A stretch of 64,000 bases of DNA from Candidatus Obscuribacterales bacterium (GCA_949127735.1 CASBPX010000109.1:19627-83626), one strand, 5' to 3'. Numbered from the stretch's first letter, positions 1-64,000 are shown. Notes: a model not told the origin generated them from the letters alone. Made by a program: numbers and translations.

Positions 1-171
1 CTTCTCCCGTTTTCAACAGGCGGCTGTTGCGGTGATTGGCATGTTTAATATACGCATTTGGCGCTTCTTTTAGAGGTAATTTCGAGATTAGAATTGTTCA
101 GGGTATGATGGTCGGTACCGGTTGCGAATGTACATGGTTGGGATAGACGATTATTACTTGGTAGGGCATTG

Positions 172-1917
172 ATGAGTGACTCAGGCGGCGAAGCAAGCAA
201 GCAAGAGCCAGAGCCAGTTCCACCGGCCGAGCAAGCTGGCGGTGCGGAAGAATCACGCGGCAAGAAGCCTAGAAAAGTGGCTAAGACACTGCTTTTTAAT
301 ACACCTGAAGGTGGAGAAAAAAGTGTCGCGCAAATTAAGCTCGAAGAGGCGGTAAAGCAAGCGGCTGACCAAGAATCTGGCCAGGTGGCTGGGCAACAAG
401 TTGTGCCAGAGGCTGTGCCGGAAGTTGTGCAAGAGGCCGCTTCGCCAGACGTGCCTTTGCCAGACGTGCCTGCTGTTCCTTTAATTGATGAACAGCAGCT
501 AGTCGCACAAGTGCAAAAGCGGGCAGCCAGAAGAGTGGCTAAAACACTCTTATTTAGCTCCACCAATTTAGGCGATCTGCAGGCCAAAGCCGCAGCGGCT
601 GCCAATGAAAAGGCGGCCGCAGTACCCACAGAAACCGCAATACCAACAGCACCGGCAGCTCCAGAAGTAAGTGCGCCAGATTTAGCGATGCAACCGGAAC
701 CAGCTGTAACACCAGTGGCCGAAGTTATTCCTGCACCTCGAGCGCCGAAGAGAACTCGCAAGATTGCCAAGACTTTGATGGAAAGCGATCTTGACAATTT
801 TGCCGAAGAGAATTTAAGCCAGGCCGACGAGCCGCCGCAAATAGATTTTTCTATTTCAGCACCAGCGGCGGAGGCTGCTGTTGCTACTGATACTGCTAGT
901 GATACTGAGGCGCAGGGCGATGTTGTCAAAGCTGATAAATCTGCCGAACCTGCCAAACCTGCCAAACCTCTTAAACGCGAGCGGCAGCAATTTGTGGCCA
1001 AGACTATGCTCGACCACAGCATTTTGTGGGACACCGTCTCTAAATTTGAAGCGAAAATGGAAGTCAAAGTCGCTGAACAAATTGCTGAACGTGCCGCAGA
1101 ACCTGTAAAAATGTTGGTTCCCATTGAGTGCAAGAAGCAGGCCCTGGCCTGCGGCTTTAAATGGGACGATACCGAAACCAGAGAACGTTTTCGCTACTGT
1201 GCTCTATGCAAAACTGCGGTCTATAATTTCGCCGGCTTAGAAATGCCTGAAGCTGAAGAAATTATTTTCCAGCGGGAAAACAAGAAAAAATTCACGCTCT
1301 TCAAGCGACCAGACGGCAAGTTTATGACTGTCGATTGCCCAGTGGAAGTGAAGCGAAAGCGAGACACGATTTTGCTTTCGGTCGGTGGTGTAGTGCTTGT
1401 GCTCTGTGCCCTGGCTTTCATGATTTACATGCCGAAGCCGCCCAAACCTGAGCCACAGGCGCAGGCCGTGCAGAATCCTGTGGAACCAGGGCTTACCGGT
1501 CCCGGCGAAAACCGCGGTACTAATTCTTCAAGCAAACATCCGACCACAGCTGCCACCGGTGCCGCTGTGAATGATGGATCGTTCCATATGGTTAATGGCC
1601 AGCGCGTTTATCCTACAACAGGGACAGCCCCCGTGACTTTCCCTGCTCCGCAGCAACCTGCTGTAACCAGCGACGCCGACGAAAATGGCGACTTCTGGCA
1701 ATACGACGGCCCGCCTAATTCTTCTCCGCCAGTTCAACCTGTTCAGCCTCTTCAGCCGGTGCCACCCGTGCCTGTTCAACCTCAACAGTCACAAAATTCG
1801 AGCTTTGCGCCACAACAACTGCAACAGCAGTATCCGCAGCCAGTGACAGATGTTGCCGTACCAAAACCGACCAACGGTGCTCAGCTCAAACAGGCTGGAG
1901 AAACGCCATCACCATAG
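172..1917 (+). CDS. Membrane-anchored Pro/Ala/Gln-rich protein with four basic-run+(V/I)AKT(L/M)(L/M) repeats and a Cys cluster; function unknown
   Basis: ORF 169-1917 (TTG 169, ATG 172). Four repeat copies: RKVAKTLLF (aa ~35), RRVAKTLLF (~121), RKIAKTLME (~197), QFVAKTMLD (~275). Cys cluster CKKQALAC...RYCALC...C. One TM helix (ILLSVGGVVLVLCALAFMIYM) preceded by KRKRD. P/Q-rich tail. No family recognised. Confidence 0.6.
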   Translation: MSDSGGEASKQEPEPVPPAEQAGGAEESRGKKPRKVAKTLLFNTPEGGEKSVAQIKLEEAVKQAADQESGQVAGQQVVPEAVPEVVQEAASPDVPLPDVPAVPLIDEQQLVAQVQKRAARRVAKTLLFSSTNLGDLQAKAAAAANEKAAAVPTETAIPTAPAAPEVSAPDLAMQPEPAVTPVAEVIPAPRAPKRTRKIAKTLMESDLDNFAEENLSQADEPPQIDFSISAPAAEAAVATDTASDTEAQGDVVKADKSAEPAKPAKPLKRERQQFVAKTMLDHSILWDTVSKFEAKMEVKVAEQIAERAAEPVKMLVPIECKKQALACGFKWDDTETRERFRYCALCKTAVYNFAGLEMPEAEEIIFQRENKKKFTLFKRPDGKFMTVDCPVEVKRKRDTILLSVGGVVLVLCALAFMIYMPKPPKPEPQAQAVQNPVEPGLTGPGENRGTNSSSKHPTTAATGAAVNDGSFHMVNGQRVYPTTGTAPVTFPAPQQPAVTSDADENGDFWQYDGPPNSSPPVQPVQPLQPVPPVPVQPQQSQNSSFAPQQLQQQYPQPVTDVAVPKPTNGAQLKQAGETPSP

Positions 1918-1945
1918 ATTTTAGGGTAGTTTGACTGTATTGAGT

Positions 1946-2254
1946 CTATTCAATGCGGAAGGTGGTGCGGCCAACCTTTATTATGTCATTGGGTGACAGT
2001 TGCCATGGGGTAGAAATCAACTGGTCATTAACTGTTGTGCCATTGCTGCTCATCAAATCTTCCAGCCACCAGCGGCCCTGGTCCCAGTATATTTTGGCGT
2101 GGTCAGCCGAGGCATAGCCGTCGTCTGGCAAAATCACTTCATTTTCGGGTGCCCGGCCAAGATTAACCGTGGGGCCGGAGAGCGTATAAGTTTCGTTGGT
2201 TTGGAGATTGACCAGTACCGGCAGGCGGCCTGTTTGCGGAGCATTGCTGGACAT
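1946..2254 (-). CDS. FHA (forkhead-associated) domain protein
   Basis: 102 aa, single domain. FHA signatures: NLGRAPENEVILPDDGYASADHAKIYWDQGRWWLEDLMSSNGTTVN...IKVGRTTFRIE. Confidence 0.85.
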   Translation of the reverse strand: MSSNAPQTGRLPVLVNLQTNETYTLSGPTVNLGRAPENEVILPDDGYASADHAKIYWDQGRWWLEDLMSSNGTTVNDQLISTPWQLSPNDIIKVGRTTFRIE

Positions 2255-2539
2255 ATGAACCCTACCCTACCTTATAACCTAAAACCCTTGAGGGACATCG
2301 TAAGTCATCGTCATTGTAGATCATGCAAAATCAGCACTGATTGTTCAAAATCGTATCAAGATATAAAGGCATTTTTTCTCTCGGGAACCTAAATTGATAT
2401 TTGAGCATCTCATTATTCATATAACTCGCTGCAAATGCGACGGCTCTGAAGCAAAGAATAGGAAGAACCCTAGTGGTTTCTCCAGGCTTTTCTTCGCTCA
2501 GCCTTGCATGGTATCCATTGAGTCATCTAGGAGGATGCT

Positions 2540-2743
2540 ATGACTGCTGACGAAAACAGGGCCAATGAAGCCACTCTAATTTATTCCAATTGCTGTTTTG
2601 AAATGGGCAGAAGATTTCGCAAGCTCGGGCGCAAATATGCAGAGCAAGGTGAAAGCGAAAAGGCCGCCCAACTAAAAATCGAGGCCGCAATACAGCTTGA
2701 TGCCTGGCGCAAAGTCAGGCGCGAAATGAAAAAAGTCGGCTAA
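2540..2743 (+). CDS. Small hypothetical protein (67 aa)
   Basis: ATG preceded by AGGAGG at proper spacing (ctaggaggatgctATG). Charged helical sequence, no recognised family. Confidence 0.45.
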   Translation: MTADENRANEATLIYSNCCFEMGRRFRKLGRKYAEQGESEKAAQLKIEAAIQLDAWRKVRREMKKVG

Positions 2744-2757
2744 CTCTAGTTTGAAAG

Positions 2758-3321
2758 TTAAAGCGTACCGTGCATTTCTCGAGCGAATTTTTTCTGATGC
2801 AGTGACGAAAGAGCATGTGCAGAACGCGCGTCTGACGGCCGCGCATGTTTAACTTTGCTGCTGGTGATAATCTGGTTTTGGTTAACTCCAGTTATGACTG
2901 ATTTAGCCAGTAAATTTTGGCCTAGATGAGCCGTGGTAGCGGCGGCTAGAAGCAATGCCATTGCTGCACAGGCTATAGCCAGGCGCCTCGCCTGTGGTGC
3001 CGGCGTCAATTTAAGCAATAGTTGTGTGAGTAAATAAGTGGTGCCGCCCACGAGTGCAACAATGCCGCTGCGCCCTTGCAAGCGGCGCAGCCCAGACAGC
3101 GAACGGTGCGGCCCGTGGCTGGCGGTATAAATGAAATTTTTGAGAATATAAGCTGGAGATTTAAATTCTAGTGTCTGAATTTTATATCCGCGCGTTTGTT
3201 CTTCCAGTTGATATTGCCGCAACATTCCGGCTTTAGTGGTAATAGTCATTCTTTTTGCAAACCACTCCGCTTCTCTGTCTCTAAATTGATTTAGCTGTTG
3301 TTGATGGAATTGATTGCTCAT
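2758..3321 (-). CDS. Hypothetical membrane protein
   Basis: 187-aa ORF with two hydrophobic segments (IVALVGGTTYLLTQLLL; LAIACAAMALLLAAATTA). No family recognised. Confidence 0.45.
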   Translation of the reverse strand: MSNQFHQQQLNQFRDREAEWFAKRMTITTKAGMLRQYQLEEQTRGYKIQTLEFKSPAYILKNFIYTASHGPHRSLSGLRRLQGRSGIVALVGGTTYLLTQLLLKLTPAPQARRLAIACAAMALLLAAATTAHLGQNLLAKSVITGVNQNQIITSSKVKHARPSDARSAHALSSLHQKKFAREMHGTL

Positions 3322-3495
3322 TTTTTCTCTCTCCAGCGTGAGTGATTAGAGTGAAAGCATCATACATTTTACTTGTGATCAAATTGTCTCTACTAAGCCT
3401 TGAATACACGCGCAGGGAAGCCTCAGGCTGATTCAGGCAGTTTCGCTTATCAGTCTGTGGAATATTGAGGGAAAACTTCAATACTGCTGGTGGTG

Positions 3496-5433
3496 CTACT
3501 CGTTCATCAGCTCAGCATCTGAAATTGCCTCTGCTCGTGCAAATACTTTTGTCGCTTCTTCTGTTTTATTACTTTGCGAAAGTAGAGAAGCATAACTATT
3601 TAAGGCCTGATACAAAAGCGATTTATCTTGAGGCACAGCGGCCTCAGCAATTTGCACTGCCTGCTTCAGCTCTGCAGTGGCAGCCTCATATCGATTTTCA
3701 TCACGGTCTAGTTGTCCCATTTTAATCAGCGCTAAGAGCTGTTTGCGCTGATATTGTTTGCCAGGAAGTTTTTTGTAAATGACTAAAGATTCGGTCACCA
3801 GCGGCCGAGCTAGCGGCAAGCGCTGTTGTCTCGAGTAACACTCGGCCAACAACATATTGAGACCAGCGACCTGCGCGTCGTTGGGCCCAAGCAGGTTTTT
3901 GTAAATTTCTCTAGCCCTAATGAGCAATGCCTCAGCATGCTTGTCAAGGGCTGCGCCGGCCAGACCGCGGCTAACATGGTCAATGGTAGTAAAAGTTATC
4001 GGCGCTAAAATGCGCTTGACACTTGTCTGCGATGGCGAGGCTGGCTTTGCCAGCTGGTCTAATTCTTTGATTAGACCATCATATGAATCGAGTAAAACCT
4101 GCGAATTAAGCCTGGCAATTTTTTCGTTGGTAGCCTCAAGCTCATCAAACATTTTTGCTTCTGTATAAAGATTGCGTTGCATGCGCAGAGCAGTCATCAG
4201 GCGTCCGCGGTTGCTAAATTTTTTTCGAGCGGTGTCTTCGACGCTAAGCAAGACCGAGCGAGCCTGGTCAAATAAATGATTGTCTATTAGAGTTTGAGCG
4301 ATTGTAGTCTGCGAGTTCCAAATCGTTTTAGTTAGTACTGTGCCGTGATCTGGGTCAGGCCCGTTATCACATGACATATAAGCAATAAAAGCCGCCACCA
4401 AAACAAATAGCGACCAGAATGCCTGGCGCAGGAACTTGACTTCTTGCCTTTGCCTGGTAGGATGCTGCACCGGTTTGACCTTGACCGAACCTGAAACCGG
4501 TTGAATGGTGGGCATTTCTTGAAGCAAGTCGGCAACAGATTGATAGCGATCTTCAGGCTTTTTTTCCAGGCAACGAAAAATTAGCGCTTCTAGATTTTTA
4601 TTGATGTTCAGTTCAGGCGCCACTTTATTAAAAGCAGGCGGTGTCTGGCTAACATGCATGGTCATGGTGTCGTAGGCGGTATCGCCGCGTAGTGGTGGCA
4701 CACCGGTTAATGTCTCGTACATGACGCAACCAAAAGAATAAATATCAGAGCGATTGTCTAGAGCTTTGGCCTGGCATTGTTCGGGGCTCATGTAGAGAGG
4801 GCTGCCGAAAATGTCTCCAGTTTGAGTTAGACGCGTTTGCTGCTGGCCGGCGTTTGGTAAAAGTTTGGCTATGCCGAAGTCAACAATTTTGACCAGCTCA
4901 CTACCATCTTCACCTTTCACTAGCACCAGATTGCTTGGCTTCATATCACGATGCAAAATGCCGTTTTTGTGCGCATGTTCAAGCCCCATGCAAGTCTGCC
5001 GAAATATGTTTACTGCGCGATCAACGCTTAGGTGATGAATATCTTCCAAAATCTCGCTTAAATTTTGACCTTCCAGGCAGTCCATAACCAGATAGGCCTG
5101 ATCACCGACAATACCGAAATCATAAATGCTGATGATATTTTGATGCTTGAGCGAGCTTGCGGCTTTTGCCTCATGCTTAAAACGTTCAATCGCCAACTTG
5201 TCCGAGTCATCGTGCAACAGTTTGATAGCGACAACGCGATCCATCAGCCGATGGCGGGCTCGATAAACAACGCTCATGCCTCCTGCGCCCAATACAGAAA
5301 GAATCTCATATTGGTCAGCAAAAACTTGACCGATCATGGGATCGACTTTTTCATGCTCAAGCTCATGGCCGTCGTCAGGGCATTTTGACCACAGGGTCTC
5401 AAACTTTTTTTCGCAACGGGGGCAATATTTCAA
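3496..5433 (-). CDS. Ser/Thr protein kinase with N-terminal zinc ribbon, one TM helix and C-terminal TPR-like domain
   Basis: N-terminal CPRCEKKF..CPDDGHEL. Hanks motifs GAGGMSVVY, VAIK, HRDMKPSN, DFGIAK, SPEQ. TM helix FWSLFVLVAAFIAYM. Helical-repeat C-terminus. Confidence 0.9.
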   Translation of the reverse strand: MKYCPRCEKKFETLWSKCPDDGHELEHEKVDPMIGQVFADQYEILSVLGAGGMSVVYRARHRLMDRVVAIKLLHDDSDKLAIERFKHEAKAASSLKHQNIISIYDFGIVGDQAYLVMDCLEGQNLSEILEDIHHLSVDRAVNIFRQTCMGLEHAHKNGILHRDMKPSNLVLVKGEDGSELVKIVDFGIAKLLPNAGQQQTRLTQTGDIFGSPLYMSPEQCQAKALDNRSDIYSFGCVMYETLTGVPPLRGDTAYDTMTMHVSQTPPAFNKVAPELNINKNLEALIFRCLEKKPEDRYQSVADLLQEMPTIQPVSGSVKVKPVQHPTRQRQEVKFLRQAFWSLFVLVAAFIAYMSCDNGPDPDHGTVLTKTIWNSQTTIAQTLIDNHLFDQARSVLLSVEDTARKKFSNRGRLMTALRMQRNLYTEAKMFDELEATNEKIARLNSQVLLDSYDGLIKELDQLAKPASPSQTSVKRILAPITFTTIDHVSRGLAGAALDKHAEALLIRAREIYKNLLGPNDAQVAGLNMLLAECYSRQQRLPLARPLVTESLVIYKKLPGKQYQRKQLLALIKMGQLDRDENRYEAATAELKQAVQIAEAAVPQDKSLLYQALNSYASLLSQSNKTEEATKVFARAEAISDAELMNE

Positions 5434-5476
5434 TCGCTAGCTCACTTGCTCTAAGAACGCACCTTACGGCATTTTA

Positions 5477-6181
5477 TCAGGGTTGGGCTATCCTTTCTTG
5501 ATTGATGTCAATTGCCAGGTCATTTTCGATTATCTCTTTGATCAGTTCTATTACTCCCAGACCCCTTTCGCTTTCAGTAACCATGGTGGCAGTTTCTTTA
5601 ATTGAAGGAATAGCATTGCGCACTGCTACTGCAAATCCGCAAGCTTTGAGAAATGTGTGATCGTTTTCTGCGTCACCCACGCCTACAACTGATTCGAATG
5701 TCAAATTTAGTATTTCGAGAGCTGCTTTGAGACCGGTACTTTTATTGACACCGGAAGGCAAAATCATGATTGCTCCTTTATTGAAAATCATTTCCAGCTC
5801 TAAACCAAGCTCTCTTATGGCGGTCAAAACTGTCATTTCATGTGGCTCCCAGGTAGCGACGATACCGCGACCAACCGAAATTGGTTGCACACCTCTGGCC
5901 GTTATAGCCGCCACAAAAGTTTCAGACGGTGCCTCCGTCAGTGGTGTTTCGCTGTTGACGCTAGGGTCATATAGAACGGCTCCGTTTTCGGCCACAATCA
6001 TGTCGAAGATTGCATACTGCGGAAAAGCATCAAAAAGGTCTTTCATTTCTCGACCGGTTACCAAAATCACTTTTCTGCCTGAGGCTTTTAGAGCTTTCAG
6101 AGCCTCAATAACTTCTGGCTGTACATGACCTTTAGTCGCCAGGGTGCCGTCATAATCAGTTGCCAGGGCCAGGTACCGCAT
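5477..6181 (-). CDS. HAD-superfamily hydrolase, subfamily IIB (Cof/sugar-phosphatase type)
   Basis: N-terminal DxD motif (LATDYDGTLA), VTGR, C-terminal GDAENDHTFL motif. Confidence 0.8.
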   Translation of the reverse strand: MRYLALATDYDGTLATKGHVQPEVIEALKALKASGRKVILVTGREMKDLFDAFPQYAIFDMIVAENGAVLYDPSVNSETPLTEAPSETFVAAITARGVQPISVGRGIVATWEPHEMTVLTAIRELGLELEMIFNKGAIMILPSGVNKSTGLKAALEILNLTFESVVGVGDAENDHTFLKACGFAVAVRNAIPSIKETATMVTESERGLGVIELIKEIIENDLAIDINQERIAQP

Positions 6182-6324
6182 ATAAGCTCCCCAAAAGGTT
6201 TTTATCAGGTTTTAGGATGCCTGGTTTTTTGATTGACGGGGCCGAGACCTGCCGGTTCCCCTCTGAAAAGGTGAATACTATAATGTGGTGCAACTTTACC
6301 AGCATTTCTACGTCAATCAAAAAA

Positions 6325-7134
6325 ATGTTTTCCGTTCCGGGGTGTGCCACTTTGATCGATTCTGATCTTAATTCTGATTCTGATTCTGATTCTCTACTTG
6401 ATGACACAAAACAAGATCACGGGCCGGTTTTAGCCATAGATATCGGTGGCATGAGCTTTAAAATGCTCGCTAGTGGCGAGATTGAACCTCGTAGCGGCGA
6501 GACCGGCACGCGATTTACACCAATGGAGCTTGTAGATCGTGTAAAAGTTCTCAGTGAAGATTGGCATTATGACCGTATTACTATTGGCGTACCCGGACCT
6601 GTCGGTCATGGGGGGCCGTCGAGCGAGCCACACAATTTAGGCTCTGGTTGGATCGGTTTTAATTTTGTGGAAGCTTTTGGTAAGCCAGTTAAAATCTTGA
6701 ACGACGCTGTGATGCAAGCGCTTGGTAGCTACGAAGGCGGCCGCATGCTGTTTCTCGGTTTTGGCACCGGCATTGGTGCGGCATTTATTGGCCCGCGCGT
6801 GGTATTGCCCCTGGAGCTAGGTGGTTTGCACTACAGTAAGAAGCGCACTCTCGGTGACATGCTGGGACAGCAAGGCCTGGAGCGCCTGGGCAAGAAAAAG
6901 TGGAATGCGGCAGTTAATGCTACTGCAGAGAATCTTACTCGTGTATTTCGCGCCGATTATGTCGTTATTGGTGGTGGCAATGCCGCCAGAGCCAGTGGAC
7001 TTTCACATGGCATGCGTAAGGGGCATAATCACGCGGCCTTTCGCGGTGGGTTTAGGGCCTGGGCCATGGACGGTCTTTTAGAACAAAGTGTAGATCGCGC
7101 CGATTTGCAAAAACCAGGTTGGCATGTTGTGTAG
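6325..7134 (+). CDS. ROK-family sugar kinase (polyphosphate glucokinase-like)
   Basis: LAIDIGGMSFK ATP-binding start, ITIGVPGPV, ILNDAVMQALG, LGFGTGIGAAF. ORF opens at 6160, but that would overlap the divergent HAD gene. The first plausible ATG is 6325, and an in-frame TTG at 6352 is also possible. Confidence 0.75.
   Translation: MFSVPGCATLIDSDLNSDSDSDSLLDDTKQDHGPVLAIDIGGMSFKMLASGEIEPRSGETGTRFTPMELVDRVKVLSEDWHYDRITIGVPGPVGHGGPSSEPHNLGSGWIGFNFVEAFGKPVKILNDAVMQALGSYEGGRMLFLGFGTGIGAAFIGPRVVLPLELGGLHYSKKRTLGDMLGQQGLERLGKKKWNAAVNATAENLTRVFRADYVVIGGGNAARASGLSHGMRKGHNHAAFRGGFRAWAMDGLLEQSVDRADLQKPGWHVV
6358..6393 (+). repeat. In-frame hexanucleotide microsatellite (GATTCT)n encoding an Asp-Ser run
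   Basis: gattctgatcttaattctgattctgattctgattct, with the perfect part at 6373-6393. Translates DSDLNSDSDSDS in the N-terminal extension of the ROK gene. Confidence 0.9.
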
Positions 7135-7144
7135 GTTTAGAATT

Positions 7145-7723
7145 ATGCTGAAGCTGTTCATTCTTATATCTTGCAGCTTAATGTGTGGAGTGAACTTCTC
7201 TGCACCAGCGCTGGCCGATGATGCCCCTGACCCTGACGCTCGTCCGTATGTTGTGCAATTGCCCGACGGTTGGGAGGTGAGCGAGTTGAAAGCACCCAAG
7301 CCATATAGTGGCCGAGCAATTGGTGGTGGTCGCTTGCGGGCAATGAAAAAAGAAAGTGATGGTGCCGCAGTTATTGAACTGACCTATTTGTCAAAACCGT
7401 CCACAGGTGAACAACCAGATTTAAGTAATGAATTTGGACATTTTGTCACCACTATCAAAAGCGAGTATGAAGCAAAAGGTTTGAAGGCAGTAGTGACAGA
7501 GCCAAAAAAGTCAAATCTAAGTGTGCTGCCCGCAGAAGAAGCGGAAGTGACAGTTTCAGGAGCCGGAGCAGGAGCCGGAACAGGGCAAGAACTGCGGCAG
7601 TGGTTTGCAATGGCCATGGGTAAAAATTATGTCTATGCCCTTAGTTTTACAGGGCAAAAAACCTACTACGATAAGTTTCAGCCTCTGTTTGAGAAATGCC
7701 GGCAGAGCCTCAAAGTAGAATAA
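7145..7723 (+). CDS. Secreted hypothetical protein
   Basis: Signal peptide [24 protein letters not shown], then a soluble domain. No confident family. Confidence 0.55.
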
Positions 7724-8729
7724 ACCCTTTTTGTCGCATCACCTGAGCGGCAATTTCATAAGAGCGCAAGCGATCCTGATGATCATAAAGGTCTGAAACA
7801 AACATAAACTCATCGGCTTGAGTTGCTTCTTTCAAGCGCTCAAGCCGGGCGTGTATGGTATTGGCACCACCTATGATGGCAACAGCCATTCTACTTTCTA
7901 CTGCTGCTTTTTCATAACTTGACCAGAGCAAATCCATGTTTTCTACTGGCGGCCGCAACTTCATGTTGTGCCCCCGTATTAAATTGAGACCTCGTTGCAT
8001 AGGAGTGGTAGCGAGATATTGCGCTTGCTCATCGTCAGCCGCAGCTACTAGTGGCACCCCGACTATGACGTAAGGTTTGGCTAAGTTTGTCGAGGCTTTG
8101 AAGCGCTCTCGATAAATTTTCAGTGCGGGCAATAATTCTTCTGGGGCGAAATGGCTGGCAAAAGCAAAAGGCAAGCCCTCTTGGGCGGCCAGTCTGGCGC
8201 TGAAATCACTAGAGCCCAAGAGCCAGATTGGCACATTTAAACCGCTGCCCGGGTAGGCCTTTACTTTTTGATCTGCTGTAGGAGGGCCGAGATAGCGTTG
8301 CAGTTCGGCTAATAGTTCAGGAAAATCGTGACCAGTGGTTTCTAGATGACGGCGAAGTGCGAATGAAGTGGCTGGATTTGTGCCAGGGGCACGGCCCAGC
8401 CCTAAGTCTATGCGGCCCGGATAGAGCGATTCTAGAGTGCCGAATTGTTCAGCGATCACCAGAGGAGCATGGTTAGGCAACATAATGCCGCCGGAGCCAA
8501 CGCGAATGGTGTTGGTGCCGCCAGCGATGTAGCCAATCAGCACTGCTGTAGCGGCGCTGGCGATGCCTGGCATATTGTGGTGTTCTGCCAGCCAGAATCG
8601 TTTATAACCCCATCCTTCCGCTTGCCTGGCCAGGTCAAGGGAGTGATGCATAGCATCGCCAGGTGTCTGATCGTCACGCACTGGCGCTAAATCAAGTATT
8701 GAGTATGCGGTATTGGTTAAATTATTCAT
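7710..8729 (-). CDS. Luciferase-like (LLM class) flavin-dependent oxidoreductase, YhbW-like
   Basis: [86 protein letters not shown]. The ATG at 8729 fits the family N-terminus (SILDLAP). A GTG at 8747 is the alternative start. Confidence 0.85.
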
Positions 8730-8889
8730 TCCACTATTGTATAACACTAATAGACCGGTCGAATGGTTTTGCCTATATGCCTGTTAAATTCGTCGATGTC
8801 TTAGCCAGTCAAAGAGAGATTGAACCGCTGCGCCCAAAGCGATAACATTGCTGTTTAGTTATCAGTTTAGATTATGAGCATTGCCGAGC

Positions 8890-11520
8890 ATGAAAGTCAT
8901 ACTTGCTGAAAAGCCGTCTGTAGCTAAAGACATCGCTGCTGTGGTCGGTGCCACCACTAAACGAGATGGCTATTTCGAAGGCAACGATTACGCTGTCACA
9001 TATGCTTTTGGTCACCTGGTGACCATGGCCGAGCCTGAAGAAATGAATGCCGCTTGGGGTAAACCCTGGCGCTTGAAGCAGTTGCCCATGATTCCGGTTG
9101 AGTGGAAATATAGGGTTGTGGAGAAATCGGCGCAGCAGTTTAATGTAATTAAAAAGCTTTTCCTCAACCCGGCCACCACTTCTATTATTTGCGCCACAGA
9201 CGCGGGGCGTGAAGGCGAACATATATTCAGATTGATCTATCAATTGACCGGAGTGCAAAAAACAGTTGAACGTTTGTGGATAAGCTCGCTCACAGCCGAA
9301 GCAATTAAAGATGGTCTGAGTAAACTGCGTTCGTCGAAAGATTTTGACAGCTTGGCCGACGCGGCAGCAGCTCGCTCTCAAGCAGACTGGGTAATTGGTC
9401 TCAATTTTACTCGCGCCTACACCACCATTAACAATCAATTGTGCACAATCGGTCGTGTGCAAACACCGACTCTAGCTCTGATTGTCGACCGTCAAACGGC
9501 AATTGATGCCTTCAAATCAGCCAAGTTTTACGAGATTCTATCTACTTTTGAGCCGGGCTTTTTAGCCCGTTATATTACTCCTGCCACTGCTGAAGTTGAG
9601 CCGCAGACACGTTTACACGATAAAGCCCTGGCGCAATCAATTGTTAAAGCGGTTGAGCCTGAGCCCCATGGCGTCGTTCAATCGGTTATCACTACCGAGA
9701 AGAAAACTAAGGCACCAGCGCTCTATGACTTGTTGACACTGCAAAAAGATGCCAACAAACGTTTTGGCTATACGGCGCAAGAAACGCTCAATATCGCTCA
9801 AAGTTTGTACGAAGAATTCAAACTACTATCTTATCCTCGAACTGAATCACGACATCTCTCTACCGACATGGTTGGTGAATTGCCGCGCATTTTATCGGGA
9901 ATTTTAAAAGGGCCTCTTGCCACGAAAGAAGTGCTTCAAGCTTTTGCCCAAGAAAATATCGTGCCTGGTGGCATCACAGCTGCTCTGATTAAACCAAAAT
10001 TGACCAAGAGCTATGTGGATGACGGTAAGCTCACCGATCACCATGCGATTATTCCTACTCACAATAGCTTGCCTGCCAATTTGCCCGACAAACAACGCAA
10101 TGTCTATAACCTAGTAGCGACGCGCTTTCTCAGTATTTTCTTGCCCCCTGAAGTGCGTGATGAGACTACCGCTATTATCACCATGGCTGATCATTTATTC
10201 CGCGCCAAAGGTTTCATCATTAAAGAAATCGGCTGGACTGTTTTATCAAGTAAGTCTGGTAACGAAGACGAAAAAGAAGACAATGAAAACAGCGACAAGC
10301 CGGGCAAGAAAAAAGCTAAAGACAAGGATGAAGATGCGCAACAGCTGCCACCTTTAGTCAAAGGGCAGCAAGTCGGCAAACGCAAAGTTGAATTGAAAGA
10401 AGGTAAAACCAGCGCGCCAAAACCTTATGATGATTCTAGTTTACTCACCGCCATGAAAAACGCCGGTCAGGAATTAGATGACGAAGATCTGGCTGCCTAT
10501 ATGAAGCAGAAGGGCCTCGGCACGCCGGCTACGCGCGCGTCAATTATCGAAAGACTTTTGCAAACAGGCTACGTGGAGCGCAATAAAAAGGCGCTATTAC
10601 CTACCGACAAGGGCAAAGCTCTAATTGGTCAGGTGCACGTCGAATTGAAAGATATTGCTCTGACCGCCATCTGGGAACAGCGCCTGGCAGACATGCAAGA
10701 CGGCAAATTGAAGCCAGAATCTTTTGACCACGATATTGCCGAACTGGTACGCCGCATTTTGCCCGATGTCACCGCCGATGGTGGCTCAGGTCTTTCTGTT
10801 CCACCCAGCGATGGCAGCAGCCTGGGCACCTGTCCGCTTTGTAAAAAAGGGTATGTTCGCATCACCGCTAAGGGTGCCGGCTGCAACCGCTGGAAAGAAG
10901 GCTGTACTTTTATGATCTGGAAAGAGCAGCGCGGCAAAGAATTGTCTGATGCGCAAATGAAAGAGCTTGTCGCTAACGGCCAGACTAAAGTGATCAAAGG
11001 CTTTAAAAAGAAAGATGGCAGTGCTAAATATGATGCCCGTTTGTTCTTAAATGAAGAAGGGAAAATCCAGTACGACATCAGTGGCAATGAGTCTGCTGTT
11101 GCGAACAAAGATTCTGCTAATCAAAATTCACTGCCACCCGGTAGCCCAGGGTCGGGCACGGCCGGCTCGTCTGCGCAAGGAACCGGAACTATGGGCCCCT
11201 TGGGGCAGTGCCCCCAGTGTCAGGCGGGTACTGTGCGCCAGACACCGAAAGGGGCCGGTTGCGGCCGTTGGCGTGAGGGTTGCACTTTCACCATTTGGCG
11301 CACCGTCTTTGGCAAAGAATTGACTGATGAGCAAATCAAAGACCTGGTGCTGAAAAAACGCACTGAATTGATTAAAGGATTCAAGAAAAAAGACGGCAGC
11401 GGTACTTACGACGCCCATCTGATGGTGAGCGACGATTTTAAGGTGCGACTCGACTTTGACATTAAACGCGGCCCAGAACCTGAACCAGTGGGCGCTGCCA
11501 GAGCAATACAGCCTGAGTAA
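8890..11520 (+). CDS. topB: DNA topoisomerase III with two C-terminal Zn-ribbon/repeat modules
   Basis: Toprim start MKVILAEKPSVAKDIA, EGEHIF, catalytic-Tyr region LLSYPRTESRHLS, GLGTPATRASIIE. Two tandem C-terminal modules: CPLCKKG..GAGCNRWKEGCTF.IW..GFKKKDGS.YDA and CPQCQAG..GAGCGRWREGCTF.IW..GFKKKDGS.YDA. Confidence 0.92.
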   Translation: MKVILAEKPSVAKDIAAVVGATTKRDGYFEGNDYAVTYAFGHLVTMAEPEEMNAAWGKPWRLKQLPMIPVEWKYRVVEKSAQQFNVIKKLFLNPATTSIICATDAGREGEHIFRLIYQLTGVQKTVERLWISSLTAEAIKDGLSKLRSSKDFDSLADAAAARSQADWVIGLNFTRAYTTINNQLCTIGRVQTPTLALIVDRQTAIDAFKSAKFYEILSTFEPGFLARYITPATAEVEPQTRLHDKALAQSIVKAVEPEPHGVVQSVITTEKKTKAPALYDLLTLQKDANKRFGYTAQETLNIAQSLYEEFKLLSYPRTESRHLSTDMVGELPRILSGILKGPLATKEVLQAFAQENIVPGGITAALIKPKLTKSYVDDGKLTDHHAIIPTHNSLPANLPDKQRNVYNLVATRFLSIFLPPEVRDETTAIITMADHLFRAKGFIIKEIGWTVLSSKSGNEDEKEDNENSDKPGKKKAKDKDEDAQQLPPLVKGQQVGKRKVELKEGKTSAPKPYDDSSLLTAMKNAGQELDDEDLAAYMKQKGLGTPATRASIIERLLQTGYVERNKKALLPTDKGKALIGQVHVELKDIALTAIWEQRLADMQDGKLKPESFDHDIAELVRRILPDVTADGGSGLSVPPSDGSSLGTCPLCKKGYVRITAKGAGCNRWKEGCTFMIWKEQRGKELSDAQMKELVANGQTKVIKGFKKKDGSAKYDARLFLNEEGKIQYDISGNESAVANKDSANQNSLPPGSPGSGTAGSSAQGTGTMGPLGQCPQCQAGTVRQTPKGAGCGRWREGCTFTIWRTVFGKELTDEQIKDLVLKKRTELIKGFKKKDGSGTYDAHLMVSDDFKVRLDFDIKRGPEPEPVGAARAIQPE

Positions 11521-11655
11521 GTGATACCGCTAATGGTGCAATCGCAGCCTCTTTGAGGTCTTTTTTGCTCCACTTGGCATTTGCCCATATATTGCCACAA
11601 TTGAACTGTATAGTTCAGAAATCGGCAATTCGCAATTTTCTTGGAGGGTATCACC

Positions 11656-12204
11656 ATGGCTGGCCACGAAAGACCTGGAATCGAAAATCAAGCACGAGAT
11701 CTGGCTAAGAAATTAGACGCCGGACACGGCATGCAAGTGGCAGACATTCTGCGTGATGAATTCAAGCACATGAGCCCTCAAGACTACAACAAACTCGTCA
11801 ACCGGACTGTTGCCCGCGACGACAAAGCTTACGGTGCCAATATTGAAGTTGTACGCCAAAATGGCCTGATTATCATAGACACAGGCAGAGGTGAAATTCC
11901 CGTTGGTACATTAAAAGAAGAGCGCCGACCCAACAGGCCCAACCGACCAGATCGCGACGATAGAGACGATAGAGCCGAAACACCAGGTCTGAGACCAGGT
12001 GAAAGATTAGTTTGCGCTGACGCTAAACAAAAAACGATTGAAAGCGCCGGTGTCGGCGCCGTAATTGGGGCCATTGGTGGGCATATCTTCGGCGGCAAAG
12101 GCAAGGACGCGGCAATTGGTGCTGCTGGTGGAGCGGTTGTGGGTGGAATTTATGGTCACGAGTCTGCCAAGGATGATTGTGTGATCGTCAGAGACCGCCG
12201 CTAG
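11656..12204 (+). CDS. Hypothetical protein with C-terminal glycine-zipper segment
   Basis: GGAGGG RBS 7 nt before the ATG at 11656. RPNRPNRPDRDDRDDR low-complexity linker. GVGAVIGAIGGHIFGGKGKDAAIGAAGGAVVGGIYG glycine zipper. Confidence 0.6.
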   Translation: MAGHERPGIENQARDLAKKLDAGHGMQVADILRDEFKHMSPQDYNKLVNRTVARDDKAYGANIEVVRQNGLIIIDTGRGEIPVGTLKEERRPNRPNRPDRDDRDDRAETPGLRPGERLVCADAKQKTIESAGVGAVIGAIGGHIFGGKGKDAAIGAAGGAVVGGIYGHESAKDDCVIVRDRR

Positions 12205-12230
12205 CTCAGCTGTAAAAGCCGCCTTTCAGT

Positions 12231-12265
12231 AATAGCCCGTGTCTTCAGCCAGGACACGGGCTATT
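12231..12265 (+). terminator. Perfect 13-bp stem-loop downstream of the glycine-zipper gene
   Basis: aatagcccgtgtc-ttcagccag-gacacgggctatt, 27 nt after the stop. No clear U-tract follows. Confidence 0.5.
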
Positions 12266-12360
12266 GGCATTAATAAATCCAGTGCAAATAGATATCGATA
12301 GGTGTCGAGATCTATACTGAGCCATTGAATTTGGTTCAATGTTTGACATCTGGAGGTTCT

Positions 12361-12792
12361 ATGAAACGTAATGCATCAGCTCACTGGGAAGGCGGTCTAA
12401 AAGACGGCAAAGGCACAGTTTCCACAGAGAGTGGCGTACTTTCCAAAACACAATATTCTTTCGGCACACGCTTTGAAGATGGTAAAGGCACCAACCCTGA
12501 AGAGCTTATTGCAGCTGCTCACGCTGGTTGTTTCTCTATGGCTCTTTCCATGATTCTTGGCGAAGCCGGCATGACTGCTAAGTCTATCGATACTAAGGCA
12601 GCTGTCACCCTTGAGAAAACCGACGCTGGCTTCACCGTAACTGAAATCGTTCTTGATCTAATTGCTGATATTCCTGGCGCTGATCAAGCTAAATTCAATG
12701 ATTGTGCTGAAAAAGCTAAAGCTGGTTGCCCAATTTCCCGCTTGTTCAACACCAAAATTACATTGAACGCTAAATTAGGCGCAGCAGTCTAA
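12361..12792 (+). CDS. osmC: OsmC-family peroxiredoxin
   Basis: [18 protein letters not shown]..., two conserved Cys ([11 protein letters not shown]; KAGCPISR). Confidence 0.85.
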
Positions 12793-12820
12793 TTTAGACC
12801 GGGCCTTTACTTGTTCAATA

Positions 12821-12865
12821 AAAAGAGGACGTACACAAAATGTGCGTCCTCTTTTGCATTTTTGT
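12821..12865. terminator. Bidirectional rho-independent terminator between convergent osmC and ytxH-like genes
   Basis: 15-bp stem with one G-U pair (aaaagaggacgtaca / tgtgcgtcctctttt) and a 5-nt loop. T-runs follow on both strands. Confidence 0.75.
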
Positions 12866-12912
12866 CTAGCACCGCATTCGGTGCAAAGGTATCGAAGCAA
12901 AGGTATCGAAAT

Positions 12913-13152
12913 TTAAACTTCGTCTTCAGCGTGATCTGGTGAAAACTTTTCTTTAACGCCGCCTGCAAATTCACCAGCTTTTTCAGCAATATCATCACGT
13001 AATTCTTTGCCTGATTTAGCAGCAAACAAATTACCTAATGCGTAGCCAACACCCAGTGAAACTACTGAACCTGCTGCCACGCCGACTACGGCACCGGCAA
13101 TGAAGATTGTTTTCAATAACGGCAGGTTTCCTTTGATCAAAGTCTTGAGCAT
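12913..13152 (-). CDS. YtxH-domain small stress-type protein
   Basis: N-terminal hydrophobic helix (FIAGAVVGVAAGSVVSLGVGYALG), then LFAAKSGKELRDDIAEKAGEFAGGVKEKF, typical of the YtxH family. Confidence 0.7.
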   Translation of the reverse strand: MLKTLIKGNLPLLKTIFIAGAVVGVAAGSVVSLGVGYALGNLFAAKSGKELRDDIAEKAGEFAGGVKEKFSPDHAEDEV

Positions 13153-13301
13153 TAGGCGGTCCTCGAATATTAAGCTAAAAGTACTGAGTGAATTCTAACA
13201 TCTGCAAGTAATTAAGCGCTTTGACGTGAAATTTTGCAACACCTGATTTAACTCTGGTCGAATCAACTCTAGTAATATAGATTGCACATTGAGGAAAGGC
13301 C

Positions 13302-15515
13302 ATGACCACAAGTACCAGCGGTGTCAGTAGCGTTGCGGTGAGCAAAAATCCGGATGATGTTGCTCTGCAATATGCTCGGCAAATAGCTCAAGAGCTTCAG
13401 GTGGGCGTCAGTCAAGTTCAGGCAACTATTGCTTTGCTTGATGAAGACTGCACTGTGCCCTTTATTGCCCGTTACCGCAAAGAAGCCACTGGCACATTAG
13501 ATGAAGTGCAAATTACCAACATTCGAGACATGCGCGAACGCCTGGCCCAGCTCGACAAACGCCGCGAGGCCATGATCAAATCGTTACGCGAACGCGAGCT
13601 TCTCACTGATGAGCTGCTGGAAAAACTGGGCGCCTCCGTTTCCATAACAGACCTCGAAGATATTTACCTGCCCTTTAAACCGAAACGCAAAACTAAGGCC
13701 AGTGTGGCCCGCGAAAAAGGCTTAGAACCGCTGGCTGCTGATATTTTTGCCAATAAACTGCAGAATGTCGAAAAAGCAGCCGAAGCCTTTATCAACAAAG
13801 AAAAAGGTGTTGAATCAGTCGAGCAGGCGTTAGCCGGTGCGCGTGACATTATGGCTGAGTGGATGAGCGAAAATCCGACCGTGCGCAAGCAACTGAGGAA
13901 CTACTGGTCAAAAGCCAGCACCATTGCTTCAAAAGTGGCCAAAGGCAAAGAGCAAGAAGGGCAAAAATTCAAAGACTATTTTGATTGGAATGAGAAGGTC
14001 ACCGCTGCTCCGTCGCACCGCATTCTCGCCATGTTTCGCGGCGAAGCGGAAGGCATGCTCAAACTCGCTATCAGGCCTGATGATGAAGAATCTTTGATTA
14101 TCATGGACCAGAACTTTGTCAAAAAGGGCCCATGTAGCGACCAAATCGAAATTACAGTAGAAGACGCTCACGATCGCTTGCTTGCACCATCGATGGAAAC
14201 AGAGCTGCGCGCCGAGTTAAAGACGCGTGCCGACGTAGAAGCAATCCGCGTTTTTACTCGCAATCTGCGTGAGCTTCTGATGGCACCACCACTTGGTGAG
14301 CATGCTCTTATGGCTCTTGATCCTGGTTTTAGAACGGGCTGCAAATTAGTTTGCCTGGGCAAGCAGGGAGACCTTTTGCACCATGATGTGATTTACCCAC
14401 ATATGGACGGCGCTGGCGATGGGGCTAAACAATCTAAGTTGAATGCTGTTAAAAAAGTGGTTGAGCTTGCTAGAAAGTTTAACGTTGTGGCGGTGGCCAT
14501 CGGCAATGGCACAGCCGGTCGCGAGACTGAAGAGTTTATGCGCGCTATCGATTGGGCGTCGGTGCAACTGGAAGAACCCCAAATTGTTATGGTCAATGAA
14601 AGTGGTGCTTCAATATATTCGGCCTCTGACGTGGCTCGCGAAGAATTTCCTGATTATGATTTGACTGTACGTGGTGCTGTTTCGATTGGCCGTCGTTTGA
14701 TGGATCCTCTGGCCGAGCTGGTTAAGCTAGATCCTAAATCTATTGGTGTAGGCCAGTATCAGCACGACGTAGATCAGCCCGCTTTGCAGAGCAGTCTTGA
14801 TGATACTGTAGTCAGCTGCGTCAACTCTGTTGGCGTGGAGTTAAATACGGCCAGCAAGCAATTGCTTTCGTATGTGTCAGGTTTGGGAAAACAAATTGCC
14901 GCCAATATTGTTGCCCACCGGCAAGAAAATGGACCTTTCAAATCAAGAGCTGAGCTCAAGAAAGTAGCCCGCTTAGGGCCTAAAGCTTACGAACAGAGTG
15001 CTGGATTCTTGCGCATTCGCGCTGCTAAAAATCCTCTTGATGCCAGTGCCGTTCACCCCGAAAGCTACAAGGTAGTAGAGACAATGGCTAAAGATCTTGG
15101 CCTTGACGTCGCTACTTTGATGTCTGATGCTGAGGCACGCAAAAGTATTGATTTAGGCAAATATGTTTCTGACAAAATCGGTTTGCCTACTTTGCGAGAC
15201 ATTATGCAAGAGCTCGAGAAGCCAGGCCGCGACCCCCGTGCCAAGCTAGAGCCCATGAAATTTGCCGAGGGCGTGCATGCAATTTCTGATTTGTATGAAG
15301 GCATGAAGTTGCCAGGTATTGTTACCAATGTCACCGCATTTGGTGCGTTTGTTGATATTGGCGTGCATCAAGACGGCTTAGTGCACGTAAGCGAATTGAC
15401 CAATAAATTTGTCAAAGATGCCAGTGAAGTAGTGACCGTGCAACAGAAAGTAATGGTGACTGTACTGCAGGTCGACAAAGATAGAAAACGAATAGCCTTA
15501 AGTATGAAGCGCTAA
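13302..15515 (+). CDS. tex: Tex transcription accessory protein (S1 RNA-binding domain protein)
   Basis: Tex N-terminal motif VPFIARYRKEATG. YqgF-like region (ALDPGFRTGCKL...AIGNGTAGRETE). HhH region. C-terminal S1 domain (GIVTNVTAFGAFVDIGVHQDGLVHVSEL). 737 aa, typical length. Confidence 0.93.
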   Translation: MTTSTSGVSSVAVSKNPDDVALQYARQIAQELQVGVSQVQATIALLDEDCTVPFIARYRKEATGTLDEVQITNIRDMRERLAQLDKRREAMIKSLRERELLTDELLEKLGASVSITDLEDIYLPFKPKRKTKASVAREKGLEPLAADIFANKLQNVEKAAEAFINKEKGVESVEQALAGARDIMAEWMSENPTVRKQLRNYWSKASTIASKVAKGKEQEGQKFKDYFDWNEKVTAAPSHRILAMFRGEAEGMLKLAIRPDDEESLIIMDQNFVKKGPCSDQIEITVEDAHDRLLAPSMETELRAELKTRADVEAIRVFTRNLRELLMAPPLGEHALMALDPGFRTGCKLVCLGKQGDLLHHDVIYPHMDGAGDGAKQSKLNAVKKVVELARKFNVVAVAIGNGTAGRETEEFMRAIDWASVQLEEPQIVMVNESGASIYSASDVAREEFPDYDLTVRGAVSIGRRLMDPLAELVKLDPKSIGVGQYQHDVDQPALQSSLDDTVVSCVNSVGVELNTASKQLLSYVSGLGKQIAANIVAHRQENGPFKSRAELKKVARLGPKAYEQSAGFLRIRAAKNPLDASAVHPESYKVVETMAKDLGLDVATLMSDAEARKSIDLGKYVSDKIGLPTLRDIMQELEKPGRDPRAKLEPMKFAEGVHAISDLYEGMKLPGIVTNVTAFGAFVDIGVHQDGLVHVSELTNKFVKDASEVVTVQQKVMVTVLQVDKDRKRIALSMKR

Positions 15516-16414
15516 GCGGCCTTTTTGATCTCAGGCTCGCTGCTTACAGTGGGAATTATTCTCACGGTTTCGACCGCATCGCTTTGATGAAGATGCCCGG
15601 CCAGACCGCTTTCAAGTAAGTCGCGAATGGTACTGACAAAATGAGCGGCACTTCCGATGTCTACTAATAGCGAATCGAAAGAATAGCAAAGGGTCATAGT
15701 TTTGCGAATTTCAATTTTGTCGTCTATCACTACAGGTTGCGGCTCCACAGTGCCCACGCCGAAAATGCTAGTACAAACATTGGGCGCGATAATGGTAGTG
15801 GCACCATACTTACCTAGTGAGGTAACGCCGAAGGTGGCACGATTGATAATGGTGCGCAAATAGGGAATGTTGAGTCCCATGGCCACATATATCTGTCTTG
15901 AGATCCAGGGAAAATTGCTTAAAAAGTGTTCTTTCGCTAGTTGGGGCACCTGCTTATAATCACCGTTGCCGTAAGCGGCCAGCTCTGCTGCAATTTGGCG
16001 TAATGGTTTCGTCTGTGTGTCATCGATGACGCCAAAAAACACTGCTGCTTGGTCTCCAGACTGGCTAAACTCGTTACTCTTGCTTAGCATGCGTTCAACG
16101 GTAAATCCGGCTACTGGTTTAGGCGTAGTTATCAATTTGCCCAAACCCAAGCGATACGATCTACTAGTTGGATGCGATTTTTGGCCAATAGCAATTGCTT
16201 TTAATATCACTGCAGTAATCGTGATTTTCTGTTCATCGTTAGAAAGTCTCTGCCGCAGGTGTTCAGCTGCTTCCATGTCGATATCGCAGAAAATTGAAGC
16301 AGGAATAGTTCTACCGGCAAAGACCGTAATTAGATCGAGTACATTCCAGCGTGCTCTGTGGAAGCTTGACGTCGTGTACGAACTTGGTGCCAACTTTTCT
16401 TGCATTCCTACCAA
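15512..16414 (-). CDS. Stand-alone 2-oxoacid dehydrogenase acyltransferase (E2 catalytic, CAT-like) domain protein lacking the catalytic His
   Basis: The C-terminal region aligns by eye to the E2 catalytic core: TFGVTSLGKYG...IFGVGTV...MTLCYSFDSLLVDIGSAAHFVSTIRDLLE. The canonical S-x-DHR-x-x-DG motif reads SFDSLLVDIG here. No lipoyl or E3-binding domain. Confidence 0.55.
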   Translation of the reverse strand: MVGMQEKLAPSSYTTSSFHRARWNVLDLITVFAGRTIPASIFCDIDMEAAEHLRQRLSNDEQKITITAVILKAIAIGQKSHPTSRSYRLGLGKLITTPKPVAGFTVERMLSKSNEFSQSGDQAAVFFGVIDDTQTKPLRQIAAELAAYGNGDYKQVPQLAKEHFLSNFPWISRQIYVAMGLNIPYLRTIINRATFGVTSLGKYGATTIIAPNVCTSIFGVGTVEPQPVVIDDKIEIRKTMTLCYSFDSLLVDIGSAAHFVSTIRDLLESGLAGHLHQSDAVETVRIIPTVSSEPEIKKAA

Positions 16415-16704
16415 CCCTCTGTCTAATGCCTATGCCTTTTACTGCGTAGAAAATTTGACTGAGTAACATATATAAAGTTCCCCAATGCGAATTCATCGTA
16501 AGTCAAATTTGGTCACATGACTGAAGAAGAGAAGCACACCGCTCAGGTTTCTATAGAAGAGCTTGAAAGCTAACAGGATGCTAATATTGGCCGCGGAACT
16601 TTGCCCTGGCTCGGCCGTCGATGGGGCTGTGTGGTTCTACAGATGTAGAAACCAAAGGTATCGCCAATCGCGAAAAAGAAGAATCTATATTAAGGAGATT
16701 ACTT

Positions 16705-17142
16705 ATGTTCCGAATCAATAAAACAGCTGCATTAGTTCTGAGCGCTGCATTTTTGCTCACACCATCAGCCGTGCTTGCTGATGAAGTCAGCTCAGCCAGT
16801 GTCAAAACTGAAACTCCTGCAGGTTCATCCTCCAGCAGTGTTAAAGTAAAATCCGACGCTGCCGGTACAGTAAAAAGTGTTAAACAATCGAGCGCAACCC
16901 CTGGTGAGGCTAAGTCATCTTCATACCGTGCTGAAGCCGGTATTGCCGGAGCCAAAGTTGAAAAAGAAGAGACAGGCGTTCGCGCTAACATCGACGGCAG
17001 TGTTACTGCTGATAAGACAAAAGAAACACACGCCGTTGGCGTCAATGGTTCTGCTCACAAAAAGGCTAACTCCAGCACTACGGTTGGTGCTGATGGTTCG
17101 TCCAGTACCGTCAAATCGGAAAAGCAAGTCACTAACCCTTAG
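16705..17142 (+). CDS. Secreted Ser/Lys/Thr-rich low-complexity protein
   Basis: AAGGAG RBS. Signal peptide MFRINKTAALVLSAAFLLTPSAVLA. Repetitive S/K/T/G-rich mature part. Confidence 0.6.
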   Translation: MFRINKTAALVLSAAFLLTPSAVLADEVSSASVKTETPAGSSSSSVKVKSDAAGTVKSVKQSSATPGEAKSSSYRAEAGIAGAKVEKEETGVRANIDGSVTADKTKETHAVGVNGSAHKKANSSTTVGADGSSSTVKSEKQVTNP

Positions 17143-17227
17143 TTAGTGGCCTGATTTTGGATTAGAGTATATAATGAGCGCGGGTGTCTAGCGGCATTCG
17201 CGCTCCGCTATTTGATGTACTGATTTT

Positions 17228-17449
17228 ATGGAATTCACGCGTCACGGCCTGAAAAAGGCAATGTATATTTTGCAATCATTGCTCGGCTTAAGCTGGGTGA
17301 TCATGGCGCTTTTTATGTTCTTCAAGCCTGGCGCCAATATCTTAATTGACCTTTTGCCTGCCTGCGTTTTACTTTTTGCCGGCACTGTTTGTATTTATTT
17401 CGGAGTGGAAGCGTTTTTACTACGTAAAGACCCGGAAATTTGGAAGTAG
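17228..17449 (+). CDS. Small two-TM membrane protein
   Basis: 73 aa, two hydrophobic helices. No family recognised. Confidence 0.4.
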   Translation: MEFTRHGLKKAMYILQSLLGLSWVIMALFMFFKPGANILIDLLPACVLLFAGTVCIYFGVEAFLLRKDPEIWK

Positions 17450-17457
17450 TCGACACT

Positions 17458-18207
17458 TTAGATGGCAAACTTTTTCATCTGTATTGCCATGTCGTCATAA
17501 AGCTTGGGTAACCATTGCGGTTGGGTTTTGAAGTTGACTTGCGGCTTGCGCAGCCGCAGATCGCACGGGGCAAATATGAGCTTTATATTCCGGCTGCCAG
17601 TGTCGTGAGCAAGCACAAACATTTCTTCAATTGGTTCATTGCCCATGGCTAGGCACCCAGTAGACCATTTGCTGCCATGAATTAAAATATCGCTACCGGG
17701 ATTTTTTCTTTTTTCGATTTTGGCATGATAACGATCAAAACTGTTGGGATAGTTTACCTCAAGGCCGATGTGTGCCACCAGAGTCGGCCGAAAAGCGGCG
17801 ATTGTGTAGAAACCTTCCGGCATCTGCTTGTCGCCTTCTTTTAGCTTAGGACCGGCCACTCCGCTGGCACCAATTATTGGATAGCTCAAGACTTTTTTCA
17901 TCACGCCTTTGTGGTCTCGAGCAAAAATTAAAAGCAATCGCTCTTCTTTTAAGGCAATCCAGGTCATTTGCTCAGGCGGGTAGGTAACATTTTGTTGAGC
18001 GAACAATGATTGTAATTTTGCCCTCACGCCTGGGCCATATGCTGCCATTACTGCATCCACAGAATTGAAATGCGGTGGCGCCTCTGGTAACGCATGTGCT
18101 TTGCCGATAGAGAGTAGAATCGCTGCCACGAGTGTAATTTTAGACAGAAATGTATATTTAAATAGAAGTGTATTTCTAGATAGATATTCGATCAGCTTAT
18201 GTCTCAT
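17458..18207 (-). CDS. L,D-transpeptidase (YkuD-like) family protein
   Basis: Signal/anchor helix, then ILIHGSKWSTGCLAMGN (His...Gly-Cys catalytic motif). Its ATG overlaps the antiporter stop (ATGA). Confidence 0.75.
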   Translation of the reverse strand: MRHKLIEYLSRNTLLFKYTFLSKITLVAAILLSIGKAHALPEAPPHFNSVDAVMAAYGPGVRAKLQSLFAQQNVTYPPEQMTWIALKEERLLLIFARDHKGVMKKVLSYPIIGASGVAGPKLKEGDKQMPEGFYTIAAFRPTLVAHIGLEVNYPNSFDRYHAKIEKRKNPGSDILIHGSKWSTGCLAMGNEPIEEMFVLAHDTGSRNIKLIFAPCDLRLRKPQVNFKTQPQWLPKLYDDMAIQMKKFAI

Positions 18208-19775
18208 TCAGTCGGCTCAACAATTTTAATTTGGGCTTCTTCTAAATCAAGTTCGTTTTGTAAAACACGAAAAGTCTGATCTTCAATGGCATTATCATCG
18301 CGCATGGCAATTAGCTTTTTTCTCTGGGCGTCAATTATGTCTATACGCAGTTTAGACCAGAGCTCTTCGTTAGCAGAGTCTTGCGCCTCTGCCCCGATAT
18401 TGGCAATGGCTTTTTCCAGGTGGCGATTGAGCAATCTTTGCATGCGCGGGTCGTCTAACTCCAGCTGCCGTTCTCGGGCGAGGGCGTCAATTGAACGCAC
18501 CGCTTCGCGAGAAAGAGCTAGCCGAAGTTTCCGCTCGGCTTCGTCAGAGTTATAGTTATCTGGCTCGAATTCAAAAATTTTGACTAAATAAGGCAATGTG
18601 ATACCTTGCATTAGCAAAGTAGATGATATTACTGCGATGGTCAGATAGATGAGCAAATCGCGGTAAGGGAACAAGTCGCCGTTGGTGCACGTTAATGGCA
18701 GTGCCAGGGCGGCAGCCAGTGATACCACTCCACGCATACCTGACCACGATAGAACAAACAAATGTTTCCAGTTCGGCGTTCTTTCCTTTTTCAGCCAGGC
18801 GTGTATTGGGGCTATCATAAATATCCAGGCAAAGCGCACCAGTATTGGTGCCAGTGCGGCAACGACGGTGGAAATAATAATCTGCTCAACAGGATACTTT
18901 TTCACTGTTTCGAGAATTGGCCTAAGCTGCAGGCCCATAAGCAGGAAAGAAAAACCGTTCAATATGTAGATCAGAGTTTCCCAATTGGCCGTGGCTTGTA
19001 AACGAGTTGAAGAATTCGACATTCTTGGTCCGTGCCATCCCAGGCAGAGCCCTGCGGTGACAACCGATAGCACACTGGAGACATGAACATGCTCAGCGGC
19101 AAGGTAAGCGATGAACGGCGAGAGCAGGGAGACGATAATTTCTACCGGACGATGTTCCAGTTTAGTGCGCAGCCGCGCGAGAACAAAACCAATGGCAAGA
19201 CCCACGGCAATGCCGCCCAGTGATACAAAGACGAAGCGCTCACCCGCTTGCGCCCACGAAAAAGCCCCCGTTACTGCTGCTGCTACAGCAAATTGATAGG
19301 CCACCAGTCCGGTAGCGTCATTGACTAGACTTTCGCCTTTGATAATGTCCATCACTCTTTTTGGTAAGTGAATTTCTTTAGATATAGCTGAAGCCGCCAC
19401 GGCGTCAGTAGGAGACACAATGGCACCCAGGGCGAATGCCGCAGCCCAGGGCAGACCTGCCACTGAATGCAAAGCCACCGCCACTGCTGCCACCGTAGCA
19501 AGTACCAGGCCCACGGCCTGCAGGGTGACCACGTCTGCTACATCTTTTAACTGTCGCCACGAAGTGTTATACGCATCTAAATATAGAAGCGGTGGCAAGA
19601 AAATGAAGAACACCGCATCCGGCTCGAGGTGAACAGGCGGAATATTCGGTGTAAGAGAAATCAGCATGCCCGTTACCACTAGAAGAATAGGCAAGGCAAT
19701 TTTCAACTTTTGCGAAAATGCGCCTACGATTCCGATAACGGTCAAAAGCGCTACAATTATTTCTACCTGGCGCAT
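18204..19775 (-). CDS. Na+/H+ antiporter, CPA1 family
   Basis: 523 aa, about 11-12 TM helices. Motifs GAIVSPTDAVAA, ESLVNDATGLV, WSGMRGVVSLAAAL. Cytoplasmic helical tail. Confidence 0.88.
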   Translation of the reverse strand: MRQVEIIVALLTVIGIVGAFSQKLKIALPILLVVTGMLISLTPNIPPVHLEPDAVFFIFLPPLLYLDAYNTSWRQLKDVADVVTLQAVGLVLATVAAVAVALHSVAGLPWAAAFALGAIVSPTDAVAASAISKEIHLPKRVMDIIKGESLVNDATGLVAYQFAVAAAVTGAFSWAQAGERFVFVSLGGIAVGLAIGFVLARLRTKLEHRPVEIIVSLLSPFIAYLAAEHVHVSSVLSVVTAGLCLGWHGPRMSNSSTRLQATANWETLIYILNGFSFLLMGLQLRPILETVKKYPVEQIIISTVVAALAPILVRFAWIFMIAPIHAWLKKERTPNWKHLFVLSWSGMRGVVSLAAALALPLTCTNGDLFPYRDLLIYLTIAVISSTLLMQGITLPYLVKIFEFEPDNYNSDEAERKLRLALSREAVRSIDALARERQLELDDPRMQRLLNRHLEKAIANIGAEAQDSANEELWSKLRIDIIDAQRKKLIAMRDDNAIEDQTFRVLQNELDLEEAQIKIVEPTE

Positions 19776-19786
19776 GACTTAACCAT

Positions 19787-20209
19787 TTAAATAGGCTTCA
19801 ATTCGGCCGCCAGACCCCACATTAAGAGCATGGCTAAAAGCGCCAGAACAATTGTCACCACCAGCGATACCGACCAGATTGACGACTTTGAGCTGCCTTG
19901 CAATTTTTTACGGAAACGCACATATTCAAGGGCGCCACCGATTAGAGTGGCTACTCCTAAAATCATCAGGCCAAAACCAATTTCGCGCGGGTAGGTCGAC
20001 TGAACTCCGTGTAAAACACCTTTTTCTATTAAATCGTAAACAAAGCGGGCTAGAGTAAAACCAAAACCAATCAGGGTGAGCGATGTGCGCACCCAGGCCA
20101 GCAAAGTTCTGTCTAAGGCCAGGGTGGCTTGAATTGACGAAAGCTCTATAGATGTAGGTGGCTGCGGCTGGTCTTCTGTATGCAAGCTCAAATCATCGCT
20201 GGGTGGCAC
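19787..20209 (-). CDS. DUF202 (YidH-like) membrane protein
   Basis: LALDRTLLAWVRTSLTLIGFGFTLARF motif and three TM helices. Lies 11 nt upstream of the antiporter. Confidence 0.7.
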   Translation of the reverse strand: MPPSDDLSLHTEDQPQPPTSIELSSIQATLALDRTLLAWVRTSLTLIGFGFTLARFVYDLIEKGVLHGVQSTYPREIGFGLMILGVATLIGGALEYVRFRKKLQGSSKSSIWSVSLVVTIVLALLAMLLMWGLAAELKPI

Positions 20210-20437
20210 TTCTAATAATCGTGACCACTAAAATAGCATATTAAGAGTGGTGATCAGCCTTGCCGGCGGCAGCAGTCTGGCCGTCTGCCCTGGCCCATTT
20301 TGTTCTCGCGGGCTCTTTTTGGTGTTAACAAGTCGGAAACATCTTCCCCTTGGCTAGGCTCTAAATTGGATACATCGACCGGCAATTGCCTGTTTCCACC
20401 CCAATCTTTACTAGAGTGCATACCCCACGCTCCGGAG

Positions 20438-21487
20438 ATGACCATGACATTCAGACAACCCCAAGAAGTAAGCAGATTCCAGGAATCCACCAATGACCGT
20501 TTTGATAACTGGGCTCATCAAGCCAGCAACGACGCCACCGACTTCTTCCGCGGTCAGAGCAGAGGCAATACCCCTGGCCGAATGGCCAATGACATGATGG
20601 ACCATCTCGAAATCACCCCGCTATTTGGCAATCAGAACAACGGTCGCGATAATAACTATCGCGGTGGTAACGACAGATATATGAATATGATCAATAGAAT
20701 TGATCCAGATCTTGCAGATATAGTCAGCCCTTGCCCACGTGGCTTTGATCAAAAGAAATGGTATGGTGGCCATCAATCGCCCGAATATACCATTGCTCGC
20801 GGCCTGGCCGGTAGCATGGACGAATTACGCAACATTCCTGACGCAGCCGGTCGCAGACAATTTGTTGGTGACTTGCTGGAAAGACAGGTGCCTGCCCTTG
20901 AGCGTCAGGGAGCCAGAGTCGATGCCATAGACGGCGATAGAATTAAAATTGATTTTGGCACCGGCCGCGGTGCACAGTGGATAGACACTGTACGTGATCT
21001 AAACGGACGACCTGAAGTGCAGTTAATCAACGTCACTTCTTTGATGAGAAACCAGGAAGCCCAGGGCAGGACGCCTAACTCCGACTCTGCTGTAAGACGA
21101 CCATCTGCAAATGATCGCTTACCGACACAAGACAGAGTTGAAGCACCAAAAGTGTTTGAAAAGGCACCATGCCCTCCTGGCTTCGATCCTGAAAAGTGGA
21201 ACAATGGTCACGATACACCTAAATATGTTGTCGGACACATGGTAGCTGACTGGCTGCAGCATGATCTGAAAACTCAACCACGGGAGGGGCAGAAAGCCCG
21301 TGCTGAGGAATTCCTTAAAAGCCAGGTGCCGTACCTCGAATCTAAAGGCTATAAAGTCAAAGATGTTCAAGGCGAGAAATTGCTGATTGACATAGGCTTT
21401 GGCACTGGTTATGGATGGGCAGACGTAATTGTCAATGTTGAAGGTAAGAACGCGAACGAAACGCCTCATGCATCGTGGCAAGTATAA
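20438..21487 (+). CDS. Hypothetical protein with an internal tandem duplication of a ~110-aa domain
   Basis: Two copies of CP(R/P)GFD..KW..GH..P.Y...Q..FL..QVP.LE..G..V....G.....D.G.G. The GGAG RBS favours ATG 20438 or 20444 over the ORF opening at 20300. Confidence 0.55.
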   Translation: MTMTFRQPQEVSRFQESTNDRFDNWAHQASNDATDFFRGQSRGNTPGRMANDMMDHLEITPLFGNQNNGRDNNYRGGNDRYMNMINRIDPDLADIVSPCPRGFDQKKWYGGHQSPEYTIARGLAGSMDELRNIPDAAGRRQFVGDLLERQVPALERQGARVDAIDGDRIKIDFGTGRGAQWIDTVRDLNGRPEVQLINVTSLMRNQEAQGRTPNSDSAVRRPSANDRLPTQDRVEAPKVFEKAPCPPGFDPEKWNNGHDTPKYVVGHMVADWLQHDLKTQPREGQKARAEEFLKSQVPYLESKGYKVKDVQGEKLLIDIGFGTGYGWADVIVNVEGKNANETPHASWQV

Positions 21488-21516
21488 ATTCAACAAATAG
21501 CTTTACTTCGTCGGGG

Positions 21517-22959
21517 TTAGTGAATAGGCAGTTGCATCCAGAAAAGGCTGCCGCTGCCGACTTCGCTTACTACACCAATTTTTCCGTGATGCGCTTCTAC
21601 AATAGCTTTGCAAATGGCCAGCCCGAGGCCACTGGTTCCGGCACCACCACCGTGAGCTTGTTTAAACCGATCGAAAACCGTAGCTAAAGCTTCGCGAGGA
21701 ATACCGCGGCCATGATCTTCGATTTTGATGCTGGCAAACTTTTTCTCATGAGCTAAAGTTACTGTGATCGTGCCACCACGAGGGGAATATTTGATGGCAT
21801 TAGAAAACAAATTGATAAACACTTGCATCATGCGCTCTCTATCAACGAATGCTTCAATGTGGCCGCCAAATATTTCAAACTTGATGCCCTTCAAGTCTGC
21901 CACCGCCTTCAGTGTGTCCGCACTGTGTATGGCTACTTCCGCCAGATCGGTGGTTTGTAAATTCATTTCCATCATGCCCGCTTCGATTTTTTCAATGTCT
22001 AGCAATTCGTTGATCAAAGATAAAAGTCGATCACATTCTCTTTGTGCCGCTTCCAGTCTAACTTTACCTTTGTCTGTGATCTCACCGTATAGGCCGCTCT
22101 CAACCAGCTCAATAGCGCCTTGAATAGCCGAAAGCGGGCTGCGCAAATCGTGGCTGACCATTGCAACGAAAGCTTGTTTTGTTTCTTCCGCCGCATTGAG
22201 TTCTTCGGCCATTTTACGAAAGGCAGCGTCAACTTCCGCCACTTCGTCATTACCGGCGATAGGCGGCAATAGTGATTTGCGGGCGACGAAACGACTGGCG
22301 TTTTCGTTTAAAATTTGCAACCTTGCCGCAATATCGCGACTGAAGAATGTCACGACGCCCACTGAGAATGCAAGATTTAGAAGTACGCCCGCTAAAATAT
22401 AGAGGCGTATTTCTTGTTTGCGAGATTCTTCGTTTTGCGGTACGTGCTCTTGAATTTTTCTTTCTTCATTAGTTAGAGTGTGCAGTTCGTCTACATAGGT
22501 TTTGAACGACCCTTCAATTTGCTGGCGAAATTTTCCAAACTGAAAATGATAGACATCTTGCGGCGTTTCTTTAATGCGCTTTTTGTGCCACAGCATTACT
22601 TCTACAACTCTGGCAGCTTGAGCTTGTACTTCTTTGAGCTGGCCGGCACGAGAGGCATCATCTTTCATTAGCTCTTTTAATCGTGCCGCTCTTTCAGGAA
22701 TGACAGCAAGAGATTTATCCAGCCGTTCTTCAAGGCCGTCGGTGCGCATATAATTCCAGGCTATAATGGCGCTACCGGCGTCGAACAGATCTCGTTGGGC
22801 GTGATTAGCTTCGGCAATAATGGCTCGCGAGCGCGACTCACGACTGGCTGTCGCTTCCGCATTTTCCAGCATCACGCCCAAAACAAAAAGGTAAATCAGG
22901 CCCAGCACCAGCGGCACTGCAGCCATAAGCAAACCTTTTTTTGCCACCGAAAGTCGCAC
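21517..22959 (-). CDS. Sensor histidine kinase (CHASE3-like sensor, HAMP, HisKA, HATPase_c)
   Basis: N-terminal TM helix, helical periplasmic domain, second TM helix. H-box SHDLRSPLSAI, N-box NLFSNAIKYSP, G1 DHGRGIP, G2 GTSGLGLAICK. Confidence 0.9.
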   Translation of the reverse strand: MRLSVAKKGLLMAAVPLVLGLIYLFVLGVMLENAEATASRESRSRAIIAEANHAQRDLFDAGSAIIAWNYMRTDGLEERLDKSLAVIPERAARLKELMKDDASRAGQLKEVQAQAARVVEVMLWHKKRIKETPQDVYHFQFGKFRQQIEGSFKTYVDELHTLTNEERKIQEHVPQNEESRKQEIRLYILAGVLLNLAFSVGVVTFFSRDIAARLQILNENASRFVARKSLLPPIAGNDEVAEVDAAFRKMAEELNAAEETKQAFVAMVSHDLRSPLSAIQGAIELVESGLYGEITDKGKVRLEAAQRECDRLLSLINELLDIEKIEAGMMEMNLQTTDLAEVAIHSADTLKAVADLKGIKFEIFGGHIEAFVDRERMMQVFINLFSNAIKYSPRGGTITVTLAHEKKFASIKIEDHGRGIPREALATVFDRFKQAHGGGAGTSGLGLAICKAIVEAHHGKIGVVSEVGSGSLFWMQLPIH

Positions 22960-23034
22960 GCGAGTTCCTGAATAAGATAGAAATGCCTGTAATATAATGT
23001 CATTGTGCCCAGTCGAGCCAGCGTCGAGCCAGCG

Positions 23035-23706
23035 ATGATTAAAATTCTATTTGCCGAAGACGAACAAAAGCTAGCCGACCTTGTCATCGACTATCTTTCA
23101 GCCGAAGGCTATCAAGTTGAACACGCCACCAGCGGGCCCGTGGCCTTAAAGCGCCTCGAGAGTGCGGACTATGACGTGCTGATTCTCGATATTGGCTTGC
23201 CGGCAATTTCAGGCTTTGAAGTTTGCCGCATCTATCGTGAACGGGGCGGCAGTGCGCCGATAATTTTTCTCACCGGACAGAATAGTCTGGCAGATAAAGA
23301 GCGTGGCCTTGATCTCGGAGCCGACGATTATCTGACCAAGCCATTCCATATTCGGGAGCTGGGCGCGCGTTTGCGGGCAATAACAAGACGCTCGCGCACC
23401 AACGTTTCTGCACGGCTGGAGATAGCCGATCTGGCTTTAGATTCTGCCACTCATACAGTCACCAAGGGTGGTGTGCCTTTACAGCTAATGCCGCGCGAAT
23501 ATGCGCTGCTTGATTTTCTCATGCGCAATCCTAATCGTACTTTCAGTCAAAACGATCTGCTTGATCAAGTCTGGACCAAAGAAAGTGAAGCCTCACCTGA
23601 CACAGTGCGAGTGCACGTAACTAAATTGCGAGCGAAGATTGACAGCCCTGGCGTTGAATCAATTATTAAGACTGTTCACCGCGTGGGCTACAAGCTAGAG
23701 GCCTGA
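23035..23706 (+). CDS. OmpR/PhoB-family response regulator
   Basis: Receiver domain (ILFAEDE, LILDIGLP, TKPF) and winged-helix output domain (LT.REYALLDFL, VRVHVTKLRAKI, TVHRVGYKL). Divergent from the kinase gene. Confidence 0.92.
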   Translation: MIKILFAEDEQKLADLVIDYLSAEGYQVEHATSGPVALKRLESADYDVLILDIGLPAISGFEVCRIYRERGGSAPIIFLTGQNSLADKERGLDLGADDYLTKPFHIRELGARLRAITRRSRTNVSARLEIADLALDSATHTVTKGGVPLQLMPREYALLDFLMRNPNRTFSQNDLLDQVWTKESEASPDTVRVHVTKLRAKIDSPGVESIIKTVHRVGYKLEA

Positions 23707-23730
23707 ATTTCGACGGTTGGCAAGAGCAGG

Positions 23731-23768
23731 CTTTGGCTAAGTTTCGCAGCCTTTGACTAAGTTTCGCT
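23731..23768 (+). repeat. Tandem direct repeat, two 18-nt copies at 20-bp period
   Basis: ctttggctaagtttcgca / ctttgactaagtttcgct in the intergenic region between the response regulator and glnS. Confidence 0.85.
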
Positions 23769-23784
23769 ACTAGTCAGCAGGTAG

Positions 23785-23806
23785 AGGCCGTCGGCCTGGC
23801 TTTTTT
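23785..23806 (+). terminator. Short GC hairpin plus T6, putative terminator of the response-regulator gene
   Basis: aggcc-gtc-ggcct followed by ggcttttttgg. The stem is only 5 bp. Confidence 0.4.
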
Positions 23807-23863
23807 GGAGTAAAATAGCAAGTTCATCAGGCAGATAATATTTTTAATCAGGGACAACTAATC

Positions 23864-25585
23864 GTGAATTCTCCAGTAACCGCACCGGCTAAACCCAGCG
23901 ACTTCATTCGCGACATCATTAACGATGATCTGGAAGCAAAGCGACACGATAGAGTAATTACGCGTTTTCCCCCTGAGCCAAACGGTTTTTTGCATATTGG
24001 TCATGCCAAGTCTATATGTTTAAATTTCGGCCTGGCCCTGGAATATCGCGACAAGCTTCCTGCGAGTGGCACCCGCTGCCATTTGCGTTTCGACGATACC
24101 GATCCGGCTAAAGAAGACACTTTGTTTGAAGACGGCATTCAAGCCGACGTGCGCTGGCTTGGATTTGAATGGGACGGGCTCTATCACGCCAGTGATTATT
24201 TCGAAAAAATGTATCAGTACGGCGAGCAACTGATTTCAGCTGGCAAAGCTTATGTTTGCAGTTTGAGCGATGCTGAGACCAAGGCCCATCGCGGCGACGT
24301 GAAGACACCAGGTACGAATAGCCCCTATCGTGAACGCAGCGTGGAGGAAAATTTAGATCTCTTCCGCCGTATGCGCGGTGGTGAATTTAAAGACGGCGAA
24401 CATGTTTTGCGCGCCAAAATTGATATGGCTAATGCCAACATGAAAATGCGCGATCCTATGCTCTACCGCATTCGCCACACGGCGCACCACATGACCGGCG
24501 ACAGCTGGTGCATTTATCCCATGTACGATTACGCTCACCCTATTTCTGATGCTATTGAAGGAATTACTCACAGCATTTGCACCCTTGAATTTGAAAACAA
24601 TCGCGAACTTTACGATTGGGTAATCGATAATTTGATTGAACATGCCAAATTCCCCAGCCGCCCTCATCAGTACGAATTTGCCAGGTTGTCTCTAAACTAC
24701 ACAGTGCTGAGCAAACGCCGCTTGCAAGAGCTGGTTGAAGGCAAGCATGTCAGTGGTTGGGATGACCCGCGGTTGCCCACCATCGCCGGCCTGAGAAGGC
24801 GAGGCTACACCCCTGAGAGCATTCGCGCATTCTGTGCCAGCGTTGGTATCTCCAAAGCGAACAGTACAGTAGATATGGCGCAGCTTGAATTTTCGATTCG
24901 CGATGACCTCAACCAAAAGGCACCGCGTGTGCTGGCAGTTTTAAAGCCACTAAAGGTGGTGATTGAAAATTATCCGGACGACCTGGTAGAAGAGCTTGAT
25001 GCTGCCTACTGGCCGCACGATGTGCCTAAAGAAGGTTCGCGCAAGGTGCCTTTCTGCAAAGAAATTTTTATCGAGCAAGATGACTTTATGCTTGACCCGC
25101 CTAAAGATTACTTCCGTCTGGCACCAGGAAAAGAAGTGCGTCTTCGTTACGCACATTTGATTACTTGCAAGGAAGTAGTTAAAGATCAAGATGGCAACGT
25201 TACCGAAATTCGCTGCACTTATGATACTGAAACCAAGCCGGGAGATAATCCTGTCGGTCGCAAGGTCAAAGGCACCATTCACTGGGTGAGCGCGCGCCAT
25301 GCTGTTGACGCTGAAATTAGACTGTACGATCGACTGCTTTCAGAAGAAGCACCACCAACAGGAAAAGACAGTGAGTTTCTCAATGTGGTTAACCCGAGTG
25401 CACTGCAGGTGCTCACCGGCTGCAAATTAGAGCGCAGTCTGGCGGATGCAAAACCTACTGAGCGTTTTCAGTTTGAGCGCCAGGGATATTTTATTGCTGA
25501 TGAAAAAGATTGCCATCCTGGTGCGCCTGTTTTCAATCGCATCGTCACGCTGAAAGATTCATGGGCTCGCTCACAGAAAAAATAG
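23864..25585 (+). CDS. glnS: Glutaminyl-tRNA synthetase
   Basis: GTG start. [16 protein letters not shown] (HIGH motif), VLSKR (KMSKS-class motif), [20 protein letters not shown]. 573 aa. Confidence 0.93.
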
Positions 25586-25618
25586 TCTGAATATTAGACT
25601 TTTAGTTCAGACTTTTTC
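25584..25618 (+). terminator. Hairpin plus T-run after glnS, overlapping the 3' end of the convergent gene
   Basis: agtctgaa ... ttcagact (8 bp, 14-nt loop) followed by tttt. Confidence 0.45.
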
Positions 25619-26933
25619 GCGTTTTTTTCAGCTCATCCCAGTGTGCGTTAATGACGCCTGCTGCTTTTTCTAGGTCGATGGCTTCGCGTTCTCTGTCGGT
25701 GCTTTTAAGGTAAGTGGCGTATCTTAAATAGATAAACGCCAGGCGCGGATGCTGTTCGCCCAGACAGTTCTTAGCAATGGCAACCGACTTAGTAAAGTAA
25801 CCATCTGCGGTGCCGGTCTCTTTTAAGGCGCCGTAGAGCGAGCCTAAGTCAAGGTAAACAGATGACCACTCCGGATCTTTAGCGGTCATGTGTTTTGTCT
25901 TGCCGACCAGGGCTTCCAGTAGATGGGTTTTAGCCGACTGCACCTCACCCAGTGAGAGTTCGGACGAGCCCAGGTTTTGCAGCGTAGTCGCCCTCAAAAG
26001 ACCATCGCGAAATCCGAGATTGTCTAAGCTGAGCAATGCTTTTTTAGCTTCATCGAGAGCCTCATGATAGCGACCGAGATAGATCAAGTAGTCGGCAATA
26101 TTTGAGCGAGCAATGGCTACAGAATTAGTTTCTTTACCACCACTGGCTGCCAACTTCAATTTAAAGGAACGCCTGGCACATTGTAAAGCCTGCTCGTAGT
26201 CTGCTGCATATGAATAGGCGAGAGAAAGATTGTTGTAGGCGATGGCCTGAAGCTGGTTGTGATAAGGGTTTGCGCTGTCCAAAGTATTTACTGCTCTGAT
26301 ACCGGTTTCTATCGACTCTTCAATTAAACCTTGTTTGACGAATGTGCTGCACATGTCGATCATGGCCGCGGCTTTAACAGCCGCATCAGATTGGCCTGAT
26401 TCAATTATTGCTAGTGTTTCTTCTGCATATTTTCGCGCTTCGGCGTAATTACCTTCCTGATGCGCTATTTCAGCCAAAAAAGTGAGACCAGAGCTGAGAT
26501 TGGCTAGCGGAACGGTATCACTGTTGGCCCGAAACTCTTGAACCATAGCGGTAGTATACTTTTTCGCCTCAGCTCGTCTCTCCAGACCAGATAGAAATGC
26601 CGCCACCATCACTTTTCTGCCCGGAGCTCCTGCTGTTAGGGCTGTGTGCGGCAAAACTGAATTGATTTTGTCCACAAACACTGCAATCGATTCCAAAAAT
26701 AAACCCAGAGTGTAAGAAATCTTTTGCCCAGTGCTTGAAGCCTGAAGACCGATGGTCAAAAGAATTACGCTGAACAGGTGCAAAATACTGGGCAGGGCAA
26801 ACCATGAGAGCAAAATGTCGAGGCTCAGGGCCAATTGAGCAAATTGACTATAAGCAGCTGAGCGCACTGTGAGCCATATTACTACTAGAGTAATGATAAC
26901 AATGACTGAACTGATCTCGTTTTTCTGGTTCAA
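25602..26933 (-). CDS. Membrane protein with C-terminal TPR repeats
   Basis: About four N-terminal TM helices, then repeated TPR-like units (A..Y..A......G.Y.EA). Confidence 0.65.
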   Translation of the reverse strand: MNQKNEISSVIVIITLVVIWLTVRSAAYSQFAQLALSLDILLSWFALPSILHLFSVILLTIGLQASSTGQKISYTLGLFLESIAVFVDKINSVLPHTALTAGAPGRKVMVAAFLSGLERRAEAKKYTTAMVQEFRANSDTVPLANLSSGLTFLAEIAHQEGNYAEARKYAEETLAIIESGQSDAAVKAAAMIDMCSTFVKQGLIEESIETGIRAVNTLDSANPYHNQLQAIAYNNLSLAYSYAADYEQALQCARRSFKLKLAASGGKETNSVAIARSNIADYLIYLGRYHEALDEAKKALLSLDNLGFRDGLLRATTLQNLGSSELSLGEVQSAKTHLLEALVGKTKHMTAKDPEWSSVYLDLGSLYGALKETGTADGYFTKSVAIAKNCLGEQHPRLAFIYLRYATYLKSTDREREAIDLEKAAGVINAHWDELKKTRKSLN

Positions 26934-27248
26934 CTGCGCAACTTTTTATGTAATCTCCATTGCATATATACCCAAACTCAAAAGCCACTTTTTCAGCCCA
27001 AAAGACCGTAAAATGGCTATTGGTGAGCTTTCGAATGCTCAATATGTCGAGCGGCCAAATTAATGGAGCATTCCGGTGAAATATAGAAGTGCTACGACGC
27101 CGGTTGGCACGCCCATAAACCAAAGTATTGCTGCTTTTCCCATGATCCTTAAATCTCCAATTATTTTCCTGAAACTACAGCGCAAGCGACGGCACCACCT
27201 GGGCAAAAGTTCCATTTTTATCCGGACTACTCGAGGAACTATTTTTCA

Positions 27249-27605
27249 TTATTTCTCTTGATTTTTCATCTCAGCAACGCCCAGTTTGAGCAACTTACCC
27301 AGTTGTGTAAAACCGATGGCCAGGTCATCGCAAGTGGCAGCAAGCTTTTTACGATCCACTGATTCTCCAATTAAACCTAGACCTGTGAATACCTGTTCCA
27401 CACCAGTGGCTAATTTCGGAAAATCAGTAGACTCAATAGAGTCTTTGAGCTTTTCACCCACCCTATTTACTACTGCCATTATTTGGTCAACGTCTTTTAC
27501 ACCGTCTTTGTCTAAGTCTAATTGCTTGAGCTCCGCCAAGCGTTCTTTGACATAATCGCGCGCCGAGTCAACTGCCACCGCTGTTAGTGTTCTTTTAATT
27601 AGCAT
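27249..27605 (-). CDS. Hypothetical protein (118 aa)
   Basis: Helical protein with an EF-hand-like loop (LDLDKDGVKDVDQI). No family recognised. Confidence 0.45.
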   Translation of the reverse strand: MLIKRTLTAVAVDSARDYVKERLAELKQLDLDKDGVKDVDQIMAVVNRVGEKLKDSIESTDFPKLATGVEQVFTGLGLIGESVDRKKLAATCDDLAIGFTQLGKLLKLGVAEMKNQEK

Positions 27606-27729
27606 TTTTATACTCCTGTATTTGCAATGCGCGTTCTATTTCGTTAATTGAGTTTTACCCCGGGAAAATTAGCCTTCAATAATTTCTGGCAGCTAAGCCA
27701 GCTTTGCTCATATATCAACTCAGAGAATT

Positions 27730-27915
27730 TTAAAAGTATTGCCGATCATGGTGCCCGGGCCAGCTGGTGCAATTGCAGCAGCTGAAGATGTATTGTTCAT
27801 CGGAGTAGCAAATTGTTTTTTCTGCACTCGAGAGACAGTGAGATTTCTCGTTGATTTTTTTCAATGCCACTGCAGGCTTGCCACAAGTTTCACAATAACT
27901 TGACTGATCAGCCAT
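27730..27915 (-). CDS. Small Cys-rich hypothetical protein (61 aa)
   Basis: AAGGA RBS 7 nt upstream. 8 Cys, including CETCGKP and CCNC. Confidence 0.35.
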   Translation of the reverse strand: MADQSSYCETCGKPAVALKKINEKSHCLSSAEKTICYSDEQYIFSCCNCTSWPGHHDRQYF

Positions 27916-27964
27916 GAAACATCCTTTGAGGATGCTTATTATAGCTCTTTGGTCACACTATTGA

Positions 27965-28627
27965 TTATTTAGCGGGGTGAGGGCCGAAGTCTTCCCCTAG
28001 TTTATGCGGTTGCGTGGTGCGATTTAACTCTCGAGTAAGATCGCCTTGCAATGCTGATTCATTTTTGTTGCGGCGCATCTCAATTTCTAAAGAGCGCACG
28101 CTTCCAATTAGTTTTGCCAATTCTTCCGCGGCCGCCTTAATTTGAGATCGCATTTCTTCAGGCTCTTTCTCTACAGCATGCAGCAGTAAATCACGATGGA
28201 CGATTAGCTCGTCGCTAATGGAAGTAGGCAGTGGTGGCAGACTTAATGACACGCTGCCTTCCCCTTGAGGTGCATGCGGTTTTTTCGGCACAGCGGCATC
28301 GGGTGGTTGATCACCGCGCCTGCGCCGCAATTCCTCTTCTATTTCTTCAGCTGTGATTGAATTGACTTGCATTGGCCCTGCGCAAATTTCTCGCCACGGC
28401 GCACCAACCATTGCCTGGCGCACAATTACTTCGAAAACCTGGCGACGTACACCCTCTCCGTAGCCGCCGCCCACCGAGGCCGGAAGCCTTGCGCCGGCGC
28501 CCACCAACTTGTTGATTATGTCGCTGAAAGCTTTACCAATTCCGACAGTATTTCCTGTGGCCGCACTGCACGCAGGGCAGAATAGCCACGTAGATAACAA
28601 TTCGGCCTGGCATTTTTCGCAGTTCAT
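27965..28627 (-). CDS. Zinc-ribbon domain hypothetical protein
   Basis: N-terminal CEKCQAEL...CPACSA, and a coiled-coil C-terminus. Confidence 0.55.
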   Translation of the reverse strand: MNCEKCQAELLSTWLFCPACSAATGNTVGIGKAFSDIINKLVGAGARLPASVGGGYGEGVRRQVFEVIVRQAMVGAPWREICAGPMQVNSITAEEIEEELRRRRGDQPPDAAVPKKPHAPQGEGSVSLSLPPLPTSISDELIVHRDLLLHAVEKEPEEMRSQIKAAAEELAKLIGSVRSLEIEMRRNKNESALQGDLTRELNRTTQPHKLGEDFGPHPAK

Positions 28628-28695
28628 TTGTGTTACCTACTCCTGCAAGCTATTCATTTTCCATCTTAGCCTATCAAAGATTTAGCAGGCCAAAT

Positions 28696-29733
28696 TTAAC
28701 GATTACGCTCTCGGTTGGCTTTTTTGTGGATTGCTTTCCATTTTGCTTTCTCCGCCGCCGCTGCCTCACGATCGTGCTTTCGCGATTCATAAGCCGCCTC
28801 CTTCGATAGCTTGCGCCAGTTCTCATAAGTTGAATCTGCCACAGTTTCTTTGACAGCGCATCCAGGCTCGCTGCCATGCAAACAATCACGAAAGCGACAT
28901 CGGCCTGCCAGCTGAGTAATCTCGGCAAAGACTTCGCTGACCCCAGCTTCTGCGTCAGCCAGAGCCAATTCTCGCATACCCGGAGTATCAATAATGGCCG
29001 TGCCGTCAGTCAGATGCTGTAAAAATCTGCGGGTGGTTGTATGACGACCGCGGTCGTCTTGTGACCGAATCTTATTTATAGCCAGCGTTTCAGATGCCAG
29101 CAGACAGTTGATCAGGGTCGATTTGCCGACGCCGCTTGATCCAACAAAGGCGATTGTTTGATCTGCTCCACAAAATGGTGCAAGCAGTTCCATGCCGCTG
29201 CCATTTTGGGCCGAAAGCGCGAGCACAGGACCATGAGCGATGGTTCGAATTGCATCTATAAGAATGCTCGCGTCAGCCATCAGATCACATTTGGTTAAAA
29301 CCACCGCATATGGAATATTGCAACTAACTGCAGTAATGACATAACGTTCCAGCCGTCTGAGATTAAAATCTTTGTTGGCAGCCACAGTAATAAACAAAGT
29401 GTCGAGATTTGCAGCAATAGGCTGAGACTCACTACTGCCGTCAACAGCACGCCGCGCAAATAGATTTTTGCGGGGAAGTATGCGATCGATAATGGTGGCA
29501 CCATTACTATTTTTTACGGTGACAAAATCTCCCGCGATGGGAAAATCAGCAGCGACGTAGGCCCCATGCCGCATGGCACCACTTATTTCTGCACGCACGG
29601 GCTGACTCATGTTTTTTAAATCTGAATCTAAGTTTGCATCTGGCGCAACCAGATAAGAACCGCGATCTTGTGATACCACGCGAGCGCATGTGAACGGCGA
29701 CTCCACTAGAGCCGCAATATTTTTTGGCAACAT
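28696..29733 (-). CDS. rsgA: Ribosome small-subunit-dependent GTPase A
   Basis: Circularly permuted GTPase: LTKCDL (G4), VGSSGVGKSTLIN (G1), DTPG (G3). C-terminal Zn finger CRFRDCLHGSEPGCAV. Confidence 0.92.
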   Translation of the reverse strand: MLPKNIAALVESPFTCARVVSQDRGSYLVAPDANLDSDLKNMSQPVRAEISGAMRHGAYVAADFPIAGDFVTVKNSNGATIIDRILPRKNLFARRAVDGSSESQPIAANLDTLFITVAANKDFNLRRLERYVITAVSCNIPYAVVLTKCDLMADASILIDAIRTIAHGPVLALSAQNGSGMELLAPFCGADQTIAFVGSSGVGKSTLINCLLASETLAINKIRSQDDRGRHTTTRRFLQHLTDGTAIIDTPGMRELALADAEAGVSEVFAEITQLAGRCRFRDCLHGSEPGCAVKETVADSTYENWRKLSKEAAYESRKHDREAAAAEKAKWKAIHKKANRERNR

Positions 29734-29996
29734 TGAATTATTCCTTCAATACTAGAGTGATGCTAGCGAAGGATACGTGCGCTAATCAGGTGCTCAATAG
29801 ACTCTTAACGAGTTCGAGAGGCGCTACGGACAGCTGCATCGCATCCGAATTTCACAATTACAATTTCCATTTAGCGCCTCCTTTTTATAAATTTGCCCGC
29901 AACGCAGGTGTTGCCAATATAGCTTGCCGCGGCAAGTAGTGTCAAGGGCAAAATAAATTTGGTAATCGATTAGTTGTTGTCAGTTAATAGTGGCAG

Positions 29997-31625
29997 TTAA
30001 TGGTGATCATGGTCACAAGAATCACACGATTCGTCATCGTCGTGATGATCGAGCTCATACTCACTGTCGATGGCCTTTATGCGCGCAAGCACGGCGTCAG
30101 CATTGGCTTGCTCTTCCAGCGCTATATAGCATTCATAGGCTAGTTCGAGTGACTCTAATATTTCCCCATGTGTTGGTCCCAAAAAGCGCTCTTGAGTTTC
30201 TGCATTTTTGAGAAATAGTGGTAGCGCCTCGCTGTGGTGCTTTAGTTTAAACAAGACGAAGGCCAGATCGTTACGCATATCAACTAAGTCAAACAAAGTA
30301 AGGAAAGTTTGACCACCTTCAACGTGCTCTTCGGCTGATTGCAATGCTTTCTTATGATAGTCTGCGGCTTTTTCAAACTCGTGGAAAAACTCAAAAAGTG
30401 AGCCCAGCGAGTGAAGATGCAGAGCGTTTGTTGGTGAATTCGGCGCACTCTCAAATTTTGCAGCCCGTGCTTCAATGGTGTCCATTAAATCATCAGCTGG
30501 TCTTTTGGTCTCAATATACAAATCGAGTAGTTCGGAAATTGAGGCGTGAAACGGTAAGAAAGAATATTCAATGCGTTCGGCTTCTTTTAAAGCCGCTTTG
30601 AGCGCAGTTCTTGCTTCTTTGTGATTGCCTTGCTCAGAAAAGTGGTGTGCGCTTTCCAGTAAATCTTCCCAGCGCTGCCAGCGCTTTATGTCACCGTTGG
30701 CGGTGGCAATCGCTTGAAATTCACGATTGGAAAAATTATCTGGTTCCGCACCTACTTTTGCCAGCCACTCAATTGCGCCTGCTGTTGAGTGCCAGGCCTG
30801 TTCAGTATCTTCGATGTATCTTTCCAGGCCAAAGGCAGTCAAAAGATCTTTGAAAGAATCGTTTTCAGAGGCCACTAAGCGGTTTGCGATAAGCAAACTG
30901 CCTGAAGCAAATCCATGAGTCAGAGCACTGCGCGAAAGTAACGTATCACCCGTCAGGGCAAAGTGAACCAGGGCGTTAAGATAATGCCACTGGGCCTCGT
31001 TATTAGAGTTTGCCTGAAGAATATTTTGAGCGGAGTTATAGTCGCCCATTTGGATGAGAAAGCTGGTGGCGAGATCTCGCAGTATTTCTTGCTCCATGCT
31101 GTCGATTTCGTTCAATGGAGCGCTGAAGTGAGCCGTAAGCAACTCAACCGCTTCCTTTCTAAGGCCGGCATTCCATTTTAATTGCGCCAGGTCAGCCACG
31201 GCAAAAGTGTAGAGTTCTGGTGAGATTTCATATTGTTCGTTGGCGTCTTTGCTGTCGCTTTTAACTTTACTCTCGTCTTCATCTTCGCTCTCGACTTGGG
31301 CTAATAGTTCCTGTCTTAACGCCTCCATGGCTTTTTGCCCATGCTCCAGAGCTGCTTCAAGATTTTCAGTTTCGCGTGCCAGAACCATACTGGCGAGGCC
31401 ACACGATCCATTTGTTGCGGCCTTTAGGGCCTTTTGGGCTGCATCTATTCGGTCACTACTGCTTTCACCGCAAACCGCTTCATCGAGAAAGGCAGACAAT
31501 CTTTCTGCATCGCTGCGATTCTCGCCAATATCAAAATGCTCTACCAGGTCCAGGTGCACCCCGGGTCGCAAAGCCGCCCCAGTTTTGCTGCAGGGAGCTT
31601 CCTTAGAAGGCGTACTATTTTTCAT
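29997..31625 (-). CDS. Helical-repeat (TPR-like) hypothetical protein with His/Asp/Cys-rich C-terminal tail
   Basis: 542-aa all-helical repeat protein. Tail ELDHHDDDESCDSCDHDHH. Confidence 0.55.
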   Translation of the reverse strand: MKNSTPSKEAPCSKTGAALRPGVHLDLVEHFDIGENRSDAERLSAFLDEAVCGESSSDRIDAAQKALKAATNGSCGLASMVLARETENLEAALEHGQKAMEALRQELLAQVESEDEDESKVKSDSKDANEQYEISPELYTFAVADLAQLKWNAGLRKEAVELLTAHFSAPLNEIDSMEQEILRDLATSFLIQMGDYNSAQNILQANSNNEAQWHYLNALVHFALTGDTLLSRSALTHGFASGSLLIANRLVASENDSFKDLLTAFGLERYIEDTEQAWHSTAGAIEWLAKVGAEPDNFSNREFQAIATANGDIKRWQRWEDLLESAHHFSEQGNHKEARTALKAALKEAERIEYSFLPFHASISELLDLYIETKRPADDLMDTIEARAAKFESAPNSPTNALHLHSLGSLFEFFHEFEKAADYHKKALQSAEEHVEGGQTFLTLFDLVDMRNDLAFVLFKLKHHSEALPLFLKNAETQERFLGPTHGEILESLELAYECYIALEEQANADAVLARIKAIDSEYELDHHDDDESCDSCDHDHH

Positions 31626-31743
31626 AAAACCTCGACTGCCCGTGTAGGGGCCCGCGCCTGGCGGTAACCCGTGAGCAATCTTGGCTTTCTTGCCTCAAAT
31701 GATCAAGGTCAAAAGCAGTCTATTAGACACAAATTAACACAAA

Positions 31744-32766
31744 TTACTGAGCGGCTTTGAGCTCGTAGGTGCCGTTGCCTTTGAGCTGGTCTCTGGCTCC
31801 GGCTCCTTTCAACCAGGCCAGGGCAGTACTGTCTTTTTTCAGGTAGGCGTCGAGAAATTTAGTGGTAGCCACTTCAATAATTTCGTGATGTTTCTGGTCA
31901 ATGGCTTTCGGTGTTAGCCGCCTGCCGCCGTTAAATACCATGTGATCCGCACCGTCTAAAATGATCAGATACTGATCTGATTTACTAATATTGTCGTAGG
32001 CGATGCGGCGTTCACCAGCTGTGGTGTCATTGACTGGCGATGTATCTTTTGTACCAGTAAAATGTAATCCTGGAATTTTTATATCGCTATAAACAGCAGA
32101 TGGATTTTGATTTTTTCTTGGTGCAGTTGGGCTCAAATAAATGGCGGCCTTAATGCGAGAATCTGGACTGGATAAACTTCTGCCAGCTGGCGTGATCAAG
32201 TTTTGACCGCTGGCTGTCAGAGCTGTCCATGAGCCGTAAGAGTGCCCGGCAATAGCCAGAGCATTCATATTCATTTTGCCCGCCAAATCTTTATCGGTGG
32301 TGTTTAACTCGGTTAATTTGTCAATGACAAAGTGAACATCTTGAGCACGGTTGAGTGCATGCACCGGATTCGCCACAGTCTTTTTAAACTCGGGCATCAG
32401 TGTTTCTCGAGTAGTGACACCAGCAACAGCATTTGGTTTCCAGAACGATTCGTCACTACCGGGATGTTGAATGAAGACTGCCAGGTAGCCCTGCTCTGCC
32501 CAATAATTGCCCAGGTAAACAGCTGCCTCTCTTGAGCCACCCAGACCGTGTGAGAAAATCACTACAGGAAAAGGTGCGCCTTTAAACTGCGGCAGATAGA
32601 TTTTTACGGGCAGTGTTCTTAACCTTTTGGTATCGGACCAGTCTTGATGAATTGTCTGGACGGCGGTCACAGATGTGGCGGAGACCTTGGGGGGCAGCGC
32701 ACCTATTGTTGCGCCAGCAATTAGAGCGGCGCTTAAACCGATTAAAACTAGAGCTTTGTTTTTCAT
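31744..32766 (-). CDS. Secreted alpha/beta hydrolase (dienelactone hydrolase / PAF-acetylhydrolase-like)
   Basis: Signal peptide. VVIFSHGLGGS oxyanion region. Nucleophile elbow GHSYGS. C-terminal DH (GADHMVF). Confidence 0.75.
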   Translation of the reverse strand: MKNKALVLIGLSAALIAGATIGALPPKVSATSVTAVQTIHQDWSDTKRLRTLPVKIYLPQFKGAPFPVVIFSHGLGGSREAAVYLGNYWAEQGYLAVFIQHPGSDESFWKPNAVAGVTTRETLMPEFKKTVANPVHALNRAQDVHFVIDKLTELNTTDKDLAGKMNMNALAIAGHSYGSWTALTASGQNLITPAGRSLSSPDSRIKAAIYLSPTAPRKNQNPSAVYSDIKIPGLHFTGTKDTSPVNDTTAGERRIAYDNISKSDQYLIILDGADHMVFNGGRRLTPKAIDQKHHEIIEVATTKFLDAYLKKDSTALAWLKGAGARDQLKGNGTYELKAAQ

Positions 32767-32873
32767 GACCTGCTACTCGCTGATTTCTTTAGTTATGCCC
32801 GTTTAAAGTCTTGTACGCAGGTTAGGTGCGAAAGTTTCAAAAAATGCATAATTGCCATTTTGGGGGCATTTGC

Positions 32874-33818
32874 CTAACTATCTATAAATTCTAATGGTGC
32901 CATTACCAGCAACGCTCGGGGAGTTAACTTTACTGATATGGGAGTTTCTAATGTTAGTTCACCGTCGATATCAACCGGTTGTTGCTCGTCGGTGCTACAT
33001 TCTACTTTGCGCGCATTGATCATTTTTATATGACGGTCGGCAGGAAGTTTGCCTCGAATCAGTGAAAGCCAGAAGTGAACGATATCCCATTTGCTTTCGG
33101 TTTTTAATACGCAGACAATTAACCTGCGGTCGTCAAGCCGGGCATCGGCAGTAATGCGGCTAATGCCATAAAATGAGCCGTTGGCGATGATCACTTGTCT
33201 GGTGTGTAGTTTGTGAACCTCACCGTCACACGTGAGCGTGCAACCAAACGGTTGATTGTGAATAAACTCTTTCAGGCCAGAGAGAAAATATGCGAGCACA
33301 CCCAGATATTTCTTCAATCCGTCGGGTGTGTTATGAACTACTTGTGCATTAAATCCAAATGAAATTATATTGGCAAAATAGTCACCATCGGCGGTAGCTA
33401 GGTCTACGTCAGCCACCTTTCCATTGACGATGGTATCAATTGCACCCTGCAATGAGATTGGCACGCCAAGGGAACGGGCAAAACCGTTGCCTGTGCCGAG
33501 GGGCAAGACTCCTAAAACTACATCTTGGTATGCAAGTAGGTCGACCACGCTGCTCAAGGTACCATCGCCGCCGCCCACGATTATCAATTTACAGCCTGCA
33601 TCTTTCGCATGGGCGACCACTTCAGGCAGGCGGCCCGGATCTTTTATATCGTAACAGTGCTCAAGAGTTAAACCAGCCTCTTTTAATGCGACTTTAGCGT
33701 GTTTAAAGAGCTCTCTACCTCGACGGGAATTAGTATTAACTATCAGTCGTGCACTGCGTGTTTCTTTGATATATTGTTGCAGGCGAGTCTTTTTGTCGGG
33801 GCTCTGAAGGTTGTTCAT
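32874..33818 (-). CDS. Diacylglycerol-kinase-family lipid kinase (YegS/BmrU-like)
   Basis: LIIVGGGDGTLSSVV, GVLPLGTGNGFAR, and a C-terminal beta-sandwich region. Confidence 0.85.
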   Translation of the reverse strand: MNNLQSPDKKTRLQQYIKETRSARLIVNTNSRRGRELFKHAKVALKEAGLTLEHCYDIKDPGRLPEVVAHAKDAGCKLIIVGGGDGTLSSVVDLLAYQDVVLGVLPLGTGNGFARSLGVPISLQGAIDTIVNGKVADVDLATADGDYFANIISFGFNAQVVHNTPDGLKKYLGVLAYFLSGLKEFIHNQPFGCTLTCDGEVHKLHTRQVIIANGSFYGISRITADARLDDRRLIVCVLKTESKWDIVHFWLSLIRGKLPADRHIKMINARKVECSTDEQQPVDIDGELTLETPISVKLTPRALLVMAPLEFIDS

Positions 33819-33917
33819 TGATACCTGTTAATTTGGCATTGATGGCACGAATAATTGCAGGCAATGACGCAGTTTCTGCAAATTCGGTTCCAATGATTTG
33901 AAAAAGAGATAAAAGCT

Positions 33918-34421
33918 ATGGAAGATTTGATTTTGGCCCGCTTGAAAGGAATACGAAATTTTCATGCGGTCAATTCCTGGCTCTACCGTGGTGGTCAACC
34001 CACAGAGGCGCAGTTTACCGAAATTGTAGAGGCGGGCATTAAGACCGTGGTTTGCTTACGTTGGGGTCAGAAGGTTCGTGACGCGGAGCAAAAGGCGGTC
34101 GAGGCCACTGGCATGACATATATTGGCTTGCCGCATTATTATTGGCGATTGCCTACCACTGAAGAAATCGACGAATTTCTCAATCTTCTAGATACCGAAA
34201 GCGCTCGGCCAATTTTTGTTCACTGCTATCACGGTTCAGATCGCACTGGTTTGCTGATAGCCATGTATCGACTATCGAGGCAAAGCTGGACATTTAAGGA
34301 AGCCTACAAAGAGATGCGAAAGTATGGTTTTCACCGTTTCCGCCTTCAGCACTTTAAATGGGTTTTGTATGCCTACGCCAGAAAAGAAATGCGGCGCAAA
34401 CAATTACAAAATCAGCCTTAG
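33918..34421 (+). CDS. Cys-based protein tyrosine / dual-specificity phosphatase
   Basis: P-loop VHCYHGSDRTG (HCX5R-S/T), 167 aa. Divergent from the lipid kinase. Confidence 0.8.
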   Translation: MEDLILARLKGIRNFHAVNSWLYRGGQPTEAQFTEIVEAGIKTVVCLRWGQKVRDAEQKAVEATGMTYIGLPHYYWRLPTTEEIDEFLNLLDTESARPIFVHCYHGSDRTGLLIAMYRLSRQSWTFKEAYKEMRKYGFHRFRLQHFKWVLYAYARKEMRRKQLQNQP

Positions 34422-34616
34422 CTTTTGGCACCTATGGTAGTGCCCTTGATCTCGTTAATTAGACAGTTATGCGCAGCTGATTGCAGCAATTGCTCATTTG
34501 AAAGGAAGGCTGGCTGTCAAATAAAAGCTGTTATACCAGTGTCATTTTGGCAAAATATAACTGAATTACACCCCTCCCCATTCCCATTAAGTGGCATTGG
34601 CCGGAGGATATTAATC

Positions 34617-35311
34617 ATGAGAGATCAAATTGGACAAGGCGCTATTGAAGGCGGCGCTCACGCAGTCGGTCATGCAATTGCACATCTATCTAAAGACGCT
34701 TACAACCCCGCAAGTGAATTTAAGAAAGTAGATCAGAATCAAAGCAAGGCTCTGACTGTAGGTGAGATGAGCCGGGCAACAGATCAGGTCGTTAAAGAAC
34801 ATTTTGCTAAAAAAGTCGATGGTATAACAAATTACACCATGGGTCTTGACGGCAATAAAAGCGGAACGGTCTCGTATGACGAGTTTAAGAAACAGCCCTG
34901 GGGTGCCAATGTCGGCGCCAATATTGAAGAGCAAAAGAGGGCAGCCTTTAAAAAATTGATCACGATAATAACGGCATACTCACCACTGCTGAAGTAAAAA
35001 TTTATGGTCAAAAATCTGTTGAGCAAGATCTCAAAAGAGAAATAGCTGCTGCAGAACTTGTTGCCAGAGTGCGCTTCCATGCACTAGACACCGATAAAGA
35101 TCATCTTGTTTCAAGCGGCGAATTTTCAAAATCGAAAAGCTCTTTTCTGCCTGACTTTTCCATTACCCATCGTGGTGGTGTGCAAGAAGTGAAAGAAATT
35201 AAGGGTGGGGCCGCTACCCTGGGCGATGTGGGCGGTGCTGCAGCCGTGGCTGGTCTGATTAGAGGAGGAGCATTGATTGGCGCTGGCGCTAGAAAAGCCC
35301 TCAAACACTGA
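34617..35311 (+). pseudogene. Four-EF-hand calcium-binding protein split by a 1-nt frameshift at an A6 run
   Basis: GGAGG RBS and ATG at 34617. EF loops DQNQSKALTVGE and DGNKSGTVSYDE lie in frame 0. Loops DHDNNGILTTAE and DTDKDHLVSSGE lie in the -1 frame, which is open from 34952 through ORF 35069-35311. The frames join at aaaaaa (34950-34955). Confidence 0.7.
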
Positions 35312-35462
35312 GGTCTCAAACGGTAAAATCCAACAGCAACAGTTTCATGCGCAGCCAGGACGTTACTGGCTGCGTATTTTATACCAAGATTAAATTTCCC
35401 ATTTTGGGAATATGGTAGGTTTTGCATTTCCCGAAATGGGAAGAATTAGAGCAGGAGGATTT

Positions 35463-35753
35463 ATGCAGATAATCCACTGGGCACGCGCCAATCACTTTAT
35501 ACGTATACAAATCGACAAAAAAGCTGAAGAGGCCCTTCAACGTTGGCGCACAGCTGTACTTGCCGCTCAATGGAAAGACTTCGATGACTTGCTCGGTACA
35601 TTCGATTCTGCTCAATGCTTAAACGGGAAAATAATTTTCCTCCTTAAGGGATACCCAGTCAGACTGACCGCCGTCGCCGATTTTGGAAATGACAAACTGT
35701 ATATTCGCGAGGTCGTAGGTCGCTCACCAACAAGTTACTCAGATTATCAATAG
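35463..35753 (+). CDS. higB: Type II toxin HigB-family mRNA interferase
   Basis: AGGAGG RBS. About 96 aa with HigB_toxin-like layout (..A...W......A.W..F.DL...F.SA......I.F.L.G...RL.A...F....LYIR.V). Toxin-first order, followed by an HTH antitoxin. Confidence 0.7.
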   Translation: MQIIHWARANHFIRIQIDKKAEEALQRWRTAVLAAQWKDFDDLLGTFDSAQCLNGKIIFLLKGYPVRLTAVADFGNDKLYIREVVGRSPTSYSDYQ

Positions 35754-35764
35754 GAATAGCGAGA

Positions 35765-36193
35765 ATGGAAATGGTCATGGCTGACGAAAAGATGAACGAT
35801 AAAATTTACGACAAGCTTGTGAAGCGATTTCCATTGCGGCCCATTCGTGATGATGAACAAAACATGCAGGCAGCAGAAGTTTGCGACAGTCTCACTGATC
35901 GCCTCAATACTCTGAGCCAGAGTGAATCAGATTATCTGGAAGTCTTGAGCGATCTGATCGTCAAATATGAATTACGCTTTGATGAAGAGTTAACTGAGAT
36001 GACTCCGCGACAATTGATTCAATATTTTATTGATCAGGATGGACTGGCGCAAAAAGATCTGGTGCCTGAATTTGGTTCGGCCAGCCGAGTGTCAGAATTC
36101 CTCAAAGGAGATAGACGACTGAGCATGGAGCAAGCAAAACGCCTGTCTGACAGGTTTCGTGTGAATATTTCGGCATTGATTGATAGTTACTGA
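35765..36193 (+). CDS. higA: HigA-family antitoxin with C-terminal XRE HTH
   Basis: C-terminal HTH GLAQKDLVPEFGSASRVSEFLKGDRRLSMEQAKRLSDRF. Starts 12 nt after higB. Confidence 0.7.
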   Translation: MEMVMADEKMNDKIYDKLVKRFPLRPIRDDEQNMQAAEVCDSLTDRLNTLSQSESDYLEVLSDLIVKYELRFDEELTEMTPRQLIQYFIDQDGLAQKDLVPEFGSASRVSEFLKGDRRLSMEQAKRLSDRFRVNISALIDSY

Positions 36194-36412
36194 TACTCGG
36201 ATTACGTGTTTGAGAGTTACAAAAATCAAACTGCCCGGTAGATTTGTCTTATTAGTGTTTCTGGCACTAATATTGATTCCCGCGGCCACTGCTCAAAATG
36301 TTCAATATCTTTTGCACGGTGATGGCGGACGCCTTGACTGGAATGACCATACTCAGCTGTTAGTGCTAGATCGCACTACTCGTTCGATACCCTGGATTGC
36401 CTTGTTTCTGCA

Positions 36413-38533
36413 TTAATAAGGCGACCTGACATCCATGTCAGACCGGCGGTCTTTCAGGGTTTGCAAAAACGCCGGCGGAAAGACTTCGTCATTGACAGTT
36501 AAGATTTTCAGGTTTTTAAAATTCACCAGCGTAGGTAGAGATTTTGGTGTTAAGCCTCGACAGCGTTGAATATCTAATTCATTTAGTGCCTTTAGATTCG
36601 TCAGTTTTTTCAACTGATTATCTGTCATTTCATTCTCTCTGATGTTGAGAAACATCAGCTCTTTAAGTTTAGATATCAGCTCATAGTCACTTTCACCGAT
36701 ATCGCATATCGGAACACTCAGGCTCCTTAACTTTTGTTTCGCCACCAGCGCCTTCAGCAGGTTGGTCAGCTGTGGTTTAGAATCAAGTTCCAGACCCTTT
36801 ATTCTTCTCCACATTTGGAGCGGTGCCAGAGCATCACCAGTTATGGCAGTCTCAGCAAGATTCAATTGAACAAAATCTGGAACTTTGTCAATCCATTTTA
36901 AATCGGAATTCTGTATCTCTTTTTCTTTCCTGAAATCGAGTTGCTCTAAACCTCGGATTTTGCAAATGTAATCGCCGACATGAGGGTGGTTCTTTGGCAG
37001 ATCTCTGATGCACAGAATCTTTATTTCGTTTGGTCGAAAAAATTTGAGTAATTCAGGATAGTTTGCAATGGAGAGTCCTGTGTCAAGGCGAATGAACGCG
37101 CCATTGGGAATGATCATTTTGCCCAGGGCAAGGCCTCGAAACTCACGTTGACCGCTTCTTTGAAATGAAATTGTGCCGAGTGAAAAATTTTCTGGAAAAT
37201 CAAATTGGAGAAAATTTTGTCCTCTTACCGTGATGGCATGACTGTACGGTTTTTTATTTTTCGCCAAAAATTGTTTAACCCGATCGCTCTCAGTTTTGGA
37301 AATTTTGTGTATTTCGGGTGATAGACTTTTGTCGAGAAGGCCAGCACCGACTTTACCAATCTCCCGCAGACCAGCTTTATCATCTATGGCATCTGCCGAA
37401 GTGTCACGCGGCAAACCATTGCCTGTGAAGGCGGTTTTCAGCGGAGGGCTATTTTTTGCGGCTATTTCGCCTTGATGTTTTTGGTCAAAATAGAAGGCAA
37501 CGTAGGCTAGGGCTGCAATTAAAATTACAGCGATGGGAATGCTAACAATCACTAGTTGCTTTTTTTTATCAATCTCGTCCTTTAGAGTTTCGTCAATTGC
37601 GGTAGTGGGTTCAGCGATTTTAAGGTTGGTAGATTTGCGGACGCTATTTTCTTTGCCTGTTTTTAAGCTCTTCAATTGCTCTGCCACATCATAAAGAGAT
37701 GATGGACGATCTTCTGGGTCTTTGCTCATTAAGTTTGCCACTATGGCTTCGAGAGCGGGCGGAAATGAAGTATTTATCGCTGTCTCACTCATAGACGGAG
37801 GAATGACCGACTGGTGCAAAGCAACTGTTTCGATAGCGCTTTTGCCGAGTAAAGGCGGTTTGCCGGTGAGCGCTTGAAACATGGTGACGCCCACAGAATA
37901 CATGTCGGTTCGGTAGTCGACTTTTTGACCGAGCGATTGCTCGGGGCTCATGTAAAGTGGGCTGCCGAAGACTTCACCCGGTTTGGTTAAACCCTGATGA
38001 ACATTGGTATCGTACGACAATAATTTGGCAATGCCGAAATCAACAAGCTTGACCTGGCCTGTGCCAAACAAAATCATGATGTTGCCCGGCTTGATATCGC
38101 GATGAATAATGCCGCGGTCATGAGCGTAACCAAGGCCATTACAAATTTGCTCAAAAATGGGCAAAGCATCGTCCACTGACAGTCGACCGTTTTCATCAAG
38201 TCGATCGGCCAGTGATTCGCCCTGAAGATAATCCATGGTATAGAACGGTAATCCGCCTGCCGTCTGGCTCATATCGTAAATTTTGATGATATTGAGGTGA
38301 TCGACTCTGGCAATGGCCTGAGCTTCAGTGCGAAATCTTTGCCATACTTCCGCTGATACCTGGTCTTGCTGCAACACTTTCATGGCTAGAATTTTTGCCA
38401 GAATCAGATGTTCGACTTTGAAGACCCTACCCATGCCGCCCTGGCCGATAAGACCCAAAATTTTGTAAGTGCCGGCGACAATAGCTCCAATCTCAAATGT
38501 TTCATTATTTTGGCCAGGCATCTGGGAATTCAT
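36413..38533 (-). CDS. Receptor-type Ser/Thr kinase: N-terminal Hanks kinase, one TM helix, C-terminal leucine-rich repeats (paralogue 1)
   Basis: GQGGMGRVFKV, AMKVL, HRDIKPGN, DFGIAK, SPEQ. TM helix IVSIPIAVILIAALAYVAFYF. Juxtamembrane AKNKKPY...FDFPENFSLGTISF. LRRs (LxxLxxLxL..C/N). Confidence 0.9.
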   Translation of the reverse strand: MNSQMPGQNNETFEIGAIVAGTYKILGLIGQGGMGRVFKVEHLILAKILAMKVLQQDQVSAEVWQRFRTEAQAIARVDHLNIIKIYDMSQTAGGLPFYTMDYLQGESLADRLDENGRLSVDDALPIFEQICNGLGYAHDRGIIHRDIKPGNIMILFGTGQVKLVDFGIAKLLSYDTNVHQGLTKPGEVFGSPLYMSPEQSLGQKVDYRTDMYSVGVTMFQALTGKPPLLGKSAIETVALHQSVIPPSMSETAINTSFPPALEAIVANLMSKDPEDRPSSLYDVAEQLKSLKTGKENSVRKSTNLKIAEPTTAIDETLKDEIDKKKQLVIVSIPIAVILIAALAYVAFYFDQKHQGEIAAKNSPPLKTAFTGNGLPRDTSADAIDDKAGLREIGKVGAGLLDKSLSPEIHKISKTESDRVKQFLAKNKKPYSHAITVRGQNFLQFDFPENFSLGTISFQRSGQREFRGLALGKMIIPNGAFIRLDTGLSIANYPELLKFFRPNEIKILCIRDLPKNHPHVGDYICKIRGLEQLDFRKEKEIQNSDLKWIDKVPDFVQLNLAETAITGDALAPLQMWRRIKGLELDSKPQLTNLLKALVAKQKLRSLSVPICDIGESDYELISKLKELMFLNIRENEMTDNQLKKLTNLKALNELDIQRCRGLTPKSLPTLVNFKNLKILTVNDEVFPPAFLQTLKDRRSDMDVRSPY

Positions 38534-38612
38534 TTTTTATGTACTGAGCTTCAGTGTTCATGCGAAAATAACCTCAACAGTATAAGCCAGTATTTTTAAT
38601 TGGAGTCGTTTT

Positions 38613-40580
38613 TTGCTGGATGCGGCTAACCCACAGTTAAAAGTTGGTGGTCTCATAGATGGCACGTATACCGTGCTTGAATTTGTGGGCCAGGGTGCCA
38701 TGGGCACCGTTTACAAGGTCGAACATAAGGCTCTCAATCGAGTGCTGGCACTCAAAATTTTGCGCGTTGAGAATCTCACCTCAAGTGTCTGGAAGCGATT
38801 TCAGCTTGAGGGCAAAGCTATTGCCAGAATTGAGCACCCTAATGTAATCAAGATTTATGACCTCAATAAGACCGAAGATGGTCAAGCTTATTACACAATG
38901 GAGTTTCTCTCAGGACTTTCTATGGGAGATTATCTGGCGGCCAATGGCCGTTTTGCTCTAGTCGACGCCCTACCAATATTTCGGCAAGTATGCAGCGGCC
39001 TTCAAAGTGCCCATGATTCTGGCATTATTCACCGTGATATCAAACCCGGCAATATCATGCTTGTTAAAGATCGGCCTTCCTTGCCGATTTCGCAATGCAC
39101 GGCAAAAATTGTTGATTTTGGCATTGTCAAAATTGCCGACAGCACTCATTTGAGCACTCTTGCTTTAACCAGACCTGGTGAGATTTTTGGCACGCCATTT
39201 TACATGAGCCCTGAGCAGTGTGCTGGTAGTCACCTTGATCAGCGCAGTGATGTTTATTCGCTGGGAGTGACATTCTTTCAGGCTCTGACCGGTAAGCCGC
39301 CTTTGTCTGGTCGTAACGCTGTAGAAACTACACTGCTTCACCACACCACGGTGCCGCTTTCGCTTAACGAGACTGTGGGTGAGCAGTTATATCCAGCCGG
39401 GCTGGAAGATATTATCGCTAAAATGCTGGAGAAGGCTCCGGAAGATCGCTACCCATCAATGGCTGAAGTGGAAGATGCATTGCTTGCTGTGAGCGACATG
39501 CCTGCAAGAAAATCTGCTCGTCGAATGGTGACAGCGGCTGCCGTGAAGAGCGAGACCTCTGGCAATACACAGTCGCAAACTCAAACACGCTCTTTCAAAA
39601 TTTTCAGCAAAATGTTTGTGCTACTGCTCTCTTTTTTAATTGTTGGCATTGCATTAGTAAGCATTCTGGCTGGAACTTTGTTTTCGACGAAACCTGCGCG
39701 CACTACAAAAATTATAGACACCGTTAATGGTGGCGAAAAATATCTTCCGGGCAAAGAATTATCAAGCACTGATTTAGCTCTGGCGCGGCAGTATATCGCT
39801 ACCAAGCCAAAACCGTATATGCAGTCTCAAACAGCGACGGCACGTATTTTTAATTTTCCCGAAACATTTTCACTTGGCGATATCAGTACCCAGAACGGAT
39901 TTACCAACACGTTCATTCGCGAAGCTCGCGGCCAAATGCATTTACCGCGTTATGGTTTAACAAAATTGGATGCAAATCCTGTTGTCTTACTAGAACCAAA
40001 GCTGGTGGAATATTTTGCGCCATCAAGTTTAGATTGGTTTTCGGTTGAGGGCCTAAATCGGTCTGCTACACAGCTCACCAGAAGTCTTTCTCAAATAAAA
40101 TCACTGCAGTATCTTGAGCTTAGAAATTGCGATTTACTTGAAAGTGATTTACCCTACATCGAAAAGCTTGAACATCTAAGATTGTTGGATGTGCGATTTT
40201 CGGGCCTGGATGGAAGGAAACTGGCCAAACTCAGCAACTTGAAGCAGCTCAAAATTTTGTGCATTGATGGTAGCCCTAATGTCGCCCCCGTGCTTAAAGA
40301 ACTTGTTTCGGCGAACAAAATTGAAGTGCTATCGCTGAGTGGTTGCATATTAGATCAAGCCGATTTTTCCACAATTGCGCGTATGAAAAAACTGACCAAT
40401 TTGTATTTGCGCAATACCTCACTAAACGATAAAAGTCTGGCCGAGTTAACTTGTCTTGATCTAAGCACCTTAAACATCATTGGCTGCGATAAGCTCAGCG
40501 TGAAATCAACTGCCTTGTTGAAGAAATTCAAGCACATGAAAGATTTATCCCTGCCTACTGTTCAACCTTGGAATTATTAG
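38613..40580 (+). CDS. Receptor-type Ser/Thr kinase with C-terminal leucine-rich repeats (paralogue 2)
   Basis: GQGAMGTVYKV, ALKIL, HRDIKPGN, DFGIVK, SPEQ. TM helix MFVLLLSFLIVGIALVSILAGTLF. ATKPKPY...FNFPETFSLGDIS. LRRs. TTG start, divergent from paralogue 1 with a 79-bp spacer. Confidence 0.88.
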   Translation: MLDAANPQLKVGGLIDGTYTVLEFVGQGAMGTVYKVEHKALNRVLALKILRVENLTSSVWKRFQLEGKAIARIEHPNVIKIYDLNKTEDGQAYYTMEFLSGLSMGDYLAANGRFALVDALPIFRQVCSGLQSAHDSGIIHRDIKPGNIMLVKDRPSLPISQCTAKIVDFGIVKIADSTHLSTLALTRPGEIFGTPFYMSPEQCAGSHLDQRSDVYSLGVTFFQALTGKPPLSGRNAVETTLLHHTTVPLSLNETVGEQLYPAGLEDIIAKMLEKAPEDRYPSMAEVEDALLAVSDMPARKSARRMVTAAAVKSETSGNTQSQTQTRSFKIFSKMFVLLLSFLIVGIALVSILAGTLFSTKPARTTKIIDTVNGGEKYLPGKELSSTDLALARQYIATKPKPYMQSQTATARIFNFPETFSLGDISTQNGFTNTFIREARGQMHLPRYGLTKLDANPVVLLEPKLVEYFAPSSLDWFSVEGLNRSATQLTRSLSQIKSLQYLELRNCDLLESDLPYIEKLEHLRLLDVRFSGLDGRKLAKLSNLKQLKILCIDGSPNVAPVLKELVSANKIEVLSLSGCILDQADFSTIARMKKLTNLYLRNTSLNDKSLAELTCLDLSTLNIIGCDKLSVKSTALLKKFKHMKDLSLPTVQPWNY

Positions 40581-40714
40581 CTTGGAATGATTAAGGCTGC
40601 TGTCAAGAGCCCGCGAATGCAAATACTTAGTTAGCATCTCAGTGCCCGCCGAGCCATTCGCGTTAGCATATAACCTGCTGATTTTAAGAACAGCTAGTTG
40701 CAAGGAGATTGATC

Positions 40715-41638
40715 ATGCGCCATCCCAACGTTCCCGAGTCTTTGGAAGGTTGGTGGATACTCCACCGTATGTTTGCAGTAGACCGACTTTTTTGGGACGA
40801 GCTGGAGCAGGAAGAGCGCGAAGAAATCGTTCGCGAGGCTACCGTTGCGCTTTCAACCCTGCAGAAAGGTGAGAACACTGACATTGGCTTTGCTCAGATG
40901 CTTGGGCACAGAGCTGACTTGATGCTCACGCACTACAGCAAAGATTATGAAGGCCTTGCTCACGCACAAACTGTTGTAGATAAACTGCGCCTCTCTAATT
41001 TTCTCACTCCTGTTTCATCGTATGTTTCAGTTCTTGAATTAGGTCTCTATGAAGCCACAGGCAAAATACATGCCACTCTGGCTGAGCAAGGCCTCAAGGC
41101 GAACTCGCCTGAGTGGATTGCTGCCTTTGACGAGAAAGTTGCAGAGCAAGAGAAAATTCCTCATTTTGGTGGTCGCCTCTGGGCGCGCATTCCACAACGT
41201 CGTTATGTTTGCTTTTACCCAATGGATAAAAAGCGCGGCGAACAAGTTAACTGGTACACGCTTCCTTATGAAGAGCGCGGCAAGTTGATGATTGAACACG
41301 GCAAAATCGGTAGAACTTATGCTGGTCTTGTAACGCAAGTGATCTCTGGTTCTATCGGTTTCGACAAAAACGAGTGGGGCGTAGATCTTTATGCTGACGA
41401 TCCGATGGTCTTCAAAAAATTGATTTACGAAATGCGCTTTGATGAAGCTAGCTCCAAATATGGTGACTTCGGCGATTTCTATTCGGGCGTACAGTTCTCA
41501 CTCGATCAGCTGGCAACATATTTAGACGGTACTGCCGTGCCGGCACTCAATGTGCTGGAACCAGCCGGTGGCGGCCGTCCTGGCGCCAGACCAGAAGGCA
41601 GACCAGAAGGTAGACCAGAAGCAGCTACGAGACCTTAG
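40715..41638 (+). CDS. hemQ: Chlorite-dismutase-family coproheme decarboxylase (HemQ/ChdC)
   Basis: AAGGAG RBS. GWWILHRMF, YVCFYPMDKKR, NWY.LPYEERGKLM.EHG.IGR.Y, QVISGSIGFD..EWGVDLYADDP..FKKLIYEMRFDE.S. C-terminal RPEGRPEGRPE repeat. Confidence 0.85.
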   Translation: MRHPNVPESLEGWWILHRMFAVDRLFWDELEQEEREEIVREATVALSTLQKGENTDIGFAQMLGHRADLMLTHYSKDYEGLAHAQTVVDKLRLSNFLTPVSSYVSVLELGLYEATGKIHATLAEQGLKANSPEWIAAFDEKVAEQEKIPHFGGRLWARIPQRRYVCFYPMDKKRGEQVNWYTLPYEERGKLMIEHGKIGRTYAGLVTQVISGSIGFDKNEWGVDLYADDPMVFKKLIYEMRFDEASSKYGDFGDFYSGVQFSLDQLATYLDGTAVPALNVLEPAGGGRPGARPEGRPEGRPEAATRP

Positions 41639-41654
41639 TTAGGCCGCACTTGGT

Positions 41655-43721
41655 TCAAAACTCTTCTTCGTCTTCAGTAATAAACGTCTTGGGCATTGCT
41701 TTTTGCAATCTTGCTATTTGCTCAGGTGTAAAATTTTCAAGAGGAATAACCAGTCGCTTCATATTCTTGAACCGCGGAAACACTGGCAGCACTTTGGTAT
41801 TCAAGCCACGTACTTCTCGAAGACATAGTTTGGTCAGATCAAGTTTTGTTAGTTCAACAATGTCTTGATTCGACATTTTGTTTTTACGCAGGTTCAGATG
41901 CTTGAGATGCGATAGTTCTGCTACCATCCTGTAGTCGTCTGCAGTTGGGTCGCAGCAAGCAATATTGAGAACTACGATATTTTGACTTTCTTTTAACGCT
42001 TTTAAAACTGGCGAAATGTTTTGCATGTGTTCTATTTCTAAAAATGCCAGTTTCCTCAAAAGCTTGCTTGCAGACAGGCCGTTAGCGGTGACATTCGTTC
42101 TGCTTATAGACAGCCTCTCGAGAGACGGCATTTTCTCAAGCCATTTTAAGTCACCATCGGTAACCTGAGAGTAATGCAAGTCTAGGGTTTGGAGGCCTGT
42201 TAGTCTTATAAGGTTTTGAGCCATTTGCTCGCGATTTTCGCTGACATTATTTAGGCCGAGCCCTTGCAATTCATTGGCACGAAAGAAGCGCAGCAGGTCA
42301 TAGTAGACTTTAGTTACGGGGCTGGCGTCTAGTCGCACCCTTGCTGTAACCGGCACCTCAACTACTCCTTGGGCTGGTACGACTTTTGCGCTCCTGCGGT
42401 CACCAAGGTTATAGGTAATCTTTCCTAGAGTAAAGTCACTAGGAAATTCGAAGTGCTTGTATTCTTTACCGTTCGCCTTATATCTGGTGCTTTACATTTT
42501 TTTGTTTTTTGCTAAGTATTCTTCGACTTTCTCCGCTTCAGGCAGTGGATCCTTTTTGTCGTATGCTAATGTTTCGTCCTTCTTATCTACTTTAGCTGCA
42601 GCCGCATCTAAATCATCTTGGTCTTTGAGAAGAAGCACACCTTCTGCATAAAGCGCTTTTATCTTGCTACCTTTTTCAACGTGGTTTGTTTGCTGATCCC
42701 AATACCAGTATGCTCCAGCTAAAGTTAGTAAACTTACCAATATAAGTGGAATATACAAAAATATGTGCTGCTTTTTTTCATCACCGTCAGTAGTATCAAA
42801 ATCTTCTTCCACCGGTTTTTTAATGGCGGTAGCATCTTTGGTCAGCCGCTTTCCCTGCGCCAGCGTTTTCAACTGTTCAGCAACATCGTAAAATGATAGA
42901 TAGCGCTCTTCTGGGTCTTTACTTAGAAGCCGCCGCACAATCAATTCCAGGTCGGGTGGAAAAGCAATGTCTGGAGCCACGTCTTTTAGTGCAGGAGGTG
43001 GCGCAGATTGATGTAGCGCGACCGTTTCAATGGCGCTTTTACCCAGCAGGGGAGGCCGTCCCGTCAAAATTTGAAACATGGTAACGCCCAGCGAATACAT
43101 GTCGGTACGGTAGTCGACTTTCTGGCCAACCGCCTGTTCCGGACTCATGTATAGAGGGCTACCAAATACTTCTCCAGGACGTGTTAAACCTTGCCCGACG
43201 TTTGTGTCGTACGACAATAATTTGGCAATACCAAAGTCGACAATTTTTACCTGTGGTCGCTTAGGGTCGCCCCCATGCAAAATCATTATATTGCCAGGCT
43301 TGATGTCGCGGTGAATAATTCCGCGATCGTGAGCGTAGCCAAGGCCGTTGCAGACCTGTTCGAAAATTAGTAGAGCTTCGGGTACAGGAATCAGTTCGAC
43401 GTCGTCAAGGCGCTCAGCCAGCGATTCGCCAGACAAAAATTCCATGGTGTAGAAAGGTAATCCGCTGGCGGTCTGACTCATGTCAAATATTTTGATAATG
43501 TTCGGATGGTCGACTCTGGCGATAGCTTGCGCCTCAGTGCGAAACCTTTGCGATACTTCCGGCGATACTTGCTCCTGGCGCAAAATTTTCATAGCTTGAA
43601 TTTTTGCCAGCACAATGTGCTCGACTTTGAACACCTGCCCCATTCCGCCCTGGCCAATGAACTCTAAGATTTTGTATGTTTCGGCAATTACCGAGCCAAT
43701 TTCAAACGATTCTTCGTTCAT
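41655..43721 (-). pseudogene. Receptor-type Ser/Thr kinase-LRR (paralogue 3) interrupted by one in-frame TAA
   Basis: ORFs 42492-43721 (kinase plus TM helix) and 41655-42356 (LRRs) are in the same frame. Translation through the TAA at 42492-42494 gives AKNKKM*STRYKANGKEYKHFEFPSDFTLGKITYNLG, collinear with AKNKKPY...FDFPENFSLGTISF of paralogue 1. Confidence 0.8.
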
Positions 43722-43741
43722 TCATTTGCACCGGCTGCAGC

Positions 43742-44215
43742 TCAGGAAAATTCGCCGGGATGAATTTGTGATTCTATTTGTTTATTTAAAAAAGTAGGAA
43801 ACCGATAATAGAGTTCGCCGTGGTCATTAACGTCAATTTGACAGACACCGGTTTGAGCAAGGCGTTCAAATGCGCTCTTAGTATCGGCAATACCGATGCC
43901 GCATTCGAGGGCCGCAGCAGAAATAGTTAGTGTGCCACCCTCGATTTTTGCGCGACTGAGAATCAGCTGTTCTTGTTTAATTTGACGTATCGCTCGCTTT
44001 TCTTTGAGCTTTACTTGCACTAGTTTGACACCGACAAAAACCAGGCCGGCTAGAAACGTAATCAGACCGACGTGATGCGCAACACCATACTTTGGATTGC
44101 CGGCGATGATTTCACCAGTGTAAGTGACGATTAAGCCGCCGCAAACCAATATGAGAAAAATTCCCAGGCACCAGAGAGTTGATTGAAAAAATTGTGAGAC
44201 GCCAGATTTATTCAA
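43742..44215 (-). CDS. Hypothetical two-TM membrane protein with small C-terminal soluble domain
   Basis: 157 aa. Stop lies 20 nt upstream of the paralogue-3 kinase start, so probably co-transcribed. Confidence 0.5.
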   Translation of the reverse strand: MNKSGVSQFFQSTLWCLGIFLILVCGGLIVTYTGEIIAGNPKYGVAHHVGLITFLAGLVFVGVKLVQVKLKEKRAIRQIKQEQLILSRAKIEGGTLTISAAALECGIGIADTKSAFERLAQTGVCQIDVNDHGELYYRFPTFLNKQIESQIHPGEFS

Positions 44216-44662
44216 ATGCTCGGCCTCGCTGTGAGTGCTCGCAAGGCATTATACGGCAATTTCGTACTCTACAACAGCTTCGTTTGTCTTCATAGTCAAG
44301 AACATCAGCAGTGCAAATTTAATGGGCTTTATTTTAGAAACTTGATCTTTTTTAGGCGCCAGACAGGGAGAACGGTATGTCACGCTTATGTCATTTTTAG
44401 CAAATAGACTAAAGTTGCGTTCCATTGAGAATGAGGTTTTTATGGCTGAACACAATTGTATCCCTGTTCCATCTCGCATGTTTCAAAGTCAAGCAGAGCT
44501 ATCAAGCGGCGGCGCCTTAAGTAAGGACGACGATAAATTTTGGATTCCCGCTAAATTGCGCGCCCTGACTAATGCTCGTGACCGTGCGTCGAATCTGGCC
44601 GCGGTATTCAGCCCAGATTTGGAAAGTGGAGATAGCCTGTTAATCAGCAATCAATAAACAAA

Positions 44663-45904
44663 TCAGTCAGCAGGTGGTGGATCAACAATTGCGCCAAGGA
44701 ATAAAATCGCATTTGTTTTGCTGTCGCGAATAGCTACAACAAAAGGACGATCGCAAACCATTTCGAATGGTGGCTCAGGCTCGGCTGGTGCGCTGGTGAC
44801 GCTCATTTCTACAGCAGTGGCTGCGGCTGCTTCTGTGCCTTTTTCGTTGACTTCCAGATAAGTTTTATGCAAAACGCGCGAAATTACTGATGGCTCTTTG
44901 GTCATGTTTTTGAAGTCGGCGCAGGAGTCTTCAAAAGCGCAGGGCATGCCTGCTTCTTTGAGCACTTTGCTTAACTCGGTTTTGTATTCAACTTTAAATC
45001 GCGGTAGACCGAGATGTCCCTCTTTTTTGCCAAACTGTTCGCTCCAATTCTTCAGATTTTCTTCAGTAAAGCTGGCTACTAAAGCATTTATATCTGACTT
45101 CTGATCAGGCAAAAAGACGCACATCTGCAGGCGCTTATCTTTGTAAGGCAACATCACAGCCTGGAAATTTTTACCTTTTAAATAATGCATCTTGTCTGAG
45201 CGATTCATTATTTGAATTTGTTTTTTAGCGCCACCTGCAACGGTAAATTCCGCAGCTTGCGTTTGATCTTTGACAAATTCATCGAGCCACATGCCCTTAA
45301 AATACACGGCATTGACTAAATATAAAATGGCTGCTTGCGGAACTTGATCGATAATTGTGGGAATTTTCCCTTTAGTGTTGTCTTTAACCCAATTATTGAT
45401 TTTATCGAGCGTGGTGGCATCTGCAAAATCAAGAGTTTCAAGTTTGGCACCAAAATATTTTTGATTGGTGTTCGTAAACGACTTTTCAAATGCGAAGTCT
45501 TTATTGGCAAACAAGGCATTCGCCACAGTCAGCTCGCTCACCGGATTAACATGCATCAAACTCTTGTAGAGACTGGCATTTTGTTCATTGACAGCATCGT
45601 CAGTAATGCCGGCGTAACCTAATACTTCTTGCATTTGTGTTTTGGTTTTACCCACAGCGCCGTTGTAGACCATAGAGAGCGCTGTACTGACGCTGTATGG
45701 AGAAATGACCACATTTGTTTCAGGCGATGCGGCAGCAAGTTTGAAGAAGTTAGAGGCAAATTTTTCAGACACTTTTAAATTCACGGTGTCATCTTCACTG
45801 CTTGATTGATCTATTTGAGATTGTCCTGGCGAAGCGCATGCGACAAGACAAATTGATACCAGTGAAAGGGCCGTGGCGGTGCAGGCATACAAGAATGGAC
45901 GCAC
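44663..45904 (-). CDS. Serpin (serine protease inhibitor), predicted lipoprotein
   Basis: Lipobox LVAC after a signal peptide. Serpin core (ISPYSVSTALSMVYNGA, AILYLVNAVYFKGMW). Inhibitory-type hinge EKGTEAAAATAVEM. C-terminal FVCDRPF-like motif (MVCDRPFVVAIRD). Confidence 0.9.
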   Translation of the reverse strand: MRPFLYACTATALSLVSICLVACASPGQSQIDQSSSEDDTVNLKVSEKFASNFFKLAAASPETNVVISPYSVSTALSMVYNGAVGKTKTQMQEVLGYAGITDDAVNEQNASLYKSLMHVNPVSELTVANALFANKDFAFEKSFTNTNQKYFGAKLETLDFADATTLDKINNWVKDNTKGKIPTIIDQVPQAAILYLVNAVYFKGMWLDEFVKDQTQAAEFTVAGGAKKQIQIMNRSDKMHYLKGKNFQAVMLPYKDKRLQMCVFLPDQKSDINALVASFTEENLKNWSEQFGKKEGHLGLPRFKVEYKTELSKVLKEAGMPCAFEDSCADFKNMTKEPSVISRVLHKTYLEVNEKGTEAAAATAVEMSVTSAPAEPEPPFEMVCDRPFVVAIRDSKTNAILFLGAIVDPPPAD

Positions 45905-45986
45905 TGTGTATCCTCTTTAAAAGTGAAACTTGATAAGCATATCAAGGATGTTATTATTGCGCAAACCTGCTCGCTTGAGATTCGCA

Positions 45987-46760
45987 ATGGTCAAATGCAA
46001 GAGAAATATTGTCTTTGCTGTCAGCACAGTGCTGGTGCCGTTGCTTGCAAATATTTTGATTTCTGAAAGTGCGCTGGCGCAGTCGAAGCAAGCTTCTGTT
46101 GAGTCATTAATGCGACAAGCTGAGGCTTTTAGTGAGCAAGATGAATCAGAAAACGCGCTTGATGTTTACGGTAGAGTCTTAGCTCTCGATCCAAAATATT
46201 CGCGCGCTTATTACTTACGCGCTCTTTTGCTCTGGTCTAAAGGCAGTCGTGATGCGGCGGCTCGCGACCTGGAAAAATGTATGAAGCTCGAGCCTGGTGA
46301 GCAACCAGCAAGATTTTTGACCACAATTTATTTAGAGCAGAAAAAATATAAAGAGGGCCTGGTTGCCGCCACCAATTTGATCAAGATCAAAGATGGTGAC
46401 CGTAATCATGCTTTGCTAATTGAAATGCTTATAGGCTTAAAGCGCTATCAAGAAGCAATTGATCAGAGCACCATCTGCATCAAGCGCAATAGAAAGCCAG
46501 ATGCCTTACTTCGTGCACGTAGTATTTGCTATTTTGAAACCAAACAGTACGATAAAGCGCTTGCTGACTGTAATCGCTTAATTAGTTTGAAGCCGAATTT
46601 GATGAAAAGTTATGAGCTGAGAGCGAAAATTTATCAAGCCAAAGGTTTGAAGGAATTAGCGGCTAAAGATCTGAAGCATAAAACCGATGATGGCGATGAT
46701 GTATACGATGTCGCGCCTTTCCGTGGGCGTGACCGCAGCCTTGACGGTGGTAAGCAGTAA
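45987..46760 (+). CDS. Secreted TPR-repeat protein
   Basis: Signal-like N-terminus (IVFAVSTVLVPLLANILISESALA). TPR units (A..Y.RVLALDPKYSRAYY.RA). The ORF opens at TTG 45930, so the start is uncertain. Confidence 0.65.
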   Translation: MVKCKRNIVFAVSTVLVPLLANILISESALAQSKQASVESLMRQAEAFSEQDESENALDVYGRVLALDPKYSRAYYLRALLLWSKGSRDAAARDLEKCMKLEPGEQPARFLTTIYLEQKKYKEGLVAATNLIKIKDGDRNHALLIEMLIGLKRYQEAIDQSTICIKRNRKPDALLRARSICYFETKQYDKALADCNRLISLKPNLMKSYELRAKIYQAKGLKELAAKDLKHKTDDGDDVYDVAPFRGRDRSLDGGKQ

Positions 46761-46764
46761 GTAA

Positions 46765-47832
46765 TCAAACGCGCATGCGTTCTTTTTCTTTCGCTTCCTG
46801 GTGGGCCATAGCGTTGTGCTTCTCGCGCGCAATCATTGCCAGGAAGGTATGTCTGAATCTGTAAATTAACGCGATGGCAACAATAATGCTGACGATTACA
46901 GCGCAGATTGAACCTAGTGTCACTATCACCACTGCCACCAGCAATTTGTTGAGAACTGTAAGTTCGTCGCGCACCGCGCTGAGTGGTTTTGAAACAGCGT
47001 TCATAGGCGTATGAAGCGACTTAATTTCGGCACTGAGCTCGTCGAGCTGATCGTGCATTTGCACGACTTTTTCTTCTACAGTGGTCATTTTGGCGGTAAC
47101 ACTGGCAACTGAATCTTCCACGCCTGAAAGTGGCTTAGCCACAGCCATCATCGGAGCCTTCAAATCATCAAGTGGTTTTCGCAGCTGCTGCATTTGCATG
47201 GTTACTGAGCGTACATCATCGCGAATGCCTGAAACCTTTTGCAGGTCTACACGCAATTTCGATATTTCTTGCAGTTGAGTATGAATGCCTACCACTGCCG
47301 GCGAAATTTCACTGACTTTGTTCAAATCTGTAGAAAGCCTGCTCAAATTGTCATTGAGGCCGTTTAGCACGCCAGACATGTTGAAGATGCTGCTTTCAAC
47401 GCCTTGCATACGCTTTTCCATGCTGGCAAATGCCGGCTGAAGGTTATTCATTGGCTTTTGCAGGGCTACAATCTGGGTTTGCAGGTCAGACGCTTCTTTT
47501 CGCAGCTTCCAAACCGGGCGGGTAAGTCTTTTAATGGGGTGAAAACCGGTGATTGGTTTATCCCACTCTTTCATCTTCTTAGCCAGGTCTGCCGCCGCTT
47601 TGGCTTCTTTCTTCGTGGCGGTCACAGAGCCTTGAATCGGCTTGGCACCGGGAACACCTGGCGTCGCATCGTTCGAGGGTGTGACAGCTGTTGGCCCAGC
47701 TTGGGGCGCGGGGCTGGCAATCGTCGCTGATGAGGCAGTTCCTGGTTCGAGAGTCTGCGCCTGTGCTGCAGCCACCGTAAAAATCAGGGTGAGGCTGAGA
47801 ATATTGACTTTCCGGGCAAAGAACATGACCAC
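46765..47832 (-). CDS. Tail-anchored coiled-coil protein with repeated KP(L/M)-x9-11 motifs
   Basis: N-terminal signal peptide (LTLIFTVAAAQA). Long helical repeat region (QKPMNNLQP.., RKPLDDLKAPMMAVAKPLSGV.., HTPMNAVSKPLSAV..). C-terminal TM helix. Confidence 0.55.
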   Translation of the reverse strand: MVMFFARKVNILSLTLIFTVAAAQAQTLEPGTASSATIASPAPQAGPTAVTPSNDATPGVPGAKPIQGSVTATKKEAKAAADLAKKMKEWDKPITGFHPIKRLTRPVWKLRKEASDLQTQIVALQKPMNNLQPAFASMEKRMQGVESSIFNMSGVLNGLNDNLSRLSTDLNKVSEISPAVVGIHTQLQEISKLRVDLQKVSGIRDDVRSVTMQMQQLRKPLDDLKAPMMAVAKPLSGVEDSVASVTAKMTTVEEKVVQMHDQLDELSAEIKSLHTPMNAVSKPLSAVRDELTVLNKLLVAVVIVTLGSICAVIVSIIVAIALIYRFRHTFLAMIAREKHNAMAHQEAKEKERMRV

Positions 47833-48016
47833 CTCGAACCCCTACCGTTTAATCTTATCCTGATTAAACACCGGCAGCCTAGAATTTAGGACTATTAATG
47901 GCAGATCACAAGCCTTTTTTAACCTCCGCCGTGTCTGTTTATTGCTGCAGGGCCCAGAGCTGACGACTTAATGTGAAGGGGTAAGATAATTATCGTCTTT
48001 TCAAAGAGGAGCAAAA

Positions 48017-48932
48017 TTGTCCAGGGGTCATGCAAATGTGCTAGCTGTCTGCTTAGCTGCTCTGCTGCCTGCCGTGGGCCGTGCGGTGCTGGCCCAAGCC
48101 CCGGAAGATCCGTGTGAAGTACTTTCAATTATCAAATTGTCGCAGGCTGGTCTTAAAATCTGGTCACCTGATGGGCAGAATTATATTCTCAATTAGAAAG
48201 ATAAAAATAACGACTATCAAATTTATGTGGGCACCGGTGGTGATGCCGAACCACAATGCATAACCCGCAAAAATTTGACTGGCGGCCCTGCGGCTAATCG
48301 CAATAAAATGCAAGTCAATTGGCACCCATCAGGCAAGTGGATTATTTTTGCCGGCGAGCGCTCACACTATCCTGAAATGTGGCTGCCTAAGCGCCTTTGC
48401 CAGGGGTGGTTAGAATGCGGCATCTGGATGGATATTTATGCTGTCACACCTGACGGAAGTCGTTGCTGCAAACTCGCTACACCTAAAGGCGGATTTACTG
48501 GCGTTGCCTTTACCGCGGATGGTCAGCGCGGAGTGTGGGCAGAAGCCATTGGAATGGTACCAAAGGCGGTGTTCGGAAGAGTGGGATGAGCACGGCGTTT
48601 TCTCCCCCGATGGCGAAAAGTTATTTCTAATGAGTTCTCATGCCTACCGTGACAAACCTAATTCATATAAAATTTTTGGTTTAAAAACAGAGTTTATGCT
48701 GATCAATCGTGATGGCTCAGATTTTCGCCAGGTTACCCATTTTAATACGCCAGGATTTTCTGAGTCGTACAAAGCCGGAGTTACACCAGCGGTAGGTATA
48801 TGGAGCAAAGATGGTCGCGAGATTGATGCCCTGGTGCCTATGAGCGGAGCTAGTTATCCAGATTATGATGTATGGAAGATTGTCTTTCGTGGCAATTGTG
48901 GATGTGGTGGTAAAAAAAACGCGACTGATTAA
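48017..48932 (+). pseudogene. PD40/TolB-like beta-propeller protein with an in-frame TAG and a frameshift
   Basis: GAGGAG RBS, TTG at 48017, signal peptide (VLAVCLAALLPAVGRAVLAQA). TAG at 48194-48196 is in frame with ORF 48227-48589. A frame change around 48540-48590 leads into ORF 48438-48932. Repeats IWSPDG, VTPDG, FTADG, FSPDG, NRDG, WSKDG. Confidence 0.7.
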
Positions 48933-49003
48933 TGGTGTTTGGGTACAGGCATAATGTTATCCTTTTATGGTGGATGTGCGGCGGTGAAGCAAGGAGAAAT
49001 TGC

Positions 49004-49240
49004 ATGAATGAACCAATGATCGCCGGAATATTTCTGGGCTTAATGGGCTGCTTTTCTATTGCTGGCGGAATCTTCAACTGGAACTGGTACATGAACAGCC
49101 GACGCGCGGCATTCCTGGTTAAAATTATGGGCCGCAATGGCGCCAGAGTATTTTATATTCTCCTTGGCGCCGCAATTTTAGCTTTTGCCATCTACGGTCA
49201 ATTCCACCCCGAAATTATGCATCACCGACGGGGCTTGTAG
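49004..49240 (+). CDS. Small two-TM protein, possibly Imm17-like
   Basis: AAGGAG RBS. MNEPMIAGIFLGLMGCFSIAGGIFNWNWYMNSRRAAFLVKIMGRNGARVFYILLGAAILAFAIYG resembles, from memory, the NW.WF..R.A..GR.GAR.FY pattern of immunity-17 family proteins. Confidence 0.45.
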   Translation: MNEPMIAGIFLGLMGCFSIAGGIFNWNWYMNSRRAAFLVKIMGRNGARVFYILLGAAILAFAIYGQFHPEIMHHRRGL

Positions 49241-49277
49241 TGTGCGATAACTGATCAACCGCAAGGTTGCTTTCGTA

Positions 49278-50501
49278 ATGAGAGAGTTGTCACAGGAAGC
49301 ATTGATGATCGCCACCGAGCAATTAGAGAGTTTGATCAAGGCGTCGCATGAGCTTGATGTTTATGAGCGTTTTTGCAATATCGCCCCTCTTCCTGCCAGC
49401 CTCCTGTTGAGTGCGGCACGGGCAAGCATGATTACTGCTGATGCTAAAGCACCTTGTCTTGATACACTGCAAGTCAGTCTCTGGTGTCAAGTATGCTCCA
49501 CAGATAATTCCACTGCCGATATTCTTGCCATTCAGAATATGACTTACAACACTGTGAGTCAGATGTGTTTAGATGCATTGAAAATGGCTCACACTTGGAT
49601 TTCTCGTGATATTCGCTGTGGTCAGTGTAAAACTGCTCTAATCGCACTGGTTGATTTTCATCACCTCGATAAGCCCTCAAAAAGTGATATCGTCGTGAGA
49701 TGGTTTCGTTCGCCGGCAAGCGGTAGTTCGGCCTACCAAATACTCACCATGAGTGGTGCCGGAGAATATGCTGAAGCTAATCCGACGATGGTACTGGCTG
49801 GCGTTGAGGCGATTCCTCGAGCTATCGAAATTGCGCTGGCCGAAAGTTTGCGCGCTCATGACCTTGATAATACCGCTAAAATTTTGAAGATAGCTTTACG
49901 AGAAGCACCACAACTTCTCTGCCTAGTTTCAGTGGCAGCTTTGTTTATAGATAAGTCGGAGCTGCGAGGTGTGGTCGAGGCGGCCGCAGAAGCGCATATA
50001 AATTCGTATCCTAATGATTTTCGCGGTCATAGTCTGATGGCACGCGTTTTGATGCATGCCTTTGTTGAAACTAACGGTACCGAAAAAGCACTGCTGGACG
50101 AGTCATATTCCTATGCAGTCAATACATTGAAATTGAACGCAAATGATTTCAGTGCCGAGGCAATTTTGTTTAATTGCATGCGGCTTTCAGGTGAAGGGGC
50201 CGATGAAATCGCTCCGGCCTTCAACCGCCTGGTGGCAAATCATCCTAAACGAGCAGAACCTTATTATGATTATGCAATTTATCTGTTTGACACTAATGCA
50301 CAAGAGGCAGAAACTTTATTTGAACGCGGTGCCGAACTTGAAGCAGCCGATCCTGATTACCTAGTGGGGCAAGCTCGCGCTTTAATGGCTCTCAATCGTG
50401 AGGTCGAAGCGCAGACCCTTTTGGTGCGGGCGAAGCAGATTCAATCTACCCATCCGCTGATTGCCCAGCTGCTAGCAAAAAATGGACCTCTGGGTTCTTA
50501 G
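49278..50501 (+). CDS. Hypothetical protein with TPR-like C-terminus
   Basis: 407-aa ORF. Cys pairs (CQVC, CGQC) in the N-terminal half and a helical-repeat C-terminal half. Confidence 0.5.
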   Translation: MRELSQEALMIATEQLESLIKASHELDVYERFCNIAPLPASLLLSAARASMITADAKAPCLDTLQVSLWCQVCSTDNSTADILAIQNMTYNTVSQMCLDALKMAHTWISRDIRCGQCKTALIALVDFHHLDKPSKSDIVVRWFRSPASGSSAYQILTMSGAGEYAEANPTMVLAGVEAIPRAIEIALAESLRAHDLDNTAKILKIALREAPQLLCLVSVAALFIDKSELRGVVEAAAEAHINSYPNDFRGHSLMARVLMHAFVETNGTEKALLDESYSYAVNTLKLNANDFSAEAILFNCMRLSGEGADEIAPAFNRLVANHPKRAEPYYDYAIYLFDTNAQEAETLFERGAELEAADPDYLVGQARALMALNREVEAQTLLVRAKQIQSTHPLIAQLLAKNGPLGS

Positions 50502-50711
50502 TTTTTACGCTTGAGCTTTGCATTTCTTTTGTAAAGAAACCCGGCTGCCGCATTTGCACATATAAAACTAAAGCCTGACCGCTCTTTTGCATACTTCACG
50601 ACGTTTTCACATTGGACTCACAAATAATTCACGATGGGTGATTAGAGTTGTGGCATTGAGATTGTTCGAGGCACGAATGCCTCCAGGCCATTTGCATACA
50701 CCAATGGAGTT

Positions 50712-52046
50712 ATGATCGTGTTCAACAAAATTCAAACAGCGCAAATGTTCACACGCAGTTTACTTGGACTCTTTGTAGTCGTTGCTGCTGGTCTAGCGCT
50801 ACCGACAGACGCTAGCGCTCGCGCTCTGTATGTATCACCTTCGGGAGACGGTACAACTGGTCAGAATTGGAAGACTGCATGGAAAGACCCTGCTCAGATT
50901 GATTGGAAAGTGGTGGCAGCAGGAGATCAAATTTTGATTGACGGTGGCACAGCTGGTATCACCTACACTACTTCATTTACAGTTCCTGTGAGCAATATTG
51001 TCATCAGACAAGCGTCGGGGGCCGCACATAACGGCACTGTCACTTTTACTGGATTCACCGGCCAATCAGCAGTACCATATGGCATAAAGTTTGTCGGTTC
51101 CAATGTTCATTTGGTAGCCAACAAGCGCGCAGGTATCAAATTGACGCGCTACGGGGCTCAGTGCCTGGATATTCAATCTAGCTACAATTCAGTTCGTAAT
51201 GTAGAAATGTCTTACATCATGGGCTTCCCACCTTACCTTGGGGGCCGTGTCGGTGGTGTCACATTTGGTGGTGCCAATAATCATTTTATTGGCTGTGATT
51301 TTCGTGACTGCACAGTTGGTGCAGTAGAGAGACCGCTGCCAGGCGTAGCTAACAGTACAGTATTCAATAACTGTACATTTGGTGCCAATGGTTATGGTTT
51401 CTTCGGCAATTGCGGAGCCGGCATTGTCGGCGCCAAAACAGTTGGTGGACCTGCGACAACCATTTTTGCCAATAAGTGTGTTTTTGGCCCTTATGTTGAC
51501 TATGGCGTCGACGTGGCCAACGGCACAACACGGCTGAGCAATAGCCTATTTCTCGCTGCGCGAGTTTCTAATATTAAAGCGGCACCGCCAGCGGGCTCTT
51601 CCGCAACTGTTACTGCCGTTAATTGCACGCTGTACGAGAAACGCTTAGATCCTCTCCAGCAGAGCGCATTTATAGTGCCCGGCTACACGATTAGCGTCAA
51701 TGCTAATGCCAAACTGAAAGTTAAAGATTCAATTGTTTGGGGCGGATTCGTTGATGTGCCGGCCACACAAGTAATTACAGGTGGTGGCAATGTGCAATTT
51801 GCCGTCAGTGGAAACACCATGGCGCTGGCACCAAGTATGGTGGATCCAAATTTTGTTGATACTGCAACGCTGTCTGCTATGCAGGCGAAATCTCAGTTTA
51901 TTCCACGCACATTAACAAGCGCCAACTTCTCGCCTGCTCTCGGTAGCCCTGCCACAGGCAAAGGATCGCCCTTTGTACGAGTGTCGGATCTGGTTGCGCC
52001 TTATGGCCCCACCAGTGGATTGCCGAGTGCTATTGGTGGGCCGTAA
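50712..52046 (+). CDS. Secreted right-handed parallel beta-helix repeat protein
   Basis: Signal peptide (LLGLFVVVAAGLALPTDASA). LYVSPSGDGTTGQNWKTAW...AAGDQILIDGG opening typical of pectate-lyase-fold proteins. Repetitive G/N/V-rich turns. Confidence 0.55.
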   Translation: MIVFNKIQTAQMFTRSLLGLFVVVAAGLALPTDASARALYVSPSGDGTTGQNWKTAWKDPAQIDWKVVAAGDQILIDGGTAGITYTTSFTVPVSNIVIRQASGAAHNGTVTFTGFTGQSAVPYGIKFVGSNVHLVANKRAGIKLTRYGAQCLDIQSSYNSVRNVEMSYIMGFPPYLGGRVGGVTFGGANNHFIGCDFRDCTVGAVERPLPGVANSTVFNNCTFGANGYGFFGNCGAGIVGAKTVGGPATTIFANKCVFGPYVDYGVDVANGTTRLSNSLFLAARVSNIKAAPPAGSSATVTAVNCTLYEKRLDPLQQSAFIVPGYTISVNANAKLKVKDSIVWGGFVDVPATQVITGGGNVQFAVSGNTMALAPSMVDPNFVDTATLSAMQAKSQFIPRTLTSANFSPALGSPATGKGSPFVRVSDLVAPYGPTSGLPSAIGGP

Positions 52047-52092
52047 GGCTAAAGACTTGAAGCACTCCTCTCAGTCGATTTCAGTGGGATTC

Positions 52093-52741
52093 CTACTCGT
52101 GGGAACACTTTATTGCACTGATATTGGCTTTTGGGGGGCTAGGATTTTGGCTTATATTTTTTTCGATGGCGGCAGAAATGTCTTCTAAAGGAAGGAGGCT
52201 CAAATTTTCGTTATCGAATGGATTTTGCAGCTCGACGCCTAACTGATCGAGCGCAAAAAGTGGATATGCCACCAGCATGGTCATGCCGAGTTTTGCAGCC
52301 ACAGCCATGGGCATATGCCCGGTTGTTGCCAGCCGATTGGTTTCGTCGTCTCCGAGTAAACGAAAAATCGGCGCAGATGGTTTTTCTCCGCGCAATTTTG
52401 CCATGCAGCAATAAGGAAGTATGGCAATCCAGGCTAGAAAATCAGCCAATTTGCGCGCTTCCCACCAACGCTCATAGCCACCGTTGGTTCGGAGAACCAG
52501 CAAAAGACCTAGAGCAGCACCAATGAGTTCGTAGGGCGCTACAGTCGTCTGATTTGGATGTTGGCGTAGCGCAAAAGCACCCAGGCAATCAGGCAAGTGA
52601 TTGCTGCAAAATGCCCATGATGCACACATTGGGAAGCACATGCGGTGTGATGGAGCCGTGTATGGCAAAGGCATCTCACCAGAACATTCCGGCACGCCCG
52701 AACTGAATTTCAAGCGCTGAGTGCTTGCTGCTATTGGTCAT
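52093..52741 (-). pseudogene. Bestrophin/UPF0187-family anion-channel remnant
   Basis: Family motifs LRTNGGYERWWEARKL and LDQLGVELQNPFDNENLSLLPLEDISAAIE in ORF 52093-52713. The N-terminus (MTNSSKHSALEIQFGRAGMFW*DAFAIHGSITPHVLP...) is in another frame. It starts at an ATG that overlaps the Hsp20 stop (ATGA, 52738-52741) and carries a TGA at 52676-52678. The middle third of the family is missing. Confidence 0.6.
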
Positions 52742-53304
52742 TCATTAAGCCGCTTCGGCAACGAGACAGTAAGGACGCCATCTTTGAGGGTCGCTTTTAC
52801 TTTATCGCCGTCGACTTTGCATGGCAGTTGTACTGTGCGAACAAAAGATTGGCTCACTTTGGAAAATGACTTTTCATCACCTTTTTCTTGCTTCTTTTCA
52901 CCCTTGATGGTGACAATATCTTTGCCGACTTGAACATCTACATCTTTTTCTGTTAGCCCTGGCAATTGAGCTACGATTTGCAGTTCTTTAGCATCATCTA
53001 CGGTTTTCACCGCCGGTACGTCAATCGGTAGACTGACAAAATCTGGCAATGCCAGCGGCGCAATGGCCAGGTTTACCGGCATAAACATGGGGTCTAGAAA
53101 AATACTCCACAAGTCAGGCGCGACTAATCGATTAGATATAATTGCTGCGGTGTGTAGTTTGTGCACCGGCACATCTTTTGCAATCTCATCTGCCCTGGCC
53201 GAATTTTGTTTGTCGAATAGTTCTTTGCTGGCAAATCCACCGGCAAAGCCAGTCAAAAGAGTCAGCGTTAAACAACTAATTGCTTTTACTTTTAGCTTGT
53301 CCAT
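52738..53304 (-). CDS. Hsp20/alpha-crystallin protein with N-terminal signal/anchor helix
   Basis: AGGAGG RBS before the ATG at 53304. N-terminus MDKLKVKAISCLTLTLLTGFAGGFA. ACD: LQIVAQLPGLTEKDVDVQV..DIVTIKGEKK...F.R.VQLP..VDGDKVKATLKDGVLTVSLPK. Confidence 0.8.
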   Translation of the reverse strand: MDKLKVKAISCLTLTLLTGFAGGFASKELFDKQNSARADEIAKDVPVHKLHTAAIISNRLVAPDLWSIFLDPMFMPVNLAIAPLALPDFVSLPIDVPAVKTVDDAKELQIVAQLPGLTEKDVDVQVGKDIVTIKGEKKQEKGDEKSFSKVSQSFVRTVQLPCKVDGDKVKATLKDGVLTVSLPKRLNE

Positions 53305-53383
53305 TGCGGTACCTCCTTGTTGCTTCTTTTTTCGTCGAAGTGAGCCCCGGCTGCCCGAGGCTCCTTCGAAGCGTGTGGTGATT

Positions 53384-53788
53384 TTATTCAGACTTAACGG
53401 TAATTTTCCTTGCCATCGATTTTGGCGACTTCGGCAAAACGAGCTTAAGCACGCCATTTTTCACGGTAGCTTCAATGCCGTCTCTATCAATTTCTTCAGT
53501 GAGGGCAAATATGCGGCGGTAATTACCTTCTGGACACTCGGAGTGAACAAGGCGAAGTCCAGCTTCCATTTCTGATGGAGTGAAGCCCTGAATTGTCAGG
53601 ACATTTTTCTCTAGAGTGATATCAATCGACTGTTCATCGACACCCGGCATGTCTGCCAGGATGAGGATGTGTTCTTTGGTCTCGTAAATGTCTGCAAGTG
53701 GCGTGAATACTCGCCTGTTGCGGACAGGTTCGCCAATTTGATTAGTAGAAATTTCTTCTTTTTTCCGTTCAGCAATAGCACTACTCAT
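53384..53788 (-). CDS. Hsp20/alpha-crystallin small heat-shock protein
   Basis: ADIYETKEHILILADMPGVDEQSIDITLEKNVLTIQG...YRRIFALTEEIDRDGIEATVKNGVLKLVLPK. Confidence 0.88.
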   Translation of the reverse strand: MSSAIAERKKEEISTNQIGEPVRNRRVFTPLADIYETKEHILILADMPGVDEQSIDITLEKNVLTIQGFTPSEMEAGLRLVHSECPEGNYRRIFALTEEIDRDGIEATVKNGVLKLVLPKSPKSMARKITVKSE

Positions 53789-53832
53789 GATTGAAACCTC
53801 CTTTTAAATTCTTTCTGACTTACGATAGTGAC

Positions 53833-54267
53833 TTACGATGCATGAACTGTAATTTTCTTCGGAAGGTCAGCCGATGCGCGATTAAACTCGACGCGGAGCA
53901 TGCCGTTAGAGAATGAGGCATTTACTTTCTCTGCATCGATTGCGTAAGGCAATTCAATTGATCTTGTAAATTGACCGTGCCCGCGTTCACGGCGGTGCAC
54001 TGTTTGCCCTTCGTGTGGCTCTAAGAGTTCACGCCTGGTTTTTAAAGTCACCGTCTGATTGCAAACTGCAAGGTCAATATCGTCTGGCTCAATGCCAGGT
54101 ACTTCGCTAACTACAACGATATTTTTTTCTGAGACCCAAACATTGATAGGCGGAAATTCAGTATTTCTTGTTTCCTGGACATCGTTGATGAGCCTGCTTA
54201 GGCGTTCTTGCAGAATGTTCATTTGTGTTGCCCTGTCAAATGGTGATGCAAGTTCCTGGAAGAACAT
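53833..54267 (-). CDS. Hsp20/alpha-crystallin small heat-shock protein
   Basis: PPINVWVSEKNIVVVSEVPGIEPDDIDLAV..QTVTLK...F.RSIELPYAIDAEKVNASFSNGMLRVEF. First gene of the three-gene operon. Confidence 0.88.
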   Translation of the reverse strand: MFFQELASPFDRATQMNILQERLSRLINDVQETRNTEFPPINVWVSEKNIVVVSEVPGIEPDDIDLAVCNQTVTLKTRRELLEPHEGQTVHRRERGHGQFTRSIELPYAIDAEKVNASFSNGMLRVEFNRASADLPKKITVHAS

Positions 54268-54292
54268 AAGTTACCCTCCTTCTATTGCTGGA

Positions 54293-54308
54293 AAAAATTC
54301 GAATTTTT
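54293..54308 (-). promoter_or_regulatory. Perfect 16-bp palindrome AAAAATTCGAATTTTT in the leader of the Hsp20 operon
   Basis: Lies 26-41 nt upstream of the start codon, and its U-run is adjacent to the GAAGGAGGG Shine-Dalgarno. Could be an operator or RNA structure; function not established. Confidence 0.5.
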
Positions 54309-54691
54309 GATATTGCCGCGCTCGGCGGAGAGCTAAATTAGTCAGTCTAAGTAACTGTGATATTCATCTGTTACCAGCAACCTTTGCTCTGCAAATATTT
54401 TAAAACCAAAAATAAACGTGAGCCGGAATTTCTAAATATTTTTTTTATGGATTGATAACTTTGGCTTGCAGAATCGTGCTGTGCCTGGTTTTGCTAGTTT
54501 TCTTAAAAATGGAAAAAACCTCTTGCCAGCCGCCAGAGTTTTTGATAATTTGGTTTTGGAAAGTTCAATTTCCATTCGTTAGACAACTTCAAAATCTTGC
54601 TTTAAAAGGAGGCTTTGCAGTTAGAACGTTTAAAAAATGAATAGTTCCTGACTAATTAGAAACCGGCTCGCCATGCTGGTTGTAGATGATA

Positions 54692-54728
54692 GGCGATCTC
54701 GGTTCACCGGGGTCGCCTTTTGCTTTTG
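54692..54728 (+). terminator. Orphan hairpin plus T-tract in the 580-bp intergenic region
   Basis: ggcgatctc-ggttcacc-ggggtcgcc followed by ttttgcttttg. The only upstream ORF is a doubtful 62-aa one (54452-54640). Confidence 0.4.
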
Positions 54729-54849
54729 ATGTGCTTAGACCATGCCGCAAGAGATTCCTGGTTGATGAGACCGGCTCTCGAAGGCTATTTACGTTGACTC
54801 GGCCGCCAGGCCGTCTTTATTTAAATAGACTGAAGGAGGTAAAGCTCAT

Positions 54850-55308
54850 ATGAATTACGGTGCTATCTTGAAAAGAGATATACAGGCTGGAAATCCAAAT
54901 TGTTCACCACGCCTGTTAGCAGCGCTAGCCAACAGTAAAGTAGATCGAATCAGGTTGCGAGTTGCTGAAAACCCTAACACTGCTGCGGATGTTTTGGATT
55001 TTCTCTCTCGGGATGAAAATGCGGATGTTCGAATCGCTGTGGGCGTTAACCCTTCGACACCAAGCCATATCAGTAACCGGTTGGCTTTCGATCAAGATCT
55101 GAATGTGAGGTTCGGATTGGCAGAAGATGTTAATTGCCCAGCGGAACTACTCGACAAGCTCAGTCGCGATGCGAATCCGTATATAAGTTGTAGGGCAGAG
55201 CAAACTAAGCATCTGCTAACGGCAGAAAGTAGAGCGAGCAATATTGACTGCCATCGACTATTTCGTTGGATTAGAGAGACAGATCAATCTGGTCTCAGAT
55301 ATGCGTAA
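54850..55308 (+). CDS. HEAT/LRV-type helical repeat protein
   Basis: GGAGG RBS. Repeats of ..(V/I)R..VA.NPN.P...L..L..D: RIRLRVAENPNTAADVLDFLSRDENADVRIAVGVNPSTP..., LNVRFGLAEDVNCPAELLDKLSRD. Confidence 0.6.
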   Translation: MNYGAILKRDIQAGNPNCSPRLLAALANSKVDRIRLRVAENPNTAADVLDFLSRDENADVRIAVGVNPSTPSHISNRLAFDQDLNVRFGLAEDVNCPAELLDKLSRDANPYISCRAEQTKHLLTAESRASNIDCHRLFRWIRETDQSGLRYA

Positions 55309-55335
55309 AGTGAGGTTTTGAGAAAATATCAAGCC

Positions 55336-55367
55336 AAGAAGAGCCACCGATAGCGGTGGCTCTTCTT
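55336..55367 (+). terminator. Perfect 14-bp stem-loop after the HEAT/LRV gene
   Basis: aagaagagccaccg-atag-cggtggctcttctt. No strong T-tract follows. Confidence 0.55.
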
Positions 55368-55463
55368 CAAAATACGCTAAAGATTGAAATAGTAAAAGCC
55401 TTTAACGGGAGCCCCATGCTTGGGGCTCCCACTTCATTTGAACAATCCAGCAGAGCTGGTAAT

Positions 55464-55619
55464 GGACATCGGACTATGGTCATCGGACATCGGACAATGA
55501 ACATTCGGACTCGGACAATGAACATTCGGACATCGGACAATGAACATTCGGACTCGTACATCGGACTCGTACATCGGACTCGTACATCGGACTCGTACAT
55601 CGGACTCGTACATCGGACA
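55464..55619. repeat. Composite non-coding tandem repeat built on a CGGAC core
   Basis: Three copies of cggacaatgaacattcgga at 21-22 bp period (55491, 55512, 55534). Then five perfect copies plus a partial one of the 13-mer tcggactcgtaca (55548-55618). Degenerate catcgga units lie 5' of these. Confidence 0.92.
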
Positions 55620-55859
55620 TTTACTTTTATACCAAAAAATATTTGACTCCGCTACAGTTTTTTTCGAATTTCACAATCTTTAACATGGCTGTCAGCTTGG
55701 CTCTCGGGCGCTTTCTCCGGACCCTTATCTGTTCAGCTTTTGACATTGTCTCCGGCCCATACATTTGTATGTTCGGCAGGTGGTACCAGTCTCGGCAGTG
55801 GTATCATGTGATATGCTTGATAAAGCATTTAATCTAAAGTAAAAGGCTGTATCAAGCGT

Positions 55860-56201
55860 ATGGCTCGTCATAACAAGTTGCTGGAATCGCCACCGTTTGC
55901 CGTAGAGCAGGCACTTGTTCAACTGGGAGATAACCTCAGGCTGGCTAGAATTAGACGCAGTATGACTATCGCCGATGCTGCCGAACGCATTGGCACAGGG
56001 CCGCGAGCGGTGATGGATGCCGAAAAGGGCAAACCGGCAACCGGAATAGTGGTCTATGCCGCTTTGCTCTGGCTCTACAATCAACTTGACCAGTTGGGAG
56101 ATGTGGCTGACCCATCAAAAGACAAGGAAGGTTTGATACTAGATTCGGTGCACAAGCGTCAGCGTGTACGCAAAATTCGTGGTATTGATAATGACTTCTA
56201 A
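55860..56201 (+). CDS. hipB: HipB-like XRE-family HTH antitoxin
   Basis: HTH LGDNLRLARIRRSMTIADAAERIGTGPRAVMDAEKG. Its 3' end overlaps the hipA start by 11 nt. Confidence 0.75.
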   Translation: MARHNKLLESPPFAVEQALVQLGDNLRLARIRRSMTIADAAERIGTGPRAVMDAEKGKPATGIVVYAALLWLYNQLDQLGDVADPSKDKEGLILDSVHKRQRVRKIRGIDNDF

Positions 56202-57456
56202 AGAATCAGAATCTGAATGTTTTGTCTACATCACATTGCCGCACGCAACTACTGGTGTCACTGCCGGTCGTTTTGAAATTACAAAGGACAAGCTTGGTAA
56301 TAGCACCGGTAAATTTATTTACGGGAGAACATATTTATCACGCAGCGATGCAGTAGACATAGATCCAGTTGAATTAAAGTTAGGCGAAGATCTCTTCCGG
56401 ACTGCACGCCTGGAGGGTGTGTTTAGCTCACTGCGAGATGCGGGTCCTGATTTTTGGGGACGCCACGTTATTGAACGGCATTCGGGAAAAATCGCGCTGA
56501 GTGAAATCGATTATCTTCTGGAGTCGCCCGATGATCGAGCCGGAGCACTCGGATTTGGATTGAATCAAAAACCTCCGGCACCGATGCGAAAATATAATAA
56601 AACCATTGATCTGGCGCGCCTTCAGCAGATCGCAGACAAATTACTCAGAGAAGAAAATGTGAATACAGAGCTTGAATCTATTCAAGTTCGAGAATTGCTC
56701 CTCCTTCAAACGTCGATGGGGGGAGCCAGGCCCAAGGCGGTTGTCGAGGATGAAACCGGTCTTTGGGTGGCCAAATTTTCGCGTCCAGATGATCGCTGGA
56801 ATAATCCGTTGGTCGAGCATGCAATGCTTGTACTTGCTCGACAATGTGGAATTAACGCAGCGATCAGTCGTGTAGAAAATATTGGCGGTAAAGAAGTACT
56901 TCTGGTGCAAAGATTCGATCGCAATAAAACCAGTCTGGGTTATGTCCGAGCAAGAATGATTAGCGGCTTAACGCTGCTTCGAGCAGACGAATCGCCTTTG
57001 CGACGCGAACGTTGGTCATATGTATTGATGGCAGAAGAGTTACGTAGAGTGGTGGCAGAGCCCAAGCGAGATGCAGCAGAACTGTTTCGTCGTATTTGCT
57101 TTAATTCACTTATTTCCAACATTGATGACCATCCACGTAACCACGCACTGATCTCCTTTGACAAGGGTTGGAAACTTTCGCCGGCTTACGACCTGACGCC
57201 CTCATTGGCGGTATCGCAAGAGCGGCGTGACCTGGCTTTAGAGTGCGGAAATCTTGGACGTTATGCCAACGCTAAAAATCTACTGAGCCAGTGCTCACGG
57301 TTTTTACTTGCGGAAGCAGAAGCAAATCAAATCATTTCAGATATGGCTGCCCACGTTGAAGCAAACTGGCATAGTGTCGCGCGATCACAAGGCGTAAGCG
57401 AGCGCGACGCAAGAACGATTAAGGAAGCTTTCAATTATCCAGGCTTCTCACTGTAG
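56191..57456 (+). CDS. hipA: HipA-family Ser/Thr kinase toxin
   Basis: N-terminal coupling domain. SMGGARPKAVVED. Catalytic NIDDHPRNHALI. SPAYDLTP. About 420 aa. Confidence 0.88.
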   Translation: MTSKESESECFVYITLPHATTGVTAGRFEITKDKLGNSTGKFIYGRTYLSRSDAVDIDPVELKLGEDLFRTARLEGVFSSLRDAGPDFWGRHVIERHSGKIALSEIDYLLESPDDRAGALGFGLNQKPPAPMRKYNKTIDLARLQQIADKLLREENVNTELESIQVRELLLLQTSMGGARPKAVVEDETGLWVAKFSRPDDRWNNPLVEHAMLVLARQCGINAAISRVENIGGKEVLLVQRFDRNKTSLGYVRARMISGLTLLRADESPLRRERWSYVLMAEELRRVVAEPKRDAAELFRRICFNSLISNIDDHPRNHALISFDKGWKLSPAYDLTPSLAVSQERRDLALECGNLGRYANAKNLLSQCSRFLLAEAEANQIISDMAAHVEANWHSVARSQGVSERDARTIKEAFNYPGFSL

Positions 57457-57578
57457 AGCTTGCTGACGTATGCACCTCGCCGTCCTCGCACGTTCACAGA
57501 ATCTTCACAAAAGTGCTGTATGTCGTCGGTGTGAGCCGTTTAGATAATCCAGCTTATTTTGACCAGGATACCCGACCA

Positions 57579-57968
57579 ATGAACCCAGTAGCCAACAGAA
57601 GAGCTCTAATTGTAGACGACCAAGGCGTGACACGCTTTGCCACTAGAGTCATCACTGAAGAGCTGGGTTTCGAAGTAGATGAGGCTCAGAACAGTGCCGA
57701 TGCCGTCGAAAAAGCCGTCTTGCAGTGCTATCAGTTAATCTTGCTGGATTTTGATATGCCTGGAGTGAACGGTGCAGAATGCGCTAAGCAAATTCGACAG
57801 TTGGATAATTTTTCGAGCCAAAACACAGTCATATTTTGTTTGAGCGCTAGCAGCGACCCTCAAATTAAGGAGGCTTGCTTGGAGGCAGGCATGGATGGTT
57901 ATATAGAAAGACCTTGCCTTGAGTCGAACCTGGCCGCCGCCATAGATGGATGGAGCGCCGCCCAATAG
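57579..57968 (+). CDS. Single-domain response regulator (CheY-like receiver)
   Basis: ALIVDDQGVTR, LILLDFDMPGVNG (phospho-Asp), LSAS..., GMDGYIERP. No output domain. Confidence 0.82.
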   Translation: MNPVANRRALIVDDQGVTRFATRVITEELGFEVDEAQNSADAVEKAVLQCYQLILLDFDMPGVNGAECAKQIRQLDNFSSQNTVIFCLSASSDPQIKEACLEAGMDGYIERPCLESNLAAAIDGWSAAQ

Positions 57969-57988
57969 TGCGAGTTTGAGCGTTGATG

Positions 57989-58011
57989 AGAGGTACAATA
58001 GCTGTACCTCT
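57989..58011 (+). terminator. 9-bp hairpin between the receiver gene and the next ORF
   Basis: agaggtaca-atagc-tgtacctct. No T-tract, so this may be an attenuator or processing structure rather than a terminator. Confidence 0.35.
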
Positions 58012-58025
58012 GGAGTTTACTCAAC

Positions 58026-58973
58026 GTGATTGCCATCGAAAAGGTTCGAGACCTCGTAATCGAGCCACTCGGAGAGGACCGCCCGGCTTATATCGTTTCA
58101 GCAAGCGGGCTTGTCAGGATAGATAACCGAGTCGTAATCGTCGCTGATGATGAATTTCATTTGGCACAGTTTGATTTGAAGAGCAACCAGCCAGGCACCT
58201 GGATCAAATTGCTGCCTGGTGCGCTTGCGAGCAACTATAAAGAAAGAAAAAAACAGAAGCCCGATTTGGAAACAATAACGCACATTCACCCTGGTGCTCA
58301 CGCAGCCGATGGCGCACTGCTGGTGGTGCCATCGATGTCACGTCCTAATCGTATTACAGGAGCAATGCTCAGATTAGAAAAGAATGTTATTGTCAATGAA
58401 TCGCCAGTGCCAATAGACTTTTCAGATATTCAGAAAAAGCTTGCTGAATCAATCAATGGATTGAATGTAGAAGGTATGGCTATTGCGGAAAAAGTGACAA
58501 AGATTTTTCACCGCGGTAGCAAGAAGAAAGGCAAAAGTGTTGTGATTGAACTCGACACCAAAGCTTTTTTGCACGATTTGTATGATACGCACAAACCAAT
58601 GAGCGCTTGTATTGCAACGCTGAGAGAATATAATCTGGGCGAAATCGATGGTGTCGACCTCGAGTTTACCGATGCAGTGTCCATGCCTGATGGACGCATA
58701 ATATTTTTGGCCACCGCTGAGGCCACTGATGATGAATATAAAGACGGCGCAAGTCTTGGTTCGGCATTGGGAATCATGGCCGCGAACGGAGATATTGAAC
58801 AAATCATTCGCATCACTGGCCGAGAAAAGTTTGAAGGAATTTGCGCAAATTATGTATCTATTGAACCTAGCAAAGCCAGCACCGCGAACAATTTGGAGCT
58901 GCTGTTAGTATCTGATACCGACAACGAAAAGATACCATCTAATCTCTACCGCGCATCTGTAAGTCTTAACTGA
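58026..58973 (+). CDS. Hypothetical protein (315 aa)
   Basis: GTG start 10 nt after GGAG. Beta-rich sequence, no family recognised. Confidence 0.5.
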   Translation: MIAIEKVRDLVIEPLGEDRPAYIVSASGLVRIDNRVVIVADDEFHLAQFDLKSNQPGTWIKLLPGALASNYKERKKQKPDLETITHIHPGAHAADGALLVVPSMSRPNRITGAMLRLEKNVIVNESPVPIDFSDIQKKLAESINGLNVEGMAIAEKVTKIFHRGSKKKGKSVVIELDTKAFLHDLYDTHKPMSACIATLREYNLGEIDGVDLEFTDAVSMPDGRIIFLATAEATDDEYKDGASLGSALGIMAANGDIEQIIRITGREKFEGICANYVSIEPSKASTANNLELLLVSDTDNEKIPSNLYRASVSLN

Positions 58974-58996
58974 TCTATGCAAAGGCTGTTAATCAC

Positions 58997-60043
58997 ATGA
59001 TCGGAATAATAGGCGCTACGGGTTTCACAGGCAGGCTTGTTGCCAGCGAATTACAAAAACGCCAGGCGAACTTTTTTATTGGTGGCAGAAATGAGCAATC
59101 GTTACGTGCACTCTCCGAAAGTTTAGGTGGAACTTCGTATCGCGTTATTGACGTGCAAGATGGTTCAACATTTAGAGCCCTTGATGGCTGTACTACAATT
59201 ATTAATTGCGCAGGACCATTTACTGATTTTGGCGAACCTGTCGTGCAAGCGGCAATTGCCAGACGAGCACACTATCTTGATACAACCGGCGAACAGGGCT
59301 TTATCAAACTTGTCTACGATAGGTATCATGAACAGGCAAAAGCTGCAGGCATAGTTCTTGTGCCGGCGTGTGCTTACGAATATGCAATTGGTGACGCACT
59401 CGGAGCCCAACTGTGTATTGATTTTCCAGAATGCAGAAACATTGAAATGATTTACAGCATGGACGAAATGCATACCAGCCCAGGCACTCGCAAAAGTGTG
59501 GTGCGCGCGGTGGCGGCTTCAGGTTTTTCATTGAAAAACGGCAAGTTCGTCGAAGGCAAGCCAGCTGCTATTGTAAGAAAAGCTCAAGTTGATGGGCGAA
59601 CCGTTTCGATTATGTCTTTTCCTGCAGGAGAAGCGTTCATGCTGCCGCGGCATACAGAAGTGCAAAACGTTGATAGCTTTATGACGGCGAAGGCACCACT
59701 TGTGGTGCTTCAAGGCATGGCAGCTTTGGGTCAAATGGCGATGAATGTAGCAGGCGATTTTATCGTCAGTAAGATCACTACTGGTGCGCCATCTATCGAG
59801 CAGCGTCAAAACTCGAAGTTTTTAATTCAAGCAAATACAAAAGTCGATGGCACGGCGCACGGCATCACGGTAACTGGCGCGGATCCGTATTTACTCACTG
59901 CGATTATCATCAGTGAGGCTGCGCTTAATTTACAGAGCAGCTCGCGAGACGAGCGTGGTGCGATAACACCTGCCATGATTGGTGGCGCAGATTTTATTCG
60001 AAAGCTGTTGGAAGGTGCGGGCTCTAAGTGGATTGCTTCGTAA
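58997..60043 (+). CDS. Saccharopine-dehydrogenase-like NAD(P)-binding oxidoreductase
   Basis: Rossmann start MIGIIGATGFTGRLV, NCAGPF, YLDTTGE. Confidence 0.7.
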   Translation: MIGIIGATGFTGRLVASELQKRQANFFIGGRNEQSLRALSESLGGTSYRVIDVQDGSTFRALDGCTTIINCAGPFTDFGEPVVQAAIARRAHYLDTTGEQGFIKLVYDRYHEQAKAAGIVLVPACAYEYAIGDALGAQLCIDFPECRNIEMIYSMDEMHTSPGTRKSVVRAVAASGFSLKNGKFVEGKPAAIVRKAQVDGRTVSIMSFPAGEAFMLPRHTEVQNVDSFMTAKAPLVVLQGMAALGQMAMNVAGDFIVSKITTGAPSIEQRQNSKFLIQANTKVDGTAHGITVTGADPYLLTAIIISEAALNLQSSSRDERGAITPAMIGGADFIRKLLEGAGSKWIAS

Positions 60044-60054
60044 TTGCGAGTGTT

Positions 60055-60444
60055 CTAGCGCTTAGTCGAATCTTTCACGACTTCCCTGTGCGAGCCGCTG
60101 TAGGACCGCCAGTTGTGTTCTTGAAAGAGCGGCTGAGGTATAGCGAACTGTTTGTACTCTTGTAAGTTCAATGAGAGTTCAGTCTTTCCTCTTACTCCAG
60201 CCAACTGGCGAACTTCCAGCGATAGCACCGGCAAGTGTTTTTCTGGTTCTTGAAGTCGATGTTGGGCGTTTAGGCCTTGCACTGCGGCGAGCACGTCTGA
60301 GCGCTCGCGGAATGATGCGGCGCAGTTCAGCGATGACTCTAGTAATTTTGTATTTCCAGCTTCTGACTGGCGGGTAATTGTTTCAAGATCAAGTGATTTT
60401 GAACCCGGCCGAATCGTACTGTCGCATTTGTCAATCTCGGTCAT
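60055..60444 (-). CDS. Hypothetical protein (129 aa)
   Basis: ORF convergent with the upstream gene. No family recognised. Confidence 0.4.
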   Translation of the reverse strand: MTEIDKCDSTIRPGSKSLDLETITRQSEAGNTKLLESSLNCAASFRERSDVLAAVQGLNAQHRLQEPEKHLPVLSLEVRQLAGVRGKTELSLNLQEYKQFAIPQPLFQEHNWRSYSGSHREVVKDSTKR

Positions 60445-60689
60445 AAAACCCTCCTGGCTGTCGATAGGTTTAGACTATCTGACTTTCCAGGCAGATTGGG
60501 GTCAGAATATTGGCAGATTCTGGGCAGTGGGCGACGATACAAGCCCACGGGTGCATTTATCCGACATATGCCGATCAGACAGTGCCTATTAGAGTTGGGC
60601 TCTCTGTGGCGCGGGCTAAGCAGATTGTCATATGCAAAACGGGAAAATCTTGTACGCTTTGTAGCTCATGGGTGGCGCGGGTTGAGCAA

Positions 60690-62021
60690 ATGAATTATCG
60701 ATTAGTCTTGTGGTCGTTACATACTTCGATTACGCTGTGCCTGCTGTTCTATTCCACATCGAGTGCCAGTGCCGCTGACAGGGCTTCAACCGACAAATTG
60801 GTTAGGGTGCCACTCTATTTCGTTACAGACCGAAACCTGCAACCAAGCAAAAGCGGTGAGGCCCATTATGGCCCTCACCGCAAATATATAAATGACTGCA
60901 GGCACGATCCGTTTATGGGAACGGTCTACTGTGTTGTAGAAAATGTAGATAAAAAACCTCTCACCAGTCACCTTCAAGATTTAGGCTGGGCAAAGGCCGA
61001 ACCCAAAGACAAGTTGGGCGCGATTACCGCGGCACCTTTGAACGACGACAGTTTCGAAAAAATCCAGTCTGACTTTTACGAAAAAGTGCAGGCCAAAGCG
61101 TTGCTGACTGATGACAAAAATCTTTTGCTGTTTGCGCACGGATACAACATGACCTTCGTCAATGCCGCTCGTATAGCCGCTGACCTCGCCTACAATTCTG
61201 AGCGACCACTGATCTTTTATTCGTGGCCATCAGTGGGCAAATTGCGTTCCTACGACACTGACGAAACAAATGTAGAGTGGAGCCAGGAGCACTTTAACGA
61301 TGCCATACTGCGCATCGAAAAAATGTGCACTGACAATTCGCTCAAGCTTCGATTGATTGCACACAGCATGGGAAACCGACTTTTAGTGAGGGCAACTCCG
61401 CTACTGCGCGAGAAACCACACGTGGTGGAAGCAGCGCTGATTTGTCCAGACGTTGACGACGGTTTGGTTCAGCATTACGTCAGACAATATGCGAGCCCCA
61501 AAGGCACCACTATTCTTCGCGTTTATATGTCCCGTCGTGATAAGGCTCTGGCACTATCGCAGCTGGTGCATGGGGGATACACACGGCTGGGTGAACAAGC
61601 CGATGCTCTGGGTGGATGGGTAGCTAAGACTCTGTCGGCAAAGGATGAAAGCACGGCGCCCGCGACTAAAAGCGAAGATACTGAATTAACGAAAATGTTC
61701 GCAGCGATTAGCAAACGCATGCAGACGATCGATTTCACAAATATCGACACCGGATTCATCGGGCACACTGTGCCGGCTAAGTTGGTTTGCGATATGTCAT
61801 TCACTAATGCACCACCGGCAGGGCTGGAGTTCAACATTGAAAAATCAGGATTGCGTAGCGGATTAAGCAATTTCTTTACTAAAGTGACCAAGCTAAAACC
61901 TACAAGCGAAGCCACTCTTTCGGGTGATGTTTTGCACGTGGTGCGCGTGAGCGGTGCGAAAGCGAAAGGTGCGCAGGAAGCAGAGACGCAAATCAGCAAA
62001 TTAAAATCTGGGGCTCTGTGA
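60690..62021 (+). CDS. Alpha/beta hydrolase of the DUF900 type, secreted or anchored
   Basis: The ATG at 60690 gives a signal-like N-terminus (LVLWSLHTSITLCLLFYSTSSASA). LLLFAHGYNMTF, FYSWPS, nucleophile elbow AHSMGN. Confidence 0.7.
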   Translation: MNYRLVLWSLHTSITLCLLFYSTSSASAADRASTDKLVRVPLYFVTDRNLQPSKSGEAHYGPHRKYINDCRHDPFMGTVYCVVENVDKKPLTSHLQDLGWAKAEPKDKLGAITAAPLNDDSFEKIQSDFYEKVQAKALLTDDKNLLLFAHGYNMTFVNAARIAADLAYNSERPLIFYSWPSVGKLRSYDTDETNVEWSQEHFNDAILRIEKMCTDNSLKLRLIAHSMGNRLLVRATPLLREKPHVVEAALICPDVDDGLVQHYVRQYASPKGTTILRVYMSRRDKALALSQLVHGGYTRLGEQADALGGWVAKTLSAKDESTAPATKSEDTELTKMFAAISKRMQTIDFTNIDTGFIGHTVPAKLVCDMSFTNAPPAGLEFNIEKSGLRSGLSNFFTKVTKLKPTSEATLSGDVLHVVRVSGAKAKGAQEAETQISKLKSGAL

Positions 62022-62247
62022 TTGGTTGCTGAATGGCCGCTCGACTGGCAAACGAAAATTTTGTACTGCAGCGAAATATAAATTGAAGTGAAACACTCTT
62101 TGTTGTGCGAAGATGTATCCTCAAATGCATACTCGGTGATGCTTGACTACTGGAGTCCTTGGTATCCGTCACGTTTTCGAAAGTAAATTGGGGCCGCCGG
62201 AACAAAAGCGCACCCCAGTAAGTCTTTGCGTAGTGAACTGAGGGAAT

Positions 62248-64000
62248 ATGGATCAATCTATGTCCGTACCTGATTTGACCCAATTGCAATGTGCCGATGA
62301 AAAAATCCATATTCCTGGCGCCATTCAGCCTCATGGCGTCCTTATCGCTGTTAATGAGCTAACTTTTTTGATTGTTCAAGCCAGCCAATCGACATCCACC
62401 ATATTCGGTATCGCACCCCAAGATTTGATTGGCCAGCCGGTGGAATCACTGATCGGAAGTGAGCAGCAAGCAGAGCTAGCGCTGCAGCTTTCGGCTGACA
62501 AAATTCTCGCTAATCCTTTGCTTCTTGCCGTTCGCGGCAAAACTGGTGAAATTGAGTTTGAGGCAGTGGTTCACCGCTCAGGTGGGCTTCTGATTCTTGA
62601 ATTTGAAGGGGCTACGAGTCTTAAGCCAGAACAATCACTGGATTTTTTTCGTGCTAGTAACCAGGCAATCTCGCAGTTACTGGCGTGTACCAGTCGACAA
62701 CAGCTGCTCGAGTCGGTTGCACAGTTTGTGCGCGCATTGACCGGTTTTGACCGCACTATGCTCTATTTGTTTGACTCAGAATGGAATGGAACAGTATTGG
62801 CCGAGAGCAAAGCACCTGAGGCTAAGAGTTATCTCGGGTTGAAGTTTCCCTCAAGTGACATTCCGGCTCAAGCACGGGAGCTTTACAAGCGAAATCGTTT
62901 GCGCTTGCTGGTAAGTGTAGATGCTATACCAGCACCTATTTATCCTTCGGATAATCCGCTTACTTCAGCACCCATCGACTTGAGCGAATCGATTTTGAGG
63001 GCGATGTCTCCTGTGCACATTGAGTATTTGAAAAACATGGGAGTGGCTGCATCGATGTCACTGTCGTTAATCGGCAATGGCGAGTTGCGAGGTCTGATCG
63101 CGTGCCATCACACCAGCGCAAAGCATGTGGATTATCGCGTCAGACAAGTTTGCGACTTTCTTTGTCAATTGGCCTCTCTACAAATCGCAGCTTTAGAGGA
63201 ACGCGAGACGTTTCAGAGATTAGCAGAGCTGAAAGACGCTCGCAAAGAGTTGCTTTTGCATATTTCTGGCCAAGACGACTTACCTTTGTCAGTTGCTGGC
63301 TCCGGCCGGCTGTTGCAAATAGTTGGGGCCAGGGGGGCTGCGGTGGTTTGGAACGAGCGGTGTTTTCTTGTCGGGAAGACACCAGATCAGCGTCAGATCG
63401 CCGAGCTTGTTACCGAACTGTCCGATATTAGTCTCCCTGTATTCGTCAGTGATTCGACAGCAAAACACTTACCTTCTGCTCTACCTATCGCCAGTTCTGC
63501 CAGCGGCTTGCTGGCGATCCGCTTAGCGACCAGCGGTTCAAAGTGGTTGTTATGGTTTCGTCCTGAACAACTGGAGGAAGTGAGTTGGGCCGGCAAACAC
63601 GAGAAAATGGATCTCGGCGACGCTGGGATGCGGATACGTCCGCGCAAGTCTTTTGAGCTTTGGAAGGAGAAAGTGACTGGCAAGTCTGTCCCATGGTTGA
63701 GTTGCGAAGTCCAAAGTGCTCTTGAATTGCGAACAGATATTTTGGACTTTACACTTTCGGTATTGGAGAAAAGGCGAGCTGCCGATCTAGAAAGACAAGT
63801 CAAAGAATTGGATCTACTTTCACAGGAACTGCTAATGGCGCGCGATGTGGCTCGGCAAGCCTCGCAGCAAAAATCAGAAATGGTGTCAGTGGTGAGTCAT
63901 GACTTGCGTGCGCCGTTAACTTCCATTAGAGGGTCACTTTCCCTTCTAGACAGCGGTGTCTGTGATGCGTCTGAAGGTGCCGAGCTTTTAACGATAGCCT
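62248..64000 (+). CDS. bphP: Bacteriophytochrome histidine kinase (PAS2-GAF-PHY-HisKA), 3'-partial
   Basis: Translated by hand; not in the supplied ORF track because it is open to the window end. GAGGGA RBS and ATG at 62248. LQCADEKIHIPGAIQPHG (biliverdin Cys), FPSSDIPAQARELY, SPVHIEYLKNMGV, LWFRPE, then H-box SHDLRAPL. Confidence 0.9.
   Translation, partial: MDQSMSVPDLTQLQCADEKIHIPGAIQPHGVLIAVNELTFLIVQASQSTSTIFGIAPQDLIGQPVESLIGSEQQAELALQLSADKILANPLLLAVRGKTGEIEFEAVVHRSGGLLILEFEGATSLKPEQSLDFFRASNQAISQLLACTSRQQLLESVAQFVRALTGFDRTMLYLFDSEWNGTVLAESKAPEAKSYLGLKFPSSDIPAQARELYKRNRLRLLVSVDAIPAPIYPSDNPLTSAPIDLSESILRAMSPVHIEYLKNMGVAASMSLSLIGNGELRGLIACHHTSAKHVDYRVRQVCDFLCQLASLQIAALEERETFQRLAELKDARKELLLHISGQDDLPLSVAGSGRLLQIVGARGAAVVWNERCFLVGKTPDQRQIAELVTELSDISLPVFVSDSTAKHLPSALPIASSASGLLAIRLATSGSKWLLWFRPEQLEEVSWAGKHEKMDLGDAGMRIRPRKSFELWKEKVTGKSVPWLSCEVQSALELRTDILDFTLSVLEKRRAADLERQVKELDLLSQELLMARDVARQASQQKSEMVSVVSHDLRAPLTSIRGSLSLLDSGVCDASEGAELLTIA

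What the first reader, a model, noticed from the sequence alone, without database searches (positions are those of the whole stretch)
36413..43721. Cluster of three paralogous receptor-type Ser/Thr kinases with extracytoplasmic LRR domains
Three genes (36413-38533 minus, 38613-40580 plus, 41655-43721 minus) share one architecture. Each has an N-terminal Hanks kinase with every catalytic motif intact (A.K, HRDIKPGN, DFG, SPEQ), a single TM helix and then a conserved juxtamembrane module. That module reads AKNKKPY or ATKPKPY followed by F.FP..F(S/T)LG.I(S/T). About 200 aa of leucine-rich repeats follow.

Copies 1 and 3 are nearly identical over long kinase stretches, for example RFRTEAQAIARVDH.NIIKI.DMSQTA.GLPFYTM. 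Copies 1 and 2 are head-to-head with only 79 bp between them.

A cytoplasmic kinase wired through one TM helix to an LRR ectodomain follows the domain logic of plant LRR receptor kinases. I know of no characterised bacterial pathway or ligand for this arrangement, and the juxtamembrane module matches no domain I recognise. Local paralogue expansion with one decayed copy suggests a fast-evolving sensing family.
Basis: partly seen in the sequence, partly recalled or inferred. Interest (0 to 1): 0.7.

Follow-up and report, generated by a model that had tools for sequence, protein, structure and literature searches.

The report
Bacterial receptor kinases with LRR sensors
Three neighbouring genes in a non-photosynthetic cyanobacterium (Obscuribacterales-like) encode membrane kinases whose outward-facing part is a leucine-rich-repeat domain; this is a real, conserved but unstudied variant of the ordinary bacterial receptor kinase, and it resembles plant immune receptors by analogy only.

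Summary
Three paralogues share one layout: an N-terminal PknB-like Hanks kinase with all catalytic motifs, one transmembrane (TM) helix, a variable linker, a conserved ~85-aa beta module, and eight 24-25-aa LRRs. An AlphaFold2 model of the copy-1 ectodomain scores pLDDT 93.5. Foldseek matches it to FBXL2, SKP2, SDS22 and RNase inhibitor.

- The "juxtamembrane module" lies about 66 residues (copy 1) beyond the TM helix. It is the N-terminal cap of the LRR domain. It has no Pfam, NCBIfam or PDB match, but it also precedes LRRs in non-kinase proteins (hhalign 98.3%).
- The trio is not a recent expansion. A related MAG holds all three orthologues in synteny. Kinase identity is 91-93% and ectodomain identity 59-78%. 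dN/dS is 0.06-0.09 for the kinases and 0.16-0.25 for the ectodomains. Paralogue ectodomains are only 26-32% identical.
- The "decayed" copy carries a single TAT-to-TAA change in an otherwise intact frame.
- Topology, kinase clade and LRR subtype all differ from plant LRR receptor kinases.

At least 24 clusters at 50% identity share the architecture. All come from metagenomes or MAGs, the few labelled ones being Obscuribacterales or cyanobacterial, and none is characterised. I read these as periplasmic LRR sensors driving a Hanks kinase: a new variant of a known kind, of moderate interest.

The parts
36413..38533 (-). c1: complete LRR receptor-type Hanks kinase, 706 aa
   Evidence: ORF; Pkinase E 1.5e-51; closest solved relative is M. 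tuberculosis PknB, E 7e-47; orthologue in L001 at 8810-10879, 68% identical
37664..38491 (-). c1 kinase domain (residues 15-290), cytoplasmic
   Evidence: Pfam match over residues 23-278; catalytic residues K52, E70, HRD144-146, N151, DFG165-167, SPE196-198, D210 and R276 invariant in 26 family members; 92.8% identical to its orthologue, dN/dS 0.058
37487..37555 (-). c1 transmembrane helix (residues 327-349)
   Evidence: Kyte-Doolittle maximum 2.85 over 19 aa; a Lys-rich flank (DKKKQ) lies on the N-terminal side
37031..37288 (-). c1 N-terminal cap module of the ectodomain (residues 416-501): one helix plus six beta strands, including FDFPENFSLG...AxGxxxxP...YPELLKFFRP
   Evidence: AF2 pLDDT 96.2 when modelled alone; no significant PDB match, best E 0.019 and TM 0.26; no Pfam or NCBIfam hit; homologous to caps of non-kinase LRR proteins, hhalign 98.3%
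36446..37030 (-). c1 LRR solenoid: eight repeats of 24-25 aa (residues 502-696)
   Evidence: AF2 pLDDT 93.5, pTM 0.89; Foldseek probability 1.00 to FBXL2, SKP2, SDS22, FBXL17 and RNase inhibitor; repeat register
38534..38612 (.). 79-bp divergent intergenic region between c1 and c2
   Evidence: Coordinates; L001 has the same arrangement with 77 bp. The promoter scan gives no more matches than chance, so co-regulation is an inference only
38613..40580 (+). c2: complete LRR receptor-type Hanks kinase, 655 aa, TTG start
   Evidence: ORF; Pkinase E 7.8e-47; TM 334-357; orthologue L001 6756-8732 is 83% identical and has the same TTG start
39768..40577 (+). c2 ectodomain (N-cap plus LRRs)
   Evidence: Aligns with the c1 and c3 ectodomains; 77% identical to its orthologue, dN/dS 0.17
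41655..43721 (-). c3: same architecture, 688 codons, interrupted by one in-frame stop codon
   Evidence: Translation; orthologue L001 3548-5614 is an intact 688 aa, 80% identical
42492..42494 (-). TAA nonsense codon in c3 (codon 410), just before the N-cap module
   Evidence: Window reads ...AAAAAAATGTAAAGC...; L001 reads ...AAAAAAATGTATAGC..., a single T-to-A change. No further frame damage downstream
41658..42491 (-). c3 ectodomain coding region downstream of the stop codon (N-cap plus LRRs)
   Evidence: Pfam LRR_8, LRR_4, LRR_6 and LRR_Zer-1 above the gathering cut-off; 78% identical to its orthologue, dN/dS 0.16
43742..44215 (-). 157-aa protein with two hydrophobic segments (read by eye as TM), 20 bp upstream of c3 on the same strand. 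It may be co-transcribed. No link to the kinases is established.
   Evidence: 96% identical in L001 at the same position; no Pfam, NCBIfam or PADLOC hit; absent from the other family loci

Best explanation
c1, c2 and c3 belong to an uncharacterised family of bacterial receptor-type Hanks (PknB-like) Ser/Thr kinases, so far seen only in metagenomes and MAGs, the labelled ones being Obscuribacterales or cyanobacterial.

What is shown. Each protein is anchored by one TM helix. The catalytically complete kinase must face the cytoplasm, where ATP is. The C-terminal ~290 aa therefore face the periplasm, because these are diderm bacteria. That region is a single folded unit: a beta-rich N-terminal cap of ~85 aa with no match in current libraries, fused to an eight-repeat LRR solenoid.

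What is inferred. The concave LRR face is the most variable surface and differs almost completely between paralogues. I infer that it binds a periplasmic ligand, probably a protein or peptide, specific to each paralogue. By analogy with PknB/PrkC-type kinases, binding would change the oligomeric state or position of the receptor. That would allow trans-autophosphorylation of the activation loop, where Thr183 is invariant in the family alignment. The active kinase would then phosphorylate cytoplasmic substrates, none of which is identified here.

The three copies are old, individually conserved receptors with distinct specificities. In this genome c3 carries one nonsense codon ahead of its sensor. 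It is a very recent pseudogene, a sensor-less kinase, or a base-call or strain variant.
For: Architecture:
- ORFs, Pfam hits, TM segments and the alignment of the three copies.
- The kinase is closest to M. tuberculosis PknB, PknA and PknE and to StkP (E 7e-47 to 1e-35). It matches NCBIfam PknB_PASTA_kin over the kinase part only (282 bits).
- Catalytic residues are invariant in 26 family members.

Ectodomain fold:
- AF2 pLDDT 93.5, pTM 0.89.
- Foldseek probability 1.00 to FBXL2, SKP2, SDS22, FBXL17, RNase inhibitor and internalins.

Extracytoplasmic use of the module:
- The same N-cap plus LRR unit follows signal-peptide-like N-termini, read by eye, in P0073 and P0109.
- It also follows the M56 domain and a further hydrophobic segment in the BlaR1-like proteins P0018 and P0092.

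Selection:
- All three orthologue pairs are under purifying selection. dN/dS is 0.06-0.09 in the kinase and 0.16-0.25 in the ectodomain.
- Synteny of the trio is conserved in L001.

Specificity surface:
- Concave-face positions are 12-15% identical between paralogues, against 22-33% for other non-core LRR positions.
- Between orthologues the figures are 40% against 63% (c1) and 62% against 81% (c3). The pooled Fisher test gives p = 0.012.
- Family-wide entropy is 2.95 bits on the concave face against 2.30 bits elsewhere.

Family and envelope:
- At least 24 clusters at 50% identity have the same full-length layout.
- Melainabacteria carry the gene complement of a Gram-negative (diderm) envelope (PMC4040986).
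Against: - There is no experimental datum for any family member.
- No ligand, substrate, FHA-domain protein or PP2C phosphatase is encoded in the 64-kb window. The only nearby phosphatase is a DSP-PTPase at 33918-34421.
- Topology rests on hydropathy, the positive-inside pattern and the ATP argument. No dedicated predictor was run.
- In c2 the concave face is not more variable than the rest between orthologues (80% against 77%). The overall signal is modest and comes from three orthologue pairs.
- dN/dS uses a simple Nei-Gojobori count with dS of 0.4-1.2, which is close to saturation.
- Activation by dimerisation is carried over from PknB and was not tested.
Confidence: 0.6

Rival explanations
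1. The LRR ectodomain is an anchoring or scaffolding domain, not a ligand-gated sensor. It would hold the kinase at a fixed periplasmic partner, such as an outer-membrane or cell-wall protein or the division machinery. Activity would then be governed by location, as has been argued for PASTA domains in PknB/StkP-type kinases.
For: LRRs are general protein-protein interaction modules, and the nearest folds are adaptor proteins: FBXL2, SKP2 and SDS22. Ectodomains are under purifying selection with no gene-wide sign of positive selection. The concave face of c2 is as conserved as the rest of the domain.
Against: The three paralogues differ almost completely on the concave face (12-15% identity). 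The family is diverse (27 ectodomains, mean column identity 41%). This fits many different partners better than one housekeeping anchor. The same cassette is attached to BlaR1/M56-type signal transducers, whose C-terminal domain is the sensor in the characterised members.
Confidence: 0.2
2. The paralogues work as hetero-oligomeric receptor and co-receptor pairs. For example, c1 and c2 could be expressed from their shared 79-bp divergent region, like the plant receptor/SERK or animal TLR heterodimers.
For: The head-to-head arrangement with a 77-79 bp spacer is conserved in the related MAG. Clusters of 2-4 family genes recur at other loci: L001 has 4, L002 and L003 have 2 each, L006 has 2, L007 has 3.
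Against: Clustering is equally well explained by tandem duplication. No promoter was detected above chance. No modelling or co-variation analysis of complexes was possible here. L003 has its pair in tandem rather than divergent.
Confidence: 0.1
3. The genes are anti-phage defence kinases related to PD-T4-6 or MADS6.
For: PADLOC PD-T4-6 models hit at E 1e-75 to 1e-82 and mad6 at about 1e-65. A HigB/HigA-like pair lies next to c1.
Against: The hits cover only the kinase domain. An unrelated TPR-linked Hanks kinase in the same window scores even better (E 3e-86), so these models respond to PknB-like kinase domains in general. NCBIfam MADS6 scores 170 bits against a cut-off of 460. The ectodomain, the 157-aa neighbour and the chlorite-dismutase-like neighbour have no PADLOC hit. 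The region is ordinary chromosome: topoisomerase, Tex, GlnRS, RsgA. A periplasmic sensor is not how the defence kinases I know of operate (own knowledge).
Confidence: 0.03
4. c3 is non-functional in this organism, either as a pseudogene or as a sensor-less kinase, so the locus holds two working receptors and not three.
For: There is an in-frame TAA at codon 410, where the orthologue has TAT. The downstream piece has no signal peptide or TM segment of its own.
Against: The remaining 278 codons carry no other lesion. The c3 ectodomain shows dN/dS of 0.16 against its orthologue. The change is therefore very recent, or is a base-call or strain variant in the assembly. Read-level data are not available.
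Confidence: 0.5

Closest known systems
Bacterial receptor-type Hanks kinases: PknB/PrkC/StkP with PASTA ectodomains, and other single-pass Ser/Thr kinases with periplasmic repeat domains such as the WD40- or TPR-bearing kinases of Planctomycetota (PMC11032199)
   Same: The layout is the same: N-terminal cytoplasmic PknB-like kinase, one TM helix, then a C-terminal extracytoplasmic domain. The kinase domain is closest in sequence to PknB, PknA, StkP and PknE.
   Different: The sensor is an LRR solenoid with its own N-terminal cap, in place of PASTA, WD40 or TPR domains. There is no PASTA domain, and NCBIfam PknB_PASTA_kin scores below its cut-off. The ligand and substrates are unknown.
Plant LRR receptor kinases (FLS2, BRI1 and CLV1; RLK/Pelle family)
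   Same: The functional logic is the same: an extracytoplasmic LRR domain is coupled through one TM helix to a cytoplasmic Ser/Thr kinase. Variation is concentrated on the concave LRR face, and the genes occur in clusters of paralogues.
   Different: The topology is opposite: the kinase is N-terminal, there is no signal peptide and the LRRs are C-terminal. No plant or IRAK kinase appears among the best 60 solved relatives, which begin with PknB. The LRRs are 24-25 aa and resemble FBXL/SDS22/RNase-inhibitor types. There is no LRRNT_2 cap. The ectodomain has 8 repeats, whereas by my recollection receptors such as FLS2 and BRI1 have roughly 20-30. The resemblance is convergent.
Non-kinase bacterial LRR proteins carrying the same N-cap plus LRR cassette: secreted proteins annotated only as 'Leucine-rich repeat (LRR) protein' (P0073, P0109, P0125), and BlaR1/peptidase-M56 membrane proteins with C-terminal LRR arrays (P0018, P0092)
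   Same: The cap module is homologous: FP..(S/V)LG, then A(R/Q)G.V.VP, then ...L.L, then P.DL (hhalign 98.3%, E 2e-14 over 72 columns). It is followed by LRRs of the same type.
   Different: These proteins have no kinase. The cassette is often repeated several times and the LRR arrays are much longer. The source organisms are unknown.
Roco/LRRK kinases (LRR-Roc-COR-kinase)
   Same: One polypeptide contains both LRRs and a protein kinase.
   Different: No match to any family other than kinase- and LRR-type ones was reported above noise. The proteins here are membrane-spanning, with the LRRs and the kinase on opposite sides of the membrane.
F-box LRR proteins (FBXL2, SKP2 and FBXL17), SDS22 and ribonuclease inhibitor
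   Same: These are the nearest solved folds to the ectodomain (Foldseek E 1.6e-7 to 3e-6, TM normalised to query 0.47-0.62).
   Different: They are eukaryotic cytosolic adaptors with 12-20% sequence identity. The similarity is at the level of LRR subtype only. None has the beta-rich N-cap.

Membership tests
Hanks-type (eukaryote-like) Ser/Thr protein kinases, PknB-like branch | Complete catalytic core: Gly-rich loop, VAIK Lys, alphaC Glu, HRDxKPxN, DFG, (A/S)PE, alphaF Asp and the conserved Arg near the C-terminal end of the domain | tested here: met
   Pkinase E 1e-47 to 1e-51. All of these residues are present in c1-c3 and invariant in 26 family members. The best solved relative is PknB, E 7e-47.
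Receptor-type bacterial Hanks kinases | Kinase at the N-terminus, one TM helix, C-terminal folded extracytoplasmic domain | tested here: met
   Each protein has one hydrophobic segment of 22-24 aa. The C-terminal 291 aa fold as one domain (pLDDT 93.5). Orientation is inferred from the ATP requirement and from basic residues on the N-terminal flank. No dedicated topology predictor was run.
Stk1/PknB PASTA kinase family (NCBIfam NF033483) | PASTA repeats in the ectodomain and a whole-protein score of at least 450 bits | tested here: not met
   Scores are 282, 253 and 274 bits. Only profile positions 2-303 of 563 are matched. There is no Pfam PASTA hit.
LRR superfamily | Tandem LxxLxLxx(N/C)xL units forming a curved beta/alpha solenoid | tested here: met
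   Pfam LRR models score above the gathering cut-off in c3 and below it in c1 and c2. The AF2 model has eight repeat units (nine beta strands) at 24-25 aa spacing. Foldseek probability to LRR proteins is 1.00, with 218 matches at E <= 1e-3.
Plant LRR receptor kinases (RLK/Pelle) | Type-I topology: signal peptide, N-terminal LRR ectodomain, TM helix, C-terminal kinase | tested here: not met
   The kinase occupies residues ~15-290 and the LRRs residues ~500-700. There is no N-terminal hydrophobic segment.
Plant LRR receptor kinases (RLK/Pelle) | Kinase domain in the RLK/Pelle/IRAK clade | tested here: not met
   The top 20 solved relatives are all bacterial (PknB, PknA, StkP, PknE). The eukaryotic hits that follow are S6K, ULK and MARK at E ~1e-27. 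No RLK or IRAK appears among the best 60. No tree was built.
Plant LRR receptor kinases (RLK/Pelle) | Plant-specific LRR subtype with Cys-pair caps (LRRNT_2) | tested here: not met
   There is no LRRNT_2 hit. The nearest folds are FBXL2, SKP2, SDS22 and RNase inhibitor. The N-cap is a different beta module.
Roco/LRRK | Roc GTPase and COR domains between the LRRs and the kinase | tested here: not met
   No Pfam family other than kinase- and LRR-type ones scored above noise. A TM helix and a low-complexity linker separate the kinase from the LRRs.
PD-T4-6 / MADS6 defence kinases | A specific match beyond the generic kinase domain, and a defence-island context | tested here: not met
   Hits are confined to the kinase domain. 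A control kinase in the window scores higher. NCBIfam MADS6 scores 170 bits against a cut-off of 460. The flanking genes are housekeeping genes.
Any characterised family covering the N-cap module | A significant match of ectodomain residues 1-95 to a curated domain or a solved structure | tested here: not met
   There is no Pfam or NCBIfam hit on this stretch in c1-c3 or in seven other proteins carrying the cap. The best Foldseek PDB match has E 0.019 and TM 0.26.

The most novel reading that the evidence does not exclude
The N-cap plus LRR unit is a portable extracytoplasmic sensor cassette. Bacteria have plugged it into at least two unrelated transmembrane transducers: Hanks kinases in Obscuribacterales-like bacteria, and BlaR1/M56-type proteases elsewhere. 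On this reading it is an independent bacterial invention of LRR-based receptor signalling. Paralogue-specific concave faces would recognise different periplasmic protein or peptide ligands. The cap itself would be a fold not yet represented among solved structures.
Probability: 0.35. Interest if true: 0.6.

Novelty: new variant of a known kind. Interest (0 to 1): 0.4.

Why it matters
Bacterial Hanks kinases with known extracellular inputs are few; PASTA domains binding muropeptides are the main example. A conserved family that uses an LRR solenoid as its periplasmic input would add a new sensor class to bacterial Ser/Thr signalling. It would also be a clean case of convergence with plant LRR receptor kinases and animal TLRs.

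The uncatalogued ~85-aa cap gives a specific handle, in sequence-profile form, for finding this cassette in other signalling proteins. The lineage is uncultured and no ligand, substrate or phenotype is known. For now the value is that of a well-defined hypothesis and a candidate new domain family, not a solved pathway.

Tried and rejected
- The search for homologous proteins with the c1 ectodomain returned one weak generic LRR hit. With the 27-sequence N-cap alignment it returned nothing. Its word index evidently misses this family, because the exhaustive representative search found the relatives. Those two negatives say nothing about rarity.
With the three-paralogue alignment it found no confirmed relative.
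- The metagenome scan with P0004 returned mostly kinase-only matches through the DIKPGNIM pattern. Only L004-L007 and L009 carry the ectodomain.
- The promoter and terminator scan of 36000-44700 gave no more matches than shuffled sequence and is uninformative.
- A conserved partner gene was looked for and not found. The 157-aa membrane protein and the chlorite-dismutase-like gene accompany the kinases only in the closely related MAG L001. Neighbours in L003 are unrelated. No FHA or PP2C gene lies in the window.
- The defence-system reading was rejected after a control kinase scored higher on the same PADLOC models.
- Literature searches found no paper on LRR-bearing Hanks kinases in Melainabacteria. 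One 2005 survey merely lists a Pseudomonas aeruginosa kinase with LRRs (PMC1262709).
- My own regular expression for the N-cap motif was mis-specified. I used only that call's kinase-motif positions, together with the tblastn ectodomain hits.

Full report
**1. What is in the sequence**

- c1: 36413-38533(-), 706 aa.
- c2: 38613-40580(+), 655 aa, TTG start.
- c3: 41655-43721(-).

In the ORF list c3 appears as two pieces, 42492-43721 and 41655-42356. Translating the whole span shows a single in-frame TAA at codon 410 in an otherwise open 688-codon frame. So c3 has a nonsense codon, not a frameshift and not general decay.

All three proteins hit Pfam Pkinase at E 1e-47 to 1e-51. They carry the Gly-rich loop, the catalytic Lys, HRDIKPGN, DFG and SPEQ. 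Each has one strongly hydrophobic segment of 22-24 residues after the kinase: c1 327-349, c2 334-357, c3 320-341. The c1-c2 spacer is 79 bp.

A fourth Hanks kinase in the window (3496-5433) shares only the kinase domain and carries TPRs instead.

**2. Organism and relatives**

A scan of one genome per GTDB species found three loci.
- L001 is a MAG labelled 'Cyanobacteria bacterium'.
- L002 is an unclassified MAG.
- L003 is labelled 'Candidatus Obscuribacteraceae bacterium'.

The window's G+C content is about 47%. Ca. Obscuribacter phosphatis has 49.4% (PMC4040986). The window is therefore most likely from a member of the Obscuribacterales, the non-photosynthetic cyanobacteria. That paper reports a Gram-negative (diderm) envelope gene complement for the Melainabacteria, so 'extracytoplasmic' here means periplasmic.

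L001 is syntenic with the window. It has the serpin, the small membrane protein, c3, the chlorite-dismutase-like gene, c2 and then c1 head-to-head with c2, all in the same order. Orthologue identities are 68% (c1), 83% (c2) and 80% (c3). The L001 copy of c3 is an intact 688 aa. It reads TAT (Tyr) where the window reads TAA, a single T-to-A change.

L001 also holds about 5 kb that the window lacks, between c1 and the HigA-like gene. That segment contains a fourth family member with an N-terminal zinc-ribbon-like motif. L002 and L003 each hold two full-length family genes.

**3. How large is the family**

An exhaustive profile search was run with the three ectodomains against 1.84 billion cluster representatives. 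It returned many generic multi-LRR proteins that match only the repeat part of the profile.

Among the best 150, 25 proteins match the profile over nearly its full length (start at position 3-27, end at 264-286) in a single stretch at their C-terminus; 24 of them are 658-844 aa long and one is a 486-aa fragment. The 24 full-length ones were aligned with c1 and c2. The catalytic residues are invariant in all of them. F446, G453 and A469 of the cap module are invariant, and P447, F450 and G471 are nearly invariant.

Cluster look-ups show these proteins only in metagenomes and MAGs. Their names are generic: 'protein kinase [Candidatus Obscuribacterales bacterium]', 'serine/threonine protein kinase', or even 'Bud32'.

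Further metagenome loci also carry family genes in clusters: two in L006, three in L007, and two kinase genes in L004, only one of which has a confirmed ectodomain because the other is cut by the contig end. The family is real, moderately diverse, recurrently clustered and uncharacterised.

**4. The ectodomain**

An AlphaFold2 model of c1 residues 416-706, built with a 27-sequence family alignment, is confident (pLDDT 93.5, pTM 0.89). It shows one helix, then six beta strands (residues 16-70 of the construct, including FDFPENFSLG), then two short helices (YPELLKFFRP), and then eight beta/alpha repeats of 24-25 aa.

Foldseek against the PDB gives 218 matches at E <= 1e-3. The best are FBXL2, SKP2, SDS22, Toll, internalins, FBXL17 and ribonuclease inhibitor, with probability 1.00 and query-normalised TM up to 0.62. 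This settles the LRR question, which the Pfam scores left open for c1 and c2. It also shows that the repeats are not of the plant-specific subtype.

**5. The 'juxtamembrane module'**

In c1 the module begins about 66 residues after the TM helix. A poorly conserved linker lies between them (43-70% identical between orthologues, including the TM helix). In the model the module is the N-terminal cap of the solenoid.

Modelled alone (95 aa), it is again confident (pLDDT 96.2). It has no significant PDB neighbour: the best match has E 0.019 and TM 0.26. No Pfam or NCBIfam model covers it, in the window proteins or in seven other proteins that carry it.

The module is not specific to kinases. The profile search also recovered two other kinds of protein in which a clearly related module precedes LRR arrays, often several times per protein. 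The shared pattern is FP..(S/V)LG, then A(R/Q)G.V.VP, then ...L.L, then P.DL.
- Proteins with signal-peptide-like N-termini, read by eye: P0073 and P0109.
- BlaR1/peptidase-M56 membrane proteins: P0018 and P0092.

A profile-profile comparison of 27 kinase-linked caps with 12 such caps gives 98.3% probability and E 2e-14 over 72 columns. One caveat applies: the 12 were picked by eye from hits to a profile that included the cap.

It is best described as the cap of an extracytoplasmic LRR cassette that is shared between different signal transducers.

**6. Evolution**

I used Nei-Gojobori counts on orthologue pairs between the window and L001.

| Region | aa identity | dN/dS |
|---|---|---|
| Kinase domains | 91-93% | 0.06-0.09 |
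| Ectodomain c1 | 59% | 0.25 |
| Ectodomain c2 | 77% | 0.17 |
| Ectodomain c3 | 78% | 0.16 |

Selection is purifying throughout and is two- to four-fold weaker on the sensor. dS is 0.4-1.2, so the ratios are rough.

Between paralogues the kinase domains are 49-77% identical, the ectodomains only 26-32%, and synonymous sites are saturated. The duplications therefore long predate the split of the two genomes. This is not a recent local burst. Copy number does vary, as the fourth copy in L001 shows.

I split the LRR positions into concave-face, hydrophobic-core and other positions.
- Between paralogues the concave face is 12-15% identical, against 22-33% for other non-core positions.
- Between orthologues the figures are 40% against 63% for c1, 62% against 81% for c3, and 80% against 77% for c2.
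- The pooled Fisher test gives p = 0.012.
- Across the family, entropy is 2.95 bits on the concave face against 2.30 bits elsewhere.

This is the pattern expected if the concave face determines binding specificity. The evidence is modest.

**7. Mechanism**

Shown:
- a complete PknB-like kinase;
- one TM helix;
- a folded cap-plus-LRR domain on the other side of the membrane;
- conservation of each paralogue.

Inferred:
- the LRR concave face binds a paralogue-specific periplasmic ligand, most likely a protein or peptide;
- binding alters oligomerisation or position;
- the kinase then trans-autophosphorylates its activation loop, where Thr183 is invariant, and phosphorylates cytoplasmic targets.

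No substrate, FHA-domain protein or PP2C phosphatase is encoded in the window. The region is ordinary chromosome, with topoisomerase, Tex, GlnRS, RsgA and a two-component pair.

The small 157-aa membrane protein lies 20 bp upstream of c3. It is 96% identical in L001, more conserved than the kinase domains. It is absent from the other family loci, so I do not assign it a role.

**8. Rivals**

- A scaffolding or localisation role for the LRRs cannot be excluded (0.2).
- Receptor and co-receptor pairing of the clustered paralogues is possible but untested (0.1).
- A defence role is unlikely. The strong PADLOC PD-T4-6 and mad6 hits cover only the kinase domain. An unrelated kinase in the window scores higher on the same models.
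- c3 in this genome may be a fresh pseudogene, a sensor-less kinase or a base-call variant. The data here cannot tell which.

**9. Comparison with what is known, and novelty**

By layout and kinase lineage, these are members of the broad class of bacterial receptor-type Hanks kinases. They fail the test for the PASTA family. They also fail every defining feature of plant LRR receptor kinases that I could test: topology, kinase clade and LRR subtype. The plant comparison is therefore functional analogy, that is, convergence.

Single-pass bacterial Ser/Thr kinases with periplasmic repeat domains (WD40, TPR) are documented in Planctomycetota (PMC11032199). A kinase with LRRs was listed in a 2005 survey (PMC1262709). 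So the general idea is not new.

What is new is a defined, conserved family that couples a Hanks kinase to a capped LRR cassette, together with the uncatalogued cap itself.

My verdict is a new variant of a known kind, with interest 0.4.

Noticed in passing
window 43742-44215 (-): A 157-aa protein with two hydrophobic segments (read by eye as TM) lies 20 bp upstream of c3 on the same strand. It is 96% identical to its counterpart in the related MAG L001 (2961-3527). That is more conserved than the adjacent kinase domains (91-93%). It has no Pfam, NCBIfam or PADLOC match and is absent from the other family loci.
   Followed up: partly
window 35412-35753 and 35765-36193 (+): A HigB-like toxin (Pfam HigB_toxin, E 4.9e-9) is followed by a 142-aa ORF that is probably the antitoxin; I infer this from its position only, and it has no Pfam hit. 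The pair lies directly next to the 3' end of c1. L001 has a homologue of the second ORF at 16112-16576.
   Followed up: no
L001 11049-16103, compared with window 36193-36413: The related MAG carries about 5 kb between c1 and the HigA-like gene that the window lacks. The segment holds a 557-aa protein, a fourth LRR kinase (736 aa) and a 367-aa protein. Copy number of the family therefore differs between close relatives.
   Followed up: partly
L001 12783-14993; proteins P0059, P0064, P0086, P0148: A subfamily of the LRR kinases has an N-terminal cytoplasmic extension with one or two zinc-ribbon-like motifs (CxxCGK...(S/G)S(F/L)(T/A)S(F/Y)(L/F/V)F...CxC) ahead of the kinase domain. No Pfam family was reported for this stretch.
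   Followed up: no
window 3496-5433 (-): A fourth Hanks kinase (645 aa) has C-terminal TPR repeats (TPR_12). It shares only the kinase domain (36-42% identity) with c1-c3.
   Followed up: partly
window 44663-45904 (-): A full-length serpin (Pfam Serpin, E 1e-112) has an N-terminus that looks like a lipoprotein signal (...SLVSICLVAC ASPGQ). It is conserved next to the kinase cluster in L001.
   Followed up: no
window 40709-41638 (+): A chlorite-dismutase-family gene sits between c2 and c3. It ends in a short Gly/Arg/Pro/Glu repeat tail (GGRPGARPEGRPEGRPE). It is 94% identical in L001, where the tail is shorter.
   Followed up: no
window 33918-34421 (+): A small dual-specificity/PTP-type phosphatase (PTP-NADK, E 2.9e-20) is the only protein phosphatase candidate near the kinases. 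It lies between a YegS/DAG-kinase-like gene and a weak EF-hand protein.
   Followed up: no
L003 2230-3027 (+): A 265-aa ORF contains the N-cap motif (HRVFNFPTDTSIGY) and LRRs but no kinase, TM segment or signal peptide. It lies next to the kinase pair and may be a remnant of another family member.
   Followed up: no
window 56164-57968 (+): A HipA_C-domain kinase (430 aa) is followed by a stand-alone receiver-domain protein (151 aa).
   Followed up: no
tool behaviour: The word-indexed protein search missed a family that the exhaustive representative search found easily. The PADLOC PD-T4-6 models hit any PknB-like kinase domain at E ~1e-80, so such hits should not be read as evidence of a defence system.
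   Followed up: yes
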